A DNA stretch of 64,000 bases from Thermoplasmata archaeon (GCA_028864975.1 JAGWLG010000002.1:125481-189480), one strand, 5' to 3'; counted from the stretch's first letter, positions 1 to 64,000 are shown. Numbers and translations: made by a program. Notes: generated from the sequence alone by a model not told the origin.

Positions 1-75
1 GCTCATCGGCCGCTAAGGGCGACCATGAGAGAGAATCCCGGCGAGCCCGCTCGCTCCCGCTCGGGCCCGCGGGCC

Positions 76-1602
76 CTAGCTCGCGCCCTTCCTCAGGGTC
101 AGGACGGACTCTCTTAGGAGGAAGTCCCTACGTTGCCCCGAGCGACGGACGCGGGCGACCTCGAACTTCTCGACCTCGAACCCCGCACGTACCGCAAGCC
201 GACCGAAGAGCAGGTCTCCAGGAACGTAGCTACCGGCCATCCAACTGTCCCCGTTGACGACCACGAACTTCCCGCCGGGGCGTAGCGCGCGGTGGACCGC
301 CACGATCACCGGGACCAGGTCGTCGAAGTACTTCGCGACGATCTCCGCCATGTCGCGTCGGCGATAGACGGTCTTGGATGCGATGTTCTCCTCGATCTGC
401 CCCAGGGCGTGGGAAAGCCAGCCATCCTCCTTCACCCAACGTCCCGCTTCATGCGCGCTGATCACGCTGGGGGAGACGTTGTCGCAGGCCACCATGTCCG
501 ATTTTAGCCGCGCGAGGTCCTCGTAGCTGCGGACCTGGCCGAGCCACGCCATCTCGAGCTTGTAGTTCATCACATAGTCCATCCCGTTGACGTAGGGCGG
601 GCTGGTGATCGCCAGGTCGACGCTCGCCTCAGGGAGGTCGAGCTGCTTCGAGTTCTCTTCGAGGACTTGGGCCGGCGGTCCAAACCGCCCCCTTTGCGGC
701 TTGAGCCACGTGAGGTCGGTCGCGATGAGCTCCGCCATCCCAAGGAAGCGCTGGTAAGGGGTCTCGGCGCCCACCTCGGGCTTGCGCGCGTACCCCAGGC
801 AGGGCGAGCGCTTGAGCCGGCTCGAAGCGACGAGCACCCCCGCGAACGCGAGCTCGAGCAGAGAGCGGACCTCGCCCGCCGGTAGCCTCTCGAGCTCCGC
901 GCGCATCCGAAGGAGGGAATCGAGAGCTCCCGGGGCGAACTGTCGAGAGGTCTCTCGAAGGAACGGAGGGGGAGCTGGGGTCCCCCGTCGCGCGCGGACA
1001 ACGAGCTTACGAGCGGCAGAACGGACCCTTGAGGGAGCCGCCGTCCAGAGGTGCTTGGCGCGAATGACCATGGCGGCCACTGGCATGAGCTCGGAGGCGA
1101 TCGTCTGGGCTCCCCGGAGCCGCGCCTCCACGCTGACCGTGCCCGATCCTGCGAAGGGGTCAAGAACGACCTTCCCCGGGCCGATGTCGAAGGCTTCGCA
1201 AGTGCGACGGACGAACTCGGCACTGAATCCCTGAACGTAGGGCCACCACCGATGGACCGGAAGCTCCTCGTTCGGGTTGAACTGGATCTCCCCCTGGAAC
1301 GGGTCTGGGCCAGGAAGCTCGAAGCCCTTCAGGAAGCGGTCGAGATACCAGGACGGCCCCCGAACGTCGCTCTCCTCCCCGGGCTGACCCTTGTACCGGG
1401 GAAGGATCCAGAGCCCCTTCCCGACGCGCAGTACGCGCTGCGCCTGCGAGAGCCGACGGAGGGTCGCCTCGACCTCGACGACCGGCCTCCCCGTGGTGGA
1501 GGCCAATTGCTTGGAGGTGATCCCCAAGAGCCCCGCGTTCTCGATCGCGGAGAGCAGGGGCCTGTCGGCCGTTGACGCCACGAGCCCTTGCACGAACCCC
1601 AA
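76..1602 (-). CDS. Amino (N4-C/N6-A) DNA methyltransferase with N-terminal winged-helix domain
   Basis: Motif I DPFAGSGT precedes motif IV TSPPY by about 185 aa (alpha-group order). N-terminus GITSKQLASTTGRPVVEVEATLRRLSQAQRVLRVGKGLW is wHTH-like. Start is TTG 1602 or a GTG about 20 nt further in. Confidence 0.8.
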   Translation of the reverse strand: MGFVQGLVASTADRPLLSAIENAGLLGITSKQLASTTGRPVVEVEATLRRLSQAQRVLRVGKGLWILPRYKGQPGEESDVRGPSWYLDRFLKGFELPGPDPFQGEIQFNPNEELPVHRWWPYVQGFSAEFVRRTCEAFDIGPGKVVLDPFAGSGTVSVEARLRGAQTIASELMPVAAMVIRAKHLWTAAPSRVRSAARKLVVRARRGTPAPPPFLRETSRQFAPGALDSLLRMRAELERLPAGEVRSLLELAFAGVLVASSRLKRSPCLGYARKPEVGAETPYQRFLGMAELIATDLTWLKPQRGRFGPPAQVLEENSKQLDLPEASVDLAITSPPYVNGMDYVMNYKLEMAWLGQVRSYEDLARLKSDMVACDNVSPSVISAHEAGRWVKEDGWLSHALGQIEENIASKTVYRRRDMAEIVAKYFDDLVPVIVAVHRALRPGGKFVVVNGDSWMAGSYVPGDLLFGRLAVRAGFEVEKFEVARVRRSGQRRDFLLRESVLTLRKGAS

Positions 1603-1650
1603 GGTGGTCGAAGGCCGATAAAGTTCGTCCTTGGTCCGACGTGCGCGAGC

Positions 1651-2184
1651 TCAACGTGGCGGGGCAGGGGGTGGGGCGTTCCACCCGCCCCCGGGTCGAC
1701 GCTCGTGCTGAGCGGGGGCCCCGCCCGGACCACCGGGCACCTTCCCCAGGGCCTCGAGCCGACGCTGGCGCATGCTCTCGGTCCACTGCGCAAGTCCCTG
1801 GGCTTCCCGAGTACTGCCGGTGAGAAGATAGAGGGTCGAGAGCCCCATGCCCGAGAGCTCGACCATCAGTTCCATTCGGTTGTCCTTCACCTTGACCTCC
1901 TGGATCTTCTCGAGGTCGGCCCCAAAGCGAGGTCGGAACTGCCGTTCCTTGCCGAAGAGGCCCTTCTCGACCTCGTCGAACCCATAGCCGATCATTCGCT
2001 GGTCGGTTACGATGAGGTTCGTGGGTCGCTCCACCATCTCGTAGCGGATCTCGTCCATCCTCACCCCACGTCCCCCCTGGATCCCGATGACCATCGAGAA
2101 CAGGTTGGGTAGGAAGCCCAGGATCTGTTCCCCCGGACGCCACGGGATCAGGGGGAGGACCTCGGGAGGGACACCACCCGCCAT
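1651..2184 (-). CDS. Hypothetical protein, probable bacterial-type PH (bPH) domain with Pro-rich tail
   Basis: NLIVTDQRMIGYG resembles the PH-like LxxTxxRl motif. ATG 2184 chosen because a TTTAT box lies about 35 nt upstream (2218-2222); the ORF track extends to 2256. Confidence 0.5.
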   Translation of the reverse strand: MAGGVPPEVLPLIPWRPGEQILGFLPNLFSMVIGIQGGRGVRMDEIRYEMVERPTNLIVTDQRMIGYGFDEVEKGLFGKERQFRPRFGADLEKIQEVKVKDNRMELMVELSGMGLSTLYLLTGSTREAQGLAQWTESMRQRRLEALGKVPGGPGGAPAQHERRPGGGWNAPPPAPPR

Positions 2185-2272
2185 CGCGCCTCGAGGCGCA
2201 TCAGCACTTGCTAGGCGATAAACGATGGCCCCCTCGCACGGAGCCAAGAGCCCCACGAAGGGGAGCGCAGGA

Positions 2273-2575
2273 TCACCCGAAGTAGACCTGGACCTGCTCG
2301 GGGACCTTCTTTTCCTCTTCGGGCTTCGCCGCGTGGAGGATGTCGATGGAGAGGACCATGGCGGCGGGGATCAGCCGGATCCGCCCCTTCGCTTCCTTGC
2401 CGTGGGTGTCGTCGAGCTCGATGGAGAGCGCCTGGTCGCCGCTCCCGATGCCGACGTAGCCACGGAAGGTTCCCGTGGTCACGAGCGGGTCCTCCCCCTT
2501 GTCCCCGGACCGCACCTGGACCGAGGAGCCCGTGGTCAGGGACATCCCGGAACGCTTGGGCTTCTCTTCCGCCAT
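2273..2575 (-). CDS. Small beta-barrel protein, possibly Sm/LSm-like fold
   Basis: 100 aa with ATG and an upstream ATATAT box (about 2613-2618). Strand pattern TGTFRGY..ALSIEL..IRLIPAAMVLSIDI resembles Sm1/Sm2 motifs. Confidence 0.45.
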   Translation of the reverse strand: MAEEKPKRSGMSLTTGSSVQVRSGDKGEDPLVTTGTFRGYVGIGSGDQALSIELDDTHGKEAKGRIRLIPAAMVLSIDILHAAKPEEEKKVPEQVQVYFG

Positions 2576-2643
2576 CGGGTTCCCGCCTCAGGTATGCACC
2601 AGAGAGGTGGGATATATGCGACTTCGCAGGGGCGGCCCCGGGC

Positions 2644-3186
2644 CTACGCGCGCACGGAGGGGGCGGTGAGGGCCTTCCCAAGGGCTTCCCTACGCTCGAC
2701 TCCGGGTGTTGGGGTCGGCTTGCGCGAGCTCTCGACAAGCCCCTGCAGGTGATCGACCGTTTCGCGGTAGCGCTTGAGCGCGTTCTGCGCGTTCGCCTCG
2801 ACGAAGTCCCACGCCTTGGCCAGGTTCCCGTAGCGAATGCGGTAGCCCTTTCGGCCCTTCCCGGTCGCACGGACCTCGGGCACTTCTTCGAGCAGGTCCA
2901 TCGCCTTCAGCTTGTTGATGTGCCGGTAGACCGTCGGCTTGCTGGTCTTGAGCACCCCCGAGAGTTCCTCCGGGTACCAGGGACGTTCGGGGTTCCGCAG
3001 GAAGCAGTCCCGCACCAATCGGTAGGCGATCGACCGGTCGCCCCCCTCTCCTTCGGGGAGATACCCGATCAGGGTCAAGAACTCCCTCAAGACCTCGTCC
3101 AAGTCCTTCACCGGCGTGAGGGGCGTGGTGTAGCGGACCTGGATCTCGAACGTCACGGGAGCTCCTGGAGATGAGACGACGGCCAC
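2644..3186 (-). CDS. Winged-helix (ArsR-like) transcriptional regulator
   Basis: HTH WYPEELSGVLKTSKPTVYRHINKLKAMDLLEEV followed by a wing and a C-terminal helix. Confidence 0.75.
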   Translation of the reverse strand: MAVVSSPGAPVTFEIQVRYTTPLTPVKDLDEVLREFLTLIGYLPEGEGGDRSIAYRLVRDCFLRNPERPWYPEELSGVLKTSKPTVYRHINKLKAMDLLEEVPEVRATGKGRKGYRIRYGNLAKAWDFVEANAQNALKRYRETVDHLQGLVESSRKPTPTPGVERREALGKALTAPSVRA

Positions 3187-3296
3187 GCCAAATGAACGTT
3201 GCGCGGGGGCTCCCGCACGAAGGACGCCTCCCTGTGGCGCGAGGTGCGCCGAACTATAGGAAAGGGGGTTGAAGGGGAAGCTCTTCGACGGTCGGA

Positions 3297-4166
3297 ATGA
3301 GCTTCACGCTCCACTTCCCGACCCGGCTCGAAGAGGCTTGGGACCTCTTGGAACAGGGGCCCCCCGGCGCCTCGCTACCGATCGCGGGGGGGACGGACCT
3401 GCTCCTCGGGCTCGACTTCGGCCGCTTTGCCCCTGAGAGGCTCGTCTCCCTGTCGCGGCTGCCTCTCCAGCGGCTCGAGTTCGGACGGGACGGGGTCCGG
3501 ATCGGCAGCATGCTGCCCTTGCGGACGCTCGAGCTCGACGAGCGTGTCAGGAAGGGCGTGCCCGCGCTCGCCCAGGCGATCAACGAGGTCGGGAGCGTGC
3601 AGCTCCGTCATCGAGCGACCCTGGGAGGGAACGTGGTACGTGCCTCGGCCACCTCCGATCTGCTTCCGCCCCTGGTGGCCTTGGAGACCGAGCTCACGCT
3701 CGTAAGCCGCGGGGGACGCCGCACGGTCAGGCTGGAAGGGTTCGTGGAAGGTTCCTGGAAGACCGGCCTTCGCGTGGGGGAGATCGTGGAGGAGCTGCAT
3801 GTCCCCTCACCGCGTCCCGGGACCTACCAATGGCAACGGGTGCGTCCTGCGAACGACATCTCCCAGGTGGGCGTCGCCGTCGTGCGGCATCCGAAGAACG
3901 GGGGAGGCCCTTCCGTACGCTGGAGGATAGTCGCGGGAGGGACGGCAGGGTCGTTCCAGCGGCTCACGAGGGCGGAGGCCTGCCTCGAGCGTGACGAGCC
4001 CTCGGAGCGGGAAGTCGCGGAGGCCGCTCGTGAAGCCGCTGGGGAGGCGAAGTTCCTGACCGACCTTAGGGCGGCCGAGGAGTACCGAAGGCACCTCCTG
4101 AGGGTCCTCGTTCGCCGGGGGATCGAACGGACGGTACGCTCGGCTGCGACCGCCGGGGGCGGTTGA
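3297..4166 (+). CDS. Xanthine dehydrogenase/CoxM-family FAD-binding subunit
   Basis: AGGTDL and VGSVQLRHRATLGGN motifs; C-terminal D-x-RAAEEYRRHL. Confidence 0.9.
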   Translation: MSFTLHFPTRLEEAWDLLEQGPPGASLPIAGGTDLLLGLDFGRFAPERLVSLSRLPLQRLEFGRDGVRIGSMLPLRTLELDERVRKGVPALAQAINEVGSVQLRHRATLGGNVVRASATSDLLPPLVALETELTLVSRGGRRTVRLEGFVEGSWKTGLRVGEIVEELHVPSPRPGTYQWQRVRPANDISQVGVAVVRHPKNGGGPSVRWRIVAGGTAGSFQRLTRAEACLERDEPSEREVAEAAREAAGEAKFLTDLRAAEEYRRHLLRVLVRRGIERTVRSAATAGGG

Positions 4167-4756
4167 TGTCATCGCGCCCCCACCCGCTCCGGACGACCGT
4201 CAATGGCCGGAAGCGCACGCTCCGCGGGGTTCCCGACGACGAGCGGCTGCTGGACCTCCTGCGTTGGCGTCTCGGATTGAGAGGCACGAAGGAGGGTTGC
4301 CGCACGGGAGATTGTGGCGCCTGTACGGTCCTGCTCGACGACCGGACGACGCTCTCCTGTCTCACGCTCGCCCATGAGATCGAGGCCCGTCGCGTCGAGA
4401 CGATCGAGCATCTTGCACGGGGGAGTCCTGGGGGAAAGAAGGTCGCCGAGGCGTTCGCCCTCGCGGGGGGCGTGCAGTGCGGGTACTGCACCCCAGGCTT
4501 CGTGGTCGCCGTCGAGGGGTGGCTCCGCGAGCGGGAGGGAAGGGCACCCCAGGGGGTCGAGCAGCTTGCCGACGAGCTGGGAGGGAATCTCTGTCGGTGC
4601 ACCGGGTACTACGGGATCCTTCGTTCGCTCTCGAGGGTGCTCAACGAACGGGCCCGCGAGGTCTCGGAAGGGCCCGCTCGCTCGCGGTTCGCGAGGGTGG
4701 CCACCTCCCGCTCGGCGACGGTAGGATCCGGGTCGAAGGAGGAGGAACACCCATGA
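4166..4756 (+). CDS. Xanthine dehydrogenase/CoxS-family [2Fe-2S] subunit
   Basis: KEGCRTGDCGACTV..SCL and QCGYCTPG..NLCRCTGY motifs. ATG 4166 overlaps the upstream TGA (TGATG). Confidence 0.92.
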   Translation: MSSRPHPLRTTVNGRKRTLRGVPDDERLLDLLRWRLGLRGTKEGCRTGDCGACTVLLDDRTTLSCLTLAHEIEARRVETIEHLARGSPGGKKVAEAFALAGGVQCGYCTPGFVVAVEGWLREREGRAPQGVEQLADELGGNLCRCTGYYGILRSLSRVLNERAREVSEGPARSRFARVATSRSATVGSGSKEEEHP

Positions 4757-7056
4757 CCCGTCCTGACGCTCTTCCCAAGGCGGAAGGGAGGGTCGAGTTC
4801 GGCGCGGACCTCTCTGCCCCCAGGATGTTGTGGGCCGCCTACGCCACGGCCCCCCATCCGCACGCCCGCCTACGTTCACTATCGGTGGACGAGGCGCTGG
4901 CCACGCCAGGGGTCCGGGCGGTCCTGACCGCGGCCGACCTCTCCGCGCTGCTCCCCAAGAGGAAACCGGACCCGCAGCGCCCTCTGCTGGTGGCCAAGGA
5001 GTCGCGGTTCCAGGGAGAGCCCTTCGCCCTCGTGGCCGCGGAGGACCTCGCCACAGCACGGGCGGCGGCGCGGAGGGTCCGGGCGGATTGGGAGGTTCTT
5101 CCTGCCTTCACGGACCTCACGAAAGAGCTCCCTTCCTGGCCGACCCCCGAGGTGATGAAGGGGGACGACCGGGTCAACGCCCACGTTCTGGCCTCTCGAG
5201 GAGATTTCGAGAAGGCCTGCCGGGACGCTGACGTGGTCCACGACGAGACCTACCGAACGAACATGGTCGCGCAGGTTCCGATGGAACCTCACGCCTGCCT
5301 GGCCCGCGTTCGTGGCGAGGATTGGCACGTCCGGACGACCACGCAAACCCCCTTCGGATTGCGCGAGGACCTCGTGGACAAGCTCGGCCTCCCCACGGAG
5401 AGGGTCCGGGTGGAAGGGACCTGGGTCGGGGGAGGCTTCGGGGGCAAGAACGAGGCGCTTCTGGAGGCGCACGCCCTGCTGCTCTCGAAGCGGACGGGTC
5501 GGCCGGTTCGGCTCGCGCTCACGTTCCGGGAGGAGTTCCTCTTCTCGAGGACCACCCAACCCGCGGTCTTCCAGATGACGAGCTGTGTCCGGGGCGGACG
5601 GCTCATCGGTCGTCGTACGAGGCTCCTGCTCGACACCGGGGCCTCCCTCCCGGGTCGGGACTTCGCGCTGGGGTATGCGCTCGGATTCACGCTGGGGCCC
5701 TACCGTCTCGACGCCTGGGAGCTCGAGGGGTACGCCCTGCGGACCCACCGACCCCCGTTCGGCCCGCACCGCGCGCCGCTTGCGCCGCAGTGCAGCTTCG
5801 CCGCCGAAAGCCATCTCGACTCCCTCGCCCGCCGGATCGGGGTCGACCCTATCGCCTTCCGACGTCAGCATGTCTGGGAGGCCGGGGAGAAGACCGCGTT
5901 CGGCCAGGAGGTCCCGCCGTTCGCGGCCGCGGAGGCGCTGGCGCGGGGGCAGGCGCTGGAACGGTCGTGGAGGGCCGAGCTCCCCCCGGGCGGTGGGATC
6001 GGGATCGCGGTCGGGTTCTGGTCCACAGGGACCGGGGCGGGAGGCGAGGCCATCGTGCGACTCTGCCCCACCGGTCTCACCATCGTTCAAGGGGAGCGGG
6101 AGATCGGCACCGGCTCGGTGTGCGAGGCCACGCGGGCCATCGCATCGAGGGTGACGGGCCTGCCCATGGAAGCGGTCCAGGTCGAGTACCTTGACACGTC
6201 GCGTGCGCCGTTCGATAGCGGGGTCTGGGGGAGTCGGACGACCATCGCCCTCGGACGTGCCGTCCAAAAGGCGTGCGAGGCGCTTCTTCACGACCTCGGA
6301 CGGCGTGGGCTTGGTCTTGGCCGTGGTCATCCGAGGCAATCCCGCCGAGGGGCCCCCGAGGTCCGACTGGAGCTCTTTCGAGGGAGGGTCATGGTACGGC
6401 AGGGCGAGCTCGCGCGACCGCTCGTCGCGCTCCTGACCTCGCAAGAGCGCAAGCGTGGGGGGGTCGAAGCGCTCGGCAAGGAATACGGGAGGTCCCACGA
6501 CATCGACCGTTCGGTGGTGAAGGACGGGGAGCTCTACCCCTATTCGGACCTCATCGCGTCCGTGCATCTCGCGCAGGTGGCCGTGGACCGAGACACGGGG
6601 GCTGTCCGGGTCGAACGCTATGCCGCCTTCCAGGATGCGGGCCACGTGGTGGACCCGGAGGGATACCGCGGCCAGGTCGAAGGGGCCGTCCTGATGGGCC
6701 TGGGGACCGCGCTGACGGAGGAGGGGCTCCTCACCCCGCAAGGTCGGTTGCAGAACCCGGGGCTCCTGGACTACCGGATCCCGACCATCCGCGACGTGCC
6801 ATCGGAACTCCAGATCGTGGCCATTGAGGGACATCCGGGCAGCGGACCCTGGGGGGCGAAAGGGGTCGGCGAGCCGCCGATCATCCCCGTCCCCGCGGCG
6901 GTGGCGAACGCGCTCGCGGATGCGACCGGGGCGAGGGTGCTCGAGATCCCCCTCACGCCCGAGCGGGTGGCCCGAGCCCTCGGTATTATCTCTGCGCGCG
7001 CTCCCACCCAAGAGGTCCCGGGGATGCCACCGGTCACGCCGACGGGGGGGAAGTGA
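4753..7056 (+). CDS. Xanthine dehydrogenase/aldehyde oxidoreductase-family molybdopterin-binding subunit
   Basis: GGGFGGK, QVEGAVLMGLG and GAKGVGEPP (catalytic Glu). ATG 4753 in an ATGA overlap, preceded by GGAGG; the ORF-track start 4477 lies inside the upstream gene. Confidence 0.9.
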   Translation: MTRPDALPKAEGRVEFGADLSAPRMLWAAYATAPHPHARLRSLSVDEALATPGVRAVLTAADLSALLPKRKPDPQRPLLVAKESRFQGEPFALVAAEDLATARAAARRVRADWEVLPAFTDLTKELPSWPTPEVMKGDDRVNAHVLASRGDFEKACRDADVVHDETYRTNMVAQVPMEPHACLARVRGEDWHVRTTTQTPFGLREDLVDKLGLPTERVRVEGTWVGGGFGGKNEALLEAHALLLSKRTGRPVRLALTFREEFLFSRTTQPAVFQMTSCVRGGRLIGRRTRLLLDTGASLPGRDFALGYALGFTLGPYRLDAWELEGYALRTHRPPFGPHRAPLAPQCSFAAESHLDSLARRIGVDPIAFRRQHVWEAGEKTAFGQEVPPFAAAEALARGQALERSWRAELPPGGGIGIAVGFWSTGTGAGGEAIVRLCPTGLTIVQGEREIGTGSVCEATRAIASRVTGLPMEAVQVEYLDTSRAPFDSGVWGSRTTIALGRAVQKACEALLHDLGRRGLGLGRGHPRQSRRGAPEVRLELFRGRVMVRQGELARPLVALLTSQERKRGGVEALGKEYGRSHDIDRSVVKDGELYPYSDLIASVHLAQVAVDRDTGAVRVERYAAFQDAGHVVDPEGYRGQVEGAVLMGLGTALTEEGLLTPQGRLQNPGLLDYRIPTIRDVPSELQIVAIEGHPGSGPWGAKGVGEPPIIPVPAAVANALADATGARVLEIPLTPERVARALGIISARAPTQEVPGMPPVTPTGGK

Positions 7057-8207
7057 TCGACCGCGGCAAGGTCCAGGCCCGCCTGAAGGACTACCCCCTC
7101 CCGCCCGTGGTGGGGGCGGTGGCGTCCCACTCCGCGCTCGACGCGTTCGACGGGGCTTCCGCGGAGGGGTTCCGAACCCTCGCCATCTGTCAGCGGGGGC
7201 GCGAGAAGACCTACAGCCAGTACTACAGGGCTTTCCGCGACGTGACCGGGAACCTCCTCAAGGGCTGCGTCGACACCGCCTATGTGCTCGAGAAGTTCGA
7301 CGACATTCTGGACGAAGGCGTCCAGGAGAAGCTCCGTCAGATGGGCACCCTCTTGGTGCCGAACCGCGCGCTCTCCTCCTACGTTCCCATCGATGAGGTC
7401 GAAGAGAAGCTCGCCCTGCCGATCCTCGGTTCCCGCGCGATGCTGCGCATCGAGGAGAGGAGCGAGCGGGAGAACTACTACACCCTCCTCGAGAAGGCGC
7501 AGATCCCGACCCCTCATCCCGTCGTCGACGTGAAGCAGATCGAGGGGCTCTCGATCGTGAAGCTCCCGCACGCGAAGAAGCGGTTGGAGCGAGGGTTCTT
7601 CACCTGTGCCTCCCACGCCGAGTTCCTCAAGAAATCCGGGGCCCTGCTCGCCCAAGGGACGGTGACCCAGGAAGACCTGGACCACGCGCGCGTGGAGCAG
7701 TACATCATCGGACCCGTGTTCAACCTGAACTTCTTCCTGAGCCCGCTCGCCCCCCGTATCGAACGCTTGGAGCTCCTGGGGGTCGACGAACGGCGCGAGA
7801 GCTCGCTGGACGGGATGGTCCGGCTTCCCGCGGAGCAGCAGCTGGCGTTGCCCGAGACCGCACGGATCCCGGAGTACACCGTCGTGGGTCACGGGAGCCT
7901 CACGCTGCGGGAGTCGCTCCTGGAGGAAGCGCTGAAGCTCGGGGAGAAGTTCGTGGATGCCGCGAAGGAGCGCTATCCTCCAGGGATCATCGGCCCCTTC
8001 TGTCTTCAGACCTGCGTGGACAAGGACGGCAAGCCCTTCGTCTTCGATGTCGCCGTCCGCCTCGGCGGGGGGACGAACATCCACATGTCGCTCGGCCACC
8101 CCTACGGGAACACCCTTTGGAGGGTCCCGATGTCCTCGGGACGCCGACTCGCCTTCGAACTGCGTCGTGCCCTGGACGAGGGACGCTTGGAGGAGCTCGT
8201 CACATGA
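7053..8207 (+). CDS. purP: PurP-family formate-dependent ATP-grasp ligase (FAICAR synthetase or PurP-like paralog)
   Basis: ASHSALD N-terminal motif, GIIGPFCLQ, RLGGGTN..GHPYGN. GTGA overlap with the upstream gene. Confidence 0.85.
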   Translation: MIDRGKVQARLKDYPLPPVVGAVASHSALDAFDGASAEGFRTLAICQRGREKTYSQYYRAFRDVTGNLLKGCVDTAYVLEKFDDILDEGVQEKLRQMGTLLVPNRALSSYVPIDEVEEKLALPILGSRAMLRIEERSERENYYTLLEKAQIPTPHPVVDVKQIEGLSIVKLPHAKKRLERGFFTCASHAEFLKKSGALLAQGTVTQEDLDHARVEQYIIGPVFNLNFFLSPLAPRIERLELLGVDERRESSLDGMVRLPAEQQLALPETARIPEYTVVGHGSLTLRESLLEEALKLGEKFVDAAKERYPPGIIGPFCLQTCVDKDGKPFVFDVAVRLGGGTNIHMSLGHPYGNTLWRVPMSSGRRLAFELRRALDEGRLEELVT

Positions 8208-9424
8208 GCGCATCCTCGCCCGCCACCGTGGCCGAGGCGACGCCCTCGCCCATCCTCAAGACCCCGCTCCACGACCTTCACGTGGAAGCGGGCGGGCACA
8301 TGGTCCCCTTTGGAGGGTGGGAGATGCCGCTCTACTACACTCGGACCGGCATCCTCGAGGAGCACAAGGCCGTGCGGGAGCGGGTCGGGCTGTTCGACGT
8401 CTCCCACATGGGGATCGTCTCGATCGAAGGGAGGTCGTCCGCGGCTCTGCTGGCCCGCCGAACCCCGGCGAACGCCCTGACCACCCCCTCGGGCCGGTGC
8501 CGGTACTCCTTCTTCCTGGACGCGGAGGCGAGGATGATCGACGACCTCATCTTCACCCGGCTAGATGAGGAGCCGGAGCCCACGAGCTTCCTCTTCGTTC
8601 CGAACGCCGGGACGACGCCACGGGTCCTGGAGGTCCTGCTCCAGCACCGCCCGGAGGGGTGCGAGATCGTCCGCCACAACGGCAGCCTGGCGATCATCGC
8701 GGTGCAGGGTCCGCGGTCCCGAGAGCTGCTCGAGAACACTTACGGTTGGGACCTCTCGATGAAGATGTACACCGGGGGATTCTTCACCTTCGGAGAGAAG
8801 GGGCCGCGCCATTTCGGAAAGGGGTTCGCCTCGCGGCTTCGCGACGGGAAGGAGGCGTTCATCAGCCGAACGGGGTACACGGGCGAGCTAGGATTCGAGG
8901 TGTTCGTCTCCGGAACGCGGGCCGTCGAGATCTGGAAGCAGCTCTCCGCGAAGGGAGCGGTCCCTTGCGGCCTGGGAGCCCGGGACACGCTGCGCATGGA
9001 GAAGGGGTTCCTGCTCTCGGGCGTCGACTTCCATCGGGACCGGACCCCGCTCGAGGCCGTCATGGACCGCTTCCTCGACATGGACCACCCCTTCGTCGGA
9101 CGGGAGGCCATGGAGAAGCAGCGGCAGGGGGGGAAGTACACGCGCTGGTCAGGGGTCCTGGTCGACGACCCCTCCACCATCCCTCGGCATGGGGCCCCGA
9201 TCCTGCACAACGGGGCTCCGGTCGCCACGGTGAGCTCGGGTTGTCAATCTCCCACGCTGCATCGAGGGATCGCGCTCGCCTATCTCCCCCCGGAGCTCTC
9301 CACGACCGGGACCTCGCTCGAGATCGAGGTTCGCGGGCGGCGATGCGGTGCGAAGGTCGTCCCTCTCCCGTTCGTTCCGAACGCGCCGTCACCGAAGGCC
9401 TCGGCCCCACGAGCTGGGTCGTAG
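8204..9424 (+). CDS. gcvT: Glycine cleavage system T protein (aminomethyltransferase)
   Basis: KTPLHDLH, FGGWEMP, GLFDVSHMG, SRTGYTGELGFE, GLGARDTLRMEKG. ATG 8204 in an ATGA overlap. Confidence 0.95.
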   Translation: MSASSPATVAEATPSPILKTPLHDLHVEAGGHMVPFGGWEMPLYYTRTGILEEHKAVRERVGLFDVSHMGIVSIEGRSSAALLARRTPANALTTPSGRCRYSFFLDAEARMIDDLIFTRLDEEPEPTSFLFVPNAGTTPRVLEVLLQHRPEGCEIVRHNGSLAIIAVQGPRSRELLENTYGWDLSMKMYTGGFFTFGEKGPRHFGKGFASRLRDGKEAFISRTGYTGELGFEVFVSGTRAVEIWKQLSAKGAVPCGLGARDTLRMEKGFLLSGVDFHRDRTPLEAVMDRFLDMDHPFVGREAMEKQRQGGKYTRWSGVLVDDPSTIPRHGAPILHNGAPVATVSSGCQSPTLHRGIALAYLPPELSTTGTSLEIEVRGRRCGAKVVPLPFVPNAPSPKASAPRAGS

Positions 9425-9586
9425 GCTCCCGCTCCCCGATGGAAGCCTGAAGTGCCTCGCGCCTCCCTCACAACCGTGGCGCGACCCCCAGCCCGACGGC
9501 GTTTCGGTCACGTCGCGGCGTGGCTCCGGCTGCGCCTGCCCCCTCCGACGGCGCCGGTCGTGCTCTTGGGCGACCGTCCACCGCCG

Positions 9587-9862
9587 ATGCCGCCCCTGGA
9601 CCTTCTCGCCCCCGAGCCCGTGTCGACCGACCCCACGAAGCGGATCTTTACCTGGGAGGAGCCGTGGGGACAGGGGGTCCTGCGTTTGAAGTGGGACGCG
9701 GACTCGGCCGAGGTCCTCGAAGCCGAGTACCGCCTGGAAGCGCGACGCCAACCCTCGCCCTCGGAGGTCAGGGAGTTCTGGGGCGAGGTCAAGAGGAGGG
9801 TCGCGGAGCTCGGAACCCTCCCGGTGGAGGGGGCCGACCCGGTCCCCCGCGGATCAACCTAG
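9587..9862 (+). CDS. Hypothetical protein (about 91 aa)
   Basis: Host-like codon usage and globular-looking sequence (RIFTWEEPWGQGVLRLKWD) filling the gap between gcvT and the aminopeptidase. Start uncertain (GTG 9452 or ATG 9587). Confidence 0.5.
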   Translation: MPPLDLLAPEPVSTDPTKRIFTWEEPWGQGVLRLKWDADSAEVLEAEYRLEARRQPSPSEVREFWGEVKRRVAELGTLPVEGADPVPRGST

Positions 9863-12265
9863 GACCGCGCCGCGGAGCCGCTCGAAGACCCCCAGCATCT
9901 CGAGACCCGAGCGCGCCGCTCGCTCCGATTCGGCGATGGGGCGCGTCGAGAGGGTCGTCCGGACCTCGGGGAGCCTTCCCAGGCCGGCCATGGGGACCAG
10001 ACGCTCGACGACGCGCGGCAGCATGGCGGTGCCCGTGTAGACCTTCTCCAGAGCATCCAGATGGTCCCGGAACCACGGCCAGACGACCGCGTTCGCGTCC
10101 GGGTTCCGAGCCGCCGCTACGCCGACACTGCCCAACATCCCACGGCTCACGCCTCCGCTCACGGCCCAGTCCAAGGTCCGAGCGACGAGGTGGCCGTCGT
10201 GGAAGGAGACCAAGCCCCCGATCAACTGTTCGAGCTCCGACTCGGTCCGCGCCCCCTGAGCGCGTTCGACGAGGGGATCGAAGGCGGAGCTGCCTCCGCT
10301 TCGCGCCATCGCGATGGCCACCGGCCCCCGCAGGTCGGGGTCCATGTCCGACCACTCTCGGAACCTCACCGACAGCAGCCTCGCGAAGTCGGGGTCGAGG
10401 TAGGCACGGTCCGAGTTCACCGTCTCACGGGCGATCCCCGTCGCCGCGGGCTCTCCGGGTCGCTTCTCGAGGCCGAGCCGCTCGCTCTGGACCTCGAGGA
10501 ACCGCCGGACCTCCGAGACCAGGGGGCCCTGATGTCCGAAGATGGTGAAGAGGCGAGAGGCCTGCCCGGCCGCCTCCAGGGTCACGACAGCGTCGGTCTC
10601 CTCCCGGAGCTTCCGCAGGTGATGGATGTAGACCTCCGGTGTCACGTCCCTGGAAAGGAGGAAAGCGAAGAGGTCGCGCAGGACCGCCCACCGCTCGTGG
10701 GAAGGGAGGCCGGAAGGCCGCTGTCCCATTCGCTCGTACGTGGCCGGGTCGTAGAGCACACGATAGAATCCTGCGCTGCCCGCGTTCAGGCAGAGGTCAT
10801 CGCAGTTCGGAAGGCGGAGCTCTCGTGAGGCCGTGTCGAAGAGCTCGCGTCGCACCTCCCCTTGGGCGCGGATGGTGAGCGGGACAGGCCAGACCTCCTC
10901 GGAGTGCTTGCCGTGAAGCCGGAAGCGGCGTTGGGTGAGGTGGACGTGGTCCCCCTGCCGCTCCACCTTGACCACGGGATGTCCCGAGCGACGGACCCAA
11001 GGATCGATGATCCGACGCACAGGCACCCCGGAGCGCTTCTCGAGCGCTCCCCAGAGGTGGTCCCCGCGCGCGTTCCCGTACGCGTGGGCCCGGAGGTAGT
11101 CGCCCACCCCCTCGCGGAAGACCTGTTCCCCAAGGTAGGCCTCGAGCATGCGAAGGACGCTCCCACCCTTCCCGTAGCTGATGTCGTCGAAGATCTGTCC
11201 GATCTCGTCGACGTTGTGGACCTCGACGTCGATCGGATGCGTGGAATCGAGCGAGTCGTTCAGGAGCGAGGTCCCGGTCTCGCTCACCAGGAAGAGCCCG
11301 AGGGTGTCCCAGCTCGGGTAGTTCCTGTCGACCATCTTGAACCCCATGAACGTCGCAAAACTCTCGTTGAGCCAGATGTCGTTCCACCACTCCATCGTCA
11401 CGAGGTTGCCGAACCACTGGTGAGCGATCTCGTGCGCGACGACCTCGGCGATCACTTGACGTCGGAAGGTGCTCGTCCGGTCATCGGCGAGGAGGGCGGA
11501 CTCCCGGAAGGTGATGGCGCCCCAGTTCTCCATCGCCCCTGCGGCGAAGTCCTTCACCGAGACGAGGTCGAGCTTGGGAAGGGGGTAGGGGATCCCGTAG
11601 TAGTCGGCGTAGGCCCGTACCGCGAGGTGGCCGTTCTCGAGCCCCCAACCGAACGACTCCCTCGTTCCGGGGGGCCCCTTCACCGCGACCCGCAACCCAC
11701 TGCGGGTTTCCTCCAGGGTGTCGAACTCTCCTATCCCGAGGTAGAGGAGATAGGTCGACATCTTGGGCGTGGGGGGGAACTTCCAGGTCTTGCGGTCCCC
11801 TGTGGCCACGACCTCCTTGGGGTCGGTGTTGAAGATCACCTCGAGCCCGGCATCCGCCGTTACCTCGGCCTCGAAGGTCGCCTTCGCGGCAGGGTGGTCG
11901 ATACAAGGGAAGACACGTCGGGCGCCCGTGGGGGCAAGGTGCGTGGTCAGGAAGTAGCTCTCCGTACCGTGATGGGAACGGTAGAACCCGGAGAGCGAGT
12001 CCACGCTCACGCGGCCGCGGAAGCCCACGATCAGCTCCGAAGTTCCTGGGGGGATGCCTTTCACCCGGAGCTCTTCCGCGGAGGGCACGGTCTCGAACTC
12101 GAGGGCTCGTCCTTGAGCTTCCACCCTATCGATCTCGAGGCCGATACTGTTCAGGGTCAGTTCGGACGTCGCGCCACGGAGGCCGATCCTGACGACTCCG
12201 GAGAACGCGAGGCCCGCGAAATCCACGTCCAAGGAAAGGCGGTAGGAGGAAGCGGGGATGCTCAA
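9854..12265 (-). CDS. M1 family aminopeptidase (tricorn-interacting factor F2/F3-like)
   Basis: GAMENWG and HEIAHQWFGNLVTMEWWNDIWLNE (HExxH-x18-E); ERAP1-like C-terminal helical region. Confidence 0.95.
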   Translation of the reverse strand: MSIPASSYRLSLDVDFAGLAFSGVVRIGLRGATSELTLNSIGLEIDRVEAQGRALEFETVPSAEELRVKGIPPGTSELIVGFRGRVSVDSLSGFYRSHHGTESYFLTTHLAPTGARRVFPCIDHPAAKATFEAEVTADAGLEVIFNTDPKEVVATGDRKTWKFPPTPKMSTYLLYLGIGEFDTLEETRSGLRVAVKGPPGTRESFGWGLENGHLAVRAYADYYGIPYPLPKLDLVSVKDFAAGAMENWGAITFRESALLADDRTSTFRRQVIAEVVAHEIAHQWFGNLVTMEWWNDIWLNESFATFMGFKMVDRNYPSWDTLGLFLVSETGTSLLNDSLDSTHPIDVEVHNVDEIGQIFDDISYGKGGSVLRMLEAYLGEQVFREGVGDYLRAHAYGNARGDHLWGALEKRSGVPVRRIIDPWVRRSGHPVVKVERQGDHVHLTQRRFRLHGKHSEEVWPVPLTIRAQGEVRRELFDTASRELRLPNCDDLCLNAGSAGFYRVLYDPATYERMGQRPSGLPSHERWAVLRDLFAFLLSRDVTPEVYIHHLRKLREETDAVVTLEAAGQASRLFTIFGHQGPLVSEVRRFLEVQSERLGLEKRPGEPAATGIARETVNSDRAYLDPDFARLLSVRFREWSDMDPDLRGPVAIAMARSGGSSAFDPLVERAQGARTESELEQLIGGLVSFHDGHLVARTLDWAVSGGVSRGMLGSVGVAAARNPDANAVVWPWFRDHLDALEKVYTGTAMLPRVVERLVPMAGLGRLPEVRTTLSTRPIAESERAARSGLEMLGVFERLRGAVLG

Positions 12266-12348
12266 TCAGGCGCCAAGGGGGGGATTACTCTTACGGGGCA
12301 TCCTATCCCCTGTGCGACCGCGGTCCGGGACCCGCAAGGGTTCGGTTC

Positions 12349-13755
12349 TCACGAAGGTTGACGCCGAGAGGCCGCGGCGCACCAATCCTCGTACCCCCCC
12401 ACCAACCGGAGCACCCGGGTGAAGCCGGCCTGCTCGAGGATGCCCGCCGCGATGTCCGCGCGATAACCGTACGCACAATGCACCACGACCGGGGCATCCC
12501 GGGGGACCTCTCCCGACCGCTGCGGAAGGGTGGCCAAGGGGATGTTGAGACTTCCCGGAACGTGGCCCCGGAACCATTCATGGGCTTCTCGGACGTCGAC
12601 CACGACGAGGGGTTCCTCCGAACGCAGCCGTTCCACGAGCGCGGGAGCCTCGATGAGCTTCGTCGAGGCGACGGGACGCCCGGCATCCGCCCAGGTCTCG
12701 AACCCCCCCGCCAGGAATCCCACCACCCTGTCGAAACCGATCCGGAAGAGCTGCCGGGTCGCTTCTCGGGCCTCCCGCTCGTCGCGGGAGAGGAGGAGGA
12801 TGGCCCGCTCGGGGGAGAAGAGCCAGCCCACCCACGCGCTCATGGGCCCGTCCGCCCCGATCGCGTAACCCCCGGGGACATGGGCCTGGTCGTGCTCTGG
12901 GGCGGTCCTCGTGTCGAGCACGATGGCGCCCTCGGCCCGTGCCCGGTCGAAATCCTCCAACCCCAGGGCCCTCGGGGTGGGGCACGCGCCCCCGAAGAGT
13001 CGGACCCCGGCCGAGTTGAGCGCGCGCATGCGCCGGAAGTACTGGGGGAAGGGCCCCTGTTCGAGGATCCGCGAGACGAACTCGTCCAGCGTGCGGGCTC
13101 GGATCAGGGGATTGCTCGCCTTCTCCTCTCGGACGGTGCTGACGCGCCGGTCGGTGCACTCGGCGGAGCAGAAGGAACCTCCACCATGCGTCGGAAGCAG
13201 TCGCACGTCGCCCGGGAGGTGGAGAAGGCGCTCGTGGATCGACCGGTGGAGGTCGCGGGCCAACGGGCGGGCGAGCAAGGGGCCAAGCAGGTCGGTGCGA
13301 CCTGCGCCCCCCACGGTGAGCGCTCCGCCGGAGAACAGCGCGACAGGCTTGCCTCCGGGGTCGACCAGGAGGTAGCTCACGTGCTCGGGAGTGTGGCCCG
13401 GGGTCGCGAGGACCTGAAGCTTCCAGCCTCCCAGCCGAACCTCCTCCCTGTCGCGCAGCGGTCGGTGGGAGTAGGTGAGCTCGGCCACGGCGCTCGAGCC
13501 GATCTCGGCTCCGGCCGAGGAAGCGAGTTCTCGGGCGCCGGAGATGAAATCGTTGTGGATGTGCGTCTCCAGTGCGAGGAGGACCTCCCGCTCGGAGCGG
13601 GGCAGCCGCGCGAGGTACCCGTCGACGTCCCTGAGCGGGTCGATGACGGCGGAGCTTCCCTCGCCTCGGACCGTCACGACGTACGAGCAGTTGCCCAGTT
13701 CGGGTGCGACCCACTGGGTGACGGTGAGCCGTGGGTCCAGTTCGAGCGGGACCAC
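12349..13755 (-). CDS. MBL-fold persulfide dioxygenase plus tandem rhodanese domains (CstB/Blh-like)
   Basis: ETHIHNDF, TPGHTPEH, PTHGGGSFC; first rhodanese lacks the catalytic Cys, second has HCAYGYR. Start estimated at GTG 13755; the track start 14004 overlaps the divergent gene. Confidence 0.8.
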   Translation of the reverse strand: MVPLELDPRLTVTQWVAPELGNCSYVVTVRGEGSSAVIDPLRDVDGYLARLPRSEREVLLALETHIHNDFISGARELASSAGAEIGSSAVAELTYSHRPLRDREEVRLGGWKLQVLATPGHTPEHVSYLLVDPGGKPVALFSGGALTVGGAGRTDLLGPLLARPLARDLHRSIHERLLHLPGDVRLLPTHGGGSFCSAECTDRRVSTVREEKASNPLIRARTLDEFVSRILEQGPFPQYFRRMRALNSAGVRLFGGACPTPRALGLEDFDRARAEGAIVLDTRTAPEHDQAHVPGGYAIGADGPMSAWVGWLFSPERAILLLSRDEREAREATRQLFRIGFDRVVGFLAGGFETWADAGRPVASTKLIEAPALVERLRSEEPLVVVDVREAHEWFRGHVPGSLNIPLATLPQRSGEVPRDAPVVVHCAYGYRADIAAGILEQAGFTRVLRLVGGYEDWCAAASRRQPS

Positions 13756-13930
13756 CTCGAAGCCCTCAGGGCGAGGGTCGGGCGCAGCCCGTGATCGGAG
13801 CGACGTCGGGCGAGGACGGGGGGACGAGGACGCATGCGCCGACGTGCGAGGGCGCGGAGGCACACATCGCGGAAGGCCCCCTCGCCCATAAGGCGACGGG
13901 GTGGCCCGTGCCTGAGCTTCCACCAGCATT

Positions 13931-16519
13931 ATGTCAGGCGCCGTGCCTCTTCGCCAGGAACGCATGCTGGCCTCCGTCGCTCCCCGGTCCGAGCCTCGTC
14001 TCATCGGCCGGACGGACCTCTTGGCCGAGGCCCGAAGGCTCCTTCACGAAGAGGGAGCGTCTCGTAGCCCCGTCCTGCTGGTCGTGGGAGCCACAGGGAT
14101 CGGGAAGTCCACCTTCGTCCGTGAGGTCGTTCGCGAGGAGCGCGAGAGGGGCACCCTGGTCCTCGAAGGCCGGGCGCTGCCGATGGACCTCCCGCCCCCG
14201 TACTTCGTGCTACAGGAGGCCCTGCGGGAGCTTCCCGCCGTGCGACGCCAGGCGGAGGAAGCGGACCGTGGGGCCGCGAACATCGGGGTCGCCGGCATCG
14301 GCATCCTTCGGGGTTCGGACCGCAGCGGACGATCCCTCATGCCCCTCGGGATGTTGCCCTTCGAGTCGGAGTCGGAGAGCGCGAAGGACCGTGAGGCTCG
14401 GCTCTTGGAAGCGCTCTCGGGCGACGAGCCCTCCGTGGAAGAAGGGCGGATGGAGCTCTTCGACGGGCTCGCGTCGCACCTCGAGGACGTCGCGGCCGAG
14501 TCGCCCCTGCTCCTGGTCCTCGAGGACCTCCATCACGCGGACGAAGGTTCGCTGGAGTTCCTCTCGTTCCTCGCGCGGCGAGGCCGGCAGGCATCCTTGG
14601 CTGTACTGGTCACGTCGGTCCCCGAGGCCGAGCTACCCCCTCAGGTCAGGGCGCACCTCGAGGGCTTGGCCAAAGATGGGGTGCTCCGCCGTGTGGCGCT
14701 ACGCCCTCTCACGGAAGCAGAGGCCACGGAGTTCGTGGAGGTGCTTGCCCCGGGGAAGAACGTGCCGGGAGCGACGCTCACGAAGTGGTACACGTTGACC
14801 GAAGGCAACCCTCTCTTCCTCGAGCAGTTGGTTCGTGGAGAGGTGCTCTCTCCCGGCTCCACCGAGGGGGCGCCGAGGGAGGTCGACCTGGGAGAGCTCC
14901 CCCGGGGCGAGGAGTTGCGGCAGGCGCTGCGGCGTCGATTGCGGGAGATGAAGGAGCCCGAACGCCGGGCCCTCTCCTACGCGAGCGTCCTCGGCAAGGA
15001 GTTCAGCTTCCCCACTCTCCATCGTGCTTGCGGGGAGGAGGAGGAGCTCCTGGCGGAGGCCGTGGAGTCCCTCGTGCGCCGCGGACTTCTCCGTGAGAAG
15101 GGGGGAGAACATCTGGAGTTCGTGCACGAGGAGCTTCGGGTCGAGGTCTATACCTCCCTGACCGAGGTCCGACGGAACATCCTCCACCGCAAGGTCGCGG
15201 AGGCCCTGGAGAAGGATCTTCCGCGCGAGGGAAGTCCAGATCCCCGGGTGGTCTACGAGCTGGCCCGGCATTGGTACCTGGCCCAGTCGGACGAGAAGGC
15301 GCTCGAGTACAACCGACGGGCCGCGGAGCTGGGGAAGAAGGCGTTGTCGCCCACGACGGCCGCCTACCATCTCGAGCGCGCCCTGGAGGTCCACCGTCGT
15401 GTTCGACCCCACGACCGCTCGGGGGAGGTCTCGCTCGCGGTGGAGCTCGCCTTGCAGCTGGATGCCGTCGGAGAGGTCCCTCGGGCATCGGCGGTCCTCG
15501 AGGAGATGCGGGTGCAGGCCCATCGGACCCGGGAGGGGTTCGCCCCGCGCGACCGCGCGCGTCTCGCCATCCACCTGGCGAAGATCCTGACGCACGCGGG
15601 AGAGATGCAGCGGGCCTACCCGCTCACGAACGAAGCGCTCGAGGCGCTCGGGAAGGAGGGGGAGCCCCAGCTTCTCGGGCACGCGCACCGGTTGCGCGGG
15701 ACCGTGGAGTTCTACCGTGGGCATTACCCCGAGGCCGAACAGGAGTACGCCCGGTCGCAGGAGTTCTTCGAGAAGGCCGAGAGCCCGATGGACGTGGCGA
15801 GGTCGAAGATCTCCCTCGCGAACGTCCGGTCGATGAAGCGGCCTTCCCCACCGGTCAAGGAGGTGGAAGCGTTGTACCGTGGATCGATCGAGGACCTCGA
15901 GGCGAATGGCCAGCCCGGGGAGGCGGCGACCGCCTCGAACAACCTGGCGCTGTTCTACCTTGAGCAGGTCGGGGTCGAGAAGGCGATGGAGGAGATGGCC
16001 CGAGCCCTCCACCTGGCCCAGAAAGGGAAGGACCCTCGCATGCTCGGGTGGTGCGAGTTCAACATGGCGGACCTCAAGCTCCGGACCCGAGAGTTGGACG
16101 AGGCCGAGCGCTTGAACCGGCAGGCCCGCGAGCACCTGGGGAAGGTCGGGGACCGGATCGCGCTCATCCAGGTCGCGCTCAACGAAGGGAGGCTCTTCCA
16201 GGCGAGGGGCGACTTCCCCCACGCGGAGCTCGCGTTGCTCGACGCCTACCGGCAGGCGCGGGAGGTCTCGTTGGAACCGGACGAGCTCGAGGTCCTGTTG
16301 CGCCTGTGCGAGCTCTCGCTGGAGAAAGGGGAGCTCGAGTCCACCGCGCAGAAGGTCGCAGAGCTCGAGGGCCGCTCCTTCCGGTCGGTCCGTCCTGACA
16401 TGGCCCCGGAACTCGAGAAGGTCCGTGAAGCGCTCAAGAGCCGGGGCGTCGCGCTGCCGTCCGTGAGCTCAAGCCCCGGGTCCGAGCCGGTGCAGGCCCA
16501 CGAAGGCTCGGGGACCTAG
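13931..16519 (+). CDS. STAND/AAA_16-type ATPase with C-terminal TPR repeats
   Basis: LIGRTDLL, Walker A GATGIGKS, Walker B LVLEDLHHAD, TEGNPLFLEQL, FVHEELR, followed by helical TPR-like repeats. Confidence 0.85.
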   Translation: MSGAVPLRQERMLASVAPRSEPRLIGRTDLLAEARRLLHEEGASRSPVLLVVGATGIGKSTFVREVVREERERGTLVLEGRALPMDLPPPYFVLQEALRELPAVRRQAEEADRGAANIGVAGIGILRGSDRSGRSLMPLGMLPFESESESAKDREARLLEALSGDEPSVEEGRMELFDGLASHLEDVAAESPLLLVLEDLHHADEGSLEFLSFLARRGRQASLAVLVTSVPEAELPPQVRAHLEGLAKDGVLRRVALRPLTEAEATEFVEVLAPGKNVPGATLTKWYTLTEGNPLFLEQLVRGEVLSPGSTEGAPREVDLGELPRGEELRQALRRRLREMKEPERRALSYASVLGKEFSFPTLHRACGEEEELLAEAVESLVRRGLLREKGGEHLEFVHEELRVEVYTSLTEVRRNILHRKVAEALEKDLPREGSPDPRVVYELARHWYLAQSDEKALEYNRRAAELGKKALSPTTAAYHLERALEVHRRVRPHDRSGEVSLAVELALQLDAVGEVPRASAVLEEMRVQAHRTREGFAPRDRARLAIHLAKILTHAGEMQRAYPLTNEALEALGKEGEPQLLGHAHRLRGTVEFYRGHYPEAEQEYARSQEFFEKAESPMDVARSKISLANVRSMKRPSPPVKEVEALYRGSIEDLEANGQPGEAATASNNLALFYLEQVGVEKAMEEMARALHLAQKGKDPRMLGWCEFNMADLKLRTRELDEAERLNRQAREHLGKVGDRIALIQVALNEGRLFQARGDFPHAELALLDAYRQAREVSLEPDELEVLLRLCELSLEKGELESTAQKVAELEGRSFRSVRPDMAPELEKVREALKSRGVALPSVSSSPGSEPVQAHEGSGT

Positions 16520-16566
16520 GCATGCCCCACCCCGACGAACGAGGGCGCCCCTCCGGGAAGGGACGC

Positions 16567-17478
16567 ATGCCGCTCGTCGTCCCCGACCTGGCACCCCGTC
16601 CGCTCTCCGCCGCGGTTCGCCGATGGTTGAGCGAGGACCGGACCCGTCAGGACATCACCTCCCGTCTCGCGATCCCCCCCCGGACCGCGGCTCATGGCCT
16701 CGTCGTGGCCCAGGCCAAGGGCGTGATGAGCGGCATCCCCCCGGTCCTGGAGATCGCCCGGCAACTGGGGCTACATGCCCGTCCACTGCTTCGCGAGGGT
16801 TCCCGCGTCCGAGCAGGAGACGCCGTGCTCGAAGTGTGGGGCGACGCCCGGAAGCTCCTCGCCTCAGAGCGGACGATGCTGAACGTCCTCATGCACCTCT
16901 CGGGGGTCGCGACCGCGACGGCGCGCGGGGTCGAGTCCGTCAGGAGATCCGGAGGAAGGACCCTCGTGGCCGCGACCCGCAAAACGCTCCCAGGCCTCCG
17001 CGACCTCGAGAAAGCGGCCGTGGTCCACGGTGGAGGGGACCCTCATCGGCGGGACCTTTCGAGCACGGTCCTCGTCAAGAACAATCATCTCGCCCTGGTC
17101 CCTCTACGGGAGCTCCTGCGATGCCTTCGTTCGCAGAAGGCCCGCGGCGTCTCGGTCATCGTCGAAGCGCGGTCGGTTCGGGATGCGATGACCGCGGCCC
17201 GAGAAGGTGCGGACCGCCTGTTGCTCGACAACATGTCTCCCCAGCGCGTGAGGGCGCTGATCCGTGCGCTCCAATCCGCGGGGCTGCGCGACGGCGTCGT
17301 CGTCGAAGTGTCAGGAGGCATCGACCCGAAGTCTGTGCGGCGGTATGCTCGTACCGGGGCGGACGTCGCCTCGATGGGAAGCTTGACCCACTCAGCTCCC
17401 GCGCTTCCCTACCACTTGGTCGTGCGACCGGCCCGTCGGTCCAAGGGTAGAAAAGCCTCGGGGTCCGGGCCCTCTTAA
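16567..17478 (+). CDS. nadC: Nicotinate-nucleotide diphosphorylase (quinolinate phosphoribosyltransferase)
   Basis: EDRTRQDIT, SERTMLN, ATRKTLPG, HRRDLS, VKNNH, LLDNM, EVSGGI. Start ATG 16522 or 16567. Confidence 0.93.
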   Translation: MPLVVPDLAPRPLSAAVRRWLSEDRTRQDITSRLAIPPRTAAHGLVVAQAKGVMSGIPPVLEIARQLGLHARPLLREGSRVRAGDAVLEVWGDARKLLASERTMLNVLMHLSGVATATARGVESVRRSGGRTLVAATRKTLPGLRDLEKAAVVHGGGDPHRRDLSSTVLVKNNHLALVPLRELLRCLRSQKARGVSVIVEARSVRDAMTAAREGADRLLLDNMSPQRVRALIRALQSAGLRDGVVVEVSGGIDPKSVRRYARTGADVASMGSLTHSAPALPYHLVVRPARRSKGRKASGSGPS

Positions 17479-17512
17479 GTCCCTGCGGGCCCTGACACGG
17501 CCGTAGGCGGAC

Positions 17513-18472
17513 ATGACGGAAGACCTCGCCAAGGAGGTCCGCGAGCTCAAGCGGAGACGGGACGCGGTCCTCCTCGCGCACAACTACCAGCTGGGGGAGA
17601 TCCAGGACGTCGCCGACCACGTCGGCGACTCGCTCTACCTCTCGCGCAAGGCGATGGAGACGGACGCCCAGGTCATCCTCTTCTCCGGCGTGAAGTTCAT
17701 GGCGGAGACGGCGAAGATCCTCAATCCCACGAAGACCGTCCTGCTGCCGGATCTGGAGGCGGGCTGTTCGCTCTCCGACTCCATCACGGCGGAGCAGCTG
17801 CGGGCCTGGAAGAAGGACCACCCGGGGGCCGTTGTGGTGAGCTACGTCAACACCTCGGCGGAGGTCAAGGCGGAGAGCGACTACTGCTGCACCTCCTCCA
17901 ACGCGCTCGAGATCGTCCGGAGGGTCCCGGAATCCCAGGAGGTGTTGTTCCTCCCCGACATGTTCCTCGGAAACTACGTCAAACAGAGGACGGGGCGCAA
18001 GAACATCCACCTGTGGGTCGGAGATTGTTTCGTGCACACCCGCATGCGCCCGGAGACCGTGCGTCGCATGAAGGGGGAGCACCCGGGAGCTGAGCTCGTG
18101 GCCCATCCGGAGTGCGGCTGTTCTACCGAGGTCCTCCCGGACGTCGACCGTGTCCTCTCGACGGACGGGATGATGCGCTACGCGAAGGAGACCCGACAAC
18201 CCGAGGTGCTGGTCGCGACGGAGGTGGGCATCCTGCATCGCATGCGGAAGGTCAACCCCCAGACCTCGTTCATCCCGCTCTCGCCCGAGGCGGTCTGTCC
18301 GTTCATGAAGCGGAACACCCTCGAGAAGGTCCGCGACTCCCTCCGGGACATAAAGTATCGGATCGAGGTGCCCGACCCCATCCTTCGTCGTGCCCGAAAG
18401 GCGCTGGACAGGATGGTCGAGGCGACAGCGACCTCGCCCGCTTCCACCACGGTGTCCGCGGCAATCGCTTAG
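17513..18472 (+). CDS. nadA: Quinolinate synthase
   Basis: LAHNYQ, AGCSLSD, SYVNTSAEVKA, HPEC, CPFMK; three Fe-S Cys present. Confidence 0.95.
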   Translation: MTEDLAKEVRELKRRRDAVLLAHNYQLGEIQDVADHVGDSLYLSRKAMETDAQVILFSGVKFMAETAKILNPTKTVLLPDLEAGCSLSDSITAEQLRAWKKDHPGAVVVSYVNTSAEVKAESDYCCTSSNALEIVRRVPESQEVLFLPDMFLGNYVKQRTGRKNIHLWVGDCFVHTRMRPETVRRMKGEHPGAELVAHPECGCSTEVLPDVDRVLSTDGMMRYAKETRQPEVLVATEVGILHRMRKVNPQTSFIPLSPEAVCPFMKRNTLEKVRDSLRDIKYRIEVPDPILRRARKALDRMVEATATSPASTTVSAAIA

Positions 18473-18528
18473 GTCCCCAAAGCAATCTTCATACGCTTCT
18501 GCGGGGCGTTCTCCGCGTGGGCGACAGC

Positions 18529-20211
18529 TTGACCGAACCTGTTCGGGAGGGGCCGGAGCGGCCCCCGGCTTCGAACGGACGCTTGGGGCCGGGCAACACC
18601 CCCTCCGGCTCGCCCTCTTCCTGGCCCGAGGTCGTCAACCTCACCAAGAGGGCCGCCATCCTCGCCTTGGTCGGCGTGCTGCTCGGTATCCTGATGGGTG
18701 CCTTGGACAATCTGGTCGTCCTGACGGCGATCGGCAACATTGCCAGGGACCTGAACGCGAGCAACGGGGTCCCCTTCGTCGTGAGTTCCTACCTCATCGC
18801 AGGGACCGTCGCGACGCCGATCTTCGGGAAGCTCTCCGACCACTATAGCCGCCGGAACTTCTTCATCCTTGGCCAAGCGATCTTCATCGCCGGCTCGCTC
18901 CTGGCCGCGCAGTCCAAGACGCTCAACGAGCTCATCGTGTTCCGGGCGATCCAGGGATTCGGCAGCGGAGCGTTCTTCCCCATCGGCCTCTCGATCATCG
19001 CGGTCATCTTCGACCCCCAGACCCGCGCGAAACTGACGGCGGCCATGTCGAGCGTCTTTGGTATCGCCATGGTCGTCGGGCCGGTCGTCGGGGCGTACAT
19101 CGTGACCTCCCTTTCGTGGCAGTGGATCTTCTACGTGAACCTCCCGATCGGGATCCTTTCGATCCTCGTCATGGTCACGAGCGTTGACGCCCTTCGCCCG
19201 AAGCTCCGGAAGAAGTTCGACACGATCGGATCGGTCCTCCTCGCGGGGTGGGTCACTCCGTTCATGCTCGCGCTCGTTCAGAACGCGGACAGTCGTTGGG
19301 CCTGGAGCGACCCCCGCATCCTCGGGCTCATGGCAGCTTTCATCGCGGTGTTCGTCCTGTTTGTCGTTTGGGAGCTCAGGACGGACGAACCCGTCGTGCC
19401 TCTGCGGTTCTTTGCGAAGAAGCTCGTCGCGGCGAGCGCCGGGGTCACGTTCCTCCGAGGGGTCACCTTCGTCGCAGTGTCGACCTTCGCGACCATCCTC
19501 GTCGTCTTCGTCCTTGGTGGAACACCGGACCAGGTTCGCGACGCTCTGTACTTTTTCGTCGTCCCGATGATCGTCGGGGCGACCGCCGGAGGCCAGCTGA
19601 TGCGGAAGCTCCCTTACCGCGCGATCACGGTCCCGGGAATGGCGTTGATGACCTTCGGCGCCCTGCTCCTCGCGAACCTCGACACGAACATGACCCTCTG
19701 GCCGATCCGAGGGGCTCAAGGGTTGTCCGACAACCTCGCGTTCGATCTCATCCCCATCGGGCTCGGGGTAGGGCTCACCTTCGCGACCACGGCACTCTCC
19801 GTCCAGTTCGCGGTCCCCTCCAAGGACATTGGTGCGGCCACGTCGCTCATCACCTTCCTTCAGAATCTGGGGGGTGCGGTGGGGGTCTCGGTGCTCTTCT
19901 CCTATGAGCAGTTCCGCTACAGCGGACCCCCGGTCCCGTCAGCACCCTCGGGAGTCTATTGTCCGCTCCCTCCCACAGCCAACCCCCCGCCCCCTGCGGC
20001 GTGCTTTCCCTACTACAACGCGCTATCGGCGCTACGCGTACCGACCGCCCACGCTTACATCGACACGTTCCAGCTGGCCTTCGTTCTGGCTCTGCTCGCC
20101 CTGATCTTCGCGTTCTTCATGGTCGGGAGGATGCCTCAGGGAAAACCGACGGAGAGCCTCGGGGCTGCACCCACGGAGGCTCCCGCTCCCTCCGCGACCG
20201 GCGCACTCTAG
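18529..20211 (+). CDS. MFS drug:H+ antiporter, DHA2 (EmrB/QacA) type
   Basis: MGALDNLVV, FGKLSDHYSRR, FRAIQGFG, WQWIFYVNLPIG; about 14 TM segments. Start uncertain (GTG 18517 or TTG 18529). Confidence 0.9.
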   Translation: MTEPVREGPERPPASNGRLGPGNTPSGSPSSWPEVVNLTKRAAILALVGVLLGILMGALDNLVVLTAIGNIARDLNASNGVPFVVSSYLIAGTVATPIFGKLSDHYSRRNFFILGQAIFIAGSLLAAQSKTLNELIVFRAIQGFGSGAFFPIGLSIIAVIFDPQTRAKLTAAMSSVFGIAMVVGPVVGAYIVTSLSWQWIFYVNLPIGILSILVMVTSVDALRPKLRKKFDTIGSVLLAGWVTPFMLALVQNADSRWAWSDPRILGLMAAFIAVFVLFVVWELRTDEPVVPLRFFAKKLVAASAGVTFLRGVTFVAVSTFATILVVFVLGGTPDQVRDALYFFVVPMIVGATAGGQLMRKLPYRAITVPGMALMTFGALLLANLDTNMTLWPIRGAQGLSDNLAFDLIPIGLGVGLTFATTALSVQFAVPSKDIGAATSLITFLQNLGGAVGVSVLFSYEQFRYSGPPVPSAPSGVYCPLPPTANPPPPAACFPYYNALSALRVPTAHAYIDTFQLAFVLALLALIFAFFMVGRMPQGKPTESLGAAPTEAPAPSATGAL

Positions 20212-22670
20212 GGCCCTTCGCTCCCATCCCGCGGGTCCGAGCGTGGAGCACCCCCGGACCGCTTTCGACGCCATACAACGGCCCCGAGCAGCAGCACCCC
20301 AAGCCCGGCGGCTCCCAGGACCGCAGCGAGCTCGAGCGTAGAGGGGGTGCGCGGTCCGGTCGAGGTCGGTGCAGGAGCGGGGCCTAAGGTCACCATGAAC
20401 GAGGTTGACGCATTTCCCTGGCGTGAGGGATAGGAGCTGTCGGTCACGACGACCGACGGTTGGTACCTCCCCACTTGATCCGGAGCGCAGGAGAGGTTCC
20501 CGCCTCCGATGGCCGAGCAGCCGGAAGGTAGACCTTGCCATGCGTAGGTGAACGGCGAGAGACCACCGGAGACCTCTACCGAGAGCCGCACGCTGTCCCC
20601 TAGGACCACCGTGGACGGTGTCGCACCGAGCTGCACGGGCAAGGGCGGAGGGGATGTGGGCACGGTCACGATGATCGCGATCGTAGTTTGGGTCGAGCGT
20701 CCGGAACCGTCCGTGACGGTCACAACGACCGTGTAGCTACCGGGAGAAGTGTAGGTGTGGGCGATGTCGAAACCCGTGCCCGAGGACGTGTCGCCGAAGT
20801 CCCAGGCGTAGGTGTACGGCGCCGTCCCTCCCGAGGCCGCGGCTGCGAAGCTCACGAGCAATGGGGCCGACCCGGTCTGGGGGGTTGCGGTTGCGGCCAA
20901 CGTGAGCCGGGGAGGGCTCCCAGCCGTCGCCTCGACCCCCAGCGACGCGGTCGAGGAAACCCCTGTCGCATCGGTCACCTTGAGCGTGGCCGTGTAGTTC
21001 CCGACCGTCCCGTACGTATGATTGGCCGTTGAGGCGAGGGCTCCGGTACCGTCGCCGAAGGCCCATACCCATCCGTACGGCGGCACTCCCCCTGTGGCCG
21101 AGCCCGAGAACGCCACGGCGAGGGGTGTGGCGCCAGTGAGGGGGGATCCTGTGGCGCGGGCGACCAGCGATGGCGGAGGGAAGGAGAGCGCAAGGTTCGC
21201 GAACCAATCGTTCTCTCCCGTCACGGGACCGGGGGTCGCGGCGGAGAGGATGAACCTCACGCCGCAGGTTGACCCAGGCGCGAAGGTCTCGTTGAGCGAA
21301 CGGTGGGACCACCCGATCCCCGTGGGGAGGAGGCCGGAGGAGAGAACGTACTTCGTACCGCACGAGAGGTTCTGCTGGGCGAGCGTGACGTTCCGTTCAT
21401 CCAGGTAGGCGTTGACCCCGACGTCCAACCGGGTGAGCGGGGCGTTCCACAGGCGAGTGATGGATGCGTTTCCCTCCAAGGTGACCGGACCAACCGCCCC
21501 TGTCGCATTGGCCGTGAACAGGGTGACGTTCATCCCGTCCAGAGAGGAAGGGGCACAGGCACCCACCGGAGGGGTTCCCGCATACGACCATCCCCCCGGG
21601 CAGAACGCCCACCCATCGGGGGCACCTCCCATGTCGAGCGTCCAGTTGGCCGAACGTGAGCCGTTGAAGAGAAAGTCGTGGAGCAACGCGCCGACCCCGG
21701 AGGGATAGTCCCAGCAGCCGTTCCCGACCGCCCAGTCGGCCATGGCCCAGAAGGCCGTGTGGGTGATGTTGTACGACTCCAGGATGTGGACCCGTTGCGA
21801 GAATCCTCCCAACCCAACGTCGCCGGGGCAAGGGACGCCGTTCCCCACGTCCCCGGAGAGCCCCTCGCCCAACCGGTCGCGTGGATACTGGCCCAGGTCC
21901 TTGTACAGGCGGTTCCAGAAGTAGTACCAGCTGTAGTAGTCCATGTCGTAGAAGACGTCCACCGAGGTGGCGGAGAGGTAGGTGGCGTTCCAGAGCTGAG
22001 GGTCGAACCATGCGACATCCACGGTGGTACGGATCCCCTGGGCGTGAGAGGCGTTCGCGAACTGCCAGAGAAGGTGAGCGTACTCCGCGGAGGTGTTGGC
22101 GGGAGGCGTTCCGCTCCCCGTCCCTTCGATGTCCCAGTTGTACCCTTCGTAGCCGCTGCTGTTCGCCGTGGCCATCGCAGCCTGGATGAAGGCTGGCCAC
22201 CAGTTCCGGTGATCGATGAGCGACAACGCATCCGACCCCGCGTTGTCGGCACTGTTGATCATGGGGATCACGTCGAGGCCCAGAGCGTGACCCGTCGCGG
22301 AGGTCTGGTCCGGGCACTGGCAATAGATGGAGCCTGTGGAGGTCACGAAGTACTGGATGTACGAGACCCCGGACTCGTTCTCGGCCATCCTCCCCAGTTC
22401 CGTGAGCCCCTGGTTCAACGAGAGCCCACATCCATTGCAGAGCCAGGGCATGTTCTCCCGTTCGAGCGTGACGTAGGGGGACGCAGCGCTCCGCGGACCC
22501 ATGTCGGAGGCATGACGTCCCAGCTCCCAGTCGGTCAGCGCACGTTCCGAGAGCTCCGTGATCGCGGCGGGGCTCCTTGCGGGCACATGACCGGAAACTG
22601 GTGGCGGAAGCAGGAGCAGGAGCGCGAACGCGAGGGGCGCCCATGGCGAGAAGGTCCTAGGCACGGTCAC
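20208..22670 (-). CDS. Secreted, C-terminally anchored GH18 glycoside hydrolase-like protein with PKD domains
   Basis: Signal peptide WAPLAFALLLLLPPPVSG; EGYNWDIE (GH18 DxxDxDxE-like), TVDVAW, DVFYDMDY; WAFGDG and WDFGD PKD repeats; C-terminal TM followed by RRKR. Start estimated at GTG 22670. Confidence 0.7.
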   Translation of the reverse strand: MTVPRTFSPWAPLAFALLLLLPPPVSGHVPARSPAAITELSERALTDWELGRHASDMGPRSAASPYVTLERENMPWLCNGCGLSLNQGLTELGRMAENESGVSYIQYFVTSTGSIYCQCPDQTSATGHALGLDVIPMINSADNAGSDALSLIDHRNWWPAFIQAAMATANSSGYEGYNWDIEGTGSGTPPANTSAEYAHLLWQFANASHAQGIRTTVDVAWFDPQLWNATYLSATSVDVFYDMDYYSWYYFWNRLYKDLGQYPRDRLGEGLSGDVGNGVPCPGDVGLGGFSQRVHILESYNITHTAFWAMADWAVGNGCWDYPSGVGALLHDFLFNGSRSANWTLDMGGAPDGWAFCPGGWSYAGTPPVGACAPSSLDGMNVTLFTANATGAVGPVTLEGNASITRLWNAPLTRLDVGVNAYLDERNVTLAQQNLSCGTKYVLSSGLLPTGIGWSHRSLNETFAPGSTCGVRFILSAATPGPVTGENDWFANLALSFPPPSLVARATGSPLTGATPLAVAFSGSATGGVPPYGWVWAFGDGTGALASTANHTYGTVGNYTATLKVTDATGVSSTASLGVEATAGSPPRLTLAATATPQTGSAPLLVSFAAAASGGTAPYTYAWDFGDTSSGTGFDIAHTYTSPGSYTVVVTVTDGSGRSTQTTIAIIVTVPTSPPPLPVQLGATPSTVVLGDSVRLSVEVSGGLSPFTYAWQGLPSGCSAIGGGNLSCAPDQVGRYQPSVVVTDSSYPSRQGNASTSFMVTLGPAPAPTSTGPRTPSTLELAAVLGAAGLGVLLLGAVVWRRKRSGGAPRSDPRDGSEGP

Positions 22671-22779
22671 GTCCGAGAGGAGCTTCGTTGTCCACAGGAT
22701 GAACGTTGGGTGGGTCCGGACGCGGCGGCGCTCTGTTCCGGCGCCCGAGGGCGGAAACAGCACACGCCCCGCGTACGAC

Positions 22780-23442
22780 CTATGGTATCCATCCGAGGCT
22801 TCGGAGGTACCGCCGGGCACTGGGCACCCCGTGGATCGGAGGGAAGGTCTGCGCGTTCCAGCCGGCCTCCCGAGCCGCGCGAACGTTGTTCGGCAGGTCG
22901 TCGAAGAGGCAAATCTGGGCGGCAGGGACGCCGAGCCTAGCTCGCGCCCGGTGGAAGGCGAGGGGGCTAGGCTTGGTCGCTCGGAGCTGATACGATAGGA
23001 GATGCGGGTCGAAGCCCCGGCTCCACGCGCGGGAGAAGTACCGACGGTGCGACGCCTCGGTGTTGGAGAACAAGGCGGTCCTCAGACCGGCCCTGCGAAG
23101 TTCGGCTGCCCAGGCCACGACCGCGCGTTGAGGTCGGGCCCTCTTCTCCAAGAGCTTCCACCAGGATTCACGGATCGCCCGGGAGATCGGCCGGCCGAGC
23201 TCTTTCGCGAAGCGGTCCCAGAAGGCGTCGAGGTCGATCCTCCCTGATTGTAACGGGGGGCGGAACCGTAGAAGGAGCTCCTGGAGGAGGGCCGGCGGCT
23301 CTCCGAGCTCCCGTGCGGCCCTGTCCATGACCAACCGGTCGTCCCAGTGGATGAGCACCCCTCCTACGTCAAAGACCACGAATCGGGGCGACGGGGTGCG
23401 TTCCGCCTTGCTCGCTCCTGCACCCCGGGACCGGCGGGCCAT
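22780..23442 (-). CDS. HAD-superfamily phosphatase (YihX-like)
   Basis: FDVGGV (motif I), FSNT, TKP, FDDLPNN. ATG 23442. Confidence 0.85.
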   Translation of the reverse strand: MARRSRGAGASKAERTPSPRFVVFDVGGVLIHWDDRLVMDRAARELGEPPALLQELLLRFRPPLQSGRIDLDAFWDRFAKELGRPISRAIRESWWKLLEKRARPQRAVVAWAAELRRAGLRTALFSNTEASHRRYFSRAWSRGFDPHLLSYQLRATKPSPLAFHRARARLGVPAAQICLFDDLPNNVRAAREAGWNAQTFPPIHGVPSARRYLRSLGWIP

Positions 23443-23582
23443 GTCCTGCGCAGCAAACGTCGGATATGAGGGCGGGCAGGACCCGTGGCGGAAGCTCTCG
23501 GGCTCCCCCTTTGAGGAGAACAAGCGCCGCTACGGACGACCCCTGGGAAGGCACCCCAGCTCCGGGCCCATGAGCACGTCCC

Positions 23583-25334
23583 TCATCCTCCTCGTCGAGC
23601 GGGCCGGGCCGAGGGACCCTTGGGACGCTCCTTCGGTCGGGTCGAGTCAGGTGAGGGGGAGCCCACCGGGACGATACCGAACGAAGGGTCCCTTGAGTTC
23701 ATGACCTGCGCCCGAGGCGTCCAGCCTCTACGGGCGACCCCCGCCGCGAGTAGAAGCCGTGGCAGCTCCTCGGGCTGCCGCGGGAGCCCACTAAGCGCAA
23801 CCTGCAGTCCCGAGAGGGCGAGCTCGTGGACCTTCGCGGTCTCGACCGCTACCTTCTCGTGCGTGACCGCCACCTCGACCGCGGCGAAGGGACTCGGCTC
23901 GGACAGAAGATCCTTCCACTCCAGCCCCGAACTGGCCAAGGTCTCCGGGTCGACGTGGCCGAGGACGGCAGGAGTGGACGGAGGATTCCCCACGAGGGCT
24001 TGCCACCACTCCCGAGGGGAGGAGATGCGATGGGTAGGAGGTCGCACGACAACGAAGTCCGTACCCTCAGGGATGGGGGGCCAGCCCTGCGGATCGAGGA
24101 GCACTTCGACTGCCAAGAGCAGCCGAACGTCGGAGGGCCTCTTCGGGAGGGCCGCACGGAGGTCGTCGAGGGTCGTCCGCTTCGCTTGTAGGTCCTGCTC
24201 GCGGACGACGAAACCTCCGTAGCGAAGTCCCAGGCTTCGAAGAGCCTCGACCCACGGAGCAACGTCCTCGACCCCCATCGAGGGGGGAACGTGGATGTGG
24301 TATTCGCCCGTGAGGTCTCGGTCGGATGCGATGGGCGGCACCTCTCCCCTCGCCGCTGCCTCGATCTCCCCCTGGTCCTCTCTCAGCTCCGGAGGGATCC
24401 AGGGGAGGCCCACCGCGGCGTAGACCTCCTCCTCGGTGCGAGCCGGGACGAGCTTTTCGTCCCGGGTGAGGCCATACTCGTTGATGCTGAGACCCTTCTT
24501 GTTCGCGAGAGAGCGGAGATGGACGTTGTGGTCCTTGGACCCGGTGAAGTACTGCAAGGCCGCGCCGAACGCCTCGGGCGCGACGACCCGCAGGTCGACC
24601 TGAAGCCCTTCCTTGAGCACCACGGTCGACTTCGTTTCTCCCGACAGTCGGACCTCCCCAACTTCCTCCAAATGAACGAACCGGTCCATGACCTCCTTCG
24701 GTCGGGACGAGGTGGCCAGCAGGTCGAGGTCGCCCACCGTTTCCCGCCTTCGCCGTAGGCTACCAGCGAAGAGGAGCTGTTCGAAGGGGGCACCAGACCC
24801 GCGCAGGGAAGCGAGCAGGTCGTCCGCCGCCGCCTGGGCCATGGGAAGCGGGATCCGTCGCTCTCCCGACCTCGGGGAAGGAGAGGTGCGTGCGCGGGCG
24901 AGCGCCCTCTGGAAGAGTTCGATCTTCCGGTCGCCGAACCCGAAGACTCCGCGAAGCTTTCCGTCGCGGATGAGCTTCTCCAGGTCCTCGGGACCGGTGA
25001 CCTGGAACTCGACGAAGAACCGACGGGTGGTCTTGGGACCGATGCCCTCGAGCCGCATGAGCTCTAAGAGACCGGGGGGCCACTGCTGCCGGAGCTTCTC
25101 GAGGTAGGGCACACTCCCGGTGGCCACGTACTCGCGGACCTTCTCGGAGAGCGCCTCACCGATACCCGGTACCTCGTCGACCTTCCCGGTCCTGACCAGG
25201 TCCTTCACGTCGGTCGGTAGTTGCTGCAGGGTCCGAGCCGCGCGCCGGTAGGCCTCCGGCTTGAACTTTACCCCCTCGAGATCGAGGAGGTCCGCGATCT
25301 CGAGGAAGATCTCGGCGATCCCTTCGTTCGCCAT
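23583..25334 (-). CDS. polX: Family X DNA polymerase with degenerate PHP domain
   Basis: 8-kDa HhH domain (AYRRAA, VPGIG), [41 protein letters not shown] 25334 lies about 28 nt downstream of a CTATAT box. Confidence 0.9.
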
Positions 25335-25440
25335 GATGGCGGGAGCACATCTTGGGCCGATATAGGGGGCGTCCACCCCCGCCACCCAGGTCAGGTCGAG
25401 GCAGAAGCTTGAGATGGTCCACCGGGATGTTTGCGTGTTC

Positions 25441-26913
25441 ATGACGAGCACAGCCTTCGTCCTGGCCGTCGCGGGCGGGGCTCTCCTCGTGGCCTTCACC
25501 GCGGACGTGATCGCACGTCGCCTGGGCTTCCCCGACGTGCTCTTCGTCCTGGCCGTCGGGGTCCTGGTCGGGCTGGCCGGGCCGACCCTGCACTTCACGA
25601 TCTCCACGCTGCTCTCCTTCGCTCCCTACCTGGGAACGGCCGCTCTCGCGTTGATCCTCTTCGACGCGGGGCTCGATCTGGAGGAGTCCAAGCTCGAGAA
25701 CGTCCCTTCCAACGCCGCGTTGCTCGCGGTCCTTTCCGTCGGTCTCGCGTTCGCCGTGACCTTCCCCGTCGCGTATCTCTACCTCACCGGGAGGTCGCTC
25801 CTGCTCTCCCTCGTGTTCGCGGGCGCCCTCTCCTGCACGTCGAGCGCCGTGGTCGTGCCCGTGGCGTCCCGGATGTCCCTCCCTTCCACCGCGCGTTCTA
25901 TCGTGCACGTCTCCTCCGCGCTCGAGGACACCATCGCCGTGGTGCTCGTCACGACGCTCATGGTCCTCCTCCTTCCCGCCTCCAATGGGGTACCGGTGGT
26001 GGCCCTCGTGTTGCTGCCCCTGCCGCTGGGGGCCCTGGGGGGATTCCTGGGGGGACTTGCCTGGATCGAAGCGACCCTACGCTGGCAGAACCGTCCGTTC
26101 TTCTCGATGGCCACGGTGGGATTCCTGTTCGCCCTGGTGGGGGCTGTGACCGCTCTGGGTGGAGCGGGGATCCTCTCTGCATTGGTCTTCGGGGTCGTCC
26201 TGGGCAACGGTCAGTGGATCCGCGACCGGCTGAAGTGGAAGGGCGACTTCGTCCTCATGGTCCAGGTTCGGCAGTTCCAGACGGAGGTCGCGTTCCTGCT
26301 TCGCGCCTTCTTCATGCTGGTCCTCGGTATGCTCGTCGGGTTCGCGGCCGGCTCCCTCGAGCTGATGCTCGTGGGCGGGGTGCTCGCCGCCCTCGTCCTC
26401 GCCACCCGGGCGACCGCGGTGGAAGGCTTCCTGCGCATCTCGAAACGCCCGCGCAGCTGGAACCTTCCTTTCACCGCCCTTGGCGCGCGCGGGCTCACCA
26501 GCGCGGTCCTGGTGATCCTACCGGTGACCGTGGGGCTGGTCCCGTCCACCGCTTCCTTCCTGACCCCCACCCTCGTTGTGGTCGTCGCGACCGTGGCCGC
26601 CACTAGTATCGGCGTCCTCCTCTACGAACGGGTCCCGTCCATTCACGACGGAAGCTTCGGCGAGAGGGTCCAAAAGGCTCCTATGTCGCGGGAGGATCTG
26701 GAACGCCTCTACCGTTCAGGTCCCGGCGGGGCGGGCACTACTCACCCCTCACAGTCTGCCGATGGCCCGATGCGTGGTGTCGACCGCCCGCCCGGTGGCG
26801 CGGCCGCCCCAGGTTCGCCCGAGGAGTCTCGACCCGTGGTCGCTGCGGCACCGCCCCTCTTCGACGGGCAATCCCCCCCGCCACTTCCGGTTCGTCCTCC
26901 ACGCGGCGGGTGA
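25441..26913 (+). CDS. Cation:proton antiporter (CPA1, NhaP-like)
   Basis: About 12-13 TM segments; LILFDAGLDL, SCTSSAVVVP, SSALEDT, ARGLTSAVL. Confidence 0.85.
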   Translation: MTSTAFVLAVAGGALLVAFTADVIARRLGFPDVLFVLAVGVLVGLAGPTLHFTISTLLSFAPYLGTAALALILFDAGLDLEESKLENVPSNAALLAVLSVGLAFAVTFPVAYLYLTGRSLLLSLVFAGALSCTSSAVVVPVASRMSLPSTARSIVHVSSALEDTIAVVLVTTLMVLLLPASNGVPVVALVLLPLPLGALGGFLGGLAWIEATLRWQNRPFFSMATVGFLFALVGAVTALGGAGILSALVFGVVLGNGQWIRDRLKWKGDFVLMVQVRQFQTEVAFLLRAFFMLVLGMLVGFAAGSLELMLVGGVLAALVLATRATAVEGFLRISKRPRSWNLPFTALGARGLTSAVLVILPVTVGLVPSTASFLTPTLVVVVATVAATSIGVLLYERVPSIHDGSFGERVQKAPMSREDLERLYRSGPGGAGTTHPSQSADGPMRGVDRPPGGAAAPGSPEESRPVVAAAPPLFDGQSPPPLPVRPPRGG

Positions 26914-27144
26914 ACCCCGAGTCGAGCGACGGTTAGGGTGGGAGTCCTCCTGGGGCGCCTACCCGAGTGAACGAGGCCCCAATGAGGTACGGTCAATCAG
27001 GGCCTTGCGAGCGCTGGACCTCTCGAGACCCTACCGGAGCCGTGGACGACATTGGAACAACGGGTCGCTCCTCCGCAGGGACGGGAGCCGTCGCTCTCGC
27101 AATCGCGGCGCATGGTTATCGGGTCGGTCCCACTCTCCTCTACG

Positions 27145-28137
27145 GTGCACCGAACCCGTCCTTCCCCGTCCCTGGGGAGCCACTTGGGGTCCCTCGCTTC
27201 ACACTTTCCGTACGAGCGCTCGCTCCCTCAGGACCCTCTCGCCATGGTCCGTCCCTTTGCCGCCGACGCTCGGTCGGCCGAGATCGCGGGGATCCTAGCC
27301 TCCACGGTCGCCGTAGGGAACGTGAAGGCCATCCGACGCGCGCTCGTAATCCTGTTCGATCGCATGGGGGAATCGCCCCGTCGGTACATCGAAGGCTTCC
27401 CCGCCCGACGTTGGAGGATCGCTCTTCACCCGTGGCAGCATCGATGGATCCGCGCGGACCAGATCGGATTCCTCTGCGTACGGCTCCAGGAGATCTACGC
27501 TCGGTACCCTGGGGGACTGGAGGAGGTCGTCCTACGTGGGATGGCGGAGGCGGGAGAACTTGCCGCCCCCGAGGAGAAGTGCGCCCACGGGCTGCACGCG
27601 CTCTCAGAGGCGCTCCGCTGGGGTTCGGTGGATCGCGCGCCGACGGTCTTCGAACCTCCTCCAGGTTATCTGCGTCTCTTCCCGAGCCCGCTCGGGCCCG
27701 GAGAACCTGCCTGCAAGCGCGAAGCGCTCTTCCTCCGGTGGATGGTGCGTCGCGGTTTTCCGGATCTGGGGCTATGGAAGTCGGTCGCTCCATCCGACCT
27801 TCAGATCCCCCTGGACACCCACGTGTACTGGATCGCCTATCATCTCGGACTGACCCGGCGAAGGACCCGGAACTGGCGAACGGTGGTCGAGATCACCCGA
27901 GGATTGCGTCGGTTCGATGCCCAGGACCCCGTGAGGTTCGACTTCGTCCTTGCTCACACCGGCATCTCCGGGGACTGCCCCAAGCGGCGAGACCCCGAGG
28001 TCTGCGCACCCTGCGCCGTTCGGGCGGACTGCGACCTGTGGCGGGGCCGTCGGATCCTCTTCAGCGCGCCCCCGCGCTGTCCGCCGGCCAACGCCCCGGC
28101 TCCGGCGGTCTCGAACCGGTCGAGGGTCGCCGCATGA
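27145..28137 (+). CDS. TIGR02757/DUF2400-family (HhH-GPD-related) protein with C-terminal 4-Cys cluster
   Basis: ACKREALFLRWMVR, DLGLW, IPLDTHV, DPVRFDF, then CPKRRDPEVCAPCAVRADC. GTG 27145 lies about 27 nt after a GTTAT box. Confidence 0.8.
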   Translation: MHRTRPSPSLGSHLGSLASHFPYERSLPQDPLAMVRPFAADARSAEIAGILASTVAVGNVKAIRRALVILFDRMGESPRRYIEGFPARRWRIALHPWQHRWIRADQIGFLCVRLQEIYARYPGGLEEVVLRGMAEAGELAAPEEKCAHGLHALSEALRWGSVDRAPTVFEPPPGYLRLFPSPLGPGEPACKREALFLRWMVRRGFPDLGLWKSVAPSDLQIPLDTHVYWIAYHLGLTRRRTRNWRTVVEITRGLRRFDAQDPVRFDFVLAHTGISGDCPKRRDPEVCAPCAVRADCDLWRGRRILFSAPPRCPPANAPAPAVSNRSRVAA

Positions 28138-28583
28138 AGTCCTGGCGGGGGGCGGACCTCGACCCCGAGCTCATCGAGAGCTGTCGCGCTTACGCCCAAG
28201 GGATCTCCCTCGGGACGGAGCACGAGGAGGTCCTTCCCGGCAACAAAGGTGTGGTGCGTCGCATCCGGGTCTCCCATGGGGAGCAGTCGGTGATACGAAC
28301 GGAGGTCCGTTCCATGCTCACCGAGCGGATCTTCGTCGACGCCACCCCTCTCGGAGCGGTCCTCCTGCTGCTCGAGATCGCGAGGCGACGGGATGCCCCG
28401 AAGCTCCTGGTCGTGCGATCGGGGGAGACGGCCGGAGAGTACGCTCAGGGGGCGATCGAGATCGCCTGGGGCGCGGTCATGCTGGAGGGGAGCGGGGTCT
28501 CGCTCTGGGGTGGGGGGCTTCCCGGGGACCCCCGACGGTTGGACATGACCGAGCTCATCTCCCTCGCGGAGACCGTGCTCTGA
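28134..28583 (+). CDS. Hypothetical protein (149 aa), translationally coupled to the DUF2400 gene
   Basis: ATGA overlap at 28134-28137; host-like codon usage; no recognised motif. Confidence 0.7.
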   Translation: MKSWRGADLDPELIESCRAYAQGISLGTEHEEVLPGNKGVVRRIRVSHGEQSVIRTEVRSMLTERIFVDATPLGAVLLLLEIARRRDAPKLLVVRSGETAGEYAQGAIEIAWGAVMLEGSGVSLWGGGLPGDPRRLDMTELISLAETVL

Positions 28584-28604
28584 GCACCCGAAGGCGGAGG
28601 ACGT

Positions 28605-29432
28605 TCACTTGGAGGCCGGTGCTGCCTTCGCGGGGGCCCCGCCCTCCTCTAGGGAGGGGAGGGCCGCGAGGAACTCCAGCACCGCCTGATTGAAGGCGGA
28701 AGGGTTCTCGAGGAAGGGGAGATGCCCCGCGCCCGGGATCCCGACGCCCTTGGCCCCAGGGATCGCATCCACCAGGGCTTTCGACTGCTTGGGAGGGATC
28801 GTTCGGTCCTCTTCTCCCCAGATCACTAGCGTGGGGACCCTCACCTCGGGCAGGAGGGACGTGAAGTCCGGTCGGCCCGCGAGCGCGACCAGGGAGGCGA
28901 TCATCGCGGGAACGGGAGAGGCACGAACGATCTGGAGCACCGCGGGAAAGAGGTCAGGGTTTCCGACGTTGTTCGGAGCGAGAAGGTTCCGCGCGGTCTC
29001 GACCGCAAATCCCCCGGGGCCCTCCTGACGGAGCCGGGCGATCGTCGCGTAGCGCTTCGCGGCGGCCTCCTCAGAGTCCGCCTCGGCGCGGGTGTTCGTC
29101 AGCACCAGCGCACGGACCCGCTCCGGATGCTCCCCATACTTGTGCAGCGCGAGGTACCCTCCGAGGGAATGGCCGATCACCACCGCGGGCGGGGAGGCCA
29201 GGGCGTGGGTGCTCGATTCCACGACCGCGGAGACGCCTTCCAGGGTCTCGGGAGGGCGAATGGTCGACGCTTGTCCGTATCCTGGAAGATCGAAGGCGAC
29301 CACGCGGTTCCCGACCGCGAAGGGGTCGAGCTGCCCCTTCCACACGCCGCGGTGGAGCGGGAAACCGTGGAGGAGCACGATCGGGCTCCCGGAGCCTCGG
29401 TCGTCGTGGGGAAGGACGTCCGCCGTCGCCAT
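28605..29432 (-). CDS. Alpha/beta hydrolase
   Basis: LLHGFP, FDLPGYG, GHSLGG nucleophile elbow, WGEED, GAGHL. ATG 29432. Confidence 0.9.
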   Translation of the reverse strand: MATADVLPHDDRGSGSPIVLLHGFPLHRGVWKGQLDPFAVGNRVVAFDLPGYGQASTIRPPETLEGVSAVVESSTHALASPPAVVIGHSLGGYLALHKYGEHPERVRALVLTNTRAEADSEEAAAKRYATIARLRQEGPGGFAVETARNLLAPNNVGNPDLFPAVLQIVRASPVPAMIASLVALAGRPDFTSLLPEVRVPTLVIWGEEDRTIPPKQSKALVDAIPGAKGVGIPGAGHLPFLENPSAFNQAVLEFLAALPSLEEGGAPAKAAPASK

Positions 29433-29457
29433 CGGCGGTAGGCCCACATCACGGAGG

Positions 29458-29463
29458 TATAAG
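29458..29463. promoter_or_regulatory. TATA box in divergent intergenic region (hydrolase / arrestin-like gene)
   Basis: TATAAG is the only AT-rich patch; it lies about 26 nt from the hydrolase ATG on the minus strand and about 77 nt from the arrestin-like ATG on the plus strand. Confidence 0.55.
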
Positions 29464-29539
29464 GCAGCATGTCGGGGTCGAGCGAGCCGCGCGGCTTCCG
29501 CCCCATGCACACCCCCGTCTCCACCTTACGGCGGGGCGG

Positions 29540-30523
29540 ATGCTGCAGCGGAAGCCCAAATACCAAGGAGCCCTCGTCCCGGGCGTGGCGAGCGTGCAGT
29601 TCCTCCAGGTCTCCGCAGGCGCGTTCCTGGGAGGCGCGGTGGAGGGCGTGGTCCGTGCTGAGTTCGACAAGCCTACCAAAGTGCGGGATATCACCCTCAC
29701 GCTGACCGGCAGTGAGCATTCGCAAACCACGGTGCAGGCGGGGAAGAACTCCGAGACGATCACGCAGGTGTCACCCTTCCTACAACAGGCGGTCTCCCTG
29801 CGCGAGCGCATCCCGTTCCAGGACCCCGAGCACGCCACCCCCGGCACCTACGATCTTCCGTTCAAGTTCCCTCTCCCGGTGGTCGCTCCTCCCACCCTGG
29901 CCACTTCCATCGAGGACCAGGACTTCGGGCACATCGATCACGTGCGTGACGGGATGTACGTCGATTACGCCCTTGAGATCAAGGTCGATGTTCCGCTCTG
30001 GATCGACCCCCTTCGCCGGCACCGTTTTCCCGTCTATCCCCCGGTCCGCGTCCTCGGAGGGATGCCCGAGGCCCGCACGAGCTCGGGCCCGGACCGCGCA
30101 GGGCTCCAGGTCGCCCCCCTGGACGGTAACGCCCCCTGGATCTTCCCCGGCAAGCCCTGCTCGATCCTCTACAACGTCCAGAACCCTTCGGGGAAGACCC
30201 TGAAGGGGCTTACCGCGCGGTTGGTCCGCGACGTGAGCTATGTCTGCCGGGGCCGCTCCTGCGCGAGCCAACAGATCTTCGGGAACTTCTTTGCTCCGTT
30301 CCAAGGCAACGCTCCCTCTTTCCAGGGGCGCCTCGACCTCATGGTCCCGAACGACGCCGGGATGGTGAACCCCGGGAGCGGTCAGCTCTTCAGATGCACC
30401 TGGTCGATGGAGTTCGACCTCGGAGTGGAATGGGGGTTCGACGCGAAGGTCAAGGTTCCGCTAACGCCGCCCGTGGTCCAAGTGCCGGTCCCGACCGCCT
30501 CTCCCCCTCCTCCCTACGCATAG
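29540..30523 (+). CDS. Two-domain arrestin-fold protein (alpha-arrestin-like) with terminal PPPY
   Basis: N-domain GGAVEGVV..VRDITLTLTG..PGTYDLPFKFPLP..LATSIE..VDYALEIKVDVPLW; C-domain PGKPCSILYNVQNPSG..LMVP..WSMEFDLGV..DAKVKVPL; tail SPPPPYA. Confidence 0.7.
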   Translation: MLQRKPKYQGALVPGVASVQFLQVSAGAFLGGAVEGVVRAEFDKPTKVRDITLTLTGSEHSQTTVQAGKNSETITQVSPFLQQAVSLRERIPFQDPEHATPGTYDLPFKFPLPVVAPPTLATSIEDQDFGHIDHVRDGMYVDYALEIKVDVPLWIDPLRRHRFPVYPPVRVLGGMPEARTSSGPDRAGLQVAPLDGNAPWIFPGKPCSILYNVQNPSGKTLKGLTARLVRDVSYVCRGRSCASQQIFGNFFAPFQGNAPSFQGRLDLMVPNDAGMVNPGSGQLFRCTWSMEFDLGVEWGFDAKVKVPLTPPVVQVPVPTASPPPPYA

Positions 30524-30543
30524 CGGCCCACCTCGCCTTCCGG

Positions 30544-31320
30544 TCATAGCGCGACAGGACCTTGAGCGGCGCTTCGCGAGGGCGCTTTGGGAGACGGATC
30601 GCGGAGGGGGACCGTTCGCGTGCGCTCGCGCAACAGTTGGGAGAAATGCTCACCTCGCACCGTCCACGAGAACCCGTGCGACGGTCGGTAGTACAGCCAC
30701 CCATTGTCCAGGGCCTCGTCCACGGTACCTCGAAGGCCTTCCGGCACCCCCTGGGGGGAGGCAAAGAGAAAGGCCTGCACGAGCCGAGAGATGGGGTCCT
30801 CGCTATCGGAGAGTGTGAGATGGTCGTGCGCGGAGCCGAGCTGCCGCATCAGCGAAGGAGCCATGTCGAGGGGGATCCGGCGAAGGTCGTACGGGCAAAG
30901 AAAGCGCGAGCCGCCGCGGGGTTGCTGGTCGAACCAGCTCTCATACTCCTCGATCCGGGGAACGTCCTCGCGGGTCCAATAGTACGATATGGCGTCCGCA
31001 CCCGCCGAGACCCCTCGGGGATGGGCCGAGACGAACTCCGCGATCTCCGGTACAGGTCTCAGCACGCGCTGGGTTGCGGCCACCTGGGGTCCCTGAAGGT
31101 CGCGTATGGCCCCCTCGAAACGGGCCGAGATACGAGGGAGCTTCTCCCGGACCAGGTCTGCGACCCAGGGTTCTGCGACCCAATAGGCGGTCGCCCCCGG
31201 GTCCGAGGCCCCACGAAGGAACGCGACAGCATGCTCGGCCTCCTCCTCTCCCGAGTCATGGAAGGCGATGGCGTGCGTGCCCGACGGCAAGCTGGAGAGG
31301 TCTTTCAGCAGAATCGGCAT
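30544..31320 (-). CDS. MEDS sensory-domain protein with short C-terminal winged-helix-like segment
   Basis: THAIAFHDS, YESWFDQ, FLCPYDLRR, AHDHL match the MEDS pattern as recalled. Confidence 0.65.
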   Translation of the reverse strand: MPILLKDLSSLPSGTHAIAFHDSGEEEAEHAVAFLRGASDPGATAYWVAEPWVADLVREKLPRISARFEGAIRDLQGPQVAATQRVLRPVPEIAEFVSAHPRGVSAGADAISYYWTREDVPRIEEYESWFDQQPRGGSRFLCPYDLRRIPLDMAPSLMRQLGSAHDHLTLSDSEDPISRLVQAFLFASPQGVPEGLRGTVDEALDNGWLYYRPSHGFSWTVRGEHFSQLLRERTRTVPLRDPSPKAPSRSAAQGPVAL

Positions 31321-31403
31321 GGACGCCCCGGGGAGCCCCAGGACCTCCCGTCCAATGCGTATAGGTACGTACCGCAGATATGAACGCGAGGGTTACCTGT
31401 TGG

Positions 31404-32432
31404 TTACGGTTCGAGCGTGAGCTCCTCCCCGGCCTCTTCCAGATAGAAAGCGAAGGCGTGGATCACGGCACGCTCGGCCGTGGCCCAGGCCTCGGGGATC
31501 TGCTTCCAGCCGTCCCGCAGGTCTCCTACGGCGTAGAGACCTGGGACCGGGCCCGAGCCGTCGGTCGCAAGGACACGGCAGTCGTCATCGGTCGCTACGT
31601 AGCCGTCGTCCGTGATCTTCGCCCCCAACTTCCGTGGGAGCTCGGCATGGGTCGAGTACCAGCCCATCCCGCTGAACCCCTTGTCGAAGGTCATGTGGGA
31701 GCCGTCGGCCAACACGACCCCGAACTGCTTCTCCCGGATCCCTTCGAAGCTCACGATCGACGGGTCGAGGTGTCGAACTCCTCGGGACGCGAGCCGCCGC
31801 TCGATCTCCCTGCGTTCCTCCGGCGGGGTGTCCTCCAGCCATGTGGACCCATGCGCGAGGATCGTGACCGAAGTGGGATGGAAGTGAAAGAGGTCAAGGG
31901 CCGTCAGGGCGGCGAACTTTCCTGCTCCTATGACGGCGACCCTCTTGCCCGGCAGGGTGTGGCCATCGCAGAGGACACAGAAGTCGACGATCCCCTGGTT
32001 GGCCCAGGGAAAGATCGGTCGGATCTCCCCTTGCACCTCGGGGATGCGGTCGACGACCCCCATGGCAAGGACGAGGACACGTCCCGTCACCCTCTGGACC
32101 TGACGGAGGCGCTCGAAGGTCACCGTGAACCCCTCCGATCCGCGCTCCACACTATGGACGACGACCGGCGAGAGGTAGTCGGTCCAGTTGGAGACCCGGC
32201 GGACCTGTTCGAGCTGAAGGTCCAGCAGTTTGTGTCCACTGATCCCTTCCGGGAACCCCGGGATGTTCGCCATGTTCGGCGCGTAGTACGACCGTCCGAA
32301 CTTCGGCCCGCGGTCGAGGATGAGCGCGGTCTGGTGGAGCAGCCCGGCCTTGAACCCGGCTTGCAGGCCGGCGTGCCCGCCGCCGAGGACCAGGACATCG
32401 TATTGGGGCTTGAGGCGGACGAAACCGGCCAT
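31404..32432 (-). CDS. trxB: Thioredoxin reductase-like FAD-dependent disulfide oxidoreductase
   Basis: DVLVLGGGHAGL, redox motif FCVLCDG, GLYAVGD. Confidence 0.75.
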   Translation of the reverse strand: MAGFVRLKPQYDVLVLGGGHAGLQAGFKAGLLHQTALILDRGPKFGRSYYAPNMANIPGFPEGISGHKLLDLQLEQVRRVSNWTDYLSPVVVHSVERGSEGFTVTFERLRQVQRVTGRVLVLAMGVVDRIPEVQGEIRPIFPWANQGIVDFCVLCDGHTLPGKRVAVIGAGKFAALTALDLFHFHPTSVTILAHGSTWLEDTPPEERREIERRLASRGVRHLDPSIVSFEGIREKQFGVVLADGSHMTFDKGFSGMGWYSTHAELPRKLGAKITDDGYVATDDDCRVLATDGSGPVPGLYAVGDLRDGWKQIPEAWATAERAVIHAFAFYLEEAGEELTLEP

Positions 32433-32452
32433 CCACCCTAGGACCGATTTCG

Positions 32453-33310
32453 CTACTTGAGGTCGCGCGCAGGCTCCGCGAGGCGAGCCCGGGTCCGAGG
32501 TACGAACGAGGGCAGCGGGTGACCGCAGGCGCGACAGGTGCTCTTCACCAATCGTCGCTCCAACGGGATCAAGTGGGCCCAGAGCCCACCTGCCGTCAGC
32601 GCGTAGAGCTCCAGCGCGGCCTCACAGCTTTGGTCGAACGAAGTCGCCTCCACCCCCAACGCGCGCCGTTGAGCGCGGCGCCACCCCGGGGACATCCTGG
32701 CGCCGACCCGTTCCCAGAGCGCGTTCTCGGTCCCATAGGGCATCTCGAGGTGGACCGCGACCAGTGCCGCCATGGCGTTCCCCAGAAGGTTCCTTTGGAC
32801 GGCGGCCGTCTCGTGGTCTCCTTCGGCCATCGAGCGCGTGAGTTTCTGGACCTCCTCCGCCCAGCCGGTCAGCTCTCGTCCCAAGTACCGACTGGAGGAG
32901 CGTCGGAGCCGTTCGGGTCGAAAGCGTTCCGCTTGCCCCTTGAGCCGGCCCGCCACCCCCGACGGGTCGTGGAGCAGAACGGCCTCCCGCCAGCCGGGGA
33001 CGGCCCCCCAGGCGTTCTTGGGATCATCAAACCTGGACCGTTCCTTGCGAACGGTGGTCCGATGCACCGATACCTGGAGTCCCCCGCGGAAGAGGATCTC
33101 GGTCCCCTCGCGCCGGCCGACCACCCATAGGTCCAGGTCCGACCACCGATGAGCGTCCCCTCGGGCCCAACTGCCCGCAAGGACCACGGCGGAGGCTCCC
33201 TCTCGAGCAAAGGTCCGGGCCATGATTCGTGCGATGGACATGGCCCGGCGAAGGTCCTTGCGAGCCGCCCGCGGATTGCGTCGTTCCCAGCGGGAGCGCG
33301 ACCCTGGCAT
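32453..33310 (-). CDS. Pol-beta-superfamily nucleotidyltransferase with helical C-terminal domain (KNTase-like)
   Basis: LAGSWARGDAHRWSDLDL (GS..DxD). Start ATG 33310 or 33241. Confidence 0.75.
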   Translation of the reverse strand: MPGSRSRWERRNPRAARKDLRRAMSIARIMARTFAREGASAVVLAGSWARGDAHRWSDLDLWVVGRREGTEILFRGGLQVSVHRTTVRKERSRFDDPKNAWGAVPGWREAVLLHDPSGVAGRLKGQAERFRPERLRRSSSRYLGRELTGWAEEVQKLTRSMAEGDHETAAVQRNLLGNAMAALVAVHLEMPYGTENALWERVGARMSPGWRRAQRRALGVEATSFDQSCEAALELYALTAGGLWAHLIPLERRLVKSTCRACGHPLPSFVPRTRARLAEPARDLK

Positions 33311-33327
33311 TCCGTCCGATCTCCCGT

Positions 33328-35265
33328 TCAGAGCTCCCGTTGGAAGAACTCGCCCATCCGCCCCCACATCCGGAGCTTCTGCTGGATGTCGTCGGACCCG
33401 TGGCCCTCGTCGCCGAACTCGACGTACTCGAATTCCCGGCCTTCCGTCCTTCCCAGCTCGAGCAGACGGTCGCGGAACTTCCGGGCCTGGTCCACAGGAC
33501 AGCGAGGGTCGTTCGCTCCATGAAGCATCAGGAGCTTCGCTCGGAGCTTCTCGGCGAAGTGGAGCGCACTACGGTCACGCCAGAGTTCACGGTCCTGGAC
33601 CGGGTCACCCATGTTCTCCCGCAAGAAGTAGCGGAAGTGCTCCTTGGATCCCTCCCACATCTGTTCGAGGTCGGTGATCCCCACGATGGCGCAGGCGGCC
33701 TTCCACATCTCCGGTCGCTTCACGCTCGCAAGATACGTCATGTAGCCCCCGTAACTCCCCCCGAAGAGCCCCACTCGGTCCGGGTCGACCTGGGGCAGGG
33801 TCCGCAGATACTCGGTCGCGGCGACCACGTCGCGGAGATCGCCCCCTCCCCAGTCCTTGCGGTTCATGTCGCGGAACTCGACGCCGTACCCGGTGCTCCC
33901 CCTCACGTTGGGTTCGATGAGGGTGAACCCGAGAGCGACAAGGTACTGCGCGAGGGGGTTGAACTGTCGGAAGAACTGCCAAGTGGGGCCGCCGTGCACC
34001 TCGACGAGGGCGGGGGAGCGCCGCGCGGAGGCCCGGCCTCGCGGGTGGTAGACGAGCGCCTCGATCTCGCGTCCGTCGAACGTCGGGTAGTGAACCGTCT
34101 CGCACGGGGCCAGGGCGCGGGGGTCGATACCTTTCATGACCGGTGCGAGGAGAAGACGCCGTCTCTTCCGCGGGAGGTCGAAGGCCCAGAACTGCCACGG
34201 GCGGTGGACGTCCGTCTCGTACAGCAGGACCTCGGAGCCCGAAGGAAGGAACTGGGCCATCCCGAGGGTACCGCCCGGAAGGTCGAGGGCCTCCTCCTTC
34301 CCCGAGGCCAGGTCGTAGACCCATGCACGGGTGGCGACCCCTGAGTTCCCGACCGTCAGAAGGCGTCTTCCGTCGGGAGAGTGATCCGCGGGGTTCTCCT
34401 CCCACCCGGCGTGGCCGAACCATCGGACCTGGTGCGTCCCGACCTCCAGAAGTCCGGGACGGAAGCTCCCCGTCGCGTCCGAGGCGACGGCAAGGGAAGC
34501 TCCGTCGGGGCTCCATCCCATGGGGACATCCTTGGAGCCCTCCTTGACGCGGAGGAGAAGTTCTGGGGTCCCTCCATCGGAAGGGATCCGATAGACATCC
34601 TCGTTCTTCGGGTCCTCGAGCTCGTTCGTCCCGTAGGCGATCCATTTCCCATCCGGGCTGTAGACGCGCTCGCTGTAGGCCCCCGCCGGGTTGGCGTGGT
34701 CCGTCAGCTGTTCGGGCAAGGACCCCTTCTCGAGCCGGAGCCTCCAGAGGTTGAGCTGCTTCCGACCGCTCTTCCCCTGGAGGTTCCCCATCAAGAGCAG
34801 CCAGCGTCCATCGGGAGAGACGTCGATCGGGTGCTTCTCCGAGGAGGGGTCCTCCGTCAGCCGTTCGACACGCCCATCCTTCGTCCAGATCCGGTAGATG
34901 TCGTGGTTCTCGTTCCCTTGGATGTCCTTGCCGAAGAACAGCGAGGTCCCCTCGCGGTCCCACAGGAGCCCCGACCGAAGTGCACGCGGCACCTCTCCCT
35001 GGCTCACCTGGCGAGGTCGAGGTCGGTCGAGCGGGAGGACATAGAGCTCGTTCCGGCCGGTCTTGTCGAAGTAGAAGGCGAGCGTGCCCCGGTCGCGAGA
35101 GAGCGCGGGGAGCTTGTACTGCGGGAGCGAGAAGAGCCTCTCAAGGGTGAGAGGGACCGAGGAGCGAGGTCGGGGTTTCGGACGGGCAGACCGGCGGGTG
35201 CGTCTCCGATCCCTCGGACCTGACCGTGATCTTCGGGTCTGCTTGGGGGGTTTCAAGGGGTGCAC
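33328..35265 (-). CDS. S9 family (acylaminoacyl/prolyl oligopeptidase-like) peptidase with beta-propeller
   Basis: VHGGP, NVRGSTGYG, GGSYGG, HGANDPRC, DEGH. Confidence 0.93.
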   Translation of the reverse strand: MHPLKPPKQTRRSRSGPRDRRRTRRSARPKPRPRSSVPLTLERLFSLPQYKLPALSRDRGTLAFYFDKTGRNELYVLPLDRPRPRQVSQGEVPRALRSGLLWDREGTSLFFGKDIQGNENHDIYRIWTKDGRVERLTEDPSSEKHPIDVSPDGRWLLLMGNLQGKSGRKQLNLWRLRLEKGSLPEQLTDHANPAGAYSERVYSPDGKWIAYGTNELEDPKNEDVYRIPSDGGTPELLLRVKEGSKDVPMGWSPDGASLAVASDATGSFRPGLLEVGTHQVRWFGHAGWEENPADHSPDGRRLLTVGNSGVATRAWVYDLASGKEEALDLPGGTLGMAQFLPSGSEVLLYETDVHRPWQFWAFDLPRKRRRLLLAPVMKGIDPRALAPCETVHYPTFDGREIEALVYHPRGRASARRSPALVEVHGGPTWQFFRQFNPLAQYLVALGFTLIEPNVRGSTGYGVEFRDMNRKDWGGGDLRDVVAATEYLRTLPQVDPDRVGLFGGSYGGYMTYLASVKRPEMWKAACAIVGITDLEQMWEGSKEHFRYFLRENMGDPVQDRELWRDRSALHFAEKLRAKLLMLHGANDPRCPVDQARKFRDRLLELGRTEGREFEYVEFGDEGHGSDDIQQKLRMWGRMGEFFQREL

Positions 35266-35309
35266 TCCCGCTGCCGACCGGGTCCCCTCCCTTCAATCCT
35301 TCTCCGCCG

Positions 35310-38015
35310 TCAGCGGGCCAATGGAAGGGCGTTCCTCCGTGCCTCGAGCTTCACCGCCCGCGCGAGGGCACCGCTCGCCCTCAGCTGCCCAAGCGACTCG
35401 TTCCAAGCCGCACGCGCCGCACTGTACCGGGCCTCCTTGACGAGGAGGTCTCCCAGGTCCTCGAGGGCCATGGCGTGGTCATACTTGCGCCCGGACCGCG
35501 CGGTCTCTTCCGCGATCCGACCCAGGAGCCCCTCGGCCTGCGAGCTCTCCCCTCGGGCAGCCTGGACGACCGCATAGGTCCGGGCCGCGTAGGAGCCGAT
35601 CATGCCGGAGAGGTCGTGTCCGGCCTGCTGCGCCTCGGACCAGGCCTCTTCCACCTTGCCCTGAGCGAGCAGGATCTGAGCCATCGTGGCGTGCGCCTCT
35701 CGGGAGGATTCCTGCTGGGAGAGAAGGCGTCCTGCGGGGAGCAGCGGCCGGAGGAGCTCCTCGGCCCGTCGAGGGTCGCCCAGCTCGAGCAAGCACCGGG
35801 CCTGGATCGGTAAGGTCATGGCCTGGACCTGCGAGAGCCCTGCGACCTCGCAGAGCTCGAGCGCTTCCTCCAACGCGTGCTTGGCCGGTTCGAGGTCGCC
35901 CATGTGCACCAGGACCTCCGCCGCGTTGGCCAAGTTGATGGCCTGGTTCGTCAGCGCACCCCTTCGCCGCCACTCCTCGCTGGCCTGCTCGAAGATGGCC
36001 TTGGCCATCCCGAGGTCCCCCAGGGTGACCGCGAGGATCCCCAGCGCGGTGCGGACGTTCGCCTCCGAGGTCACGTGGCCAGCGCGCCGGGCGCGGGAGA
36101 GGGCATCGAGCAGGACCGCCTTGCCCTGGGCGAACTCGCCTCGAGCAACGAGCGCCGTGGCGTAGGAGATCCTGACCCCCATGCGTCGTCGAGGTTCGAT
36201 CTCGGCCCCCTCCTCGTCGAGGCGGTCGAGGAAGCGGGGGACCTCGCGGCAGACCTCCTCCCAGCGTTGCTGGCGGTTCAGGACCTCACAGCGGTAGATC
36301 CGGATCCTCAGGTCGGCCAGGCTTCGCTGGTCCTTGTCGACGAGGACCGAATCCGCCCGGTTGAGGATCGCCAGGGACTTCTCGGGGTTCCCGCGGTGGG
36401 TCTCGAGCAGGGCGAGCTCGCAGAGCAGTTCCACCTGCGCAAGCCCGGGAGGCGAGGTCTCGAGAGCGTGCTCGATGGTCGTGACCGCTCTCACGGCGTC
36501 GCCGGTCTGGAAGAGGGACGTCGCCACCCGTCGCTCCCATCCTACCAGAGCGTCCGCGAGGGCGCCCGACCGCGCGAGCTCCTCCCCCTCCCGGGCGTAC
36601 CGCAGCTGCGCTTCGAGGTCCCCTCGGTCGGAGGCCGCCTTCCAAGCACGGTCCAGCCAGGGGAGGGCGAGGACCGGCTCCTGGGCCCGGTGGTAGTGCA
36701 TGGCGATCCGCTCGACCGCCTGCGGGTCGTGCGCCGCGTGCCACTCCCCCGCCCGTCGATGGAGGCGCCGAAGCAGCTCTCCGGACATCTCCGAGCGTAC
36801 GACCGCAGCGAGGAAGCCCGGCTGTACCTGCCAAACGCTCGGTCGCACCGGATGCACCAGCGCATAGCGCGTCTCCAAGCGCTCGAGCGCCCGCTTGAGC
36901 TTGGGGGCGAGCTCGGGAAGCAGCGCAGGAAGGGCACGAGGGTCGAACTCGCTGCCCAGGACCGAGATCGCCTCGAGGAGGTTGCGGTCCTCCGGCATCA
37001 GCACCTGGATCCGTCGGTGAACCCACCAGCGAAGCAGCGTGGGGACCTGAAGGTCCTCGGGAGGCGGATGGACCCGGAACGCCTCCCCCCTCCGAGCGAT
37101 CCACCCATCGCGAAGGCCGGCCCGTACGATCTCCTGGACGAAGAACGGATTGCCGTTGGCCCGCGCGAGGATGGGTGGCAGTTTCCCCGGCTGGTCCAGG
37201 GAGAGGGGGCCCTGCAGAAGCTCCTCGGTGAGCCGCAGCACCTGGGTATCGGAGAGGCTGCGCAGCGTGAGACGTACCGCACCGCTCTCGCGCTGGACAC
37301 TATGGGCGAGCTCCTCCATCGTTGGGCCATCGCCAGGGCGACCCTCGGGGGAGGGTTCCTCAGCGTCGTAGCTGACCGCGACAAGGAGCGAGCGTTTCCT
37401 CGCTTCCCGGGCCAGCGGGCGAAGCAAAGAACGCGACGAAGGGTCGGCCCAGTGGAAGTTATCGAGCGCGACCACCACCGGGTGCTCGAGGGAGGCGCGT
37501 GAGAGGTGGTCCAGGACCCTCAACGAGGCAGCGACCGCAGGGAGTTCCTCGAGCCGAAGCTCCTTCCCGTCCGACGGGGGGAAGAGCTCCTCGGCCGCCA
37601 CGCCCCAGTCCTTCGAGAGCCCAGAGCGGGTCGCGGCCGCCCGTCCGTAGTCGCGCAGGCGCGGTCCACCATCCGAACCCACGACCGCCGCGGCCAGCGG
37701 GAGGGAGGCACCCCTCTCGGCCCGGACCGGTGGATCGAGGTCGAGGGCCCGGCGGCTGGGGTTCTCGAGCGCGCGGCGGAAGGGGAGGTAGGGTCGAGCG
37801 TCCCCTTCGGAAGCATGGCCTTGGAACACTACGAACCCCCGCTCGACCGCGAGATCGCAGGCGAGCTCGAGCATGCGGGACTTCCCCGAACCTGGCGGAC
37901 CTGAGATCAAGAGCAGCCCGCCGCGTCCCTTGGCCGTTCCGTCAAGGACCCGCTCTAGGAGCGCTTTCTCGGTCTCGCGGCCGATCAGGGGGACCGAGAC
38001 GGGATAGCCCGCCAC
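35310..38015 (-). CDS. STAND/AAA_16-type ATPase with C-terminal TPR repeats (paralog 2)
   Basis: LIGRETE, Walker A GPPGSGKS, VALDNFHWAD, ANGNPFFVQEI, TPR-like repeats. CTAAA box about 27 nt upstream. Confidence 0.85.
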   Translation of the reverse strand: MAGYPVSVPLIGRETEKALLERVLDGTAKGRGGLLLISGPPGSGKSRMLELACDLAVERGFVVFQGHASEGDARPYLPFRRALENPSRRALDLDPPVRAERGASLPLAAAVVGSDGGPRLRDYGRAAATRSGLSKDWGVAAEELFPPSDGKELRLEELPAVAASLRVLDHLSRASLEHPVVVALDNFHWADPSSRSLLRPLAREARKRSLLVAVSYDAEEPSPEGRPGDGPTMEELAHSVQRESGAVRLTLRSLSDTQVLRLTEELLQGPLSLDQPGKLPPILARANGNPFFVQEIVRAGLRDGWIARRGEAFRVHPPPEDLQVPTLLRWWVHRRIQVLMPEDRNLLEAISVLGSEFDPRALPALLPELAPKLKRALERLETRYALVHPVRPSVWQVQPGFLAAVVRSEMSGELLRRLHRRAGEWHAAHDPQAVERIAMHYHRAQEPVLALPWLDRAWKAASDRGDLEAQLRYAREGEELARSGALADALVGWERRVATSLFQTGDAVRAVTTIEHALETSPPGLAQVELLCELALLETHRGNPEKSLAILNRADSVLVDKDQRSLADLRIRIYRCEVLNRQQRWEEVCREVPRFLDRLDEEGAEIEPRRRMGVRISYATALVARGEFAQGKAVLLDALSRARRAGHVTSEANVRTALGILAVTLGDLGMAKAIFEQASEEWRRRGALTNQAINLANAAEVLVHMGDLEPAKHALEEALELCEVAGLSQVQAMTLPIQARCLLELGDPRRAEELLRPLLPAGRLLSQQESSREAHATMAQILLAQGKVEEAWSEAQQAGHDLSGMIGSYAARTYAVVQAARGESSQAEGLLGRIAEETARSGRKYDHAMALEDLGDLLVKEARYSAARAAWNESLGQLRASGALARAVKLEARRNALPLAR

Positions 38016-38195
38016 GCGCAGCGATAGTCCACGACCCAGATTTAGAGTGGTGGCGGAACCTCCGGGCTGCGACCGCGCACCTGCACGCGACCCGTCGAAT
38101 GCGGGGCGCGACCCTTATTACCGTCCCCTAGGTCGGGCCCGCTTGGGTCGCTCCTGACGCGGGGAACCCGAAGACCAGAAACGTCTCCGCCTGCC

Positions 38196-39317
38196 CTGCA
38201 AGGACGCCTTGTTCTCGAAGACGGGACGACCTTCGAGGCCGAAGGGTTCGGGGCCGCTCGAACGGTGCAAGGGGAGGTGGTCTTCACCACCGGCATGGTG
38301 GGATACCCCGAGTCGCTCACCGACCCCTCGTACCGCGGGCAGATCCTGACCTTCACCTATCCCCTCCTCGGGAACTATGGGGTCCCTTCGCCGAGTGCGA
38401 GGGACGAGTGGGGCCTCCCGGCAGGGTTCGAGTCGGGGGAGATCCAGGTCCGGGCCGCGTTGATGCAAAGCCTGGAGCCCCCCCACCATTGGAACGCCAA
38501 GGTCTCGCTTCCGCAGTGGGCGGCCCGGTCGGGGGTCCCGCTGCTCGTCGGTCTCGACACCCGCCGGCTCACCTCGTTGCTCCGCTCTCGCGGGGTGATG
38601 CGGGGGAGCGTCGCGGTGGGCAAACAGGTCCCCAGCGCCCCCGCGATGCGGAAGGCGCTCGGGCGAGCTCCGAAGTACGAGGACGAGGACTTCGTCGCCG
38701 AGGTCGCCCCTCGCCACCCCCAGCTCCTCCGCTCGAAACGGGCCGCGGCCCCGCTCGTCGCCGCGGTGGACTGTGGCATCAAGGCGAGCATCCTCCGCTC
38801 GCTGCTGCGCAGGGGGGCGGATGTGGTCCGTTGGCCCTCGGATTCGATCGTGGAAGAGCGCTTCCAGGGAAGGAAGATCGCCGGGATTCTGGTGGGGAAC
38901 GGTCCCGGAGACCCTTCCACCCTCGAGACCGTGATCGATTCCTTGCGCATCTCCGAGAAACGTGGGACCCCGACGTTGGGGATCTGTCTCGGCCAACAGC
39001 TTCTCGCCCTCTCCAGAGGCGCTTCGACGTTCAAGCTCAAGTACGGCCACCGAGGACAGAACAAGCCCGTCGTCTTTCCCGATGGACGGGCGTGCATCCT
39101 CTCGGAGAACCACGGCTACGCCGTGGACCCGGCCTCGCTCCGGGGGACGGGCCTCGAGCCCTGGGCCAGGAACCCGGATGACGGCACGCTCGAAGGGCTC
39201 CGCGACCGCCGGGGCCGGGTAATCGCCTTGCAAGGCCATCCGGAAGGAGGGCCCGGTCCGCGGGAGGCTTCGTTCGTCTTCGACCTCTTCGTCGAAAAGC
39301 TGAGGAAGCGCGCATGA
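38196..39317 (+). CDS. carA: Carbamoyl-phosphate synthase small subunit
   Basis: LVLEDGT, GEVVFTTGMVGY, NGPGDP, GICLGQQ, ENHGYAV, QGHPE. The first canonical in-frame start (GTG 38265) would remove LVLEDGT; start placed tentatively at CTG 38196. Confidence 0.9.
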   Translation: MQGRLVLEDGTTFEAEGFGAARTVQGEVVFTTGMVGYPESLTDPSYRGQILTFTYPLLGNYGVPSPSARDEWGLPAGFESGEIQVRAALMQSLEPPHHWNAKVSLPQWAARSGVPLLVGLDTRRLTSLLRSRGVMRGSVAVGKQVPSAPAMRKALGRAPKYEDEDFVAEVAPRHPQLLRSKRAAAPLVAAVDCGIKASILRSLLRRGADVVRWPSDSIVEERFQGRKIAGILVGNGPGDPSTLETVIDSLRISEKRGTPTLGICLGQQLLALSRGASTFKLKYGHRGQNKPVVFPDGRACILSENHGYAVDPASLRGTGLEPWARNPDDGTLEGLRDRRGRVIALQGHPEGGPGPREASFVFDLFVEKLRKRA

Positions 39318-42300
39318 GCCTCGACCTCCCGAAGCGGGTCGTCGTCCTGGGAAGCGGAGCGCTCAAGATCGGCGAGGCCGGGGAGTTCGACTACTCGGGA
39401 AGCCAGTGCCTGAAGGCGCTGGAGGAGGAGGGCGTGTACGCGGTCGTGGTCAATCCGAACATCGCGACCCTACAAACGGACCCTCCTCGGGTGGGAAGGA
39501 CGTACTTCCAGCCCGTCACGCCGGAGTTCGTCGAACCCATCCTGGAGAGCGAAGGGGCGGACGCGATCCTCCTCTCCTTCGGCGGCCAGACCGCGCTCAA
39601 CTGCGGGGTGGCGCTCCATCAACGTGGGGTCCTTCGTCGTCTTGGCGTGAAGGTCCTCGGAACCCCTGTCCGGGGGATCGAAGAGACCGAGGACCGTGCG
39701 CTCTTCCTCAAGCTGATGGAGAAGGCCAGCGTCCCGGTGCTGAAGAGCCACCCGGTCTACTCTGTCGAGGAGGCCCTCACGAGGGCCAAGCAGATCGGCT
39801 ACCCGGTCATCGTTCGGGTCGCCTTCACCCTCGGCGGGAAGGGGGGTGGCGTGGCGCGCGACGCGCAGGAGCTTCGCGAGGTCGCCTCCCGGGGTCTGCG
39901 GGCGAGCCCCGTGTCCCAGGTCCTCCTGGAGCGTTACGTCGGGTCGTTCAAGCAGATCGAGTACGAGGTGGTGCGCGACCGCCTCGGGAACTCGCTCACG
40001 GTCTGCAACATGGAGAACGTCCTCGGGATGCGAGTGCACACCGGCGACAACATCGTCGTCGCTCCCTCCCAGACCTTGACCGACTCGGAGTACCAGCTCC
40101 TTCGCGCAGCGGCCATCCGAGCCGCCGACGCTTGCGGGATCATCGGGGAATGCAACATCCAGTTCGCGCTCGACCCCCGGAACGAGGAGTACTACGCGAT
40201 CGAGATCAACGCCCGCCTATCGCGCTCGAGCGCCCTCGCGAGCAAGGCGACCGGCTACCCGCTCGCCTACGTCGCGGCCAAGCTCGCGCTCGGCTACACG
40301 CTTCCCGAGCTCAAGAACCGGGTCACGGGGGTCACCACCGCCTGCTTCGAACCCGCGCTCGACTACGTCGTGGTCAAGCACCCGAGATGGGACATGGAGA
40401 AGTTCCCCCGGGCCCGCAAGGAGCTGGGACCCACGATGAAATCGGTGGGGGAGGTCATGGGGATCGGCGCGACCTTCCCCGAGGCGCTGCTGAAAGCGGT
40501 CCGGATGACCGACCCGCGGAGCGAGCTGGTCCCCCCCGAGCATCCTCGGAAGAAGGAGGAGGTGCTCAGCGACCTCGCCAACCCTTCTCCTCAGGTCCTC
40601 TGGCACGTCCTCGAGGCGTTCGACGTCGGGATCCCCGATGAGAAGATCAGCGCGGTCAGCTGGATCGACCCGTGGTTCGTCGCCCAGCTCCGCGAGGTCC
40701 ACGGGGTGGTGGACGAACTACGGAGGGCGAAGGGCCGCTTGCCTGCGATGCCTCTGCTTCGGCGGGCCAAACGCCTGGGTCTCTCGGACCGGGCGGTCGC
40801 CCGTTCGGTGAACCGCGACGAGGAGGAGGTGCGCCAGGCACGCATCGGCGGGGGGATCGTCCCGCATATCCGGATGATCGACACCCTCGCGAACGAATGG
40901 CCCGCCCGGACGAACTACCTCTACCTCACCTACGGGGCGGACAGCGACGAGGTGGGGCCCTCCCCCAAAGGGAGCGTCCTCGTTCTCGGGGCCGGTCCCT
41001 ACCGGATCGGGAGCTCCGTCGAGTTCGACTGGTCGACGATGAACCTGGTCGACGGCCTCAAGGCCGAAGGCGTTCCCTCCGTCGCGGTCCTCAACTCCAA
41101 CCCCGAGACCGTCAGCACGGACTACGACCGCTCCGATCGCCTCTACTTCGAGGAGATCACGCTGGAGCGGATCCGCGACATCTACGACAAGGAGCGGTTC
41201 CGCGGGGTCGTCACGTGCGTCGGCAGCCAGCTGGCCCAGAACGTGACCCCCCTGCTAGCCACCTGCGGGATCCCGATCCTCGGCACCTCCAGCGACTCCA
41301 TCGATGCCGCCGAGGACCGTAGCCGGTTCTCCCGGCTGTTGGAGCGCCTCGGGATCCCCCAGCCCGCTTGGAGGGCCTTCACGACCTTCGAGGAGGCAGA
41401 GCGGTTCGCGGACGAAGTGGGCTACCCTGTGCTGGTCCGCCCCTCCTACGTCCTGAGCGGTGCCGCGATGCGGGTGATCCCCGGGAAGGTCGACCTCGAA
41501 AGGTTCCTTTCCGCGGCGGTCCGCATCTCCCCCGAGCACCCTGTGGTGATCTCGAAGTTCCTGGAAGGGGCGGGCGAGATCGACCTGGACGCTGTGGGGG
41601 ACGGGGAGAACATCCTGGTGGCCGGGATCCTGGAGCACGTCGAGCGAGCGGGGGTCCACTCCGGAGACGCGATCCTGGTCCTGCCTCCCCGCTCGACGCC
41701 CCCCTCCGTACAGGAGAAGATGGTCAAGGCCGCGACAGCGATGGCCCGCGCGCTCTCGATCAAGGGCCCCTTCAACGTCCAGTTCCTCGTCGTCGGGGAG
41801 GACGTCTACGTCATCGAGCTCAACCTTCGGGCCTCTCGCTCGCTTCCGTTCGTCTCCAAGGGGACCGGGACCCCCGTCCTCCGGGAGGCGGCCCGGGCCT
41901 TCCTTGGCAAGGGGCTCTCCCGCAGCGGGATGTCCACGGTCCCTTTCGGCCGCTGGGGCGTCAAGGTCCCGCAGTTCTCCTTCTTCCAAGTGGAAGGCGC
42001 GGACCCGCTGTTGGGGGTCGAGATGCAGTCCACCGGAGAGGTCGCCTGTTTCGGGCCGACCTTCCCGGACGCCCTGGTCAAGGCGATGGTCGCGACCGGT
42101 GTGAAGTTCGTCGCCGAGGGGGGCCGAGCCTTCCTCTCTGTGGGAGGGCCACGGCTGAAGGAGCAGCTGCTCCCCGCGGCACGGCTCCTCGAGCGCCTCG
42201 GGTTCGAACTGATGGCCACCGAGGACACCGCCGCGTATCTCCTGGGCCAGGGGATCCAGCGCGTGAGGGTGCTCTACAAGATCATGGAACCGGATCGGGA

Positions 42301-42640
42301 GCCGAACCTCCGGACCGTGCTCGAGCGAGGGGAGGTGGACCTGATCCTCAACGTGCCAGCCTCCTTCACCCAGGAGAAGTTCGAGAGGATGCTCGAGGAC
42401 GAGTACGTCCTGCGCCGGCGGGCGATCGAGCTCGCGATACCGCTCTTCACGAGCGTGGAGACCTTCACGGCTTACGTCGGGGGGCTGGCCTGGCTGCGCG
42501 AGCACCCTCTGACCGTAGAAGCCCTCTACGGGTCGGACGTACCACGCGAGGGAGGGACCGCCTTGGCCTGGAACCAGCCCAGGAGCGTTTCCCTGCTCCG
42601 GGCTTCCCAGAGGCCACCCTCCAGGAGGTCCCGACGCTGA
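39314..42640 (+). CDS. carB: Carbamoyl-phosphate synthase large subunit
   Basis: GSGALKIGEAGEFDYSG, duplicated ATP-grasp halves, GAGPYRIGSSVEFD, C-terminal MGS domain. ATGA overlap with carA. Confidence 0.97.
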   Translation: MSLDLPKRVVVLGSGALKIGEAGEFDYSGSQCLKALEEEGVYAVVVNPNIATLQTDPPRVGRTYFQPVTPEFVEPILESEGADAILLSFGGQTALNCGVALHQRGVLRRLGVKVLGTPVRGIEETEDRALFLKLMEKASVPVLKSHPVYSVEEALTRAKQIGYPVIVRVAFTLGGKGGGVARDAQELREVASRGLRASPVSQVLLERYVGSFKQIEYEVVRDRLGNSLTVCNMENVLGMRVHTGDNIVVAPSQTLTDSEYQLLRAAAIRAADACGIIGECNIQFALDPRNEEYYAIEINARLSRSSALASKATGYPLAYVAAKLALGYTLPELKNRVTGVTTACFEPALDYVVVKHPRWDMEKFPRARKELGPTMKSVGEVMGIGATFPEALLKAVRMTDPRSELVPPEHPRKKEEVLSDLANPSPQVLWHVLEAFDVGIPDEKISAVSWIDPWFVAQLREVHGVVDELRRAKGRLPAMPLLRRAKRLGLSDRAVARSVNRDEEEVRQARIGGGIVPHIRMIDTLANEWPARTNYLYLTYGADSDEVGPSPKGSVLVLGAGPYRIGSSVEFDWSTMNLVDGLKAEGVPSVAVLNSNPETVSTDYDRSDRLYFEEITLERIRDIYDKERFRGVVTCVGSQLAQNVTPLLATCGIPILGTSSDSIDAAEDRSRFSRLLERLGIPQPAWRAFTTFEEAERFADEVGYPVLVRPSYVLSGAAMRVIPGKVDLERFLSAAVRISPEHPVVISKFLEGAGEIDLDAVGDGENILVAGILEHVERAGVHSGDAILVLPPRSTPPSVQEKMVKAATAMARALSIKGPFNVQFLVVGEDVYVIELNLRASRSLPFVSKGTGTPVLREAARAFLGKGLSRSGMSTVPFGRWGVKVPQFSFFQVEGADPLLGVEMQSTGEVACFGPTFPDALVKAMVATGVKFVAEGGRAFLSVGGPRLKEQLLPAARLLERLGFELMATEDTAAYLLGQGIQRVRVLYKIMEPDREPNLRTVLERGEVDLILNVPASFTQEKFERMLEDEYVLRRRAIELAIPLFTSVETFTAYVGGLAWLREHPLTVEALYGSDVPREGGTALAWNQPRSVSLLRASQRPPSRRSRR

Positions 42641-43407
42641 GCCGAGGCGCGAGGCCTCAGTTCGGTGAACGGGAAGTCGTAGGAGACCTCCATCAGCACG
42701 AGCCCCTGCGGGCGGGCCAAGGGGAGGTGAAGGACCTTCCTCCCTCGCAGCGCCTCTTCGATATCCGACCGGCGGATCCGGCCCGCATCGAGAAGCTCGA
42801 GGGCGGCGACGATCTTGCGTACCTGGTTCCACAAGAAGCTCGGCGCGCGTAGGTCGAGGACGAAGAAGGACCCCTCCGCCCGGACCTCCAGCTCGTCGAT
42901 GCGCCCGAGGGGAGACCGAGGCGGGTCGTCCCTTCGTGAGAAGGACGAGAAGTCATGCTCCCCGAGGAAGAGGCTGGATGCCTCTCTCCAACGCGGTAGA
43001 TGGTGGCCTTCTGAAGGCTCGAGATAACGGTACCATCGGGAGCGGGCGTGCCTCGGCTGGAACTCGCTTTCCACCTCCGCGTAGCCAAAGCAGAAGATGC
43101 GAGGGTCGATCGAACCGATCACGCGGGCCGCGGCCAGCCCTTTCAGGTGCGTGGGGAAGCTCACGACGTTCCCGAGAGCGTGAACGCCGCGGTCCGTGCG
43201 GCTCGCGGTCCGGAACCTGGGGGCGTTAGACTGGGAGAGTACCCCTCGCTGGAGGAGACCTTGAAGCAACGTCCCCTCGACGGTGGGGGCCGAGGGTTGG
43301 CGCGCATAGCCGTGGAACCCATCCGCAAGGTATCCGATGCGGAAGGCCCAGGTGGCCGTCCCCTTAGGAGCGCTCACACCGCCGTCCCTGGCTGGAGCAC
43401 CTTTCAT
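42526..43407 (-). CDS. truA: tRNA pseudouridine(38-40) synthase
   Basis: IGYLADGFHGYARQP, ASRTDRGVHALGN, HDFSSF, SFLWNQVRKIV. Confidence 0.92.
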   Translation of the reverse strand: MKGAPARDGGVSAPKGTATWAFRIGYLADGFHGYARQPSAPTVEGTLLQGLLQRGVLSQSNAPRFRTASRTDRGVHALGNVVSFPTHLKGLAAARVIGSIDPRIFCFGYAEVESEFQPRHARSRWYRYLEPSEGHHLPRWREASSLFLGEHDFSSFSRRDDPPRSPLGRIDELEVRAEGSFFVLDLRAPSFLWNQVRKIVAALELLDAGRIRRSDIEEALRGRKVLHLPLARPQGLVLMEVSYDFPFTELRPRASAQRRDLLEGGLWEARSRETLLGWFQAKAVPPSRGTSDP

Positions 43408-43513
43408 GGTGTTCGTGGGTCTCCTTCGACTTCATGACGGGACGTTTGACTTCTGACCATGCACCGCATTGAAGTGGGAGGCGGCCATGGTAGGTAGCGC
43501 AACTGGGCGGGTC

Positions 43514-43819
43514 ATGGAGAAGGTCCCATCTTGGCTCGAACGTCTTCTCCTCCCTCAGCTGAGCGAGATCAAAGGATCGATCCTTGTCCTGGGGACGAAG
43601 ATCGATGCTGTCGGGTCAAAGCTCGGCTCGCGCATCGACTCGGTGGAAAACAAGGTCGACTCGCTAAGGAACGGGCTGAAGGCCGACATCGGAAGGGTCG
43701 AACAGCGTGTGGTCTCTCTCGAGAAGACGCTGGACGTTGTTCGCGAGCTAGGGGATCTGCAAGCCCAGTTCGCCGAATTCAAGGCGTCACAAAGACGGAC
43801 CGCTGGCGTACCAGGTTGA
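43514..43819 (+). CDS. Small coiled-coil protein
   Basis: MEKVPSWLERLLLPQLSEIKG followed by heptads (IDSVENKVDSLRNGLKADI). ATG 43514; track start TTG 43469. Confidence 0.6.
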   Translation: MEKVPSWLERLLLPQLSEIKGSILVLGTKIDAVGSKLGSRIDSVENKVDSLRNGLKADIGRVEQRVVSLEKTLDVVRELGDLQAQFAEFKASQRRTAGVPG

Positions 43820-43841
43820 CCTCGCCCTGGGACCGCGTCCT

Positions 43842-44537
43842 TCAGATCGGGAACTTCGTGACCGAGTACTCCGGGATCATCGTCGAGAAGTCCTGGACCC
43901 CCGGGATCTTCGCAAGCTTCTGGAGGACGAAGTCGAAGACCTGCCGCTTGTTCGCCGCAGGCCCCGAGGGGAACTCGAGCGTGATGAACATGTCCCACTC
44001 CCCCGTGATGAGGTGGACCTCCTTGACCTCCGAGAAGGAGAGCAGCCCGGAGCGGACCGTGTCCACTTGGTGGGCGTCGACCTTGAGCTGGGTGAAGGCG
44101 CGCACGTTCCTGAGGTCCGCAGGCAGGAGGTTCAGGAGGGAGGGCTCGGTGAACGCGTCGGCGCCCTCGAGTCGCTTCCCGGTCGCGGGGGAGACGAGCA
44201 CGGGGTAGCGCTCCACGCCCGACAGGTGGGTGTCGAAGATCTTCTTGACCAGCCCGGCGCGAGAGACGTCGATGATCTTGAGGGCGTAGCCACGCGGGGG
44301 CGCGAGTTCCTCGACCAGGGCGACCGCGCGCGCCTGCTCGTCCGGGAGGACCAGCGCGGTCTCGGCCTCGCCGACGTCGGGCGAGAGGTTCGTCGCGCTC
44401 GAGCTGGCCGCCCCCATGGGGATGTCCTTGCCCCCCGCGGTGGTCTCGAGCTGCTGCGCGCTCCCCCGATAGAAGCTCGTGATCTGCTTGCGGCTCTTGA
44501 CGTAAAGGAGGACCTCACGGGGGATGGACGCGTTCAT
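43842..44537 (-). CDS. Lrp/AsnC ligand-binding (RAM) domain protein with N-terminal thioredoxin-like region, no HTH
   Basis: C-terminal RAFTQLKV..EVKEVHLITGEWDMFI..LAKIPGVQDFSTMI. Confidence 0.65.
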   Translation of the reverse strand: MNASIPREVLLYVKSRKQITSFYRGSAQQLETTAGGKDIPMGAASSSATNLSPDVGEAETALVLPDEQARAVALVEELAPPRGYALKIIDVSRAGLVKKIFDTHLSGVERYPVLVSPATGKRLEGADAFTEPSLLNLLPADLRNVRAFTQLKVDAHQVDTVRSGLLSFSEVKEVHLITGEWDMFITLEFPSGPAANKRQVFDFVLQKLAKIPGVQDFSTMIPEYSVTKFPI

Positions 44538-44586
44538 GGGCTCGAGAGGGGGACCCCTCTTCCGCCTATTTCAGAATTGAGTTCGA

Positions 44587-44612
44587 GGGGCCCGCCCCGA
44601 AGGGCAGGCCCC
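44587..44612 (-). terminator. 11-bp GC stem with cUUCGg tetraloop downstream of ssb (terminator or 3' stabiliser)
   Basis: Minus strand reads GGGGCCTGCCC-TTCG-GGGCGGGCCCC with one U-G wobble; a second hairpin CCCGGG/CCCGGG lies at 44619-44633. Confidence 0.55.
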
Positions 44613-44649
44613 CCGTTGCCCGGGGAACCCGGGGAAAGGTTGGTCCGGC

Positions 44650-45117
44650 TCAGAAGCGCCGAGGGGAGTCGCCCTCGCCGCCCCGGTCGCTGCGGCCGTA
44701 GCCACCGCGTCCGAAGCCGCCGCCTCCGCCGCCGCCACCGAAGTAGCGGCGCTCGGACTGGAACTCCTGGGCGCTCATGTCGAGGGAGGTGTTGACCGCG
44801 GCCATGCCCTCCTGCGACTTGTTGAGGTTCCCGTAGCGGCCGACGTTCAGGCGGATGTGCCCTCGGACGAGGGATACATACCCGTTGTCGATGAGGACGA
44901 TGTCGTCCTTCGCGATCTGGCCGATCTGGTCGTTCCAGAGCGAGAGCGTGACCACGGCGGTGTCATCGCCGACCACGGCCTCCGCGACCTTGCGGGGGTC
45001 GCCGTACTTGCCCATCACTTCCTTGGCGTCTCCGACGGAGACCACCTTGGCGAGGATGTTCACTTGCTTCGAGCTCGGCGTCAGGTCCTTCACTTTGGTC
45101 AGGGGTTTGTCTACCAT
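44650..45117 (-). CDS. ssb: Single-OB-fold single-stranded DNA-binding protein with Gly/Arg-rich tail
   Basis: KVKDLTP..VNILAKV..VGDDTAVVTLSLWNDQ..IDNGYVSLVRGHIRLNVGRYG; tail GGGGFGRGGYGR. ATG 45117. Confidence 0.85.
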   Translation of the reverse strand: MVDKPLTKVKDLTPSSKQVNILAKVVSVGDAKEVMGKYGDPRKVAEAVVGDDTAVVTLSLWNDQIGQIAKDDIVLIDNGYVSLVRGHIRLNVGRYGNLNKSQEGMAAVNTSLDMSAQEFQSERRYFGGGGGGGGFGRGGYGRSDRGGEGDSPRRF

Positions 45118-45365
45118 GGCGTTCACTTCTCTCGTTCGTTCGCGTTCTTGTCGCACCGTCGTCACACCCCCGCCCGCGTCCTGACCGTTCGCACTCAGCT
45201 GGTGTTCGAGAGAACCCCGGCGAAAGGGCGTCGTGTCGAAACTTCGGGCGGTAGCGTTCCTTGGGTGGACCGTCATGATGGGGCGGGGTATTTGAGCCTG
45301 GCCAAGAGAAGGGTTCGCACGGTTACCTCTCCGCCCCCGAGGAGAGAATGCCGGGCCAAGCCCGC

Positions 45366-46565
45366 TCACGAGGGGGTGCTGCCCGTGGGAGCGTCGCGCT
45401 CGATGGCCGAGTCGATCCACTTCTCGACCTCCGCCCGCTGCTCTCGCTGCTGGGCCAGGAACGCCTCGACGCGGGGCACGAGGCGCCCCTTGCATTCCCC
45501 GCAAAGGAGCTCCCCGCTGCGACAGGTCCGCGTGATCTCCTCGAACTCCTTCGGCTCCGGGGCGAACCGGGTCTTCCAGAGGGCGTGGACGGAGCAGATG
45601 TCGGGGTTCGCTCCCAGACGCCGTTGCTCCTCGACGGTCGAGCGACCTCCGGTGAAGGCGTGGGAGATCTTTCGTTGGACGTCCTTCGGGCTGTCCGAGA
45701 GGAAGATGGCGTTGTCCCGTCGGTCCGCCGAGGAGCTCATCTTTTCGTCGCCCAGGAGACCGGGAAGCATCCGGTTGTGGAGCAGGGCAGGCTTCGGGTA
45801 ACCCAGGGCTTCGGCCACGTCCCGGGTGATCCGGAAGTGCGGGTCCTGGTCGACCCCACAAGGGATCAGGCAGGGGATCGGCCGCTTGGCGCGCGCGGAG
45901 GGAAGGAAGGCCGGGACCGACTGGATGGCCGTGAAGAAGATGCTACCGATGTTGTTGTCGTTCTTGAACCCGAAGACCGCCTTCGCGGTGGAGAAGGTGA
46001 CTCGCTTCGCCACCTCGAGCGCGAGCGGGTAGAGCGAGTGGATCGAGATCGTGTCGAAGAGGATGTGGGTCCGCTTCGGGTCGAACCCGACCGAGAGCAG
46101 GTCGAGCAGGTTCTCCCGGCCCAGGCGGTAGGTCTCGGCGAGGGAGAGCTCCGTGCGGCCCCCCGCCCCCGAGAACAAGAACTTCTCGTCGTCGGTCACC
46201 TGGATCCATAGATTGACACCGAGCTTCCGTTGCAGGTAGGCGCAGATCTCGAACGGGATGAGGTGGGCGAGATGGATCTCGCCCGAGGGGCCCCGCCCGG
46301 TGTAGAGAAAGAAGGGGTTCCCCCGTTCGTAGGAGTCCAGAGCCTGCGGCAGGTCGCGGTGGCTGATGTACACCTCCCGAGCGAGCAAGGGGTGGAGCGG
46401 GCTCCCGAGCATCTTCTCCAGCCGAGCCAGGATCGGTCCGTCCAGGGGGGAGGTCCCGAACTGCTCGCGGAGCCTCTCGTAATCGATCTTTCCCTTGACC
46501 TCCCAAGGGGTGACCTTGAACGAGGGGTGCGCCGAAGCGTCGTGAGGTGCGGGAGGGTCGTTCAT
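45366..46565 (-). CDS. trpS: Tryptophanyl-tRNA synthetase (archaeal/eukaryal type)
   Basis: FLYTGRGPS..HLAH, TDDEKF, LIPCGVDQDPHFR, KMSSS, C-terminal CGECK. Confidence 0.95.
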   Translation of the reverse strand: MNDPPAPHDASAHPSFKVTPWEVKGKIDYERLREQFGTSPLDGPILARLEKMLGSPLHPLLAREVYISHRDLPQALDSYERGNPFFLYTGRGPSGEIHLAHLIPFEICAYLQRKLGVNLWIQVTDDEKFLFSGAGGRTELSLAETYRLGRENLLDLLSVGFDPKRTHILFDTISIHSLYPLALEVAKRVTFSTAKAVFGFKNDNNIGSIFFTAIQSVPAFLPSARAKRPIPCLIPCGVDQDPHFRITRDVAEALGYPKPALLHNRMLPGLLGDEKMSSSADRRDNAIFLSDSPKDVQRKISHAFTGGRSTVEEQRRLGANPDICSVHALWKTRFAPEPKEFEEITRTCRSGELLCGECKGRLVPRVEAFLAQQREQRAEVEKWIDSAIERDAPTGSTPS

Positions 46566-46587
46566 CGAACGCTCGTCTCGGGTCTGC

Positions 46588-46986
46588 TCACTCCGGGAAA
46601 CTCATCCGGGCGAGAAGCTTTTCGCGGTCCGACATCGAGACCCCGAGACTCGCGAGGTTCTCCCCGACGCAAGGCCGGTCGTGCATGGCCTGGATCGTCT
46701 CTCCGCACGAGGGGCAGGAGGCCTTGCCCTCGGCCAAGCGGTTCAAGCTCTCCCGGGGGACAGAGCGTTCCTTCTTCTCCAGCTTGCGAAGGAGGGACGT
46801 CAGGGCCGCCCCCCGGTCCATGTTCGAGAACGGCACCCGCACCTGGGCGTTGCAGTTCGGACAATGCGGAAGGGCGCGACAGGTACAAGCCACGAGCTTC
46901 GCCACCTCGAACCCCTCCAAGAGGCTTACGGAGGGTTTTCGGGCCCCCCCTCTCGGGGGACGGTCCGGGGGCGGGGCACTTTCCAC
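46588..46986 (-). CDS. Small Cys-rich (zinc-binding) protein
   Basis: CTC..HCPNC..CPSC..HDRPC. Start uncertain (GTG 46986 or TTG 46920). Confidence 0.6.
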   Translation of the reverse strand: MESAPPPDRPPRGGARKPSVSLLEGFEVAKLVACTCRALPHCPNCNAQVRVPFSNMDRGAALTSLLRKLEKKERSVPRESLNRLAEGKASCPSCGETIQAMHDRPCVGENLASLGVSMSDREKLLARMSFPE

Positions 46987-46994
46987 TTCTTCGG

Positions 46995-47014
46995 TATATG
47001 AGTAATCTCATAAA
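46995..47014. promoter_or_regulatory. Divergent AT-rich promoter region (TATATG and CATAAA boxes)
   Basis: AT-rich patch between the Zn-finger gene and the surface-protein/T4SS-like operon; CATAAA lies about 31 nt upstream of ATG 47045. Confidence 0.5.
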
Positions 47015-47044
47015 CGTGGGCTTGATGGGGTCGCCGAGGAACCC

Positions 47045-50000
47045 ATGTCCGCTTCGAGAAGAAACGCCCCCAACGCCCAACTGCTGTTGCTGACCGTGCT
47101 GATGCCCTTGGCCCTGCTGGCCACCGTCCTCCTCCCCGGAGGAGGGGTCGGCTCCGGTCCGCTCGGTACCACGCCGCCGCCAACTTCGGGGACCGCTCCG
47201 CCCCAGACCCCCCATCCCGGCGCCGCTCCCCACACCATGGACGGCTCGTACGCGACCATGTCCGTCGACCCGTCGACCAGCGCGCTCGTCATGGGGGGGA
47301 CGGAGGAGCTTACGGCACAGATCTCCCCCGGAGAGGGCGTCGGGGAGGTGGGGATCTTCTCCGTTTCGTGGTCGCTCCCTTCCAACGCGCCCGGCTACCT
47401 TGGTACATCGGACACCACGACCGCTCCGTTCTATGCCTCCCCCGTCGTAACCCCGACCACGACCGTGGTCTCGGTGCAGGCCACCGGCTACGTGGTCCCC
47501 ATCATCCTCGGAGAATGGTTCACGGTCGACGCCACCGCCGCGGTCACCGTGGTGCCGCCTCTCTCCGCCTCGGCCCTCTTGCCGAACCCCGACCCCGCGG
47601 CCCCGGGAGAGTCCATTTCGCTCACGTCGGAGGTCTCGGGGGGGCTCCCGCCGTTCACCCTCTCGTTCGTGTTCGGAGACGGGAGCAGCGCAACCCTCGA
47701 TCAGTCGAACGATGGGAAGGCGACCATCTCGCACTCCTATGCCGCCGGCACGTTCTCGCCCACCGCACAGGTCGCTGATGGATTGGGCGACCACGCGGTC
47801 ACCTCCGCCTTGAGCTCGGTCGTCGTGACCGCCCATCTTGGGGCCGCGATCCTCCCCCCATCCGGCGCGGACCGTGGCACGGCCACGACCTTCCGTGCGA
47901 GCGTCGGGGGCGGAAGCGCACCCTACTCCTTCCTCTGGTCGGACTCGTGGGGGGACAGCTCCTACTCCTCCGGCGCATGGACCCTCGCGCCCTCGCGCGT
48001 TGGTCCGCTCACCGTTCAGCTCTCCGTCTCGGACGCGGACGGCCAAGTGACGGTCGCTCCGTCGGTGACCGTACAAGTGGCGGCGCCCCCTTCGGTCGCC
48101 CTCTCCTCCGCGGTGCCCGAGGCCGATGCGGGCACGCCCTTCCCCCTCCTCGTGGATGTCGAGGGAGGGACGGCGCCCTTCGAGCTCGTCTGGGACCCCG
48201 GAGAGGGCGTAGGGAGCCTCGCGACGGAGCTTCCCGCCGACGGGACCTTCGCAGAGCCCTACACGTTCTCGGTTCCCGGGTCCCTCTCCGCCAACGCCGA
48301 GGTCATCGACGCCCTCGGGATCTCGTTCAGCACCGAAGCGCAGGTCGGAACGGTGGTCGCCCCCCCTAACGTGGGTCTCAGCGCCTCCCCTGCGGTGCCC
48401 ACCCAGGGTCTACCCTTCGAGCTCACCGCCACGGTGACCGGAGGCATCGCCCCGTACAGTTGGGACTGGGTCTTCGATGGACCGGTCTCCTCCTCAAGCC
48501 CGTTCTCCGGGACCATGGGAACGGCGGGGTCGCTGGTCTGGAACGGGTCGCTCTCCGTGAGCGAAGGGCTCGAGGCGGAGCTGGAGGTCCAAGATGCCTC
48601 CGGAGGCCAGGCCTCGAGCGCGCTCGACCTCCAGGTCCTCGCTCCCCTCACCGCGAGCCTCTCGGTCCAGCCCCTACGAGGAGAGGTCGGGCAACCCCTC
48701 TCGGTCCTTGCGACGTTCACCGGGGGGGAGGGCCCCTACACGCTGACGCTGAGCGCGTCGGATGGAGAGGCGGCCACCAGCACCCCCGAGAACGCTGGGA
48801 CCGCCCTGTTCTCGCTCATTCCTCGGACCCCGGGGAACCTCACCGTCTCGCTCCGGGCGACGGACACCCTCGGGCACGTCTTCGTGAGCTCGACGATCGT
48901 GTCCATCGCCCCCGAGTTCCAAGGGCTGCTGTCGGTGAGCTCGGGCAGTGTCGACGCCGGAGGGCAGATCTCCGCGACGGTCCTGCTGCAAGGCGGCTGG
49001 GCCCCGTTCTCGGGGGTCGTCAGTACCTCCGATGGCCGGGTCTTCCCGTTCCAAGGTCCCTCCCCTTCCTTCACCCTGACCCTGGGGTTCCCCACACGAG
49101 GGTACGTCACCCTCACGGCCATGACGACCGACGCCCTAGGTTCCCCCTCGACCCGGACCGTCGAGGTCTCGGTCAATCCGGCACCGTGGGCGACGCTCGC
49201 CTGCGGCGGGGGACAGACGGACGTCGGCGCTCCGCTCGCGTTCCTTGCGCGGGCGGGCGGGGGGACGGGAGTGTTCCCCAGCGTCACCGTCTCCTATGGC
49301 GACGGGGGCTCGACCACCAGTTGGTCGTCCAGCCACCTGTACGGCAGCGTGGGGACCTTCCTCGCGAACGCGACGGTGACCGACTCGGTCGGTGGCAAGG
49401 CCTCGAGCGCTCCCGAGCTGATCTCCGTGGTACCGGATCCTCAGGCCGCCGCGGAGATGACCCAGGCGGGGGCGGACCAGGGGCTCGCCACCTCGTTCGC
49501 GAGCCAGGTCTCCTTCGGGACTCCCCCCTACTCGTACCTCTGGAACTTCGGGGATGGAGGGGTGAGCGCGCTCTCGGACCCCAGCCATGACTTCGCCCAA
49601 CCCGGGGCCTACCACGTCGCCCTGACCGTGACCGATAGTACCGGTCGTTCGTCCTCGGCTCCGGTGGTGAACGTCAGCGTCGCCGCACCCCCGGCGCTAT
49701 CGGCCTCCGCGAACCGGAGCGAGCTCGAGGTCGGGGCTAGCGGGCTCTTCCAGGCCACGGTCCTGGGCGGGGCCTCCCCCGCGCAGGTGGTCTGGACCTT
49801 CGGGGATGGGTCGGTGGCCACCGGCAGGGTCCTCAACCACACCTACACCTCTCCAGGCTCCTACGACGTTCAGGCCACCCTGACGGACGCCGCCGGAGGC
49901 ACGGCCACCGAGGACCTTGCCCTCGTTGTGGCACCGGCCCTCGCCGCGACCGGCACGTCGATCTCCCCGACCACCGGGGAGGTCGGGGTCCGGAGCCTTC

Positions 50001-52465
50001 TGACCGAGGTTCCCACGGGGGGCGTTGCGCCCTTCTACTTCCAGTGGCAAGCGGGGGGGTTCCAGGGGGGCGGACAAGGACTCTCCTCTTGGGCGGTCTT
50101 CCCGAACGCTTCGGGCCCCTTGTCGGGGACCGTGACGGTCGTGGACGCCGACGGGGCACGGAGCACCGCCGCGTTCACGGTGGAGGTGGCCGCAGCACTA
50201 TCGCTGAACCTGACCTCCGTACCGACCCCACCCGAAGCGACCCGTCCCTTCCAGCTCCTCGCCGGGGTCGCGGGAGGGGTCGCGCCGTTCACCTACTCTT
50301 GGTCGGTGCCGTTCCCCCTCAGCGACCCTGGGAACCGCTCCGCCTGGGACGCGGTGGTGCCGACGGCTGGGGCGATACCCCTCTCGCTGACCGTGGCCGA
50401 TGCCGACGGCCGCATGCTCACCTCGACGACCACCCTGAACATCGCTCCCCAGCTCTCGGTGAGCGTCGACAGCGTGGGGGTCGTCGCGGATGCGGGGGTA
50501 CCGGTCGTGGTCCGAGCCTCGGTCCTCGGTGGGATCGGCCCGGTCCATGCGACGTTCGTCACCCCCTTCGGCACGTTCCCGCTGGGGAGCAGCGTGGTCT
50601 TCCCCACTCCGGGGGTCTTCCCCGTCCAGGTGGTCGCGACCGACAGCATCGGCGCGGTCGCGGTGGCGGAGACCAACCTGAGCGTCGCTCCTCCTCCTGT
50701 CGCCTCGTTCCTTCGCGCCCTCCCTCGGGTCGCGGTCGGCGCGATGGAGAGCTGGCAGGTCTCGGTCCTCGGGGGTTCGGCGCCTTACACCATCACGTGG
50801 AGCGTTCCCGGCGTGGGGACCTCGGAAGGGACGGTGGCGAACTTCACGCTCCCCTCGTCCGGAACGTACCAGGTCGTGGCGGTGGTCCACGACGCCGCCG
50901 GTGCGGTGCTCGCTTTGCGGAGCAATGCCACAGCCCTTCCGGATGACCTCGCACTTGCCGTCAATGCGACACGGACCGAAGGGCTCGCGCCGCTACGCAC
51001 GGACCTCGTGATCTCGGCCATCGGCAATGCGACGCCGGTCGCGGTGACGGTCGAGGTCGACGGGGCCCTCACGGGCACCGTCCACGACCTCGCCGTGGCG
51101 CTCCCCTGGGTGCTTCCCCTTGCCGTCGCCCAACCCGGGATGCACACGGTCAGCGTCCGTGCGACCGATCCCTTGGGGGCTCAGGCCAATGCGACGTTCA
51201 CGGTGGGGGCTTTCGGGGCCTTGTCGGCCCCGTCGATTTCCCCGCTGCCGGCGACGGTGCGGGCCGGTTGTCCCTTGACACTGACCGCGTCAGGCTCGAT
51301 CATGAACGGGACCTGGGTCAGCGGGGAGCAGGTGGGCTGGTCCTGGTGGGGAGAGAACCTCACACAGCAGAGCGAGGGTGTGGCCACGTTCCTCTCGGAC
51401 CGGGCCGGCGCCCACACGGCCGAGGTCTCAGGAACGGTCACCGCCCCGGATGGCACCCTCCTCGAGAACCTCACCACCCCCATCCCGATCGAGGTGCATC
51501 CCGCCGAAGCGATGGCCCTCTCGGTCCTTCCGAACGCGGCCCCCGACCTGGCCGGGACCAACGCGACCGTCCTCCTGGAGGCGAACGACGCCTTCGGCAA
51601 CCTCAACACGAGCTACGCCGGGAACGTCTCGGCCAAGGAGCTCTCGGGCCCCGGGGGGTCCACAGAACTCGCCGAGGGCACCTTCGCCGCAGGTGACCTG
51701 AGCCTGACGCTCCTCTCGACGAAGGCCGGGCTCGCGCGCTACGCCCTCACGACCCCGCTCTCGGGTGGGGGCGTGCTGAACATCCCCTGGCAAGCCAACC
51801 CCTCCAGGGCGGTCCTGCGGCTGCTTTCCTGGGAGCGCATCGGTTCCTCGCTCCTGCTCAACGTGAGCGCGCTCGACGTCTACGGCAACCCGCTCTCGAA
51901 CCTCACGGTCGAGGCGAAGGTCCCCGGGGGTGCTTCGGTCCAGGGGGTCGTCCAGGGAGGGAACGTCTCGCTGCTCCTACCGGGCGCCGCCGGGGCGGCG
52001 GACCTGGAGCTCGTCGGGCCCGATGGCGCGGAGACCATGGTGGTCCTTCCCTCGGGAGGCGACCCTCCCTCGGGGACCGTGAGCTTGCTGTTGGTCGCGG
52101 TCTTCCTGGGGTCGACGCTGGCTACCGGGACCTTCATCGCCTGGAATCGCCGACGCCAGCGGGCCCGACGCGACAAGGCCCGTCGTGCCCAGGAGCCCCC
52201 GACCCTCTCCGAGGCCAAGGGGGCGATGGAGGAGATCATCGAGCATCTTCCGGGAGAGGACCGTGCTTCGTTGCTGATGCTCGCGGAGGAGCACGGGATC
52301 CCTCGGAAGGACGCCGAGGAAGCCCTCATCCTCCTCGAACAGAACCACCAGGCGACGCGGCGGGTCGACAGCGAAGGCATCGAGCGATGGGACCCTCCGG
52401 TCCCGGAGGACATCACCACCGCCGAGACCCCCGCGGACGAGACGTCCCCAAAGGAGGGAGCATGA
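47045..52465 (+). CDS. Giant PKD/Ig-repeat cell-surface protein (1806 aa), first gene of T4SS-like operon
   Basis: N-terminal hydrophobic signal; repeated PKD motifs (FVFGDG, WNFGDG, WTFGDG, GGxxPYxYxW); Big_1-like DAFGN and DVYGN motifs; C-terminal TM at 52085-52144, basic stop-transfer and a cytoplasmic tail. Confidence 0.85.
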   Translation: MSASRRNAPNAQLLLLTVLMPLALLATVLLPGGGVGSGPLGTTPPPTSGTAPPQTPHPGAAPHTMDGSYATMSVDPSTSALVMGGTEELTAQISPGEGVGEVGIFSVSWSLPSNAPGYLGTSDTTTAPFYASPVVTPTTTVVSVQATGYVVPIILGEWFTVDATAAVTVVPPLSASALLPNPDPAAPGESISLTSEVSGGLPPFTLSFVFGDGSSATLDQSNDGKATISHSYAAGTFSPTAQVADGLGDHAVTSALSSVVVTAHLGAAILPPSGADRGTATTFRASVGGGSAPYSFLWSDSWGDSSYSSGAWTLAPSRVGPLTVQLSVSDADGQVTVAPSVTVQVAAPPSVALSSAVPEADAGTPFPLLVDVEGGTAPFELVWDPGEGVGSLATELPADGTFAEPYTFSVPGSLSANAEVIDALGISFSTEAQVGTVVAPPNVGLSASPAVPTQGLPFELTATVTGGIAPYSWDWVFDGPVSSSSPFSGTMGTAGSLVWNGSLSVSEGLEAELEVQDASGGQASSALDLQVLAPLTASLSVQPLRGEVGQPLSVLATFTGGEGPYTLTLSASDGEAATSTPENAGTALFSLIPRTPGNLTVSLRATDTLGHVFVSSTIVSIAPEFQGLLSVSSGSVDAGGQISATVLLQGGWAPFSGVVSTSDGRVFPFQGPSPSFTLTLGFPTRGYVTLTAMTTDALGSPSTRTVEVSVNPAPWATLACGGGQTDVGAPLAFLARAGGGTGVFPSVTVSYGDGGSTTSWSSSHLYGSVGTFLANATVTDSVGGKASSAPELISVVPDPQAAAEMTQAGADQGLATSFASQVSFGTPPYSYLWNFGDGGVSALSDPSHDFAQPGAYHVALTVTDSTGRSSSAPVVNVSVAAPPALSASANRSELEVGASGLFQATVLGGASPAQVVWTFGDGSVATGRVLNHTYTSPGSYDVQATLTDAAGGTATEDLALVVAPALAATGTSISPTTGEVGVRSLLTEVPTGGVAPFYFQWQAGGFQGGGQGLSSWAVFPNASGPLSGTVTVVDADGARSTAAFTVEVAAALSLNLTSVPTPPEATRPFQLLAGVAGGVAPFTYSWSVPFPLSDPGNRSAWDAVVPTAGAIPLSLTVADADGRMLTSTTTLNIAPQLSVSVDSVGVVADAGVPVVVRASVLGGIGPVHATFVTPFGTFPLGSSVVFPTPGVFPVQVVATDSIGAVAVAETNLSVAPPPVASFLRALPRVAVGAMESWQVSVLGGSAPYTITWSVPGVGTSEGTVANFTLPSSGTYQVVAVVHDAAGAVLALRSNATALPDDLALAVNATRTEGLAPLRTDLVISAIGNATPVAVTVEVDGALTGTVHDLAVALPWVLPLAVAQPGMHTVSVRATDPLGAQANATFTVGAFGALSAPSISPLPATVRAGCPLTLTASGSIMNGTWVSGEQVGWSWWGENLTQQSEGVATFLSDRAGAHTAEVSGTVTAPDGTLLENLTTPIPIEVHPAEAMALSVLPNAAPDLAGTNATVLLEANDAFGNLNTSYAGNVSAKELSGPGGSTELAEGTFAAGDLSLTLLSTKAGLARYALTTPLSGGGVLNIPWQANPSRAVLRLLSWERIGSSLLLNVSALDVYGNPLSNLTVEAKVPGGASVQGVVQGGNVSLLLPGAAGAADLELVGPDGAETMVVLPSGGDPPSGTVSLLLVAVFLGSTLATGTFIAWNRRRQRARRDKARRAQEPPTLSEAKGAMEEIIEHLPGEDRASLLMLAEEHGIPRKDAEEALILLEQNHQATRRVDSEGIERWDPPVPEDITTAETPADETSPKEGA

Positions 52466-52929
52466 GGACACGGGCAGCGCACGGGTCCCCCCGCGCTTGG
52501 GGGGGCCCTCCCGCGGGCTTCCTCGTCGGCCTACCGGTCCTCGTGCTCCTGGGCGCCCTGTGGCTCGTTGTGCCGCCGGGGTCGTCGAGCCCGGCTCACG
52601 CGACCGCCGCCTTCCCAGCGGAGGCCCTCCAGGATGAGGCCTCTTCTGTCGGCGGGCATGGACGAGTCGCGATCTCGGCGGCGACGAACGCCACAGGGAA
52701 CCTCACGGCCTCGTTGAACCGCGCGGTCCTCCTCGTGGGGATCGCCGCCAGCGGGATCATCACCCTGGTCTGGTCGCGCGTGGCCATCTCTTGGTTCTCC
52801 CATGACCCGACCAAGAAGGTCCAGGCGAAGGAGCGGGCGCGCGATGCGCTCGTGGGCAGCATGGTCCTCCTTGCGGCCGTGAGCGGACTCGCGTGGGGGC
52901 TCGCCCACTGGGTCCTGACGGGGACGTGA
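52462..52929 (+). CDS. VirB2/TrbC-like (T4SS) pilin
   Basis: Signal peptide ending SPAHA, then two hydrophobic helices separated by SHDPTKKVQAKERARDALVG, the typical T4SS-pilin loop. ATGA overlap with the upstream gene. Confidence 0.75.
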   Translation: MRTRAAHGSPRAWGGPPAGFLVGLPVLVLLGALWLVVPPGSSSPAHATAAFPAEALQDEASSVGGHGRVAISAATNATGNLTASLNRAVLLVGIAASGIITLVWSRVAISWFSHDPTKKVQAKERARDALVGSMVLLAAVSGLAWGLAHWVLTGT

Positions 52930-52980
52930 GGTCTCCCCTCCCGTCCCGCTCCCTCACGTGCCCCCCCCAGGAGACGACCC

Positions 52981-54276
52981 ATGGACTACGGACCGATCGT
53001 CAAGGCCATCCTCTTCGCCATCTTCGGGACCTTGACCGCCGCGGTCACAGTCGTGACGGGGCCCACCTACGACAACCTCTTCGTCCACGAGATGGACCCC
53101 ACGAACGCGTTCGCCGTCTGGCAGGGCGGGAACGTGTTCGCCCAGGCGTCGCTCTTCAGCAACACCCTGCTCGTCGAACTGGTCGACCCGCTCGCGGTCC
53201 TGGTCATCCTGGCCGTGGGGTTCCTCTACCTCGCCCGCGCGGTGCATCCCTCTCCCCGCCTGGCAGGGCTCGCCCCGAAGCTCATCGTGGGGATCCTCCT
53301 CGCGAACCTGGTGCTGCCGATCACCTCCGCCCTCTGGCAGCTCGCGGCGGGGATCTACCCACTCTTCTACGACTACGGCGGAGGGGCCTGGAGGACCTAT
53401 GCGAACCTCGTCGGACCGGGGGCGATCAACCTGTCGTGGGACAACGGGGTCCTGGCCTTCATCGTCTCCTGGGTGCTCTTCAGCATGGTCCTGCTCCTCT
53501 CCTTCCTCATCGCGTTCCGAGGAGCGCTTGTCGCGGTCCTTTTGGTCTTGCTTCCGGTGCTGACGCTGCTCTGGCCCATTCCGGGGGCTTCCTCGGTGGC
53601 CCGAAAGGCCTGGGTCCTGTTCGCCGAGATGGCCGTGCTGCCCTGCTTCGTCGTCGTCCCGCTGGTCCTGGCCGTGGGGTCGACCAGCGTGTTGCTCACG
53701 CTCGGGCTCTTCGCGGCGGCCATCGCCATGCCCCAGTTGCTCTCGGTTTCGGGCTCAGCGATATCGCACGCCGGTTTCCCGAATGCCAGCTTCGCGGTCG
53801 GGAGCGGGTTGATCGAGGGTGCCGGATCCTCGCAAGGGACGGCGAGCGGATTGCTGGCCCGTTCCTCGTCCTCCTTCCGGCAGGCGGCCGCACGCCCCGA
53901 GGACCCCGCCTCCAGCCAGGGTGGGGAGACGTCAGCGTCCTCGGCCCATTCCTCTCGAACCCCCCGACGGTCCGCTTCGACCCCTCGGGGTAGCGGGAGC
54001 ACGTTCGGAAGCGGCGGGCGGGGTGCCCTCGCCGGGCCGGCCGGGCTGGTCCTCTGGGGCATGCAGGAGGGGCTGGGGAGATTGGGGCGAGAGCTGGGAG
54101 CACGCGTCGCCAAGGCCCGGGGCGATACGACAGGGACGAGCCGGAACGGCGATCATGGGCCGGAGCCCTCCAGGCCCACCCCCGCCGTCACGAAGGTCCC
54201 CCATCTCGTGCCCTCCTTCCAGCAACAACTGGGCGACCGAGCGCGGTCCTCGCCTCGGAGGGCGAGCCGGGCATGA
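52981..54276 (+). CDS. VirB6/TrbL-like polytopic membrane protein
   Basis: About 7-8 TM segments; ANLVLPITSALWQL and FRGALVAVLLVLLPVLTLLWPIP..W patterns; Ser/Gly/Ala-rich cytoplasmic tail. Confidence 0.7.
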   Translation: MDYGPIVKAILFAIFGTLTAAVTVVTGPTYDNLFVHEMDPTNAFAVWQGGNVFAQASLFSNTLLVELVDPLAVLVILAVGFLYLARAVHPSPRLAGLAPKLIVGILLANLVLPITSALWQLAAGIYPLFYDYGGGAWRTYANLVGPGAINLSWDNGVLAFIVSWVLFSMVLLLSFLIAFRGALVAVLLVLLPVLTLLWPIPGASSVARKAWVLFAEMAVLPCFVVVPLVLAVGSTSVLLTLGLFAAAIAMPQLLSVSGSAISHAGFPNASFAVGSGLIEGAGSSQGTASGLLARSSSSFRQAAARPEDPASSQGGETSASSAHSSRTPRRSASTPRGSGSTFGSGGRGALAGPAGLVLWGMQEGLGRLGRELGARVAKARGDTTGTSRNGDHGPEPSRPTPAVTKVPHLVPSFQQQLGDRARSSPRRASRA

Positions 54277-55037
54277 ACGAGGACACGGTCCTCCTTCCCG
54301 AGCGGCTCGGCCGTCGGATGTCGGTCGGGCCGTTCCAGGACCCTCGTGACTTCCTGAGGTTCCTCCTGGCGTGCGCCGTAGGGGTGCTTCCCGCAACGCT
54401 CCTCGGGACCTGGGCTTGGCTGCCGTTCGTGGGGCTCGGCGCCCTCCTCACCCTGCTCCGGTTCGAAGAGGAGTCGCTGTGGGTCCTGGTGGACCGACGG
54501 CTCCGGTTCCATGGGAGGTCCTACCGCGACGCGATCGCGCGCTTCCTCCACACCGGCTCCCACCCGGAGGTGTCGCTTCGCGCGGGCCCTTCCCGGAGCA
54601 TGGTGCCACCGCCGGAGGTGTTCGAGCACGACCCTTGGAGCATCTCGGGCCGAACGTCCGGGGAGCTCCTGGAGGAGTCGCGCTCGGTGGTCCGCGACCT
54701 CGCTCTCCTGCACCGAGAGGCGTTCCTCGTTCGTTCCCCTTCGACCTGGAATCTCGCAGGGTTCGTACCGCCCACGGAAGGGCCTCGGGGGAGCGAGGAG
54801 GCGCTGAGGAAGGCCTACATCGATCTCCTAAGGAGCTCGGTCGCGGGGAAGCACCGCGCACGGCTCTTCCTGCTCCTCCCTTCTCGTAGGACGGGCGGAG
54901 CGCCCGATGACGCGGAACGGCGGGCCCGTGAGGTCCTGACGCGAGCGGGGTGGGAGCGACGAGCAGCTCTGCCTCCGGTCCCGCTGACCACCGACCCGCT
55001 CGACCCCGCTCGAGCCGCGCGGAGGACCGGGTCGTGA
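54273..55037 (+). CDS. PrgI/VirB3-like protein with C-terminal soluble extension
   Basis: LPERLGRRMSVGPFQDPRDF plus two TMs plus SLWVLVDRRLRF, as in PrgI. ATGA overlap. Confidence 0.6.
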   Translation: MNEDTVLLPERLGRRMSVGPFQDPRDFLRFLLACAVGVLPATLLGTWAWLPFVGLGALLTLLRFEEESLWVLVDRRLRFHGRSYRDAIARFLHTGSHPEVSLRAGPSRSMVPPPEVFEHDPWSISGRTSGELLEESRSVVRDLALLHREAFLVRSPSTWNLAGFVPPTEGPRGSEEALRKAYIDLLRSSVAGKHRARLFLLLPSRRTGGAPDDAERRAREVLTRAGWERRAALPPVPLTTDPLDPARAARRTGS

Positions 55038-55477
55038 AGCGATACGCGACCCGACCTGCCCCGCCGGTCTCCGCCTTGGGGGGGTTGTCCCTGGCCGACC
55101 TCGAACGGTTCTCGGTCGCGGTGGCGCTCCTCTCCGGGGCATTCGCTCTCGAGGGGCTCGCCCGCGGTGCGACCCCTTCGCTGGTGGTCCTCTGCTGGAC
55201 CCTCTTCCTGCTCGACCCCCAACGTCGCGGGTGGGGGCGGTACTTCGGCGCCGCTTCGCGTGGGCTCACGACGGGGCTCCGGGCCTGGGGCCCCAGTCTT
55301 GCCCTGTGCGCGGGGGGGTGGACCATGGAGCTGCTCCCGGGGGTGCCTCTGGGGGAAGGGACGCGAGAGCTCCTGCTCGCCTTCGTTTCCTGCGGGCTCG
55401 CCTACCTGTTGCTCCCTGGCGACCCGAACGACGCAAGGACCCTGCGCGGCCTCCCGTGGCCCGGCGAGGTCCCATGA
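55034..55477 (+). CDS. Small membrane protein (147 aa) within T4SS-like operon
   Basis: GTGA and ATGA overlaps on both sides; 3-4 hydrophobic segments. Confidence 0.6.
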   Translation: MKRYATRPAPPVSALGGLSLADLERFSVAVALLSGAFALEGLARGATPSLVVLCWTLFLLDPQRRGWGRYFGAASRGLTTGLRAWGPSLALCAGGWTMELLPGVPLGEGTRELLLAFVSCGLAYLLLPGDPNDARTLRGLPWPGEVP

Positions 55478-57192
55478 CCTCTACGGCTCCCGGTTCGCGC
55501 GGGCCGGCGCGTCGCGGCCTCTTCGAGGTCGGGCGGCGCGGAGTGCGTTCCGGGCTCCGCTGGAGCTCCCCCCTGATCGTCCGCAGGTTCCCCCAGGAGG
55601 TGGCGGCCCCCGCGTTGGGCCCTCTGGGGAGCAGCGACCTCCGCGTCCGTACGACCGTTCGCCTACGCTGCGAGGAGCAGGGCCCGGCGTTGCACCGGGT
55701 ACAGGAGGACCGTGCCCATGTGGAGGCGGAGCTGGCGACCCTAGGTTCCCGGGCCGACCCCCGCTCAGCGGTCCTTCGGCAGGAAGCCGCGGGCCTCGAG
55801 CATTTCGAGGAAGCCCTCGCGTCTCGCCGGACGCGGCTATGGGATGTGGTCGTCGCCTTCGAAGGGTGGGGTCGCTCCGAACAGGAAGCCGTCCGGGCCG
55901 TCTCGCCGCTCCGTGAAGCTCTCCATGCTCGAGGGTTCCGCTTCCACGCCACCGACTTCCAGGCGGAGGCGCTGTGCGTGGCCCCACGCCCCCTCGGACC
56001 GGCGCCGAGCGAGCTCTTCCATGCGCTCCCCGAAGAGGGCGTGGCTGCGCTACTTCCTCTCTGGGAGGACCGGCTTGAGGAACGCGGGGGCGTGCTGGTG
56101 GGGCTCCACGCGATGCATGGGACGCCGATCTTCTTGGACCGGTTCCAGCACCCGAGCCATTCTTCGGCCATCTTTGGGGAGACCGGGAGCGGCAAGAGCT
56201 ACGCGAGCGCGCTCGGTTGGATCCGCCTTCGCTGGTTCCGGCCCGACCTTTCGGTCTTCGTCCTGGACCCTCTCGGGGGATTGGCTCACGTGGTCTCCGA
56301 GCTGGGGGGCTCGCTCTTTCGGGCGGGCGATGGGGCCCTCGCCCTGAACCCGTTGGACCCCGCGACGACGGGCGGGGACGTACGGGTCAAGGCCGCCCAG
56401 GTGGGGGTCATGTTCCGGGCGCTCTTCCCGTCGCTCGCGGACGAGGAGGTCGCGCTCCTCGATACCACGCTCTCCAAGCTCTACGACTCGGGCGGAACGA
56501 AGGTCCCGCTGCTACGGGACCTCGTCGGGCGCCTGGAAGGCCTGCAGCCACGCCCGGCCCGCCTCCTCACGCTGCTCGAGCGAGCGACGCGGGGGTCGTT
56601 GCGAGGCCTGGACCGGCCGACGAACCTGGACCTCTCGTCACGGCTCTTGGGCTTCGACCTCTCCGCGGTCACGGCCGAAGAGCTTCCGTTCTTCCTGACC
56701 CTGCTCCTCGACCTGGTCTATGGTGAGGTACGTCGCCGCCCCGGACCCAAGATCGTGGTCCTCGACGAGGCGCACTACCTGGCACGCGCTCCCGCGACCG
56801 CGGCGTTCCTCGACCATCTGGTGCGGCACGTCCGGCACTTCGAAGCCGGGATCGAGCTCCTGAGCCAAGACCCCGAGGATTTCCTAAGGGAAGAGACGGG
56901 CCGGACGATCCTCCAGAACTTGGACTCGGTCTTGTTGTTTCGGCTCAAGGACGGTGGAGAGGCCATCGCCCCTTTGCTCGGGCTCCACGAAGGGGAGCTC
57001 GACTTCCTTCGTCAAGCGGCCCTGCCGGGCTCCGCGGGATACTCCCAGGGGATCCTGCGGACCGCAGCGCTCCACCTTCCGCTCGCGGTCATCTCCTCGG
57101 AAGCGGAGGACCGGCTGCTCCGCAGGGCATTCGCTCGGGAAAGGACCTCGAGCGGACCCAGGTCCGCGGGTCGGCCCCTCACTCCGGAGTGA
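55474..57192 (+). CDS. virB4: VirB4-like secretion/conjugation ATPase (572 aa)
   Basis: PIFLDRF..HSAIFGETGSGKS (Walker A), FVLDPLG, LNPLD, GFDLS, IVVLDEAH (Walker B), RHVRHF..LLSQDPEDF. ATG 55474 in an ATGA overlap. Confidence 0.85.
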   Translation: MTSTAPGSRGPARRGLFEVGRRGVRSGLRWSSPLIVRRFPQEVAAPALGPLGSSDLRVRTTVRLRCEEQGPALHRVQEDRAHVEAELATLGSRADPRSAVLRQEAAGLEHFEEALASRRTRLWDVVVAFEGWGRSEQEAVRAVSPLREALHARGFRFHATDFQAEALCVAPRPLGPAPSELFHALPEEGVAALLPLWEDRLEERGGVLVGLHAMHGTPIFLDRFQHPSHSSAIFGETGSGKSYASALGWIRLRWFRPDLSVFVLDPLGGLAHVVSELGGSLFRAGDGALALNPLDPATTGGDVRVKAAQVGVMFRALFPSLADEEVALLDTTLSKLYDSGGTKVPLLRDLVGRLEGLQPRPARLLTLLERATRGSLRGLDRPTNLDLSSRLLGFDLSAVTAEELPFFLTLLLDLVYGEVRRRPGPKIVVLDEAHYLARAPATAAFLDHLVRHVRHFEAGIELLSQDPEDFLREETGRTILQNLDSVLLFRLKDGGEAIAPLLGLHEGELDFLRQAALPGSAGYSQGILRTAALHLPLAVISSEAEDRLLRRAFARERTSSGPRSAGRPLTPE

Positions 57193-58714
57193 AGGAGAGC
57201 CCAATGGTGGCGACCGTGAGGTAGATCCCGGCGTCCACGAAGGGGATGGAAACCTCGCAGGAGTTGTATCCGTCGTAGGAGACGAAGCAGTTATGGATGT
57301 AGGGGCGGGATGTAACGACCGAGGAGTATGACTTCGCCCATGTCGACCAGGCCCCTGCGAAATTCGTTGTGACGTTAAGATACTGTGGATTGGTCAAAAT
57401 GTAGTTCCCGTTCCCGAGGTTCGTCGGGCTCCCCGTAGGGAAGAAGACCGAGTTCTCCGAGACCAGCCAAGTCTTCACCCCGACGACCCCCTGGCCCTGC
57501 TCAACGGTCAGGTTCTGGATCTGGAAATCGACGATCGTGAGGTTCGCATCGAATCCAGTTCCTCCGCTGTTGGACGGGAAGACGCTCAAGAGCGGGCCGG
57601 AAAGCATCGTCGAGTCGTTGATCGGGTTCCCGACGATGAGCCCTCCTTCCTCGTAGTTGACCGAGACCACAGGACTGTACCGGTTGTTGAGCCGTGCCGA
57701 CAAACCCCCGTAGTTGCCGGCGTTCAGGTTGTTCACGTAGTTCAGGTACCAGGCACAACTGAGCGCCTTAGAGATGTTCTGGAAGGCCACCTGTCCGTGG
57801 CAGCCGGCCTTGCACGTTGGAGGTCGGAGGTTGTAAGCGGAGTTCCAGCCGTTAGCGTTGAACCAAGTGATGTTCTGGACGTTCTTGTTCCCCGAGGTGA
57901 AAGTGACGTTGTACGTGTCGCTGTTCGAGAGGTTCTGGAGCGGGCACCGGATTGTCCCGTTCGTGAATCCGATGAAGGTTGTGTTTGCCTGCTTCCCGCA
58001 GGAGCCGCCTCCGCCAATCGTGGCATTGTAGGAATTGCGCTGACCGAAAATGTAGATGTTCGGGGCGCCGCAACCTCCCTTATACAGGAAGTTGAAGAAA
58101 TTATAGTCGCCCTCCACGATGATCTGGATGAATTGGAAGTTCGAGCTCGGCATCGTCAAGTTGATGACGTTGTGGCTCCCGGTGAAGTTGGCGTAGTAGC
58201 AATTGCCCGCTCCATTCAGGTTGATGTTCCAGCCCGAGTTTGTCCCGGAGAAGTTGTAGGAGAACGCTGGGCTGCACTTCGATTGGCTAGGCTGGTTGCA
58301 CGATCCCCCTGTGATGATGGGACAGAGGTTCCCCTGTCCCCAGCTCGGAGGAAAGTACCCGATCTGACCGAACGACATCCCGAAGGTGGCGTTCTCAGCC
58401 CTCGCTGTAGGGGGAGACAGGATACCACCGGATGCGGGTCCGAACGGAGGCACGCTGCCGCTCCCCAAGGTGATTGGTGTCGTCATGACGACGTGCTGGT
58501 TGGGGTGCGCGATCTCGGCGTAGATGTCGCCCTGGAGCTCGCGGAACTCGTTCTCGACCTGGAGGGTGTGCTGGTACTCGGCCGCTTCCATCTGCGCGGG
58601 GAACTGGACCGCGAGGTAGCTCGCCAGCATGATCGCGACGAGGAGGATCGTGAACATGGTGCCTACCGCGCTTGCGACTCCACGTCGGGAGCTCTCGATC
58701 CTTCGGCGGATCAT
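57179..58714 (-). CDS. Archaeal type IV pilin-like protein (DUF7289-like) with Asn/Cys-rich beta-solenoid insert
   Basis: Class III signal RRG/VASAVGTMFTILLVAIMLASYL, then PAQMEAAEYQHTLQVENEF; many N-x-S/T sequons. ATG 58714. Confidence 0.7.
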   Translation of the reverse strand: MIRRRIESSRRGVASAVGTMFTILLVAIMLASYLAVQFPAQMEAAEYQHTLQVENEFRELQGDIYAEIAHPNQHVVMTTPITLGSGSVPPFGPASGGILSPPTARAENATFGMSFGQIGYFPPSWGQGNLCPIITGGSCNQPSQSKCSPAFSYNFSGTNSGWNINLNGAGNCYYANFTGSHNVINLTMPSSNFQFIQIIVEGDYNFFNFLYKGGCGAPNIYIFGQRNSYNATIGGGGSCGKQANTTFIGFTNGTIRCPLQNLSNSDTYNVTFTSGNKNVQNITWFNANGWNSAYNLRPPTCKAGCHGQVAFQNISKALSCAWYLNYVNNLNAGNYGGLSARLNNRYSPVVSVNYEEGGLIVGNPINDSTMLSGPLLSVFPSNSGGTGFDANLTIVDFQIQNLTVEQGQGVVGVKTWLVSENSVFFPTGSPTNLGNGNYILTNPQYLNVTTNFAGAWSTWAKSYSSVVTSRPYIHNCFVSYDGYNSCEVSIPFVDAGIYLTVATIGLSFTPE

Positions 58715-59049
58715 CCGCGACGAGGTCCGGTTCAAACGCACGGCCACCTCAGCGTCACCCCCGCTGAGTGACCTGACCTCCGGTGGATAGGCCCTCGAGG
58801 ACGACCCCCCGATCCGATGGCCGCTCCGTCTGGCGTCGAGCATGTCTCCTGTCCGTCGCAGGGAGCCCGCAAAACGGCCTACGGGGTTCCCGCTAAGAGT
58901 AGGTACCTTTCCACCGCTATTTGAAACGAGCGAGCGGCCTCTGTACGGATTCCCTGCGCCTTTGGGGGAGTCGGCTCTCCCGTTCTCTCCCTCCCTCGGC
59001 TATTTGGGCATGCGCCTCCCTCCCGGTCCCGCAGAGAGCCCTCGAACCC

Positions 59050-60546
59050 ATGGAGGACGACTACGCCGTCCTCGGACTCCGTCCGAGCGCATCGCCCGGA
59101 GAGGTCCGGGCGGCCTACCGTCGGCTCGCGAGACGCTACCACCCGGACGCGCACCACGCCGAGGGTCCGAAGGCCGCCGCTTCCAACCGCGCACGGTTCG
59201 AGGAGGTCACCGAGGCCTATCTGCGGATCAAGGAGGGGCACCCCCGTCGCGCCCCGGCTCCGAGCTCCTCCGAACCCCGGACGCGTCGGGCCCCGTCCCC
59301 ACCGCCCCGCACCTCCCCCATCCCCTCCCCGCCCGCCCCAGAAACGCGGGTCTTCCGTCGGCTGCCCCTGGACCCGACCATCCCGTTCGACTGGGCGGGG
59401 TGGGGGGGGAAGGAGGGGGCGCACGCCTCCCTGGGGGACGCGTTCGCCCGGGGCAGCCCGTTCGTCGCGCTCAAGGTCGAGCGCGAGGAGAACGCGGGGG
59501 ACGTCAACTCGTTCCTCGACCTTACGGTCCGGGAGTCGCTCTTGGGAGCGGTCAAACGCGTGGTCCTGCTCGACGAGCAGCAGTGCCGCGCATGCGGAGG
59601 GAGTGGCAAAGGTGGAGAGTCCCGCCAACTCCCTTGTGCTGCCTGCGGAGGGACGGGACGCCGGGAAGAGAGCCGGCTCGGGGGTGCTTGGAAGAGCATC
59701 GACCGGTGCACTCATTGCGGAGGCACGGGGAAGGTGACCCGGGAGGAGTGCGACGTCTGCGGAGGGAAGGGCCGAGAGTCCCGCCACGACATGGTGATGG
59801 TCGAGATCCCCCCGGGGTCACCCCCCGGGCGACGGCTACGTCTCCAGGGATTGGGCCGGTGGGATGCTGCCCGCAATCAGCGGGGAGACTACTACCTCAC
59901 CCTCGCGCTCGCCGAAGGGCCCGAGGCCTGGCACGAGGCAGGGGCGCAGCACATGGCCTTCCCGGTCCCCCAGACGATCCTCTCGCGCGGTGGCCAGGTC
60001 GTCGTCCCAGGACGGAACGGTCCTCTTCTCGTCCCCGTGGCCGCGGGGACCACCGACGGGGAGACGGTCCGTCTTCCCCATGCCGGCCCCCGCCTCCCTC
60101 CGGATGGCGCTTCGGGGGCGTTGGTCCTCCATCTGAGGGCGGTGGAGGACCCCGGGGACCTGCCGGGGATGTCGGTCACCATCCCCGCCTTCCTGCGGAA
60201 GGCGGTCCCGACGCAGCCGGGGGAGCGGATGGTCGCGGCCTGGTCGGCCTACCTGGACTCTCCGAAGAACCCGGGATTCCTCATCGTGACCAGTCAGAAG
60301 CTGGTCTTCCTCAGCAAGGAGAACCTCGAGGGGGTAGGGATGGAGTGGTTCGCTCCGGTGAGCCGGCTCGCCCTCCAGCCCATCGAGGTCCCTCCGAACG
60401 TCCCCCGCGACCGCACCGCGCTCTGGGCCGTGACCATTGCGGGCCGTCGGGTCTTCCTGCGCCGGACGCTCGCCCAGATCGAGAAGATCCACGCGATGCT
60501 CGAGGAGCTCCGTCGTGAGAGCTCCTACGGGCCCTCCGGGGCCTAG
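59050..60546 (+). CDS. dnaJ: DnaJ-like co-chaperone (J domain, 4x CxxCxGxG, CTD) fused to a C-terminal PH-like domain
   Basis: DDYAVLGL..AYRRLARRYHPD; CRACGGSG, CAACGGTG, CTHCGGTG, CDVCGGKG; extra C-terminal GFLIVTSQKLVF domain. ATG 59050. Confidence 0.8.
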   Translation: MEDDYAVLGLRPSASPGEVRAAYRRLARRYHPDAHHAEGPKAAASNRARFEEVTEAYLRIKEGHPRRAPAPSSSEPRTRRAPSPPPRTSPIPSPPAPETRVFRRLPLDPTIPFDWAGWGGKEGAHASLGDAFARGSPFVALKVEREENAGDVNSFLDLTVRESLLGAVKRVVLLDEQQCRACGGSGKGGESRQLPCAACGGTGRREESRLGGAWKSIDRCTHCGGTGKVTREECDVCGGKGRESRHDMVMVEIPPGSPPGRRLRLQGLGRWDAARNQRGDYYLTLALAEGPEAWHEAGAQHMAFPVPQTILSRGGQVVVPGRNGPLLVPVAAGTTDGETVRLPHAGPRLPPDGASGALVLHLRAVEDPGDLPGMSVTIPAFLRKAVPTQPGERMVAAWSAYLDSPKNPGFLIVTSQKLVFLSKENLEGVGMEWFAPVSRLALQPIEVPPNVPRDRTALWAVTIAGRRVFLRRTLAQIEKIHAMLEELRRESSYGPSGA

Positions 60547-60549
60547 GAC

Positions 60550-60996
60550 CTAGTCGCGGGATTCGGCGTGCGGCGAGCCGCCAGCTGCCCCCTCAGCCGG
60601 GGGCCGTCGAGCGCGTTCGATCGCCTGTTCGATCGTGCGGATCAGGATCTCGCGGTTGTAGGTCCCCTTGACCAGATAGTCGCTCGCACCGCATTCGAGC
60701 GCGTCCAGGACCATCTCCCGGTCGTCGAGGGCTGTCAGGACGACCACGGGGACGTGCGGAGCGCGCTTGCGGAGCGTCTTCAAGGTCTCGAGGCCCTGGC
60801 TGTCCGGGAGCCCCAGGTCCAGCAGGATGACCTCGACGGGACCGACCTTGATCCGGTTCAGCGCCTCTTTCAGCCGCTCGACGTGCAGGAGCGTGAACCG
60901 GCCCGACGGCTCTCCCTCGAGAGCAAGCTGGACGAGCCGCGTGTAGCCCAGGTCATCCTCCACGAGGAGGGCCCGGACCCTTCCTTCGACGACCAT
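60550..60996 (-). CDS. Stand-alone response regulator receiver protein
   Basis: LLVEDD, ILLDLGLPDSQG, VVLTA, YLVKG. TGATG overlap with the upstream gene. Confidence 0.9.
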   Translation of the reverse strand: MVVEGRVRALLVEDDLGYTRLVQLALEGEPSGRFTLLHVERLKEALNRIKVGPVEVILLDLGLPDSQGLETLKTLRKRAPHVPVVVLTALDDREMVLDALECGASDYLVKGTYNREILIRTIEQAIERARRPPAEGAAGGSPHAESRD

Positions 60997-61463
60997 CAAC
61001 CCCCCTTGGGCTCCCCGTCGACTCCCGGGAGCTCGACGACGGTGAACCAGAAGTTCTCGATCCGCCTGACGACGTCGTGGAACTGCTGGAAGTCCACGGG
61101 CTTGCGGACGTAACAGTTGGCGTGGTGCTTGTAGGCCCGCACGATGTCCTCCTCCGCCTGGGAAGAGGTGAGGATGACGACAGGGATGTCCTTGAGAGCC
61201 GGGTCCTCCTTCATCGTGCTCAACACCTCTCGACCGTCCTTGCGTGGCATGTTGAGGTCCAGGAAGAGGATCCCCGGTCGCGGGGCCTGAGCATACTTCC
61301 CTCGACGGTAGAGGAAGTCCAGCGCTTCGACCCCGTCGGAGACGGAGTGGACCTCGGTCAGGACCTTGCTGTCCTTGAGGACCTCTTTCACCAGTCGCAC
61401 GTCGGCCGCGTTGTCCTCCGCGAGGAGGATCTGGATGGGCACTCCCATGGTTGTCGCCTTCAT
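60996..61463 (-). CDS. Stand-alone response regulator (Rcp1-like)
   Basis: ILLAEDNAADV, LFLDLNMPRKDGREVL, VILTSS, ANCYVRKP. Confidence 0.92.
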   Translation of the reverse strand: MKATTMGVPIQILLAEDNAADVRLVKEVLKDSKVLTEVHSVSDGVEALDFLYRRGKYAQAPRPGILFLDLNMPRKDGREVLSTMKEDPALKDIPVVILTSSQAEEDIVRAYKHHANCYVRKPVDFQQFHDVVRRIENFWFTVVELPGVDGEPKGG

Positions 61464-61601
61464 TCGCTACTCCCCTTCAGCATCGTAGAGCTCGTAAGTA
61501 CCGCGTAACCCCGCGGGAGAGGGGGAAGGGGCGTCCATCTCGGTCCAGGGACGAACCCATGGACCCCGCCCTTCGGGGCGTAGGTCGCGACCTTCACGAG
61601 C

Positions 61602-62390
61602 TCACGCCCCTACCTCCAGCGCAGGCGGATTCAGGTCGAACCTCGTGCGGACCCACTCTGGGGGCCGGAACGCCATGAGGATCGCAAGGGCCGCCACGAC
61701 GCCGGTCGTGCGAGTGAACACGAGCCCGGCGAGACTGCCCGAAGCTCCGACGAGGGCTAGGATCGAAGAGGAGCCCAGCCATCCCAGGAGCCCCCCGCCG
61801 ACCATCAGGATCCGGAACCTCACGGTGCGGTCCGTGGTGCGGCGATAGAGGGTGAGGTAGAGGACGGCACCCACGATCTCCGGCAACAACAGGAAGGCGA
61901 GCAACAGGTCGAGCGCGGCCCCTCCACCGGTCGTGATGAAGTTCAGGCTCACCGAGCCATCGACGACCGAGACGGCCCCCGCCGCTCCGTTCGTGGCCAC
62001 GTAGTCGACCAGGCGTGCCGTGACGAACGACGAGAGCAGCACGTAGTACACCACGTAGACCAGCGTCAAGGGGAGGAGGTGGTACCTCCCGGTGAAGACG
62101 AAGATCAGGTATCCGACCAAGCCCCAGAGGGCAACGCAGATGACGGCCACGGTGAGCAGGAGCGCCGACGCGGCCACGTCGAGCCCGGGCGCGGCGAAGG
62201 CCGCGTAGAGGCTCTCCAGGCTCCCGATCAAGGTGGAGGCTGATAGCGCTCCCCACCACACGGCGAACTGCGTGTTGGCCACCCTCGAGGCCGCCGAGAC
62301 CTGCCGTCGCGAGAGGGTCCACGCAAGGACCGCGTAGATCCCCGCGGAGGCCAGGTCCCAGGAACCTGACACTAGCGCAGCCACGTTCAT
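61602..62390 (-). CDS. Stand-alone 7-TM membrane protein (receptor-like)
   Basis: Seven hydrophobic segments by eye; C-terminal FRPPEW; lies between the kinase and the receiver genes. Confidence 0.65.
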   Translation of the reverse strand: MNVAALVSGSWDLASAGIYAVLAWTLSRRQVSAASRVANTQFAVWWGALSASTLIGSLESLYAAFAAPGLDVAASALLLTVAVICVALWGLVGYLIFVFTGRYHLLPLTLVYVVYYVLLSSFVTARLVDYVATNGAAGAVSVVDGSVSLNFITTGGGAALDLLLAFLLLPEIVGAVLYLTLYRRTTDRTVRFRILMVGGGLLGWLGSSSILALVGASGSLAGLVFTRTTGVVAALAILMAFRPPEWVRTRFDLNPPALEVGA

Positions 62391-62402
62391 CGTGCGTGCC
62401 CC

Positions 62403-63830
62403 CTAGGCGAGCTCCTTCAGCCGCTGCTCGATGAGGCTCTCCGCGGCGACGGCGGGCCCTCGCGCCGGCGCCTCGAGGGCCGGACCATGCACCTCGGGCT
62501 TGGGAGCCTCGGCGGGGATCGTGAAATGGAACCGACAGCCTTTCCCCGGCTCCCCGGTGCTCTCGATCCAGATGCGGCCGGAATGATGGTCGGCGACCTT
62601 TCGTGCGATCGCGAGCCCGATCCCGCTACCGGGGAAGGCGTCTCGCGTGTGGAGCCGCTGGAACATCACGAAGACCCGCTCCTGGAACTCGGGAGCGATG
62701 CCGATGCCGTGATCCTCCACGGTGAACTGCCAATCGGGGCCCACGCGCGCCGCGGTCGTACGGACCCACGGAGGCCCCGACCCGTGGAACTTGATCGCGT
62801 TCGAGATGAGGTTCTGCAGGAGCTGACGGACCTGGGTCCGGTCGGCCATGACGGTCGGTAGGTCCCCCCGGGAGACCTCCGCGTGGGCGGGTCCGATGGA
62901 CTCCCGCAGGTCGCGGAGCACCTCGTCGTGGACCTCGTTCATCGGTACAGGGCCCCGGGGGGTACCCTTCCTTCCCAGCCGCGAGTAGGTGAGGAGGTCA
63001 TCGATGAGCTGACGCATGCGTCGTGCCCCGTCCTGGGCGAAGTCTAGGAACTCGTTGGCATCCTTGTCCAGCTTCGCTCCGTAACGCATCTTCAGGAGCT
63101 CGGTGAAGCTCCCCACCATTCGAAGGGGTTCCTGGAGGTCGTGGGAGGCGGCGTAGGCGAACTGCTCCAGCTCCCGGTTCATCCGAGAGAGCTCTGCGCC
63201 GCGGGTCGCCAACGCTTCGATGAGCGCGACCCGCTCGGAGATGTCGCGCAGGTCGATCGCGAACACCTCCGAGTCTCCCACCTTCTCCCGGTGGACCCGC
63301 GCCGCTGCGGGGAACGTCGATCCGTCGGCGCGCAGGCCCGCGAAGTCCTCGCGGCTCTCTGAGGGGCCCTGGCCCATCTCGCGGAGGAGCGCCATGAAGG
63401 CGTCCCGCGAACCGGGGGCCAGGAGGTCGACGATCGGCTGGTCCCGCAAGGCGGAGGGGCTTCGTCCGAACACACGGCTCGCCGTCGCGTTCGCATAACG
63501 AATGCTCCCATCGGAGTTGACAAGGAATAGGGGCTCCGGTGCGAGGTCGACAAGGCGTTGCGCCTCCTGGAGGCCCCCCGGAGCGGCCTGCTGCCGCATG
63601 AGCGCCGCGCCAATGGCCATTCCCAGCACCATCAGGACCGAGGCGGCGACGAGGAGCCCCACGATGATGGACGTGACGCCGAGGTGGGTCTGGAGGAGGA
63701 TAACGGACAGGACGACCGACATCAGGCCGATCACCACCAACCCGAAAGCGACGTACGTCCCGAACGTCATCCATCGAGCGATGGAGTGGATCGACCCGGT
63801 CAAGCTCCACTCCCGTCGGATCGCCGTCAT
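62403..63830 (-). CDS. Membrane PAS-domain sensor histidine kinase (Cph1-like transmitter)
   Basis: Two N-terminal TMs; PAS (IRYANATA..DLLAP..GLRADGSTFP); ELEQFAYAASHDLQEPLR, QNLISNAIKF, DHGIGI, GSGIGL. Confidence 0.93.
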   Translation of the reverse strand: MTAIRREWSLTGSIHSIARWMTFGTYVAFGLVVIGLMSVVLSVILLQTHLGVTSIIVGLLVAASVLMVLGMAIGAALMRQQAAPGGLQEAQRLVDLAPEPLFLVNSDGSIRYANATASRVFGRSPSALRDQPIVDLLAPGSRDAFMALLREMGQGPSESREDFAGLRADGSTFPAAARVHREKVGDSEVFAIDLRDISERVALIEALATRGAELSRMNRELEQFAYAASHDLQEPLRMVGSFTELLKMRYGAKLDKDANEFLDFAQDGARRMRQLIDDLLTYSRLGRKGTPRGPVPMNEVHDEVLRDLRESIGPAHAEVSRGDLPTVMADRTQVRQLLQNLISNAIKFHGSGPPWVRTTAARVGPDWQFTVEDHGIGIAPEFQERVFVMFQRLHTRDAFPGSGIGLAIARKVADHHSGRIWIESTGEPGKGCRFHFTIPAEAPKPEVHGPALEAPARGPAVAAESLIEQRLKELA

Positions 63831-63909
63831 GAACGAGAGGAGGAGTACGTCGAGGCGATAGAGTAAGGGGTGGTTACCTCGAGGTTAGGGGTCGCAACTG
63901 AATAAGTGA

Positions 63910-63919
63910 GTTATATAAC
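63910..63919. promoter_or_regulatory. Palindromic TATA-like box GTTATATAAC
   Basis: Perfect 10-bp palindrome in an AT-rich intergenic patch upstream of the kinase operon. Confidence 0.5.
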
Positions 63920-64000
63920 CGCGGGCCCCTCTCCCCTCTGGCGTGGACGTCGAGGGACTTCGTGCCAAGTACCAAGCCCTCGGTCCTGAACTCACAGAAC

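Follow-up and report, generated by a model that had tools for sequence, protein, structure and literature searches.

Six genes (G1–G6), all on the plus strand, occupy positions 47045–57192 of a 64-kb window, which is the whole stretch of DNA that was analysed. The host is an uncultured Thermoplasmata archaeon of soil and mine drainage. Four gene junctions are 4-nt overlaps, reading ATGA at 52462, 54273 and 55474 and GTGA at 55034, and G2 and G3 are spaced by 51 nt. All six co-oriented ORFs and the four overlaps listed in an earlier note on this DNA were found, and the frame switches in a plot of third-codon-position GC coincided exactly with the proposed gene starts. The GC content was 0.69–0.72 for the operon and 0.674 for the genome, in line with the host-like composition described in that note.

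The sole non-coding gap ahead of G1 lies at 46987–47044 on the plus strand. Judged from an AT-rich patch, it is a putative promoter and 5' leader; the patch contains a TATA-like GGTATATGAG about 45 nt 5' of the G1 start. A divergent zinc-ribbon gene (46588–46986, minus strand) bounds the leader on the side far from G1, and the upstream flank carries trpS and genes for an Ssb-like OB protein and Lrp, together with truA and carB. On the other side, a convergent gene for a 554-aa archaeal pilin-like protein (57179–58843, minus strand) shares the final 14 nt of G6, stop codon included, and dnaJ (58921–60546) lies beyond it. The flanks named earlier were thus right for trpS/ssb, whereas dnaJ is not the immediate neighbour, because the pilin-like gene intervenes.

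A PKD surface protein, a candidate pilin and a VirB6-like protein

The first gene, G1 (47045–52465, plus strand), encodes a protein of 1806 aa that matched Pfam PKD (8.6e-40) and PKD_4 (6.4e-40). A signal-like helix opens the protein; many PKD/Ig repeats follow, and the C-terminal part has a single TM helix, then a basic stretch and a cytoplasmic tail of about 60 aa that is putatively winged-helix-like. This architecture agreed with the giant PKD adhesin proposed earlier. A PKD protein of 534–1852 aa stood at the G1 position in nearly all related loci with that position assembled; the TM helix, basic stretch and tail were kept across genera, a 30%-GC genome included. The dN/dS of G1 was 0.43. 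We consider G1 a candidate adhesin or partner-recognition subunit.

G2 (52462–52929, plus strand; 155 aa) shares the ATGA overlap with G1 and has GGAGG upstream. Its product has a predicted signal peptide, a variable linker, a conserved N-glycosylation sequon and two hydrophobic helices with a short loop, the second helix opening with a basic stretch. The C-terminal 75 aa were 55–76% identical across genera. The earlier note had called this protein a T4SS pilin, and the helical hairpin was borne out by an AF2 model (H76–111/H116–153, pLDDT ~90). The family match was less clear: Pfam T4SS_pilin topped the list, below threshold, in 14 of 41 G2 orthologs (best 5.4e-5), and distant homologs gave sub-threshold matches to T4SS_pilin (3e-4 and 1e-3) and CagC (3.7e-3). 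A Foldseek search with the hairpin was non-specific: the A. pernix pilus (8dfu) came ninth (E 1.9, TM 0.46), in a list that also held unrelated hairpins. The architecture and the sub-threshold Pfam matches suggest that G2 is a candidate VirB2-like pilin precursor.

G3 (52981–54276, plus strand) encodes a polytopic membrane protein of 431 aa. Residues 1–265 had an AF2 pLDDT >90, and the C-terminal tail is disordered and rich in Ser, Arg and Pro. The top four Foldseek matches in the PDB were TrwI/VirB6 of R388 (E 0.018, prob 1.0). VIA-align gave Z-scores of 11.2, 10.6 and 10.2 against TrwI over 214–224 residues (rmsd 5.6–5.7), VirB6 Z-scores of 10–11 being moderate for helical bundles; DotA followed with Z 10.0, and the next, unrelated match had Z 7.6. 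Weak G3 paralogs adjoin ICE-type VirB4 genes. As modelled, residues 1–265 fold like VirB6, and the VirB6-like assignment made earlier held up against unrelated folds in both structural comparisons. G3 is a candidate membrane platform or channel.

VirB4 is split between G4 and G6

G4 (54273–55037, plus strand; 254 aa) joins a VirB3/PrgI-like TM hairpin to the beginning of the VirB4 N-terminal domain. In hhalign, a profile of 12 G4 orthologs matched a PrgI-like paralog (prob 95.2) as well as residues 10–290 of an 875-aa ICE-type VirB3-VirB4 fusion from the same genome (prob 94.8, E 5e-8). The earlier label, PrgI-like, was therefore correct yet incomplete, because a VirB4 N-terminal part is also present. 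By these profile comparisons, G4 is the N-terminal half of a split VirB3-VirB4.

G6 (55474–57192, plus strand; 572 aa) carries the rest of the VirB4 N-terminal domain and the RecA-like motor domain. Its NCBIfam matches were conju_CD1110 VirB4 (6.1e-41, 140 bits), VirB4_CagE (1.5e-18) and CedD (2.8e-5); all of these scores fall under the equivalog cut-offs, indicating that G6 is a divergent VirB4 member. CedD reached 23 bits where its cut-off is 600, and CedB (NF041017) gave no match at E up to 1. Of the CD1110 profile, the ICE VirB4 covers positions 19–722 and G6 just 204–721. Because G4 carries VirB3 and the VirB4 N-terminal domain, we regard VirB4 as split. When the G6 profile was compared with the PDB, the VirB4 C-terminal domain 4AG5 was best (1.6e-33), and HerA scored 1e-5 to 2.4e-4. 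The ATPase thus sided with VirB4 rather than with HerA/FtsK, the grouping that would have spoken against the earlier assignment. Walker A (GETGSGKS) and Walker B (VVLDEAH) are present, and G235, T237, G238, G240, K241, D431, E432, A433 and H434 are invariant in 12 G6 orthologs. The dN/dS of G6 was 0.14–0.26. On profile and motif evidence G6 is a VirB4-type ATPase; a HerA or CedB ATPase was ruled out, since VirB4 scores were far higher and CedB had no match.

Between the two VirB4 halves lies G5 (55034–55477, plus strand), which encodes a 147-aa integral membrane protein with no Pfam or NCBIfam match. Third-position GC was 0.85 in its own frame. Positional homologs of 101–135 aa with the same hydrophobic pattern were kept in most of 34 related loci and also in DHVE2-type loci, and dN/dS was 0.14–0.37. 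The small membrane protein called earlier is thus encoded by a real frame.

The operon is kept across the family

A G6 ortholog was found in all 24 sampled genomes of the family and in 161 of the 179 species genomes, almost always in single copy, and about 55 loci had identical gene order. The fixed synteny anticipated in the earlier note was accordingly observed. The trpS/ssb/lrp/truA synteny was kept in two further lineages. Ssb adjacency is confined to three lineages; most of the others have truA about 4.4 kb downstream. In the VirB4 tree the family clade was monophyletic (SH-aLRT 100) and branched by genus. G6 identity followed CarB identity (r = 0.82, n = 23), genus g3 being an exception to the CarB ranking, and the 30%-GC relative grouped with DHVE2 outside the family clade; these two departures could reflect some lateral transfer long ago or an artefact of composition. 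dN/dS values of 0.14–0.50 over all six genes indicated purifying selection. The patchy presence that would mark an ordinary ICE remnant was not what we saw, and the evidence supports a chromosomal, vertically inherited operon. The system is nevertheless dispensable, because no operon match was obtained in 18 of the 179 genomes, and five of these 18 are at least 90% complete. A search for RNA runs holding this DNA found none.

Mobile relatives lie elsewhere in the same genome

The earlier note had stated that mobility genes are lacking nearby. This held for T4CP and tyrosine recombinase over the 189-kb contig (all seven recombinase matches in the genome are on other contigs) and for tRNA over the 64-kb window. 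A search of the genome, 89.6% complete, for relaxases of PF03432 and PF02486 gave no match; in any case, relaxases are not recognisable in archaeal elements (PMC9905601). A genome free of conjugation genes, however, was contradicted. Three mobile-type clusters on contigs C118, C52 and C72/C39 each contain a VirB6-like gene and a VirB3-VirB4 fusion of 875 aa, next to which a T4CP of 1150 aa is encoded, so that ICE-type T4SSs with coupling proteins do occur on other contigs. The VirB4 of these clusters was near-identical between genera (branch lengths 0.02–0.05). We rejected the operon as a conjugative element (ICE or plasmid), as its contig has no T4CP or tyrosine recombinase and the window no tRNA, and as it is near-universal, single copy and fixed in order.

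A decaying ICE from which the coupling protein, relaxase and integrase have gone would account for the split VirB4 and the missing T4CP, the more so as the nearest families are conjugative (CD1110-type) and the lineage contains active related ICEs. Decay is hard to reconcile with six intact frames all under purifying selection, with invariant catalytic motifs, with the recurrence of the same split and the same intervening gene in most of the loci examined as well as in distant lineages, and with a near-universal single copy in conserved chromosomal context. The evidence already contradicts this explanation, and we regard it as extremely improbable.

The machine might also export DNA in trans, mobilising chromosomal or ICE DNA together with resident ICE coupling proteins or an unlinked chromosomal ATPase. 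Three to four T4CP genes do exist on other contigs of this genome. Most family genomes encode HerA/FtsK-superfamily ATPases of 800–1250 aa, in two of them as a convergent neighbour of the operon, and Cuniculiplasma has an unlinked TraG/VirD4-family ATPase (PMC5155288). But the ICE clusters bring their own VirB6 and VirB4, and of 74 family genomes only about 15 had a full-length T4CP ortholog, against about 90% for the operon. The widespread ATPase, for its part, matches HerA, CedD and TraD at the P-loop level only, adjoins a DNA methyltransferase on another contig in this genome and is also found in genomes without the operon. Export in trans therefore seems quite unlikely to us.

Discussion

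The domestication reading of the earlier note is supported by the component identities, the near-universal single copy, the fixed order, purifying selection and the missing T4CP, integrase and tRNA, and also because the three T4CP-bearing mobile clusters of the same genome give a contrast. The operon is very probably a domesticated T4SS-derived machine. Since it is fixed in the lineage and encodes neither a coupling protein nor a recognisable relaxase or integrase, it appears to serve the host and not a mobile element. Our main reading, to which we assign a probability of about 0.55, is a chromosomal minimal T4SS-derived pilus machine, vertically inherited and most likely used for contact-dependent DNA exchange (import).

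If the operon works as its homologs do in bacterial T4SSs of known structure and in Ced and Ted, G4 and G6 together would reconstitute a VirB3-VirB4 motor, which would dock on the VirB6-like G3 platform through the VirB3-like hairpin. The motor would pull the signal-peptide-processed G2 pilin from the membrane and polymerise a conjugative-type pilus; we infer pilus assembly by the operon products on this basis. G1, anchored by its single TM helix, would give cell or partner contact, and G5 would be an accessory membrane subunit.

By analogy with Ced and Ted, DNA as the cargo, and its direction, stand at slightly under even odds. The same domesticated pilus machine could work with no DNA cargo, as an adhesive or bridging pilus for surface attachment, biofilm, or cell-cell or syntrophic contact, or in protein delivery as proposed for the Patescibacteria T4SS. 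A PKD adhesin gene heads the operon, is its largest conserved gene and is translationally coupled to the pilin gene; T4CP, the usual receptor of DNA substrates, is missing; and neither the operon nor its conserved neighbourhood contains a DNA-handling gene, the HerA, ParA and Rad50 genes of Ted loci included. The composition also matches that of the Patescibacteria system, which its authors judged co-opted for non-conjugative roles (PMC12102498). However, both studied archaeal chromosomal T4SS derivatives are tied to DNA exchange (PMC9905601, PMC11868833), and archaea already adhere via type IV pili, with one such pilin-like gene adjoining the operon. A machine with no DNA cargo is thus possible, at less than one chance in two. 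DNA exchange remains our preferred reading, and by analogy the operon is a candidate, after Ced and Ted, for a third archaeal system of DNA exchange between cells. A bolder version is rather doubtful: a Thermoplasmatota-wide third machine with an origin separate from Ced and Ted, in which the G1 adhesin would sense a partner cell and its conserved tail would signal to the split motor, so that recognition is coupled directly to pilus assembly and DNA uptake.

According to the authors of the Ted paper, domestication of conjugation machines had not been reported beyond Ced and Ted, the systems of two crenarchaeal groups (PMC9905601). A vertically inherited Thermoplasmata equivalent, if true, would show host capture of T4SS parts to be recurrent in archaea, and it would suggest how the gene exchange that has been inferred for acidophilic Thermoplasmata populations might come about. 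Domesticated and mobile versions in one genome would amount to a natural experiment. The bolder version, if true, would be directly testable, because the module is also found in complete genomes apparently from cultured Thermoplasmata. Thermoplasmata are abundant in soil, peat, mine drainage and vents, and many are wall-less.

Comparison with known systems

The ICE-type clusters described above and MPF-FATA systems (CD1110/CD1115) share ancestry with the operon and have the VirB6-like protein, VirB3-like hairpin and VirB4. The CD1110-type VirB4 of the ICE-type clusters was 30–33% identical to G6, and no plasmid VirB4 more than 30% identical was found. Unlike the operon, the ICE-type clusters lie on short, repeat-broken contigs, are sporadic and are near-identical across genera.

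Within Thermoplasmata, the earlier note knew of no description. A gene listing does exist: the 2016 paper on Cuniculiplasma divulgatum gives, as 'type IV secretion components', arCOG04034 VirB4, the multipass arCOG05369 and the membrane protein arCOG05340 (PMC5155288), probably a cluster of the same module family; the Ced/Ted-like reading is absent there. The complete Thermoplasmata genome G305, from the class sample, encodes a pilin of 96 aa, a VirB6-like protein of 353 aa, a G4-like protein of 254 aa and a VirB4 of 540 aa, with homologs of G2, G3 and G6 among them. This type of cluster differs from the operon in having no G5 and no adjacent PKD adhesin.

The chromosomal T4SS of Patescibacteria (PMC12102498) has the same parts, namely a PF18895-type VirB2-like pilin, PrgI/VirB3, VirB6 and an MPF-FATA-type VirB4, and is likewise chromosomal and near-universal in its lineage; it has no relaxase. 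Unlike the operon it is bacterial, a VirB3-VirB4 split or fusion is not reported, and many members retain a T4CP. G6 did not fall inside the Patescibacteria VirB4 clade: in a small sampling, two Saccharibacteria VirB4 joined Firmicutes (98) and the focal clade stood apart (100).

Ced is shown, and Ted proposed, to import DNA, neither with an operon-encoded T4CP or relaxase (PMC9905601, PMC11868833). Ced (Sulfolobales and Desulfurococcales; CedA, CedA1, CedA2, CedB, CedD, CedE; PMC11868833) is also a domesticated set of pilin, VirB6-like channel and ATPase, and VirB4 N-terminal function is spread over two polypeptides in both (CedB/CedD in Ced, G4/G6 here). The Ced ATPases, however, belong to the HerA clade, whereas G6 is a CD1110-type VirB4; we rejected the operon as a Ced system on the CedB and CedD results given above. 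Ced pilins are reportedly unprocessed, whereas G2 has a predicted signal peptide, and Ced needs separate Ups type IV pili for aggregation.

Ted (Thermoproteales; TedC pilin, TedA VirB6-like, TedB VirB4-like; PMC9905601) is likewise a chromosomal, lineage-wide T4SS derivative. It shares with the operon a VirB6-like protein and an ATPase of the true VirB4 type; its VirB2-like pilin bears a signal peptide, as the candidate pilin G2 is predicted to, and it has no relaxase or integrase. By its description Ted is set apart from the operon: it belongs to a different phylum, and HerA, ParA and Rad50 are not linked to the operon. The operon, in turn, is a single tightly coupled unit that opens with a PKD adhesin bearing a cytoplasmic tail and divides VirB4 in two: the N-terminal half carries the VirB3-like hairpin, and a small membrane gene separates the halves. 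Both this split with its intervening membrane subunit and the tailed adhesin are unreported for Ced, Ted and Patescibacteria.

Gene content and setting of the operon

The operon comprises six co-oriented ORFs on the plus strand at 47045-57192, encoding a candidate PKD adhesin (G1, 47045-52465), a putative VirB2-like pilin (G2, 52462-52929), a VirB6-like protein (G3, 52981-54276), VirB3 with the N-terminal part of VirB4 (G4, 54273-55037), a small membrane protein (G5, 55034-55477) and a VirB4 ATPase (G6, 55474-57192). When GC was plotted per codon position, the frame changed exactly at the proposed starts. The gene junctions were ATGA at 52462, 54273 and 55474 and GTGA at 55034; ORFs, GC plot and junction sequences all agreed with the four 4-nt overlaps described in the earlier note. 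GGAGG precedes G2, and 51 nt separate G2 from G3.

The window (positions 125481-189480) forms the terminal part of a contig of 189 kb in a 3.6-Mb MAG (67% GC, 89.6% complete). The GC content of the operon (0.69-0.72) fell inside the range of the window, consistent with the host-like composition noticed before, and no tRNA was found within the window. The 5' flank contains trpS and an Ssb-like OB protein, as noticed before, together with Lrp, truA and carB. The direct 3' neighbour was not dnaJ, as had been proposed, but a convergent archaeal pilin-like gene lying across the G6 stop, followed by dnaJ, two response regulators and a histidine kinase. A predicted gene at 58842-60518 (plus strand, P0008) was discarded as an off-frame artefact, the true gene there being dnaJ in a different frame. 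DNA of the operon was found in mine-drainage and soil metagenome DNA runs; no RNA run was among the matching runs.

The pilin-like gene (57179-58843, minus strand) overlaps the G6 stop by 14 nt. The N-terminus of its 554-aa product resembles that of archaeal type IV pilins, a basic stretch followed by a hydrophobic helix. The protein is rich in Asn and Cys, has many NxS/T sequons and had no match in Pfam or NCBIfam; at the first two codon positions, GC was only 0.48. The gene is kept at the same position in a congener (L021, 64% identity), not in other genera. Loci from other genera instead have a seventh co-oriented gene right behind the VirB4 gene (L028:15725-16294, L029:15709-16224 and L110:5496-6044), which encodes 165-190 aa without a family match and is absent from that position in the window's genus. 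Divergent from G1, a gene at 46588-46986 (minus strand) encodes 132 aa, including two CxxC pairs that look zinc-ribbon-like. Its congener copy is 74% identical and at the same position, and the protein might regulate the operon.

A VirB4-type ATPase and a split VirB3-VirB4

G6 matched the NCBIfam VirB4 models of the CD1110 family (6.1e-41) and VirB4_CagE (1.5e-18). Among the Ced ATPases in NCBIfam, CedD reached merely 2.8e-5 and CedB gave no match. With a profile of 12 G6 orthologs, the VirB4 C-terminal domain 4AG5 scored 1.6e-33, compared with 1e-5 to 2.4e-4 for HerA helicases, and the Walker A and B motifs showed no variation among orthologs. The VirB4 models and 4AG5 were thus far ahead of HerA and CedD, indicating a VirB4-like ATPase rather than one grouping with HerA/FtsK.

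The G4 ortholog profile aligned with residues 10-290 of a VirB3-VirB4 fusion protein of 875 aa, which the same genome carries on contig C118 (236 columns, hhalign probability 94.8, E 5e-8), and G6 aligned with residues 312-844 of the fusion. The fusion covered positions 19-722 of the CD1110 profile, G6 just 204-721. By these alignments, G4 and G6 together make up one VirB3-VirB4. The G4 profile also matched a PrgI-like paralog on contig C72. The earlier label of G4 as PrgI-like was therefore borne out in part; the protein also contains the N-terminal part of VirB4, according to the fusion alignment.

G5, located between G4 and G6, had no family match. Its codon-position GC plot was that of a coding gene, it was under purifying selection, and of 34 related loci inspected, most keep a protein of 101-135 aa at its position.

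VirB6-like protein, putative pilin and candidate adhesin

A structure model of G3 was built from 40 orthologs and had pLDDT >90 across residues 1-265. In a Foldseek search of the whole PDB, the best four matches were TrwI/VirB6 chains of the R388 T4SS. VIA-align gave Z scores of 10.2-11.2 to TrwI and 10.0 to DotA, the next protein, an unrelated one, scoring 7.6. A G3 profile found nothing among PDB sequences at E up to 10. The VirB6-like assignment is thus upheld on the predicted structure.

G2 consists of a signal-peptide-like helix, a variable linker, a conserved glycosylation sequon and two long hydrophobic helices joined by a four-residue loop (FSHD), the second helix beginning with a basic stretch. 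Among the small proteins of the operon, no segment is better conserved than its C-terminal 75 residues (55-76% identity between genera). Pfam T4SS_pilin was the top match, below threshold, in 14 of 41 G2 orthologs, and likewise for G2 homologs of three distant lineages, one of which additionally touched CagC. A G2 profile gave nothing against PDB sequences at E up to 10, and Foldseek and VIA-align returned generic alpha-hairpins, a fold that does not discriminate family membership. The T4SS pilin proposed earlier is therefore consistent with the VirB2-type hairpin architecture and the sub-threshold Pfam matches; the fold search was not specific.

In the PKD-repeat protein G1, a C-terminal TM helix, a basic stretch and a cytoplasmic segment of ~60 residues are kept even in a 30%-GC relative. 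The tail at 52226-52390 (residues about 1728-1782) carries the cross-genus pattern LAEEEGI...LD.L...G.V. It had no significant match in Pfam and looks winged-helix-like from its sequence.

Inheritance within the family

A G6 ortholog was present in all 24 sampled genomes of the GTDB family (seven genera), with identities of 68-71% among members of the genus; three genera were at 52-58% and another three at 40-45%. The family-wide tally was 161 of 179 genomes, nearly always with one copy (158 of 176 without the three unpublished genomes G171-G173, on which none of the conclusions rests). The carriers are catalogued as Thermoplasmata archaea from soils, peat and acid sulfate soils, with Candidatus Lutacidiplasmatales named for one. 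The order of the PKD protein, G2, G3, G4, G5 and G6 and their spacing were unchanged in about 55 loci. The trpS/ssb/lrp/truA synteny was kept within the window's own genus, by genus g2 and by a single additional MAG; the majority of other species have truA ~4.4 kb downstream, on the opposite strand. The synteny check suggested in the earlier note thus gave a fixed gene order in related MAGs, with flank synteny in three lineages.

The G6 sequences of the family formed a single clade (SH-aLRT 100) subdivided by genus. G6 and CarB identities were correlated (Pearson 0.82, n = 23, points not independent), with genus g3 as an outlier. NG86 dN/dS for all six genes was 0.26-0.50 between window and congener and 0.14-0.25 against a second genus, with dS near saturation; the reference trpS gave 0.11. 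This conservation and selection contradict a decaying ICE remnant. Patchy presence and a nearby integrase and coupling protein (T4CP), which the earlier note had named as signs of such a remnant, were not seen: the ortholog occurs in 161/179 genomes, and its own contig is free of both genes.

Mobile conjugation clusters in the same genome

Besides G6, the source genome has three VirB4 genes on contigs C118 (L005), C52 (L006) and C39 (L007), sharing 30-33% identity with it; C72 (L008) probably adjoins C39. These contigs are short and end inside conjugation clusters. The ICE-type clusters encode a VirB6-like protein, a fused VirB3-VirB4 and a coupling protein of about 1150 aa. The protein encoded behind each VirB4 gene has 1146-1172 aa and matches TrwB_AAD_bind and TraG-D_C, identifying it as the coupling protein; one also matches the CD1115 VirD4 family. 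A VirB6-like paralog precedes VirB4 on C118 and C72, where the upstream side was assembled, and one cluster includes an OB-fold protein. The ICE-type VirB4 genes formed their own clade, in which copies of different genera were only 0.02-0.05 branch length apart, a signature of recent horizontal spread. This near-identity suggests that conjugative elements are actively spreading among archaea of the family.

No coupling protein or integrase was found on the 189-kb contig of the operon, all seven tyrosine recombinase matches being on other contigs, and relaxases PF03432 and PF02486 were not found in the 89.6% complete genome. Even the best plasmid VirB4 proteins, mostly on haloarchaeal plasmids, were <30% identical. 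The absence of T4CP and integrase noted earlier thus holds for the contig, and that of a relaxase for the two Pfam families searched; elsewhere the genome has T4CP-bearing clusters and the seven recombinase matches. Contig C73 carries five tyrosine recombinase genes (5102-13984, four genes inside 9 kb, and 35573-36043), perhaps as an island rich in integrases or as several integrated elements nested together. A fourth gene of T4CP type (1192 aa; C46 69088-72666, L108:9088-12666) has an IS605-type TnpB and a PKD/PQQ-repeat protein in its vicinity, without VirB4 beside it.

That the operon relies in trans on coupling proteins of ICEs is unlikely, since most operon carriers have none: of 74 high-quality genomes of the family, only about 15 have full-length orthologs. 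Widespread weak matches to the ICE T4CP query did not represent a conserved unlinked T4CP; they were HerA/FtsK-superfamily ATPases with only P-loop-level similarity. These 880-1260-aa proteins are widespread in the family. The copy in the source genome (C115:77926-81705, L132:3926-7705) adjoins a DNA methyltransferase, and in two species the gene adjoins the operon convergently (L110:5954-8593 and L111:3778-6705). We excluded this ATPase from the system since it also occurs in genomes without the operon; its role is possibly defence.

Related modules outside the family

In a class survey of 151 genomes from 27 families, focal-type VirB4 scores were confined to this family. Shorter-frame VirB4 genes were found in families f10 (7/8), f21 (2/2), f15 (1/3), f20 (1/14) and f17 (1/19), and VirB4 genes were not found in f6 (0/18) or f8 (0/16). 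A sister-family genome of 30% GC (L031) has all six genes, and neighbour homology was checked. On the single 1,486,778-bp contig of G197, counterparts of G3-G6, by homology or position, are 422/246/136/566 aa, with a G2-like hairpin. G305 has genes of 96/353/254/540 aa with homologous neighbours; G5 is absent. Vent contigs labelled DHVE2 or 'WOR-3' carry core genes of 386/262/144/615 aa with neighbour homology checked, and in f10 and f21 the neighbours agree in order and sizes, an agreement in position and length alone.

The sister-family VirB4 grouped with DHVE2 sequences, not with the focal clade (support 90). This grouping may be compositional because all three are GC-poor. A contig binned as a candidate division WOR-3 bacterium has an archaeal split-VirB4 module (L080 4731-13287), its VirB4 being sister to the DHVE2 archaeal copies. 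Either an archaeal contig was binned wrongly here, or the module was transferred between domains.

Proposed function and comparison with known systems

As a set, the parts of the operon match the core that a T4SS has in the inner membrane, with a VirB3-VirB4 motor, a VirB6 platform and a VirB2 pilin, plus an adhesin. We infer a conjugative-type pilus machine in service of the host. DNA import, by analogy with the crenarchaeal Ced and Ted systems, is our preferred reading because these are the only studied archaeal analogues and likewise encode no relaxase or coupling protein in the operon (PMC9905601, PMC11868833). No gene of the operon points to DNA, and the same machine working purely in adhesion, bridging or protein delivery is a serious rival, a role argued by the authors for the Patescibacteria system (PMC12102498).

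In the literature covered, which is incomplete, we found no paper giving a Ced/Ted-like reading of this cluster, and secretion, pili and conjugation all go unmentioned in the genome paper on Lutacidiplasmatales (PMC9287336). The earlier statement that the system is undescribed in this lineage holds for that reading, but what is probably the same cluster had been listed: a Cuniculiplasma paper named a cluster of VirB4, multipass protein and membrane protein as type IV secretion components, uninterpreted (PMC5155288).

The ATPase of the operon is not of the Ced type. Compared by published description, the operon would have in common with Ted the three core families, among them a true VirB4 and a pilin predicted to be processed; with the Patescibacteria T4SS it shares PrgI, VirB6 and VirB4 and, by sub-threshold matches, the Pfam pilin family. 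These two are the nearest described systems.
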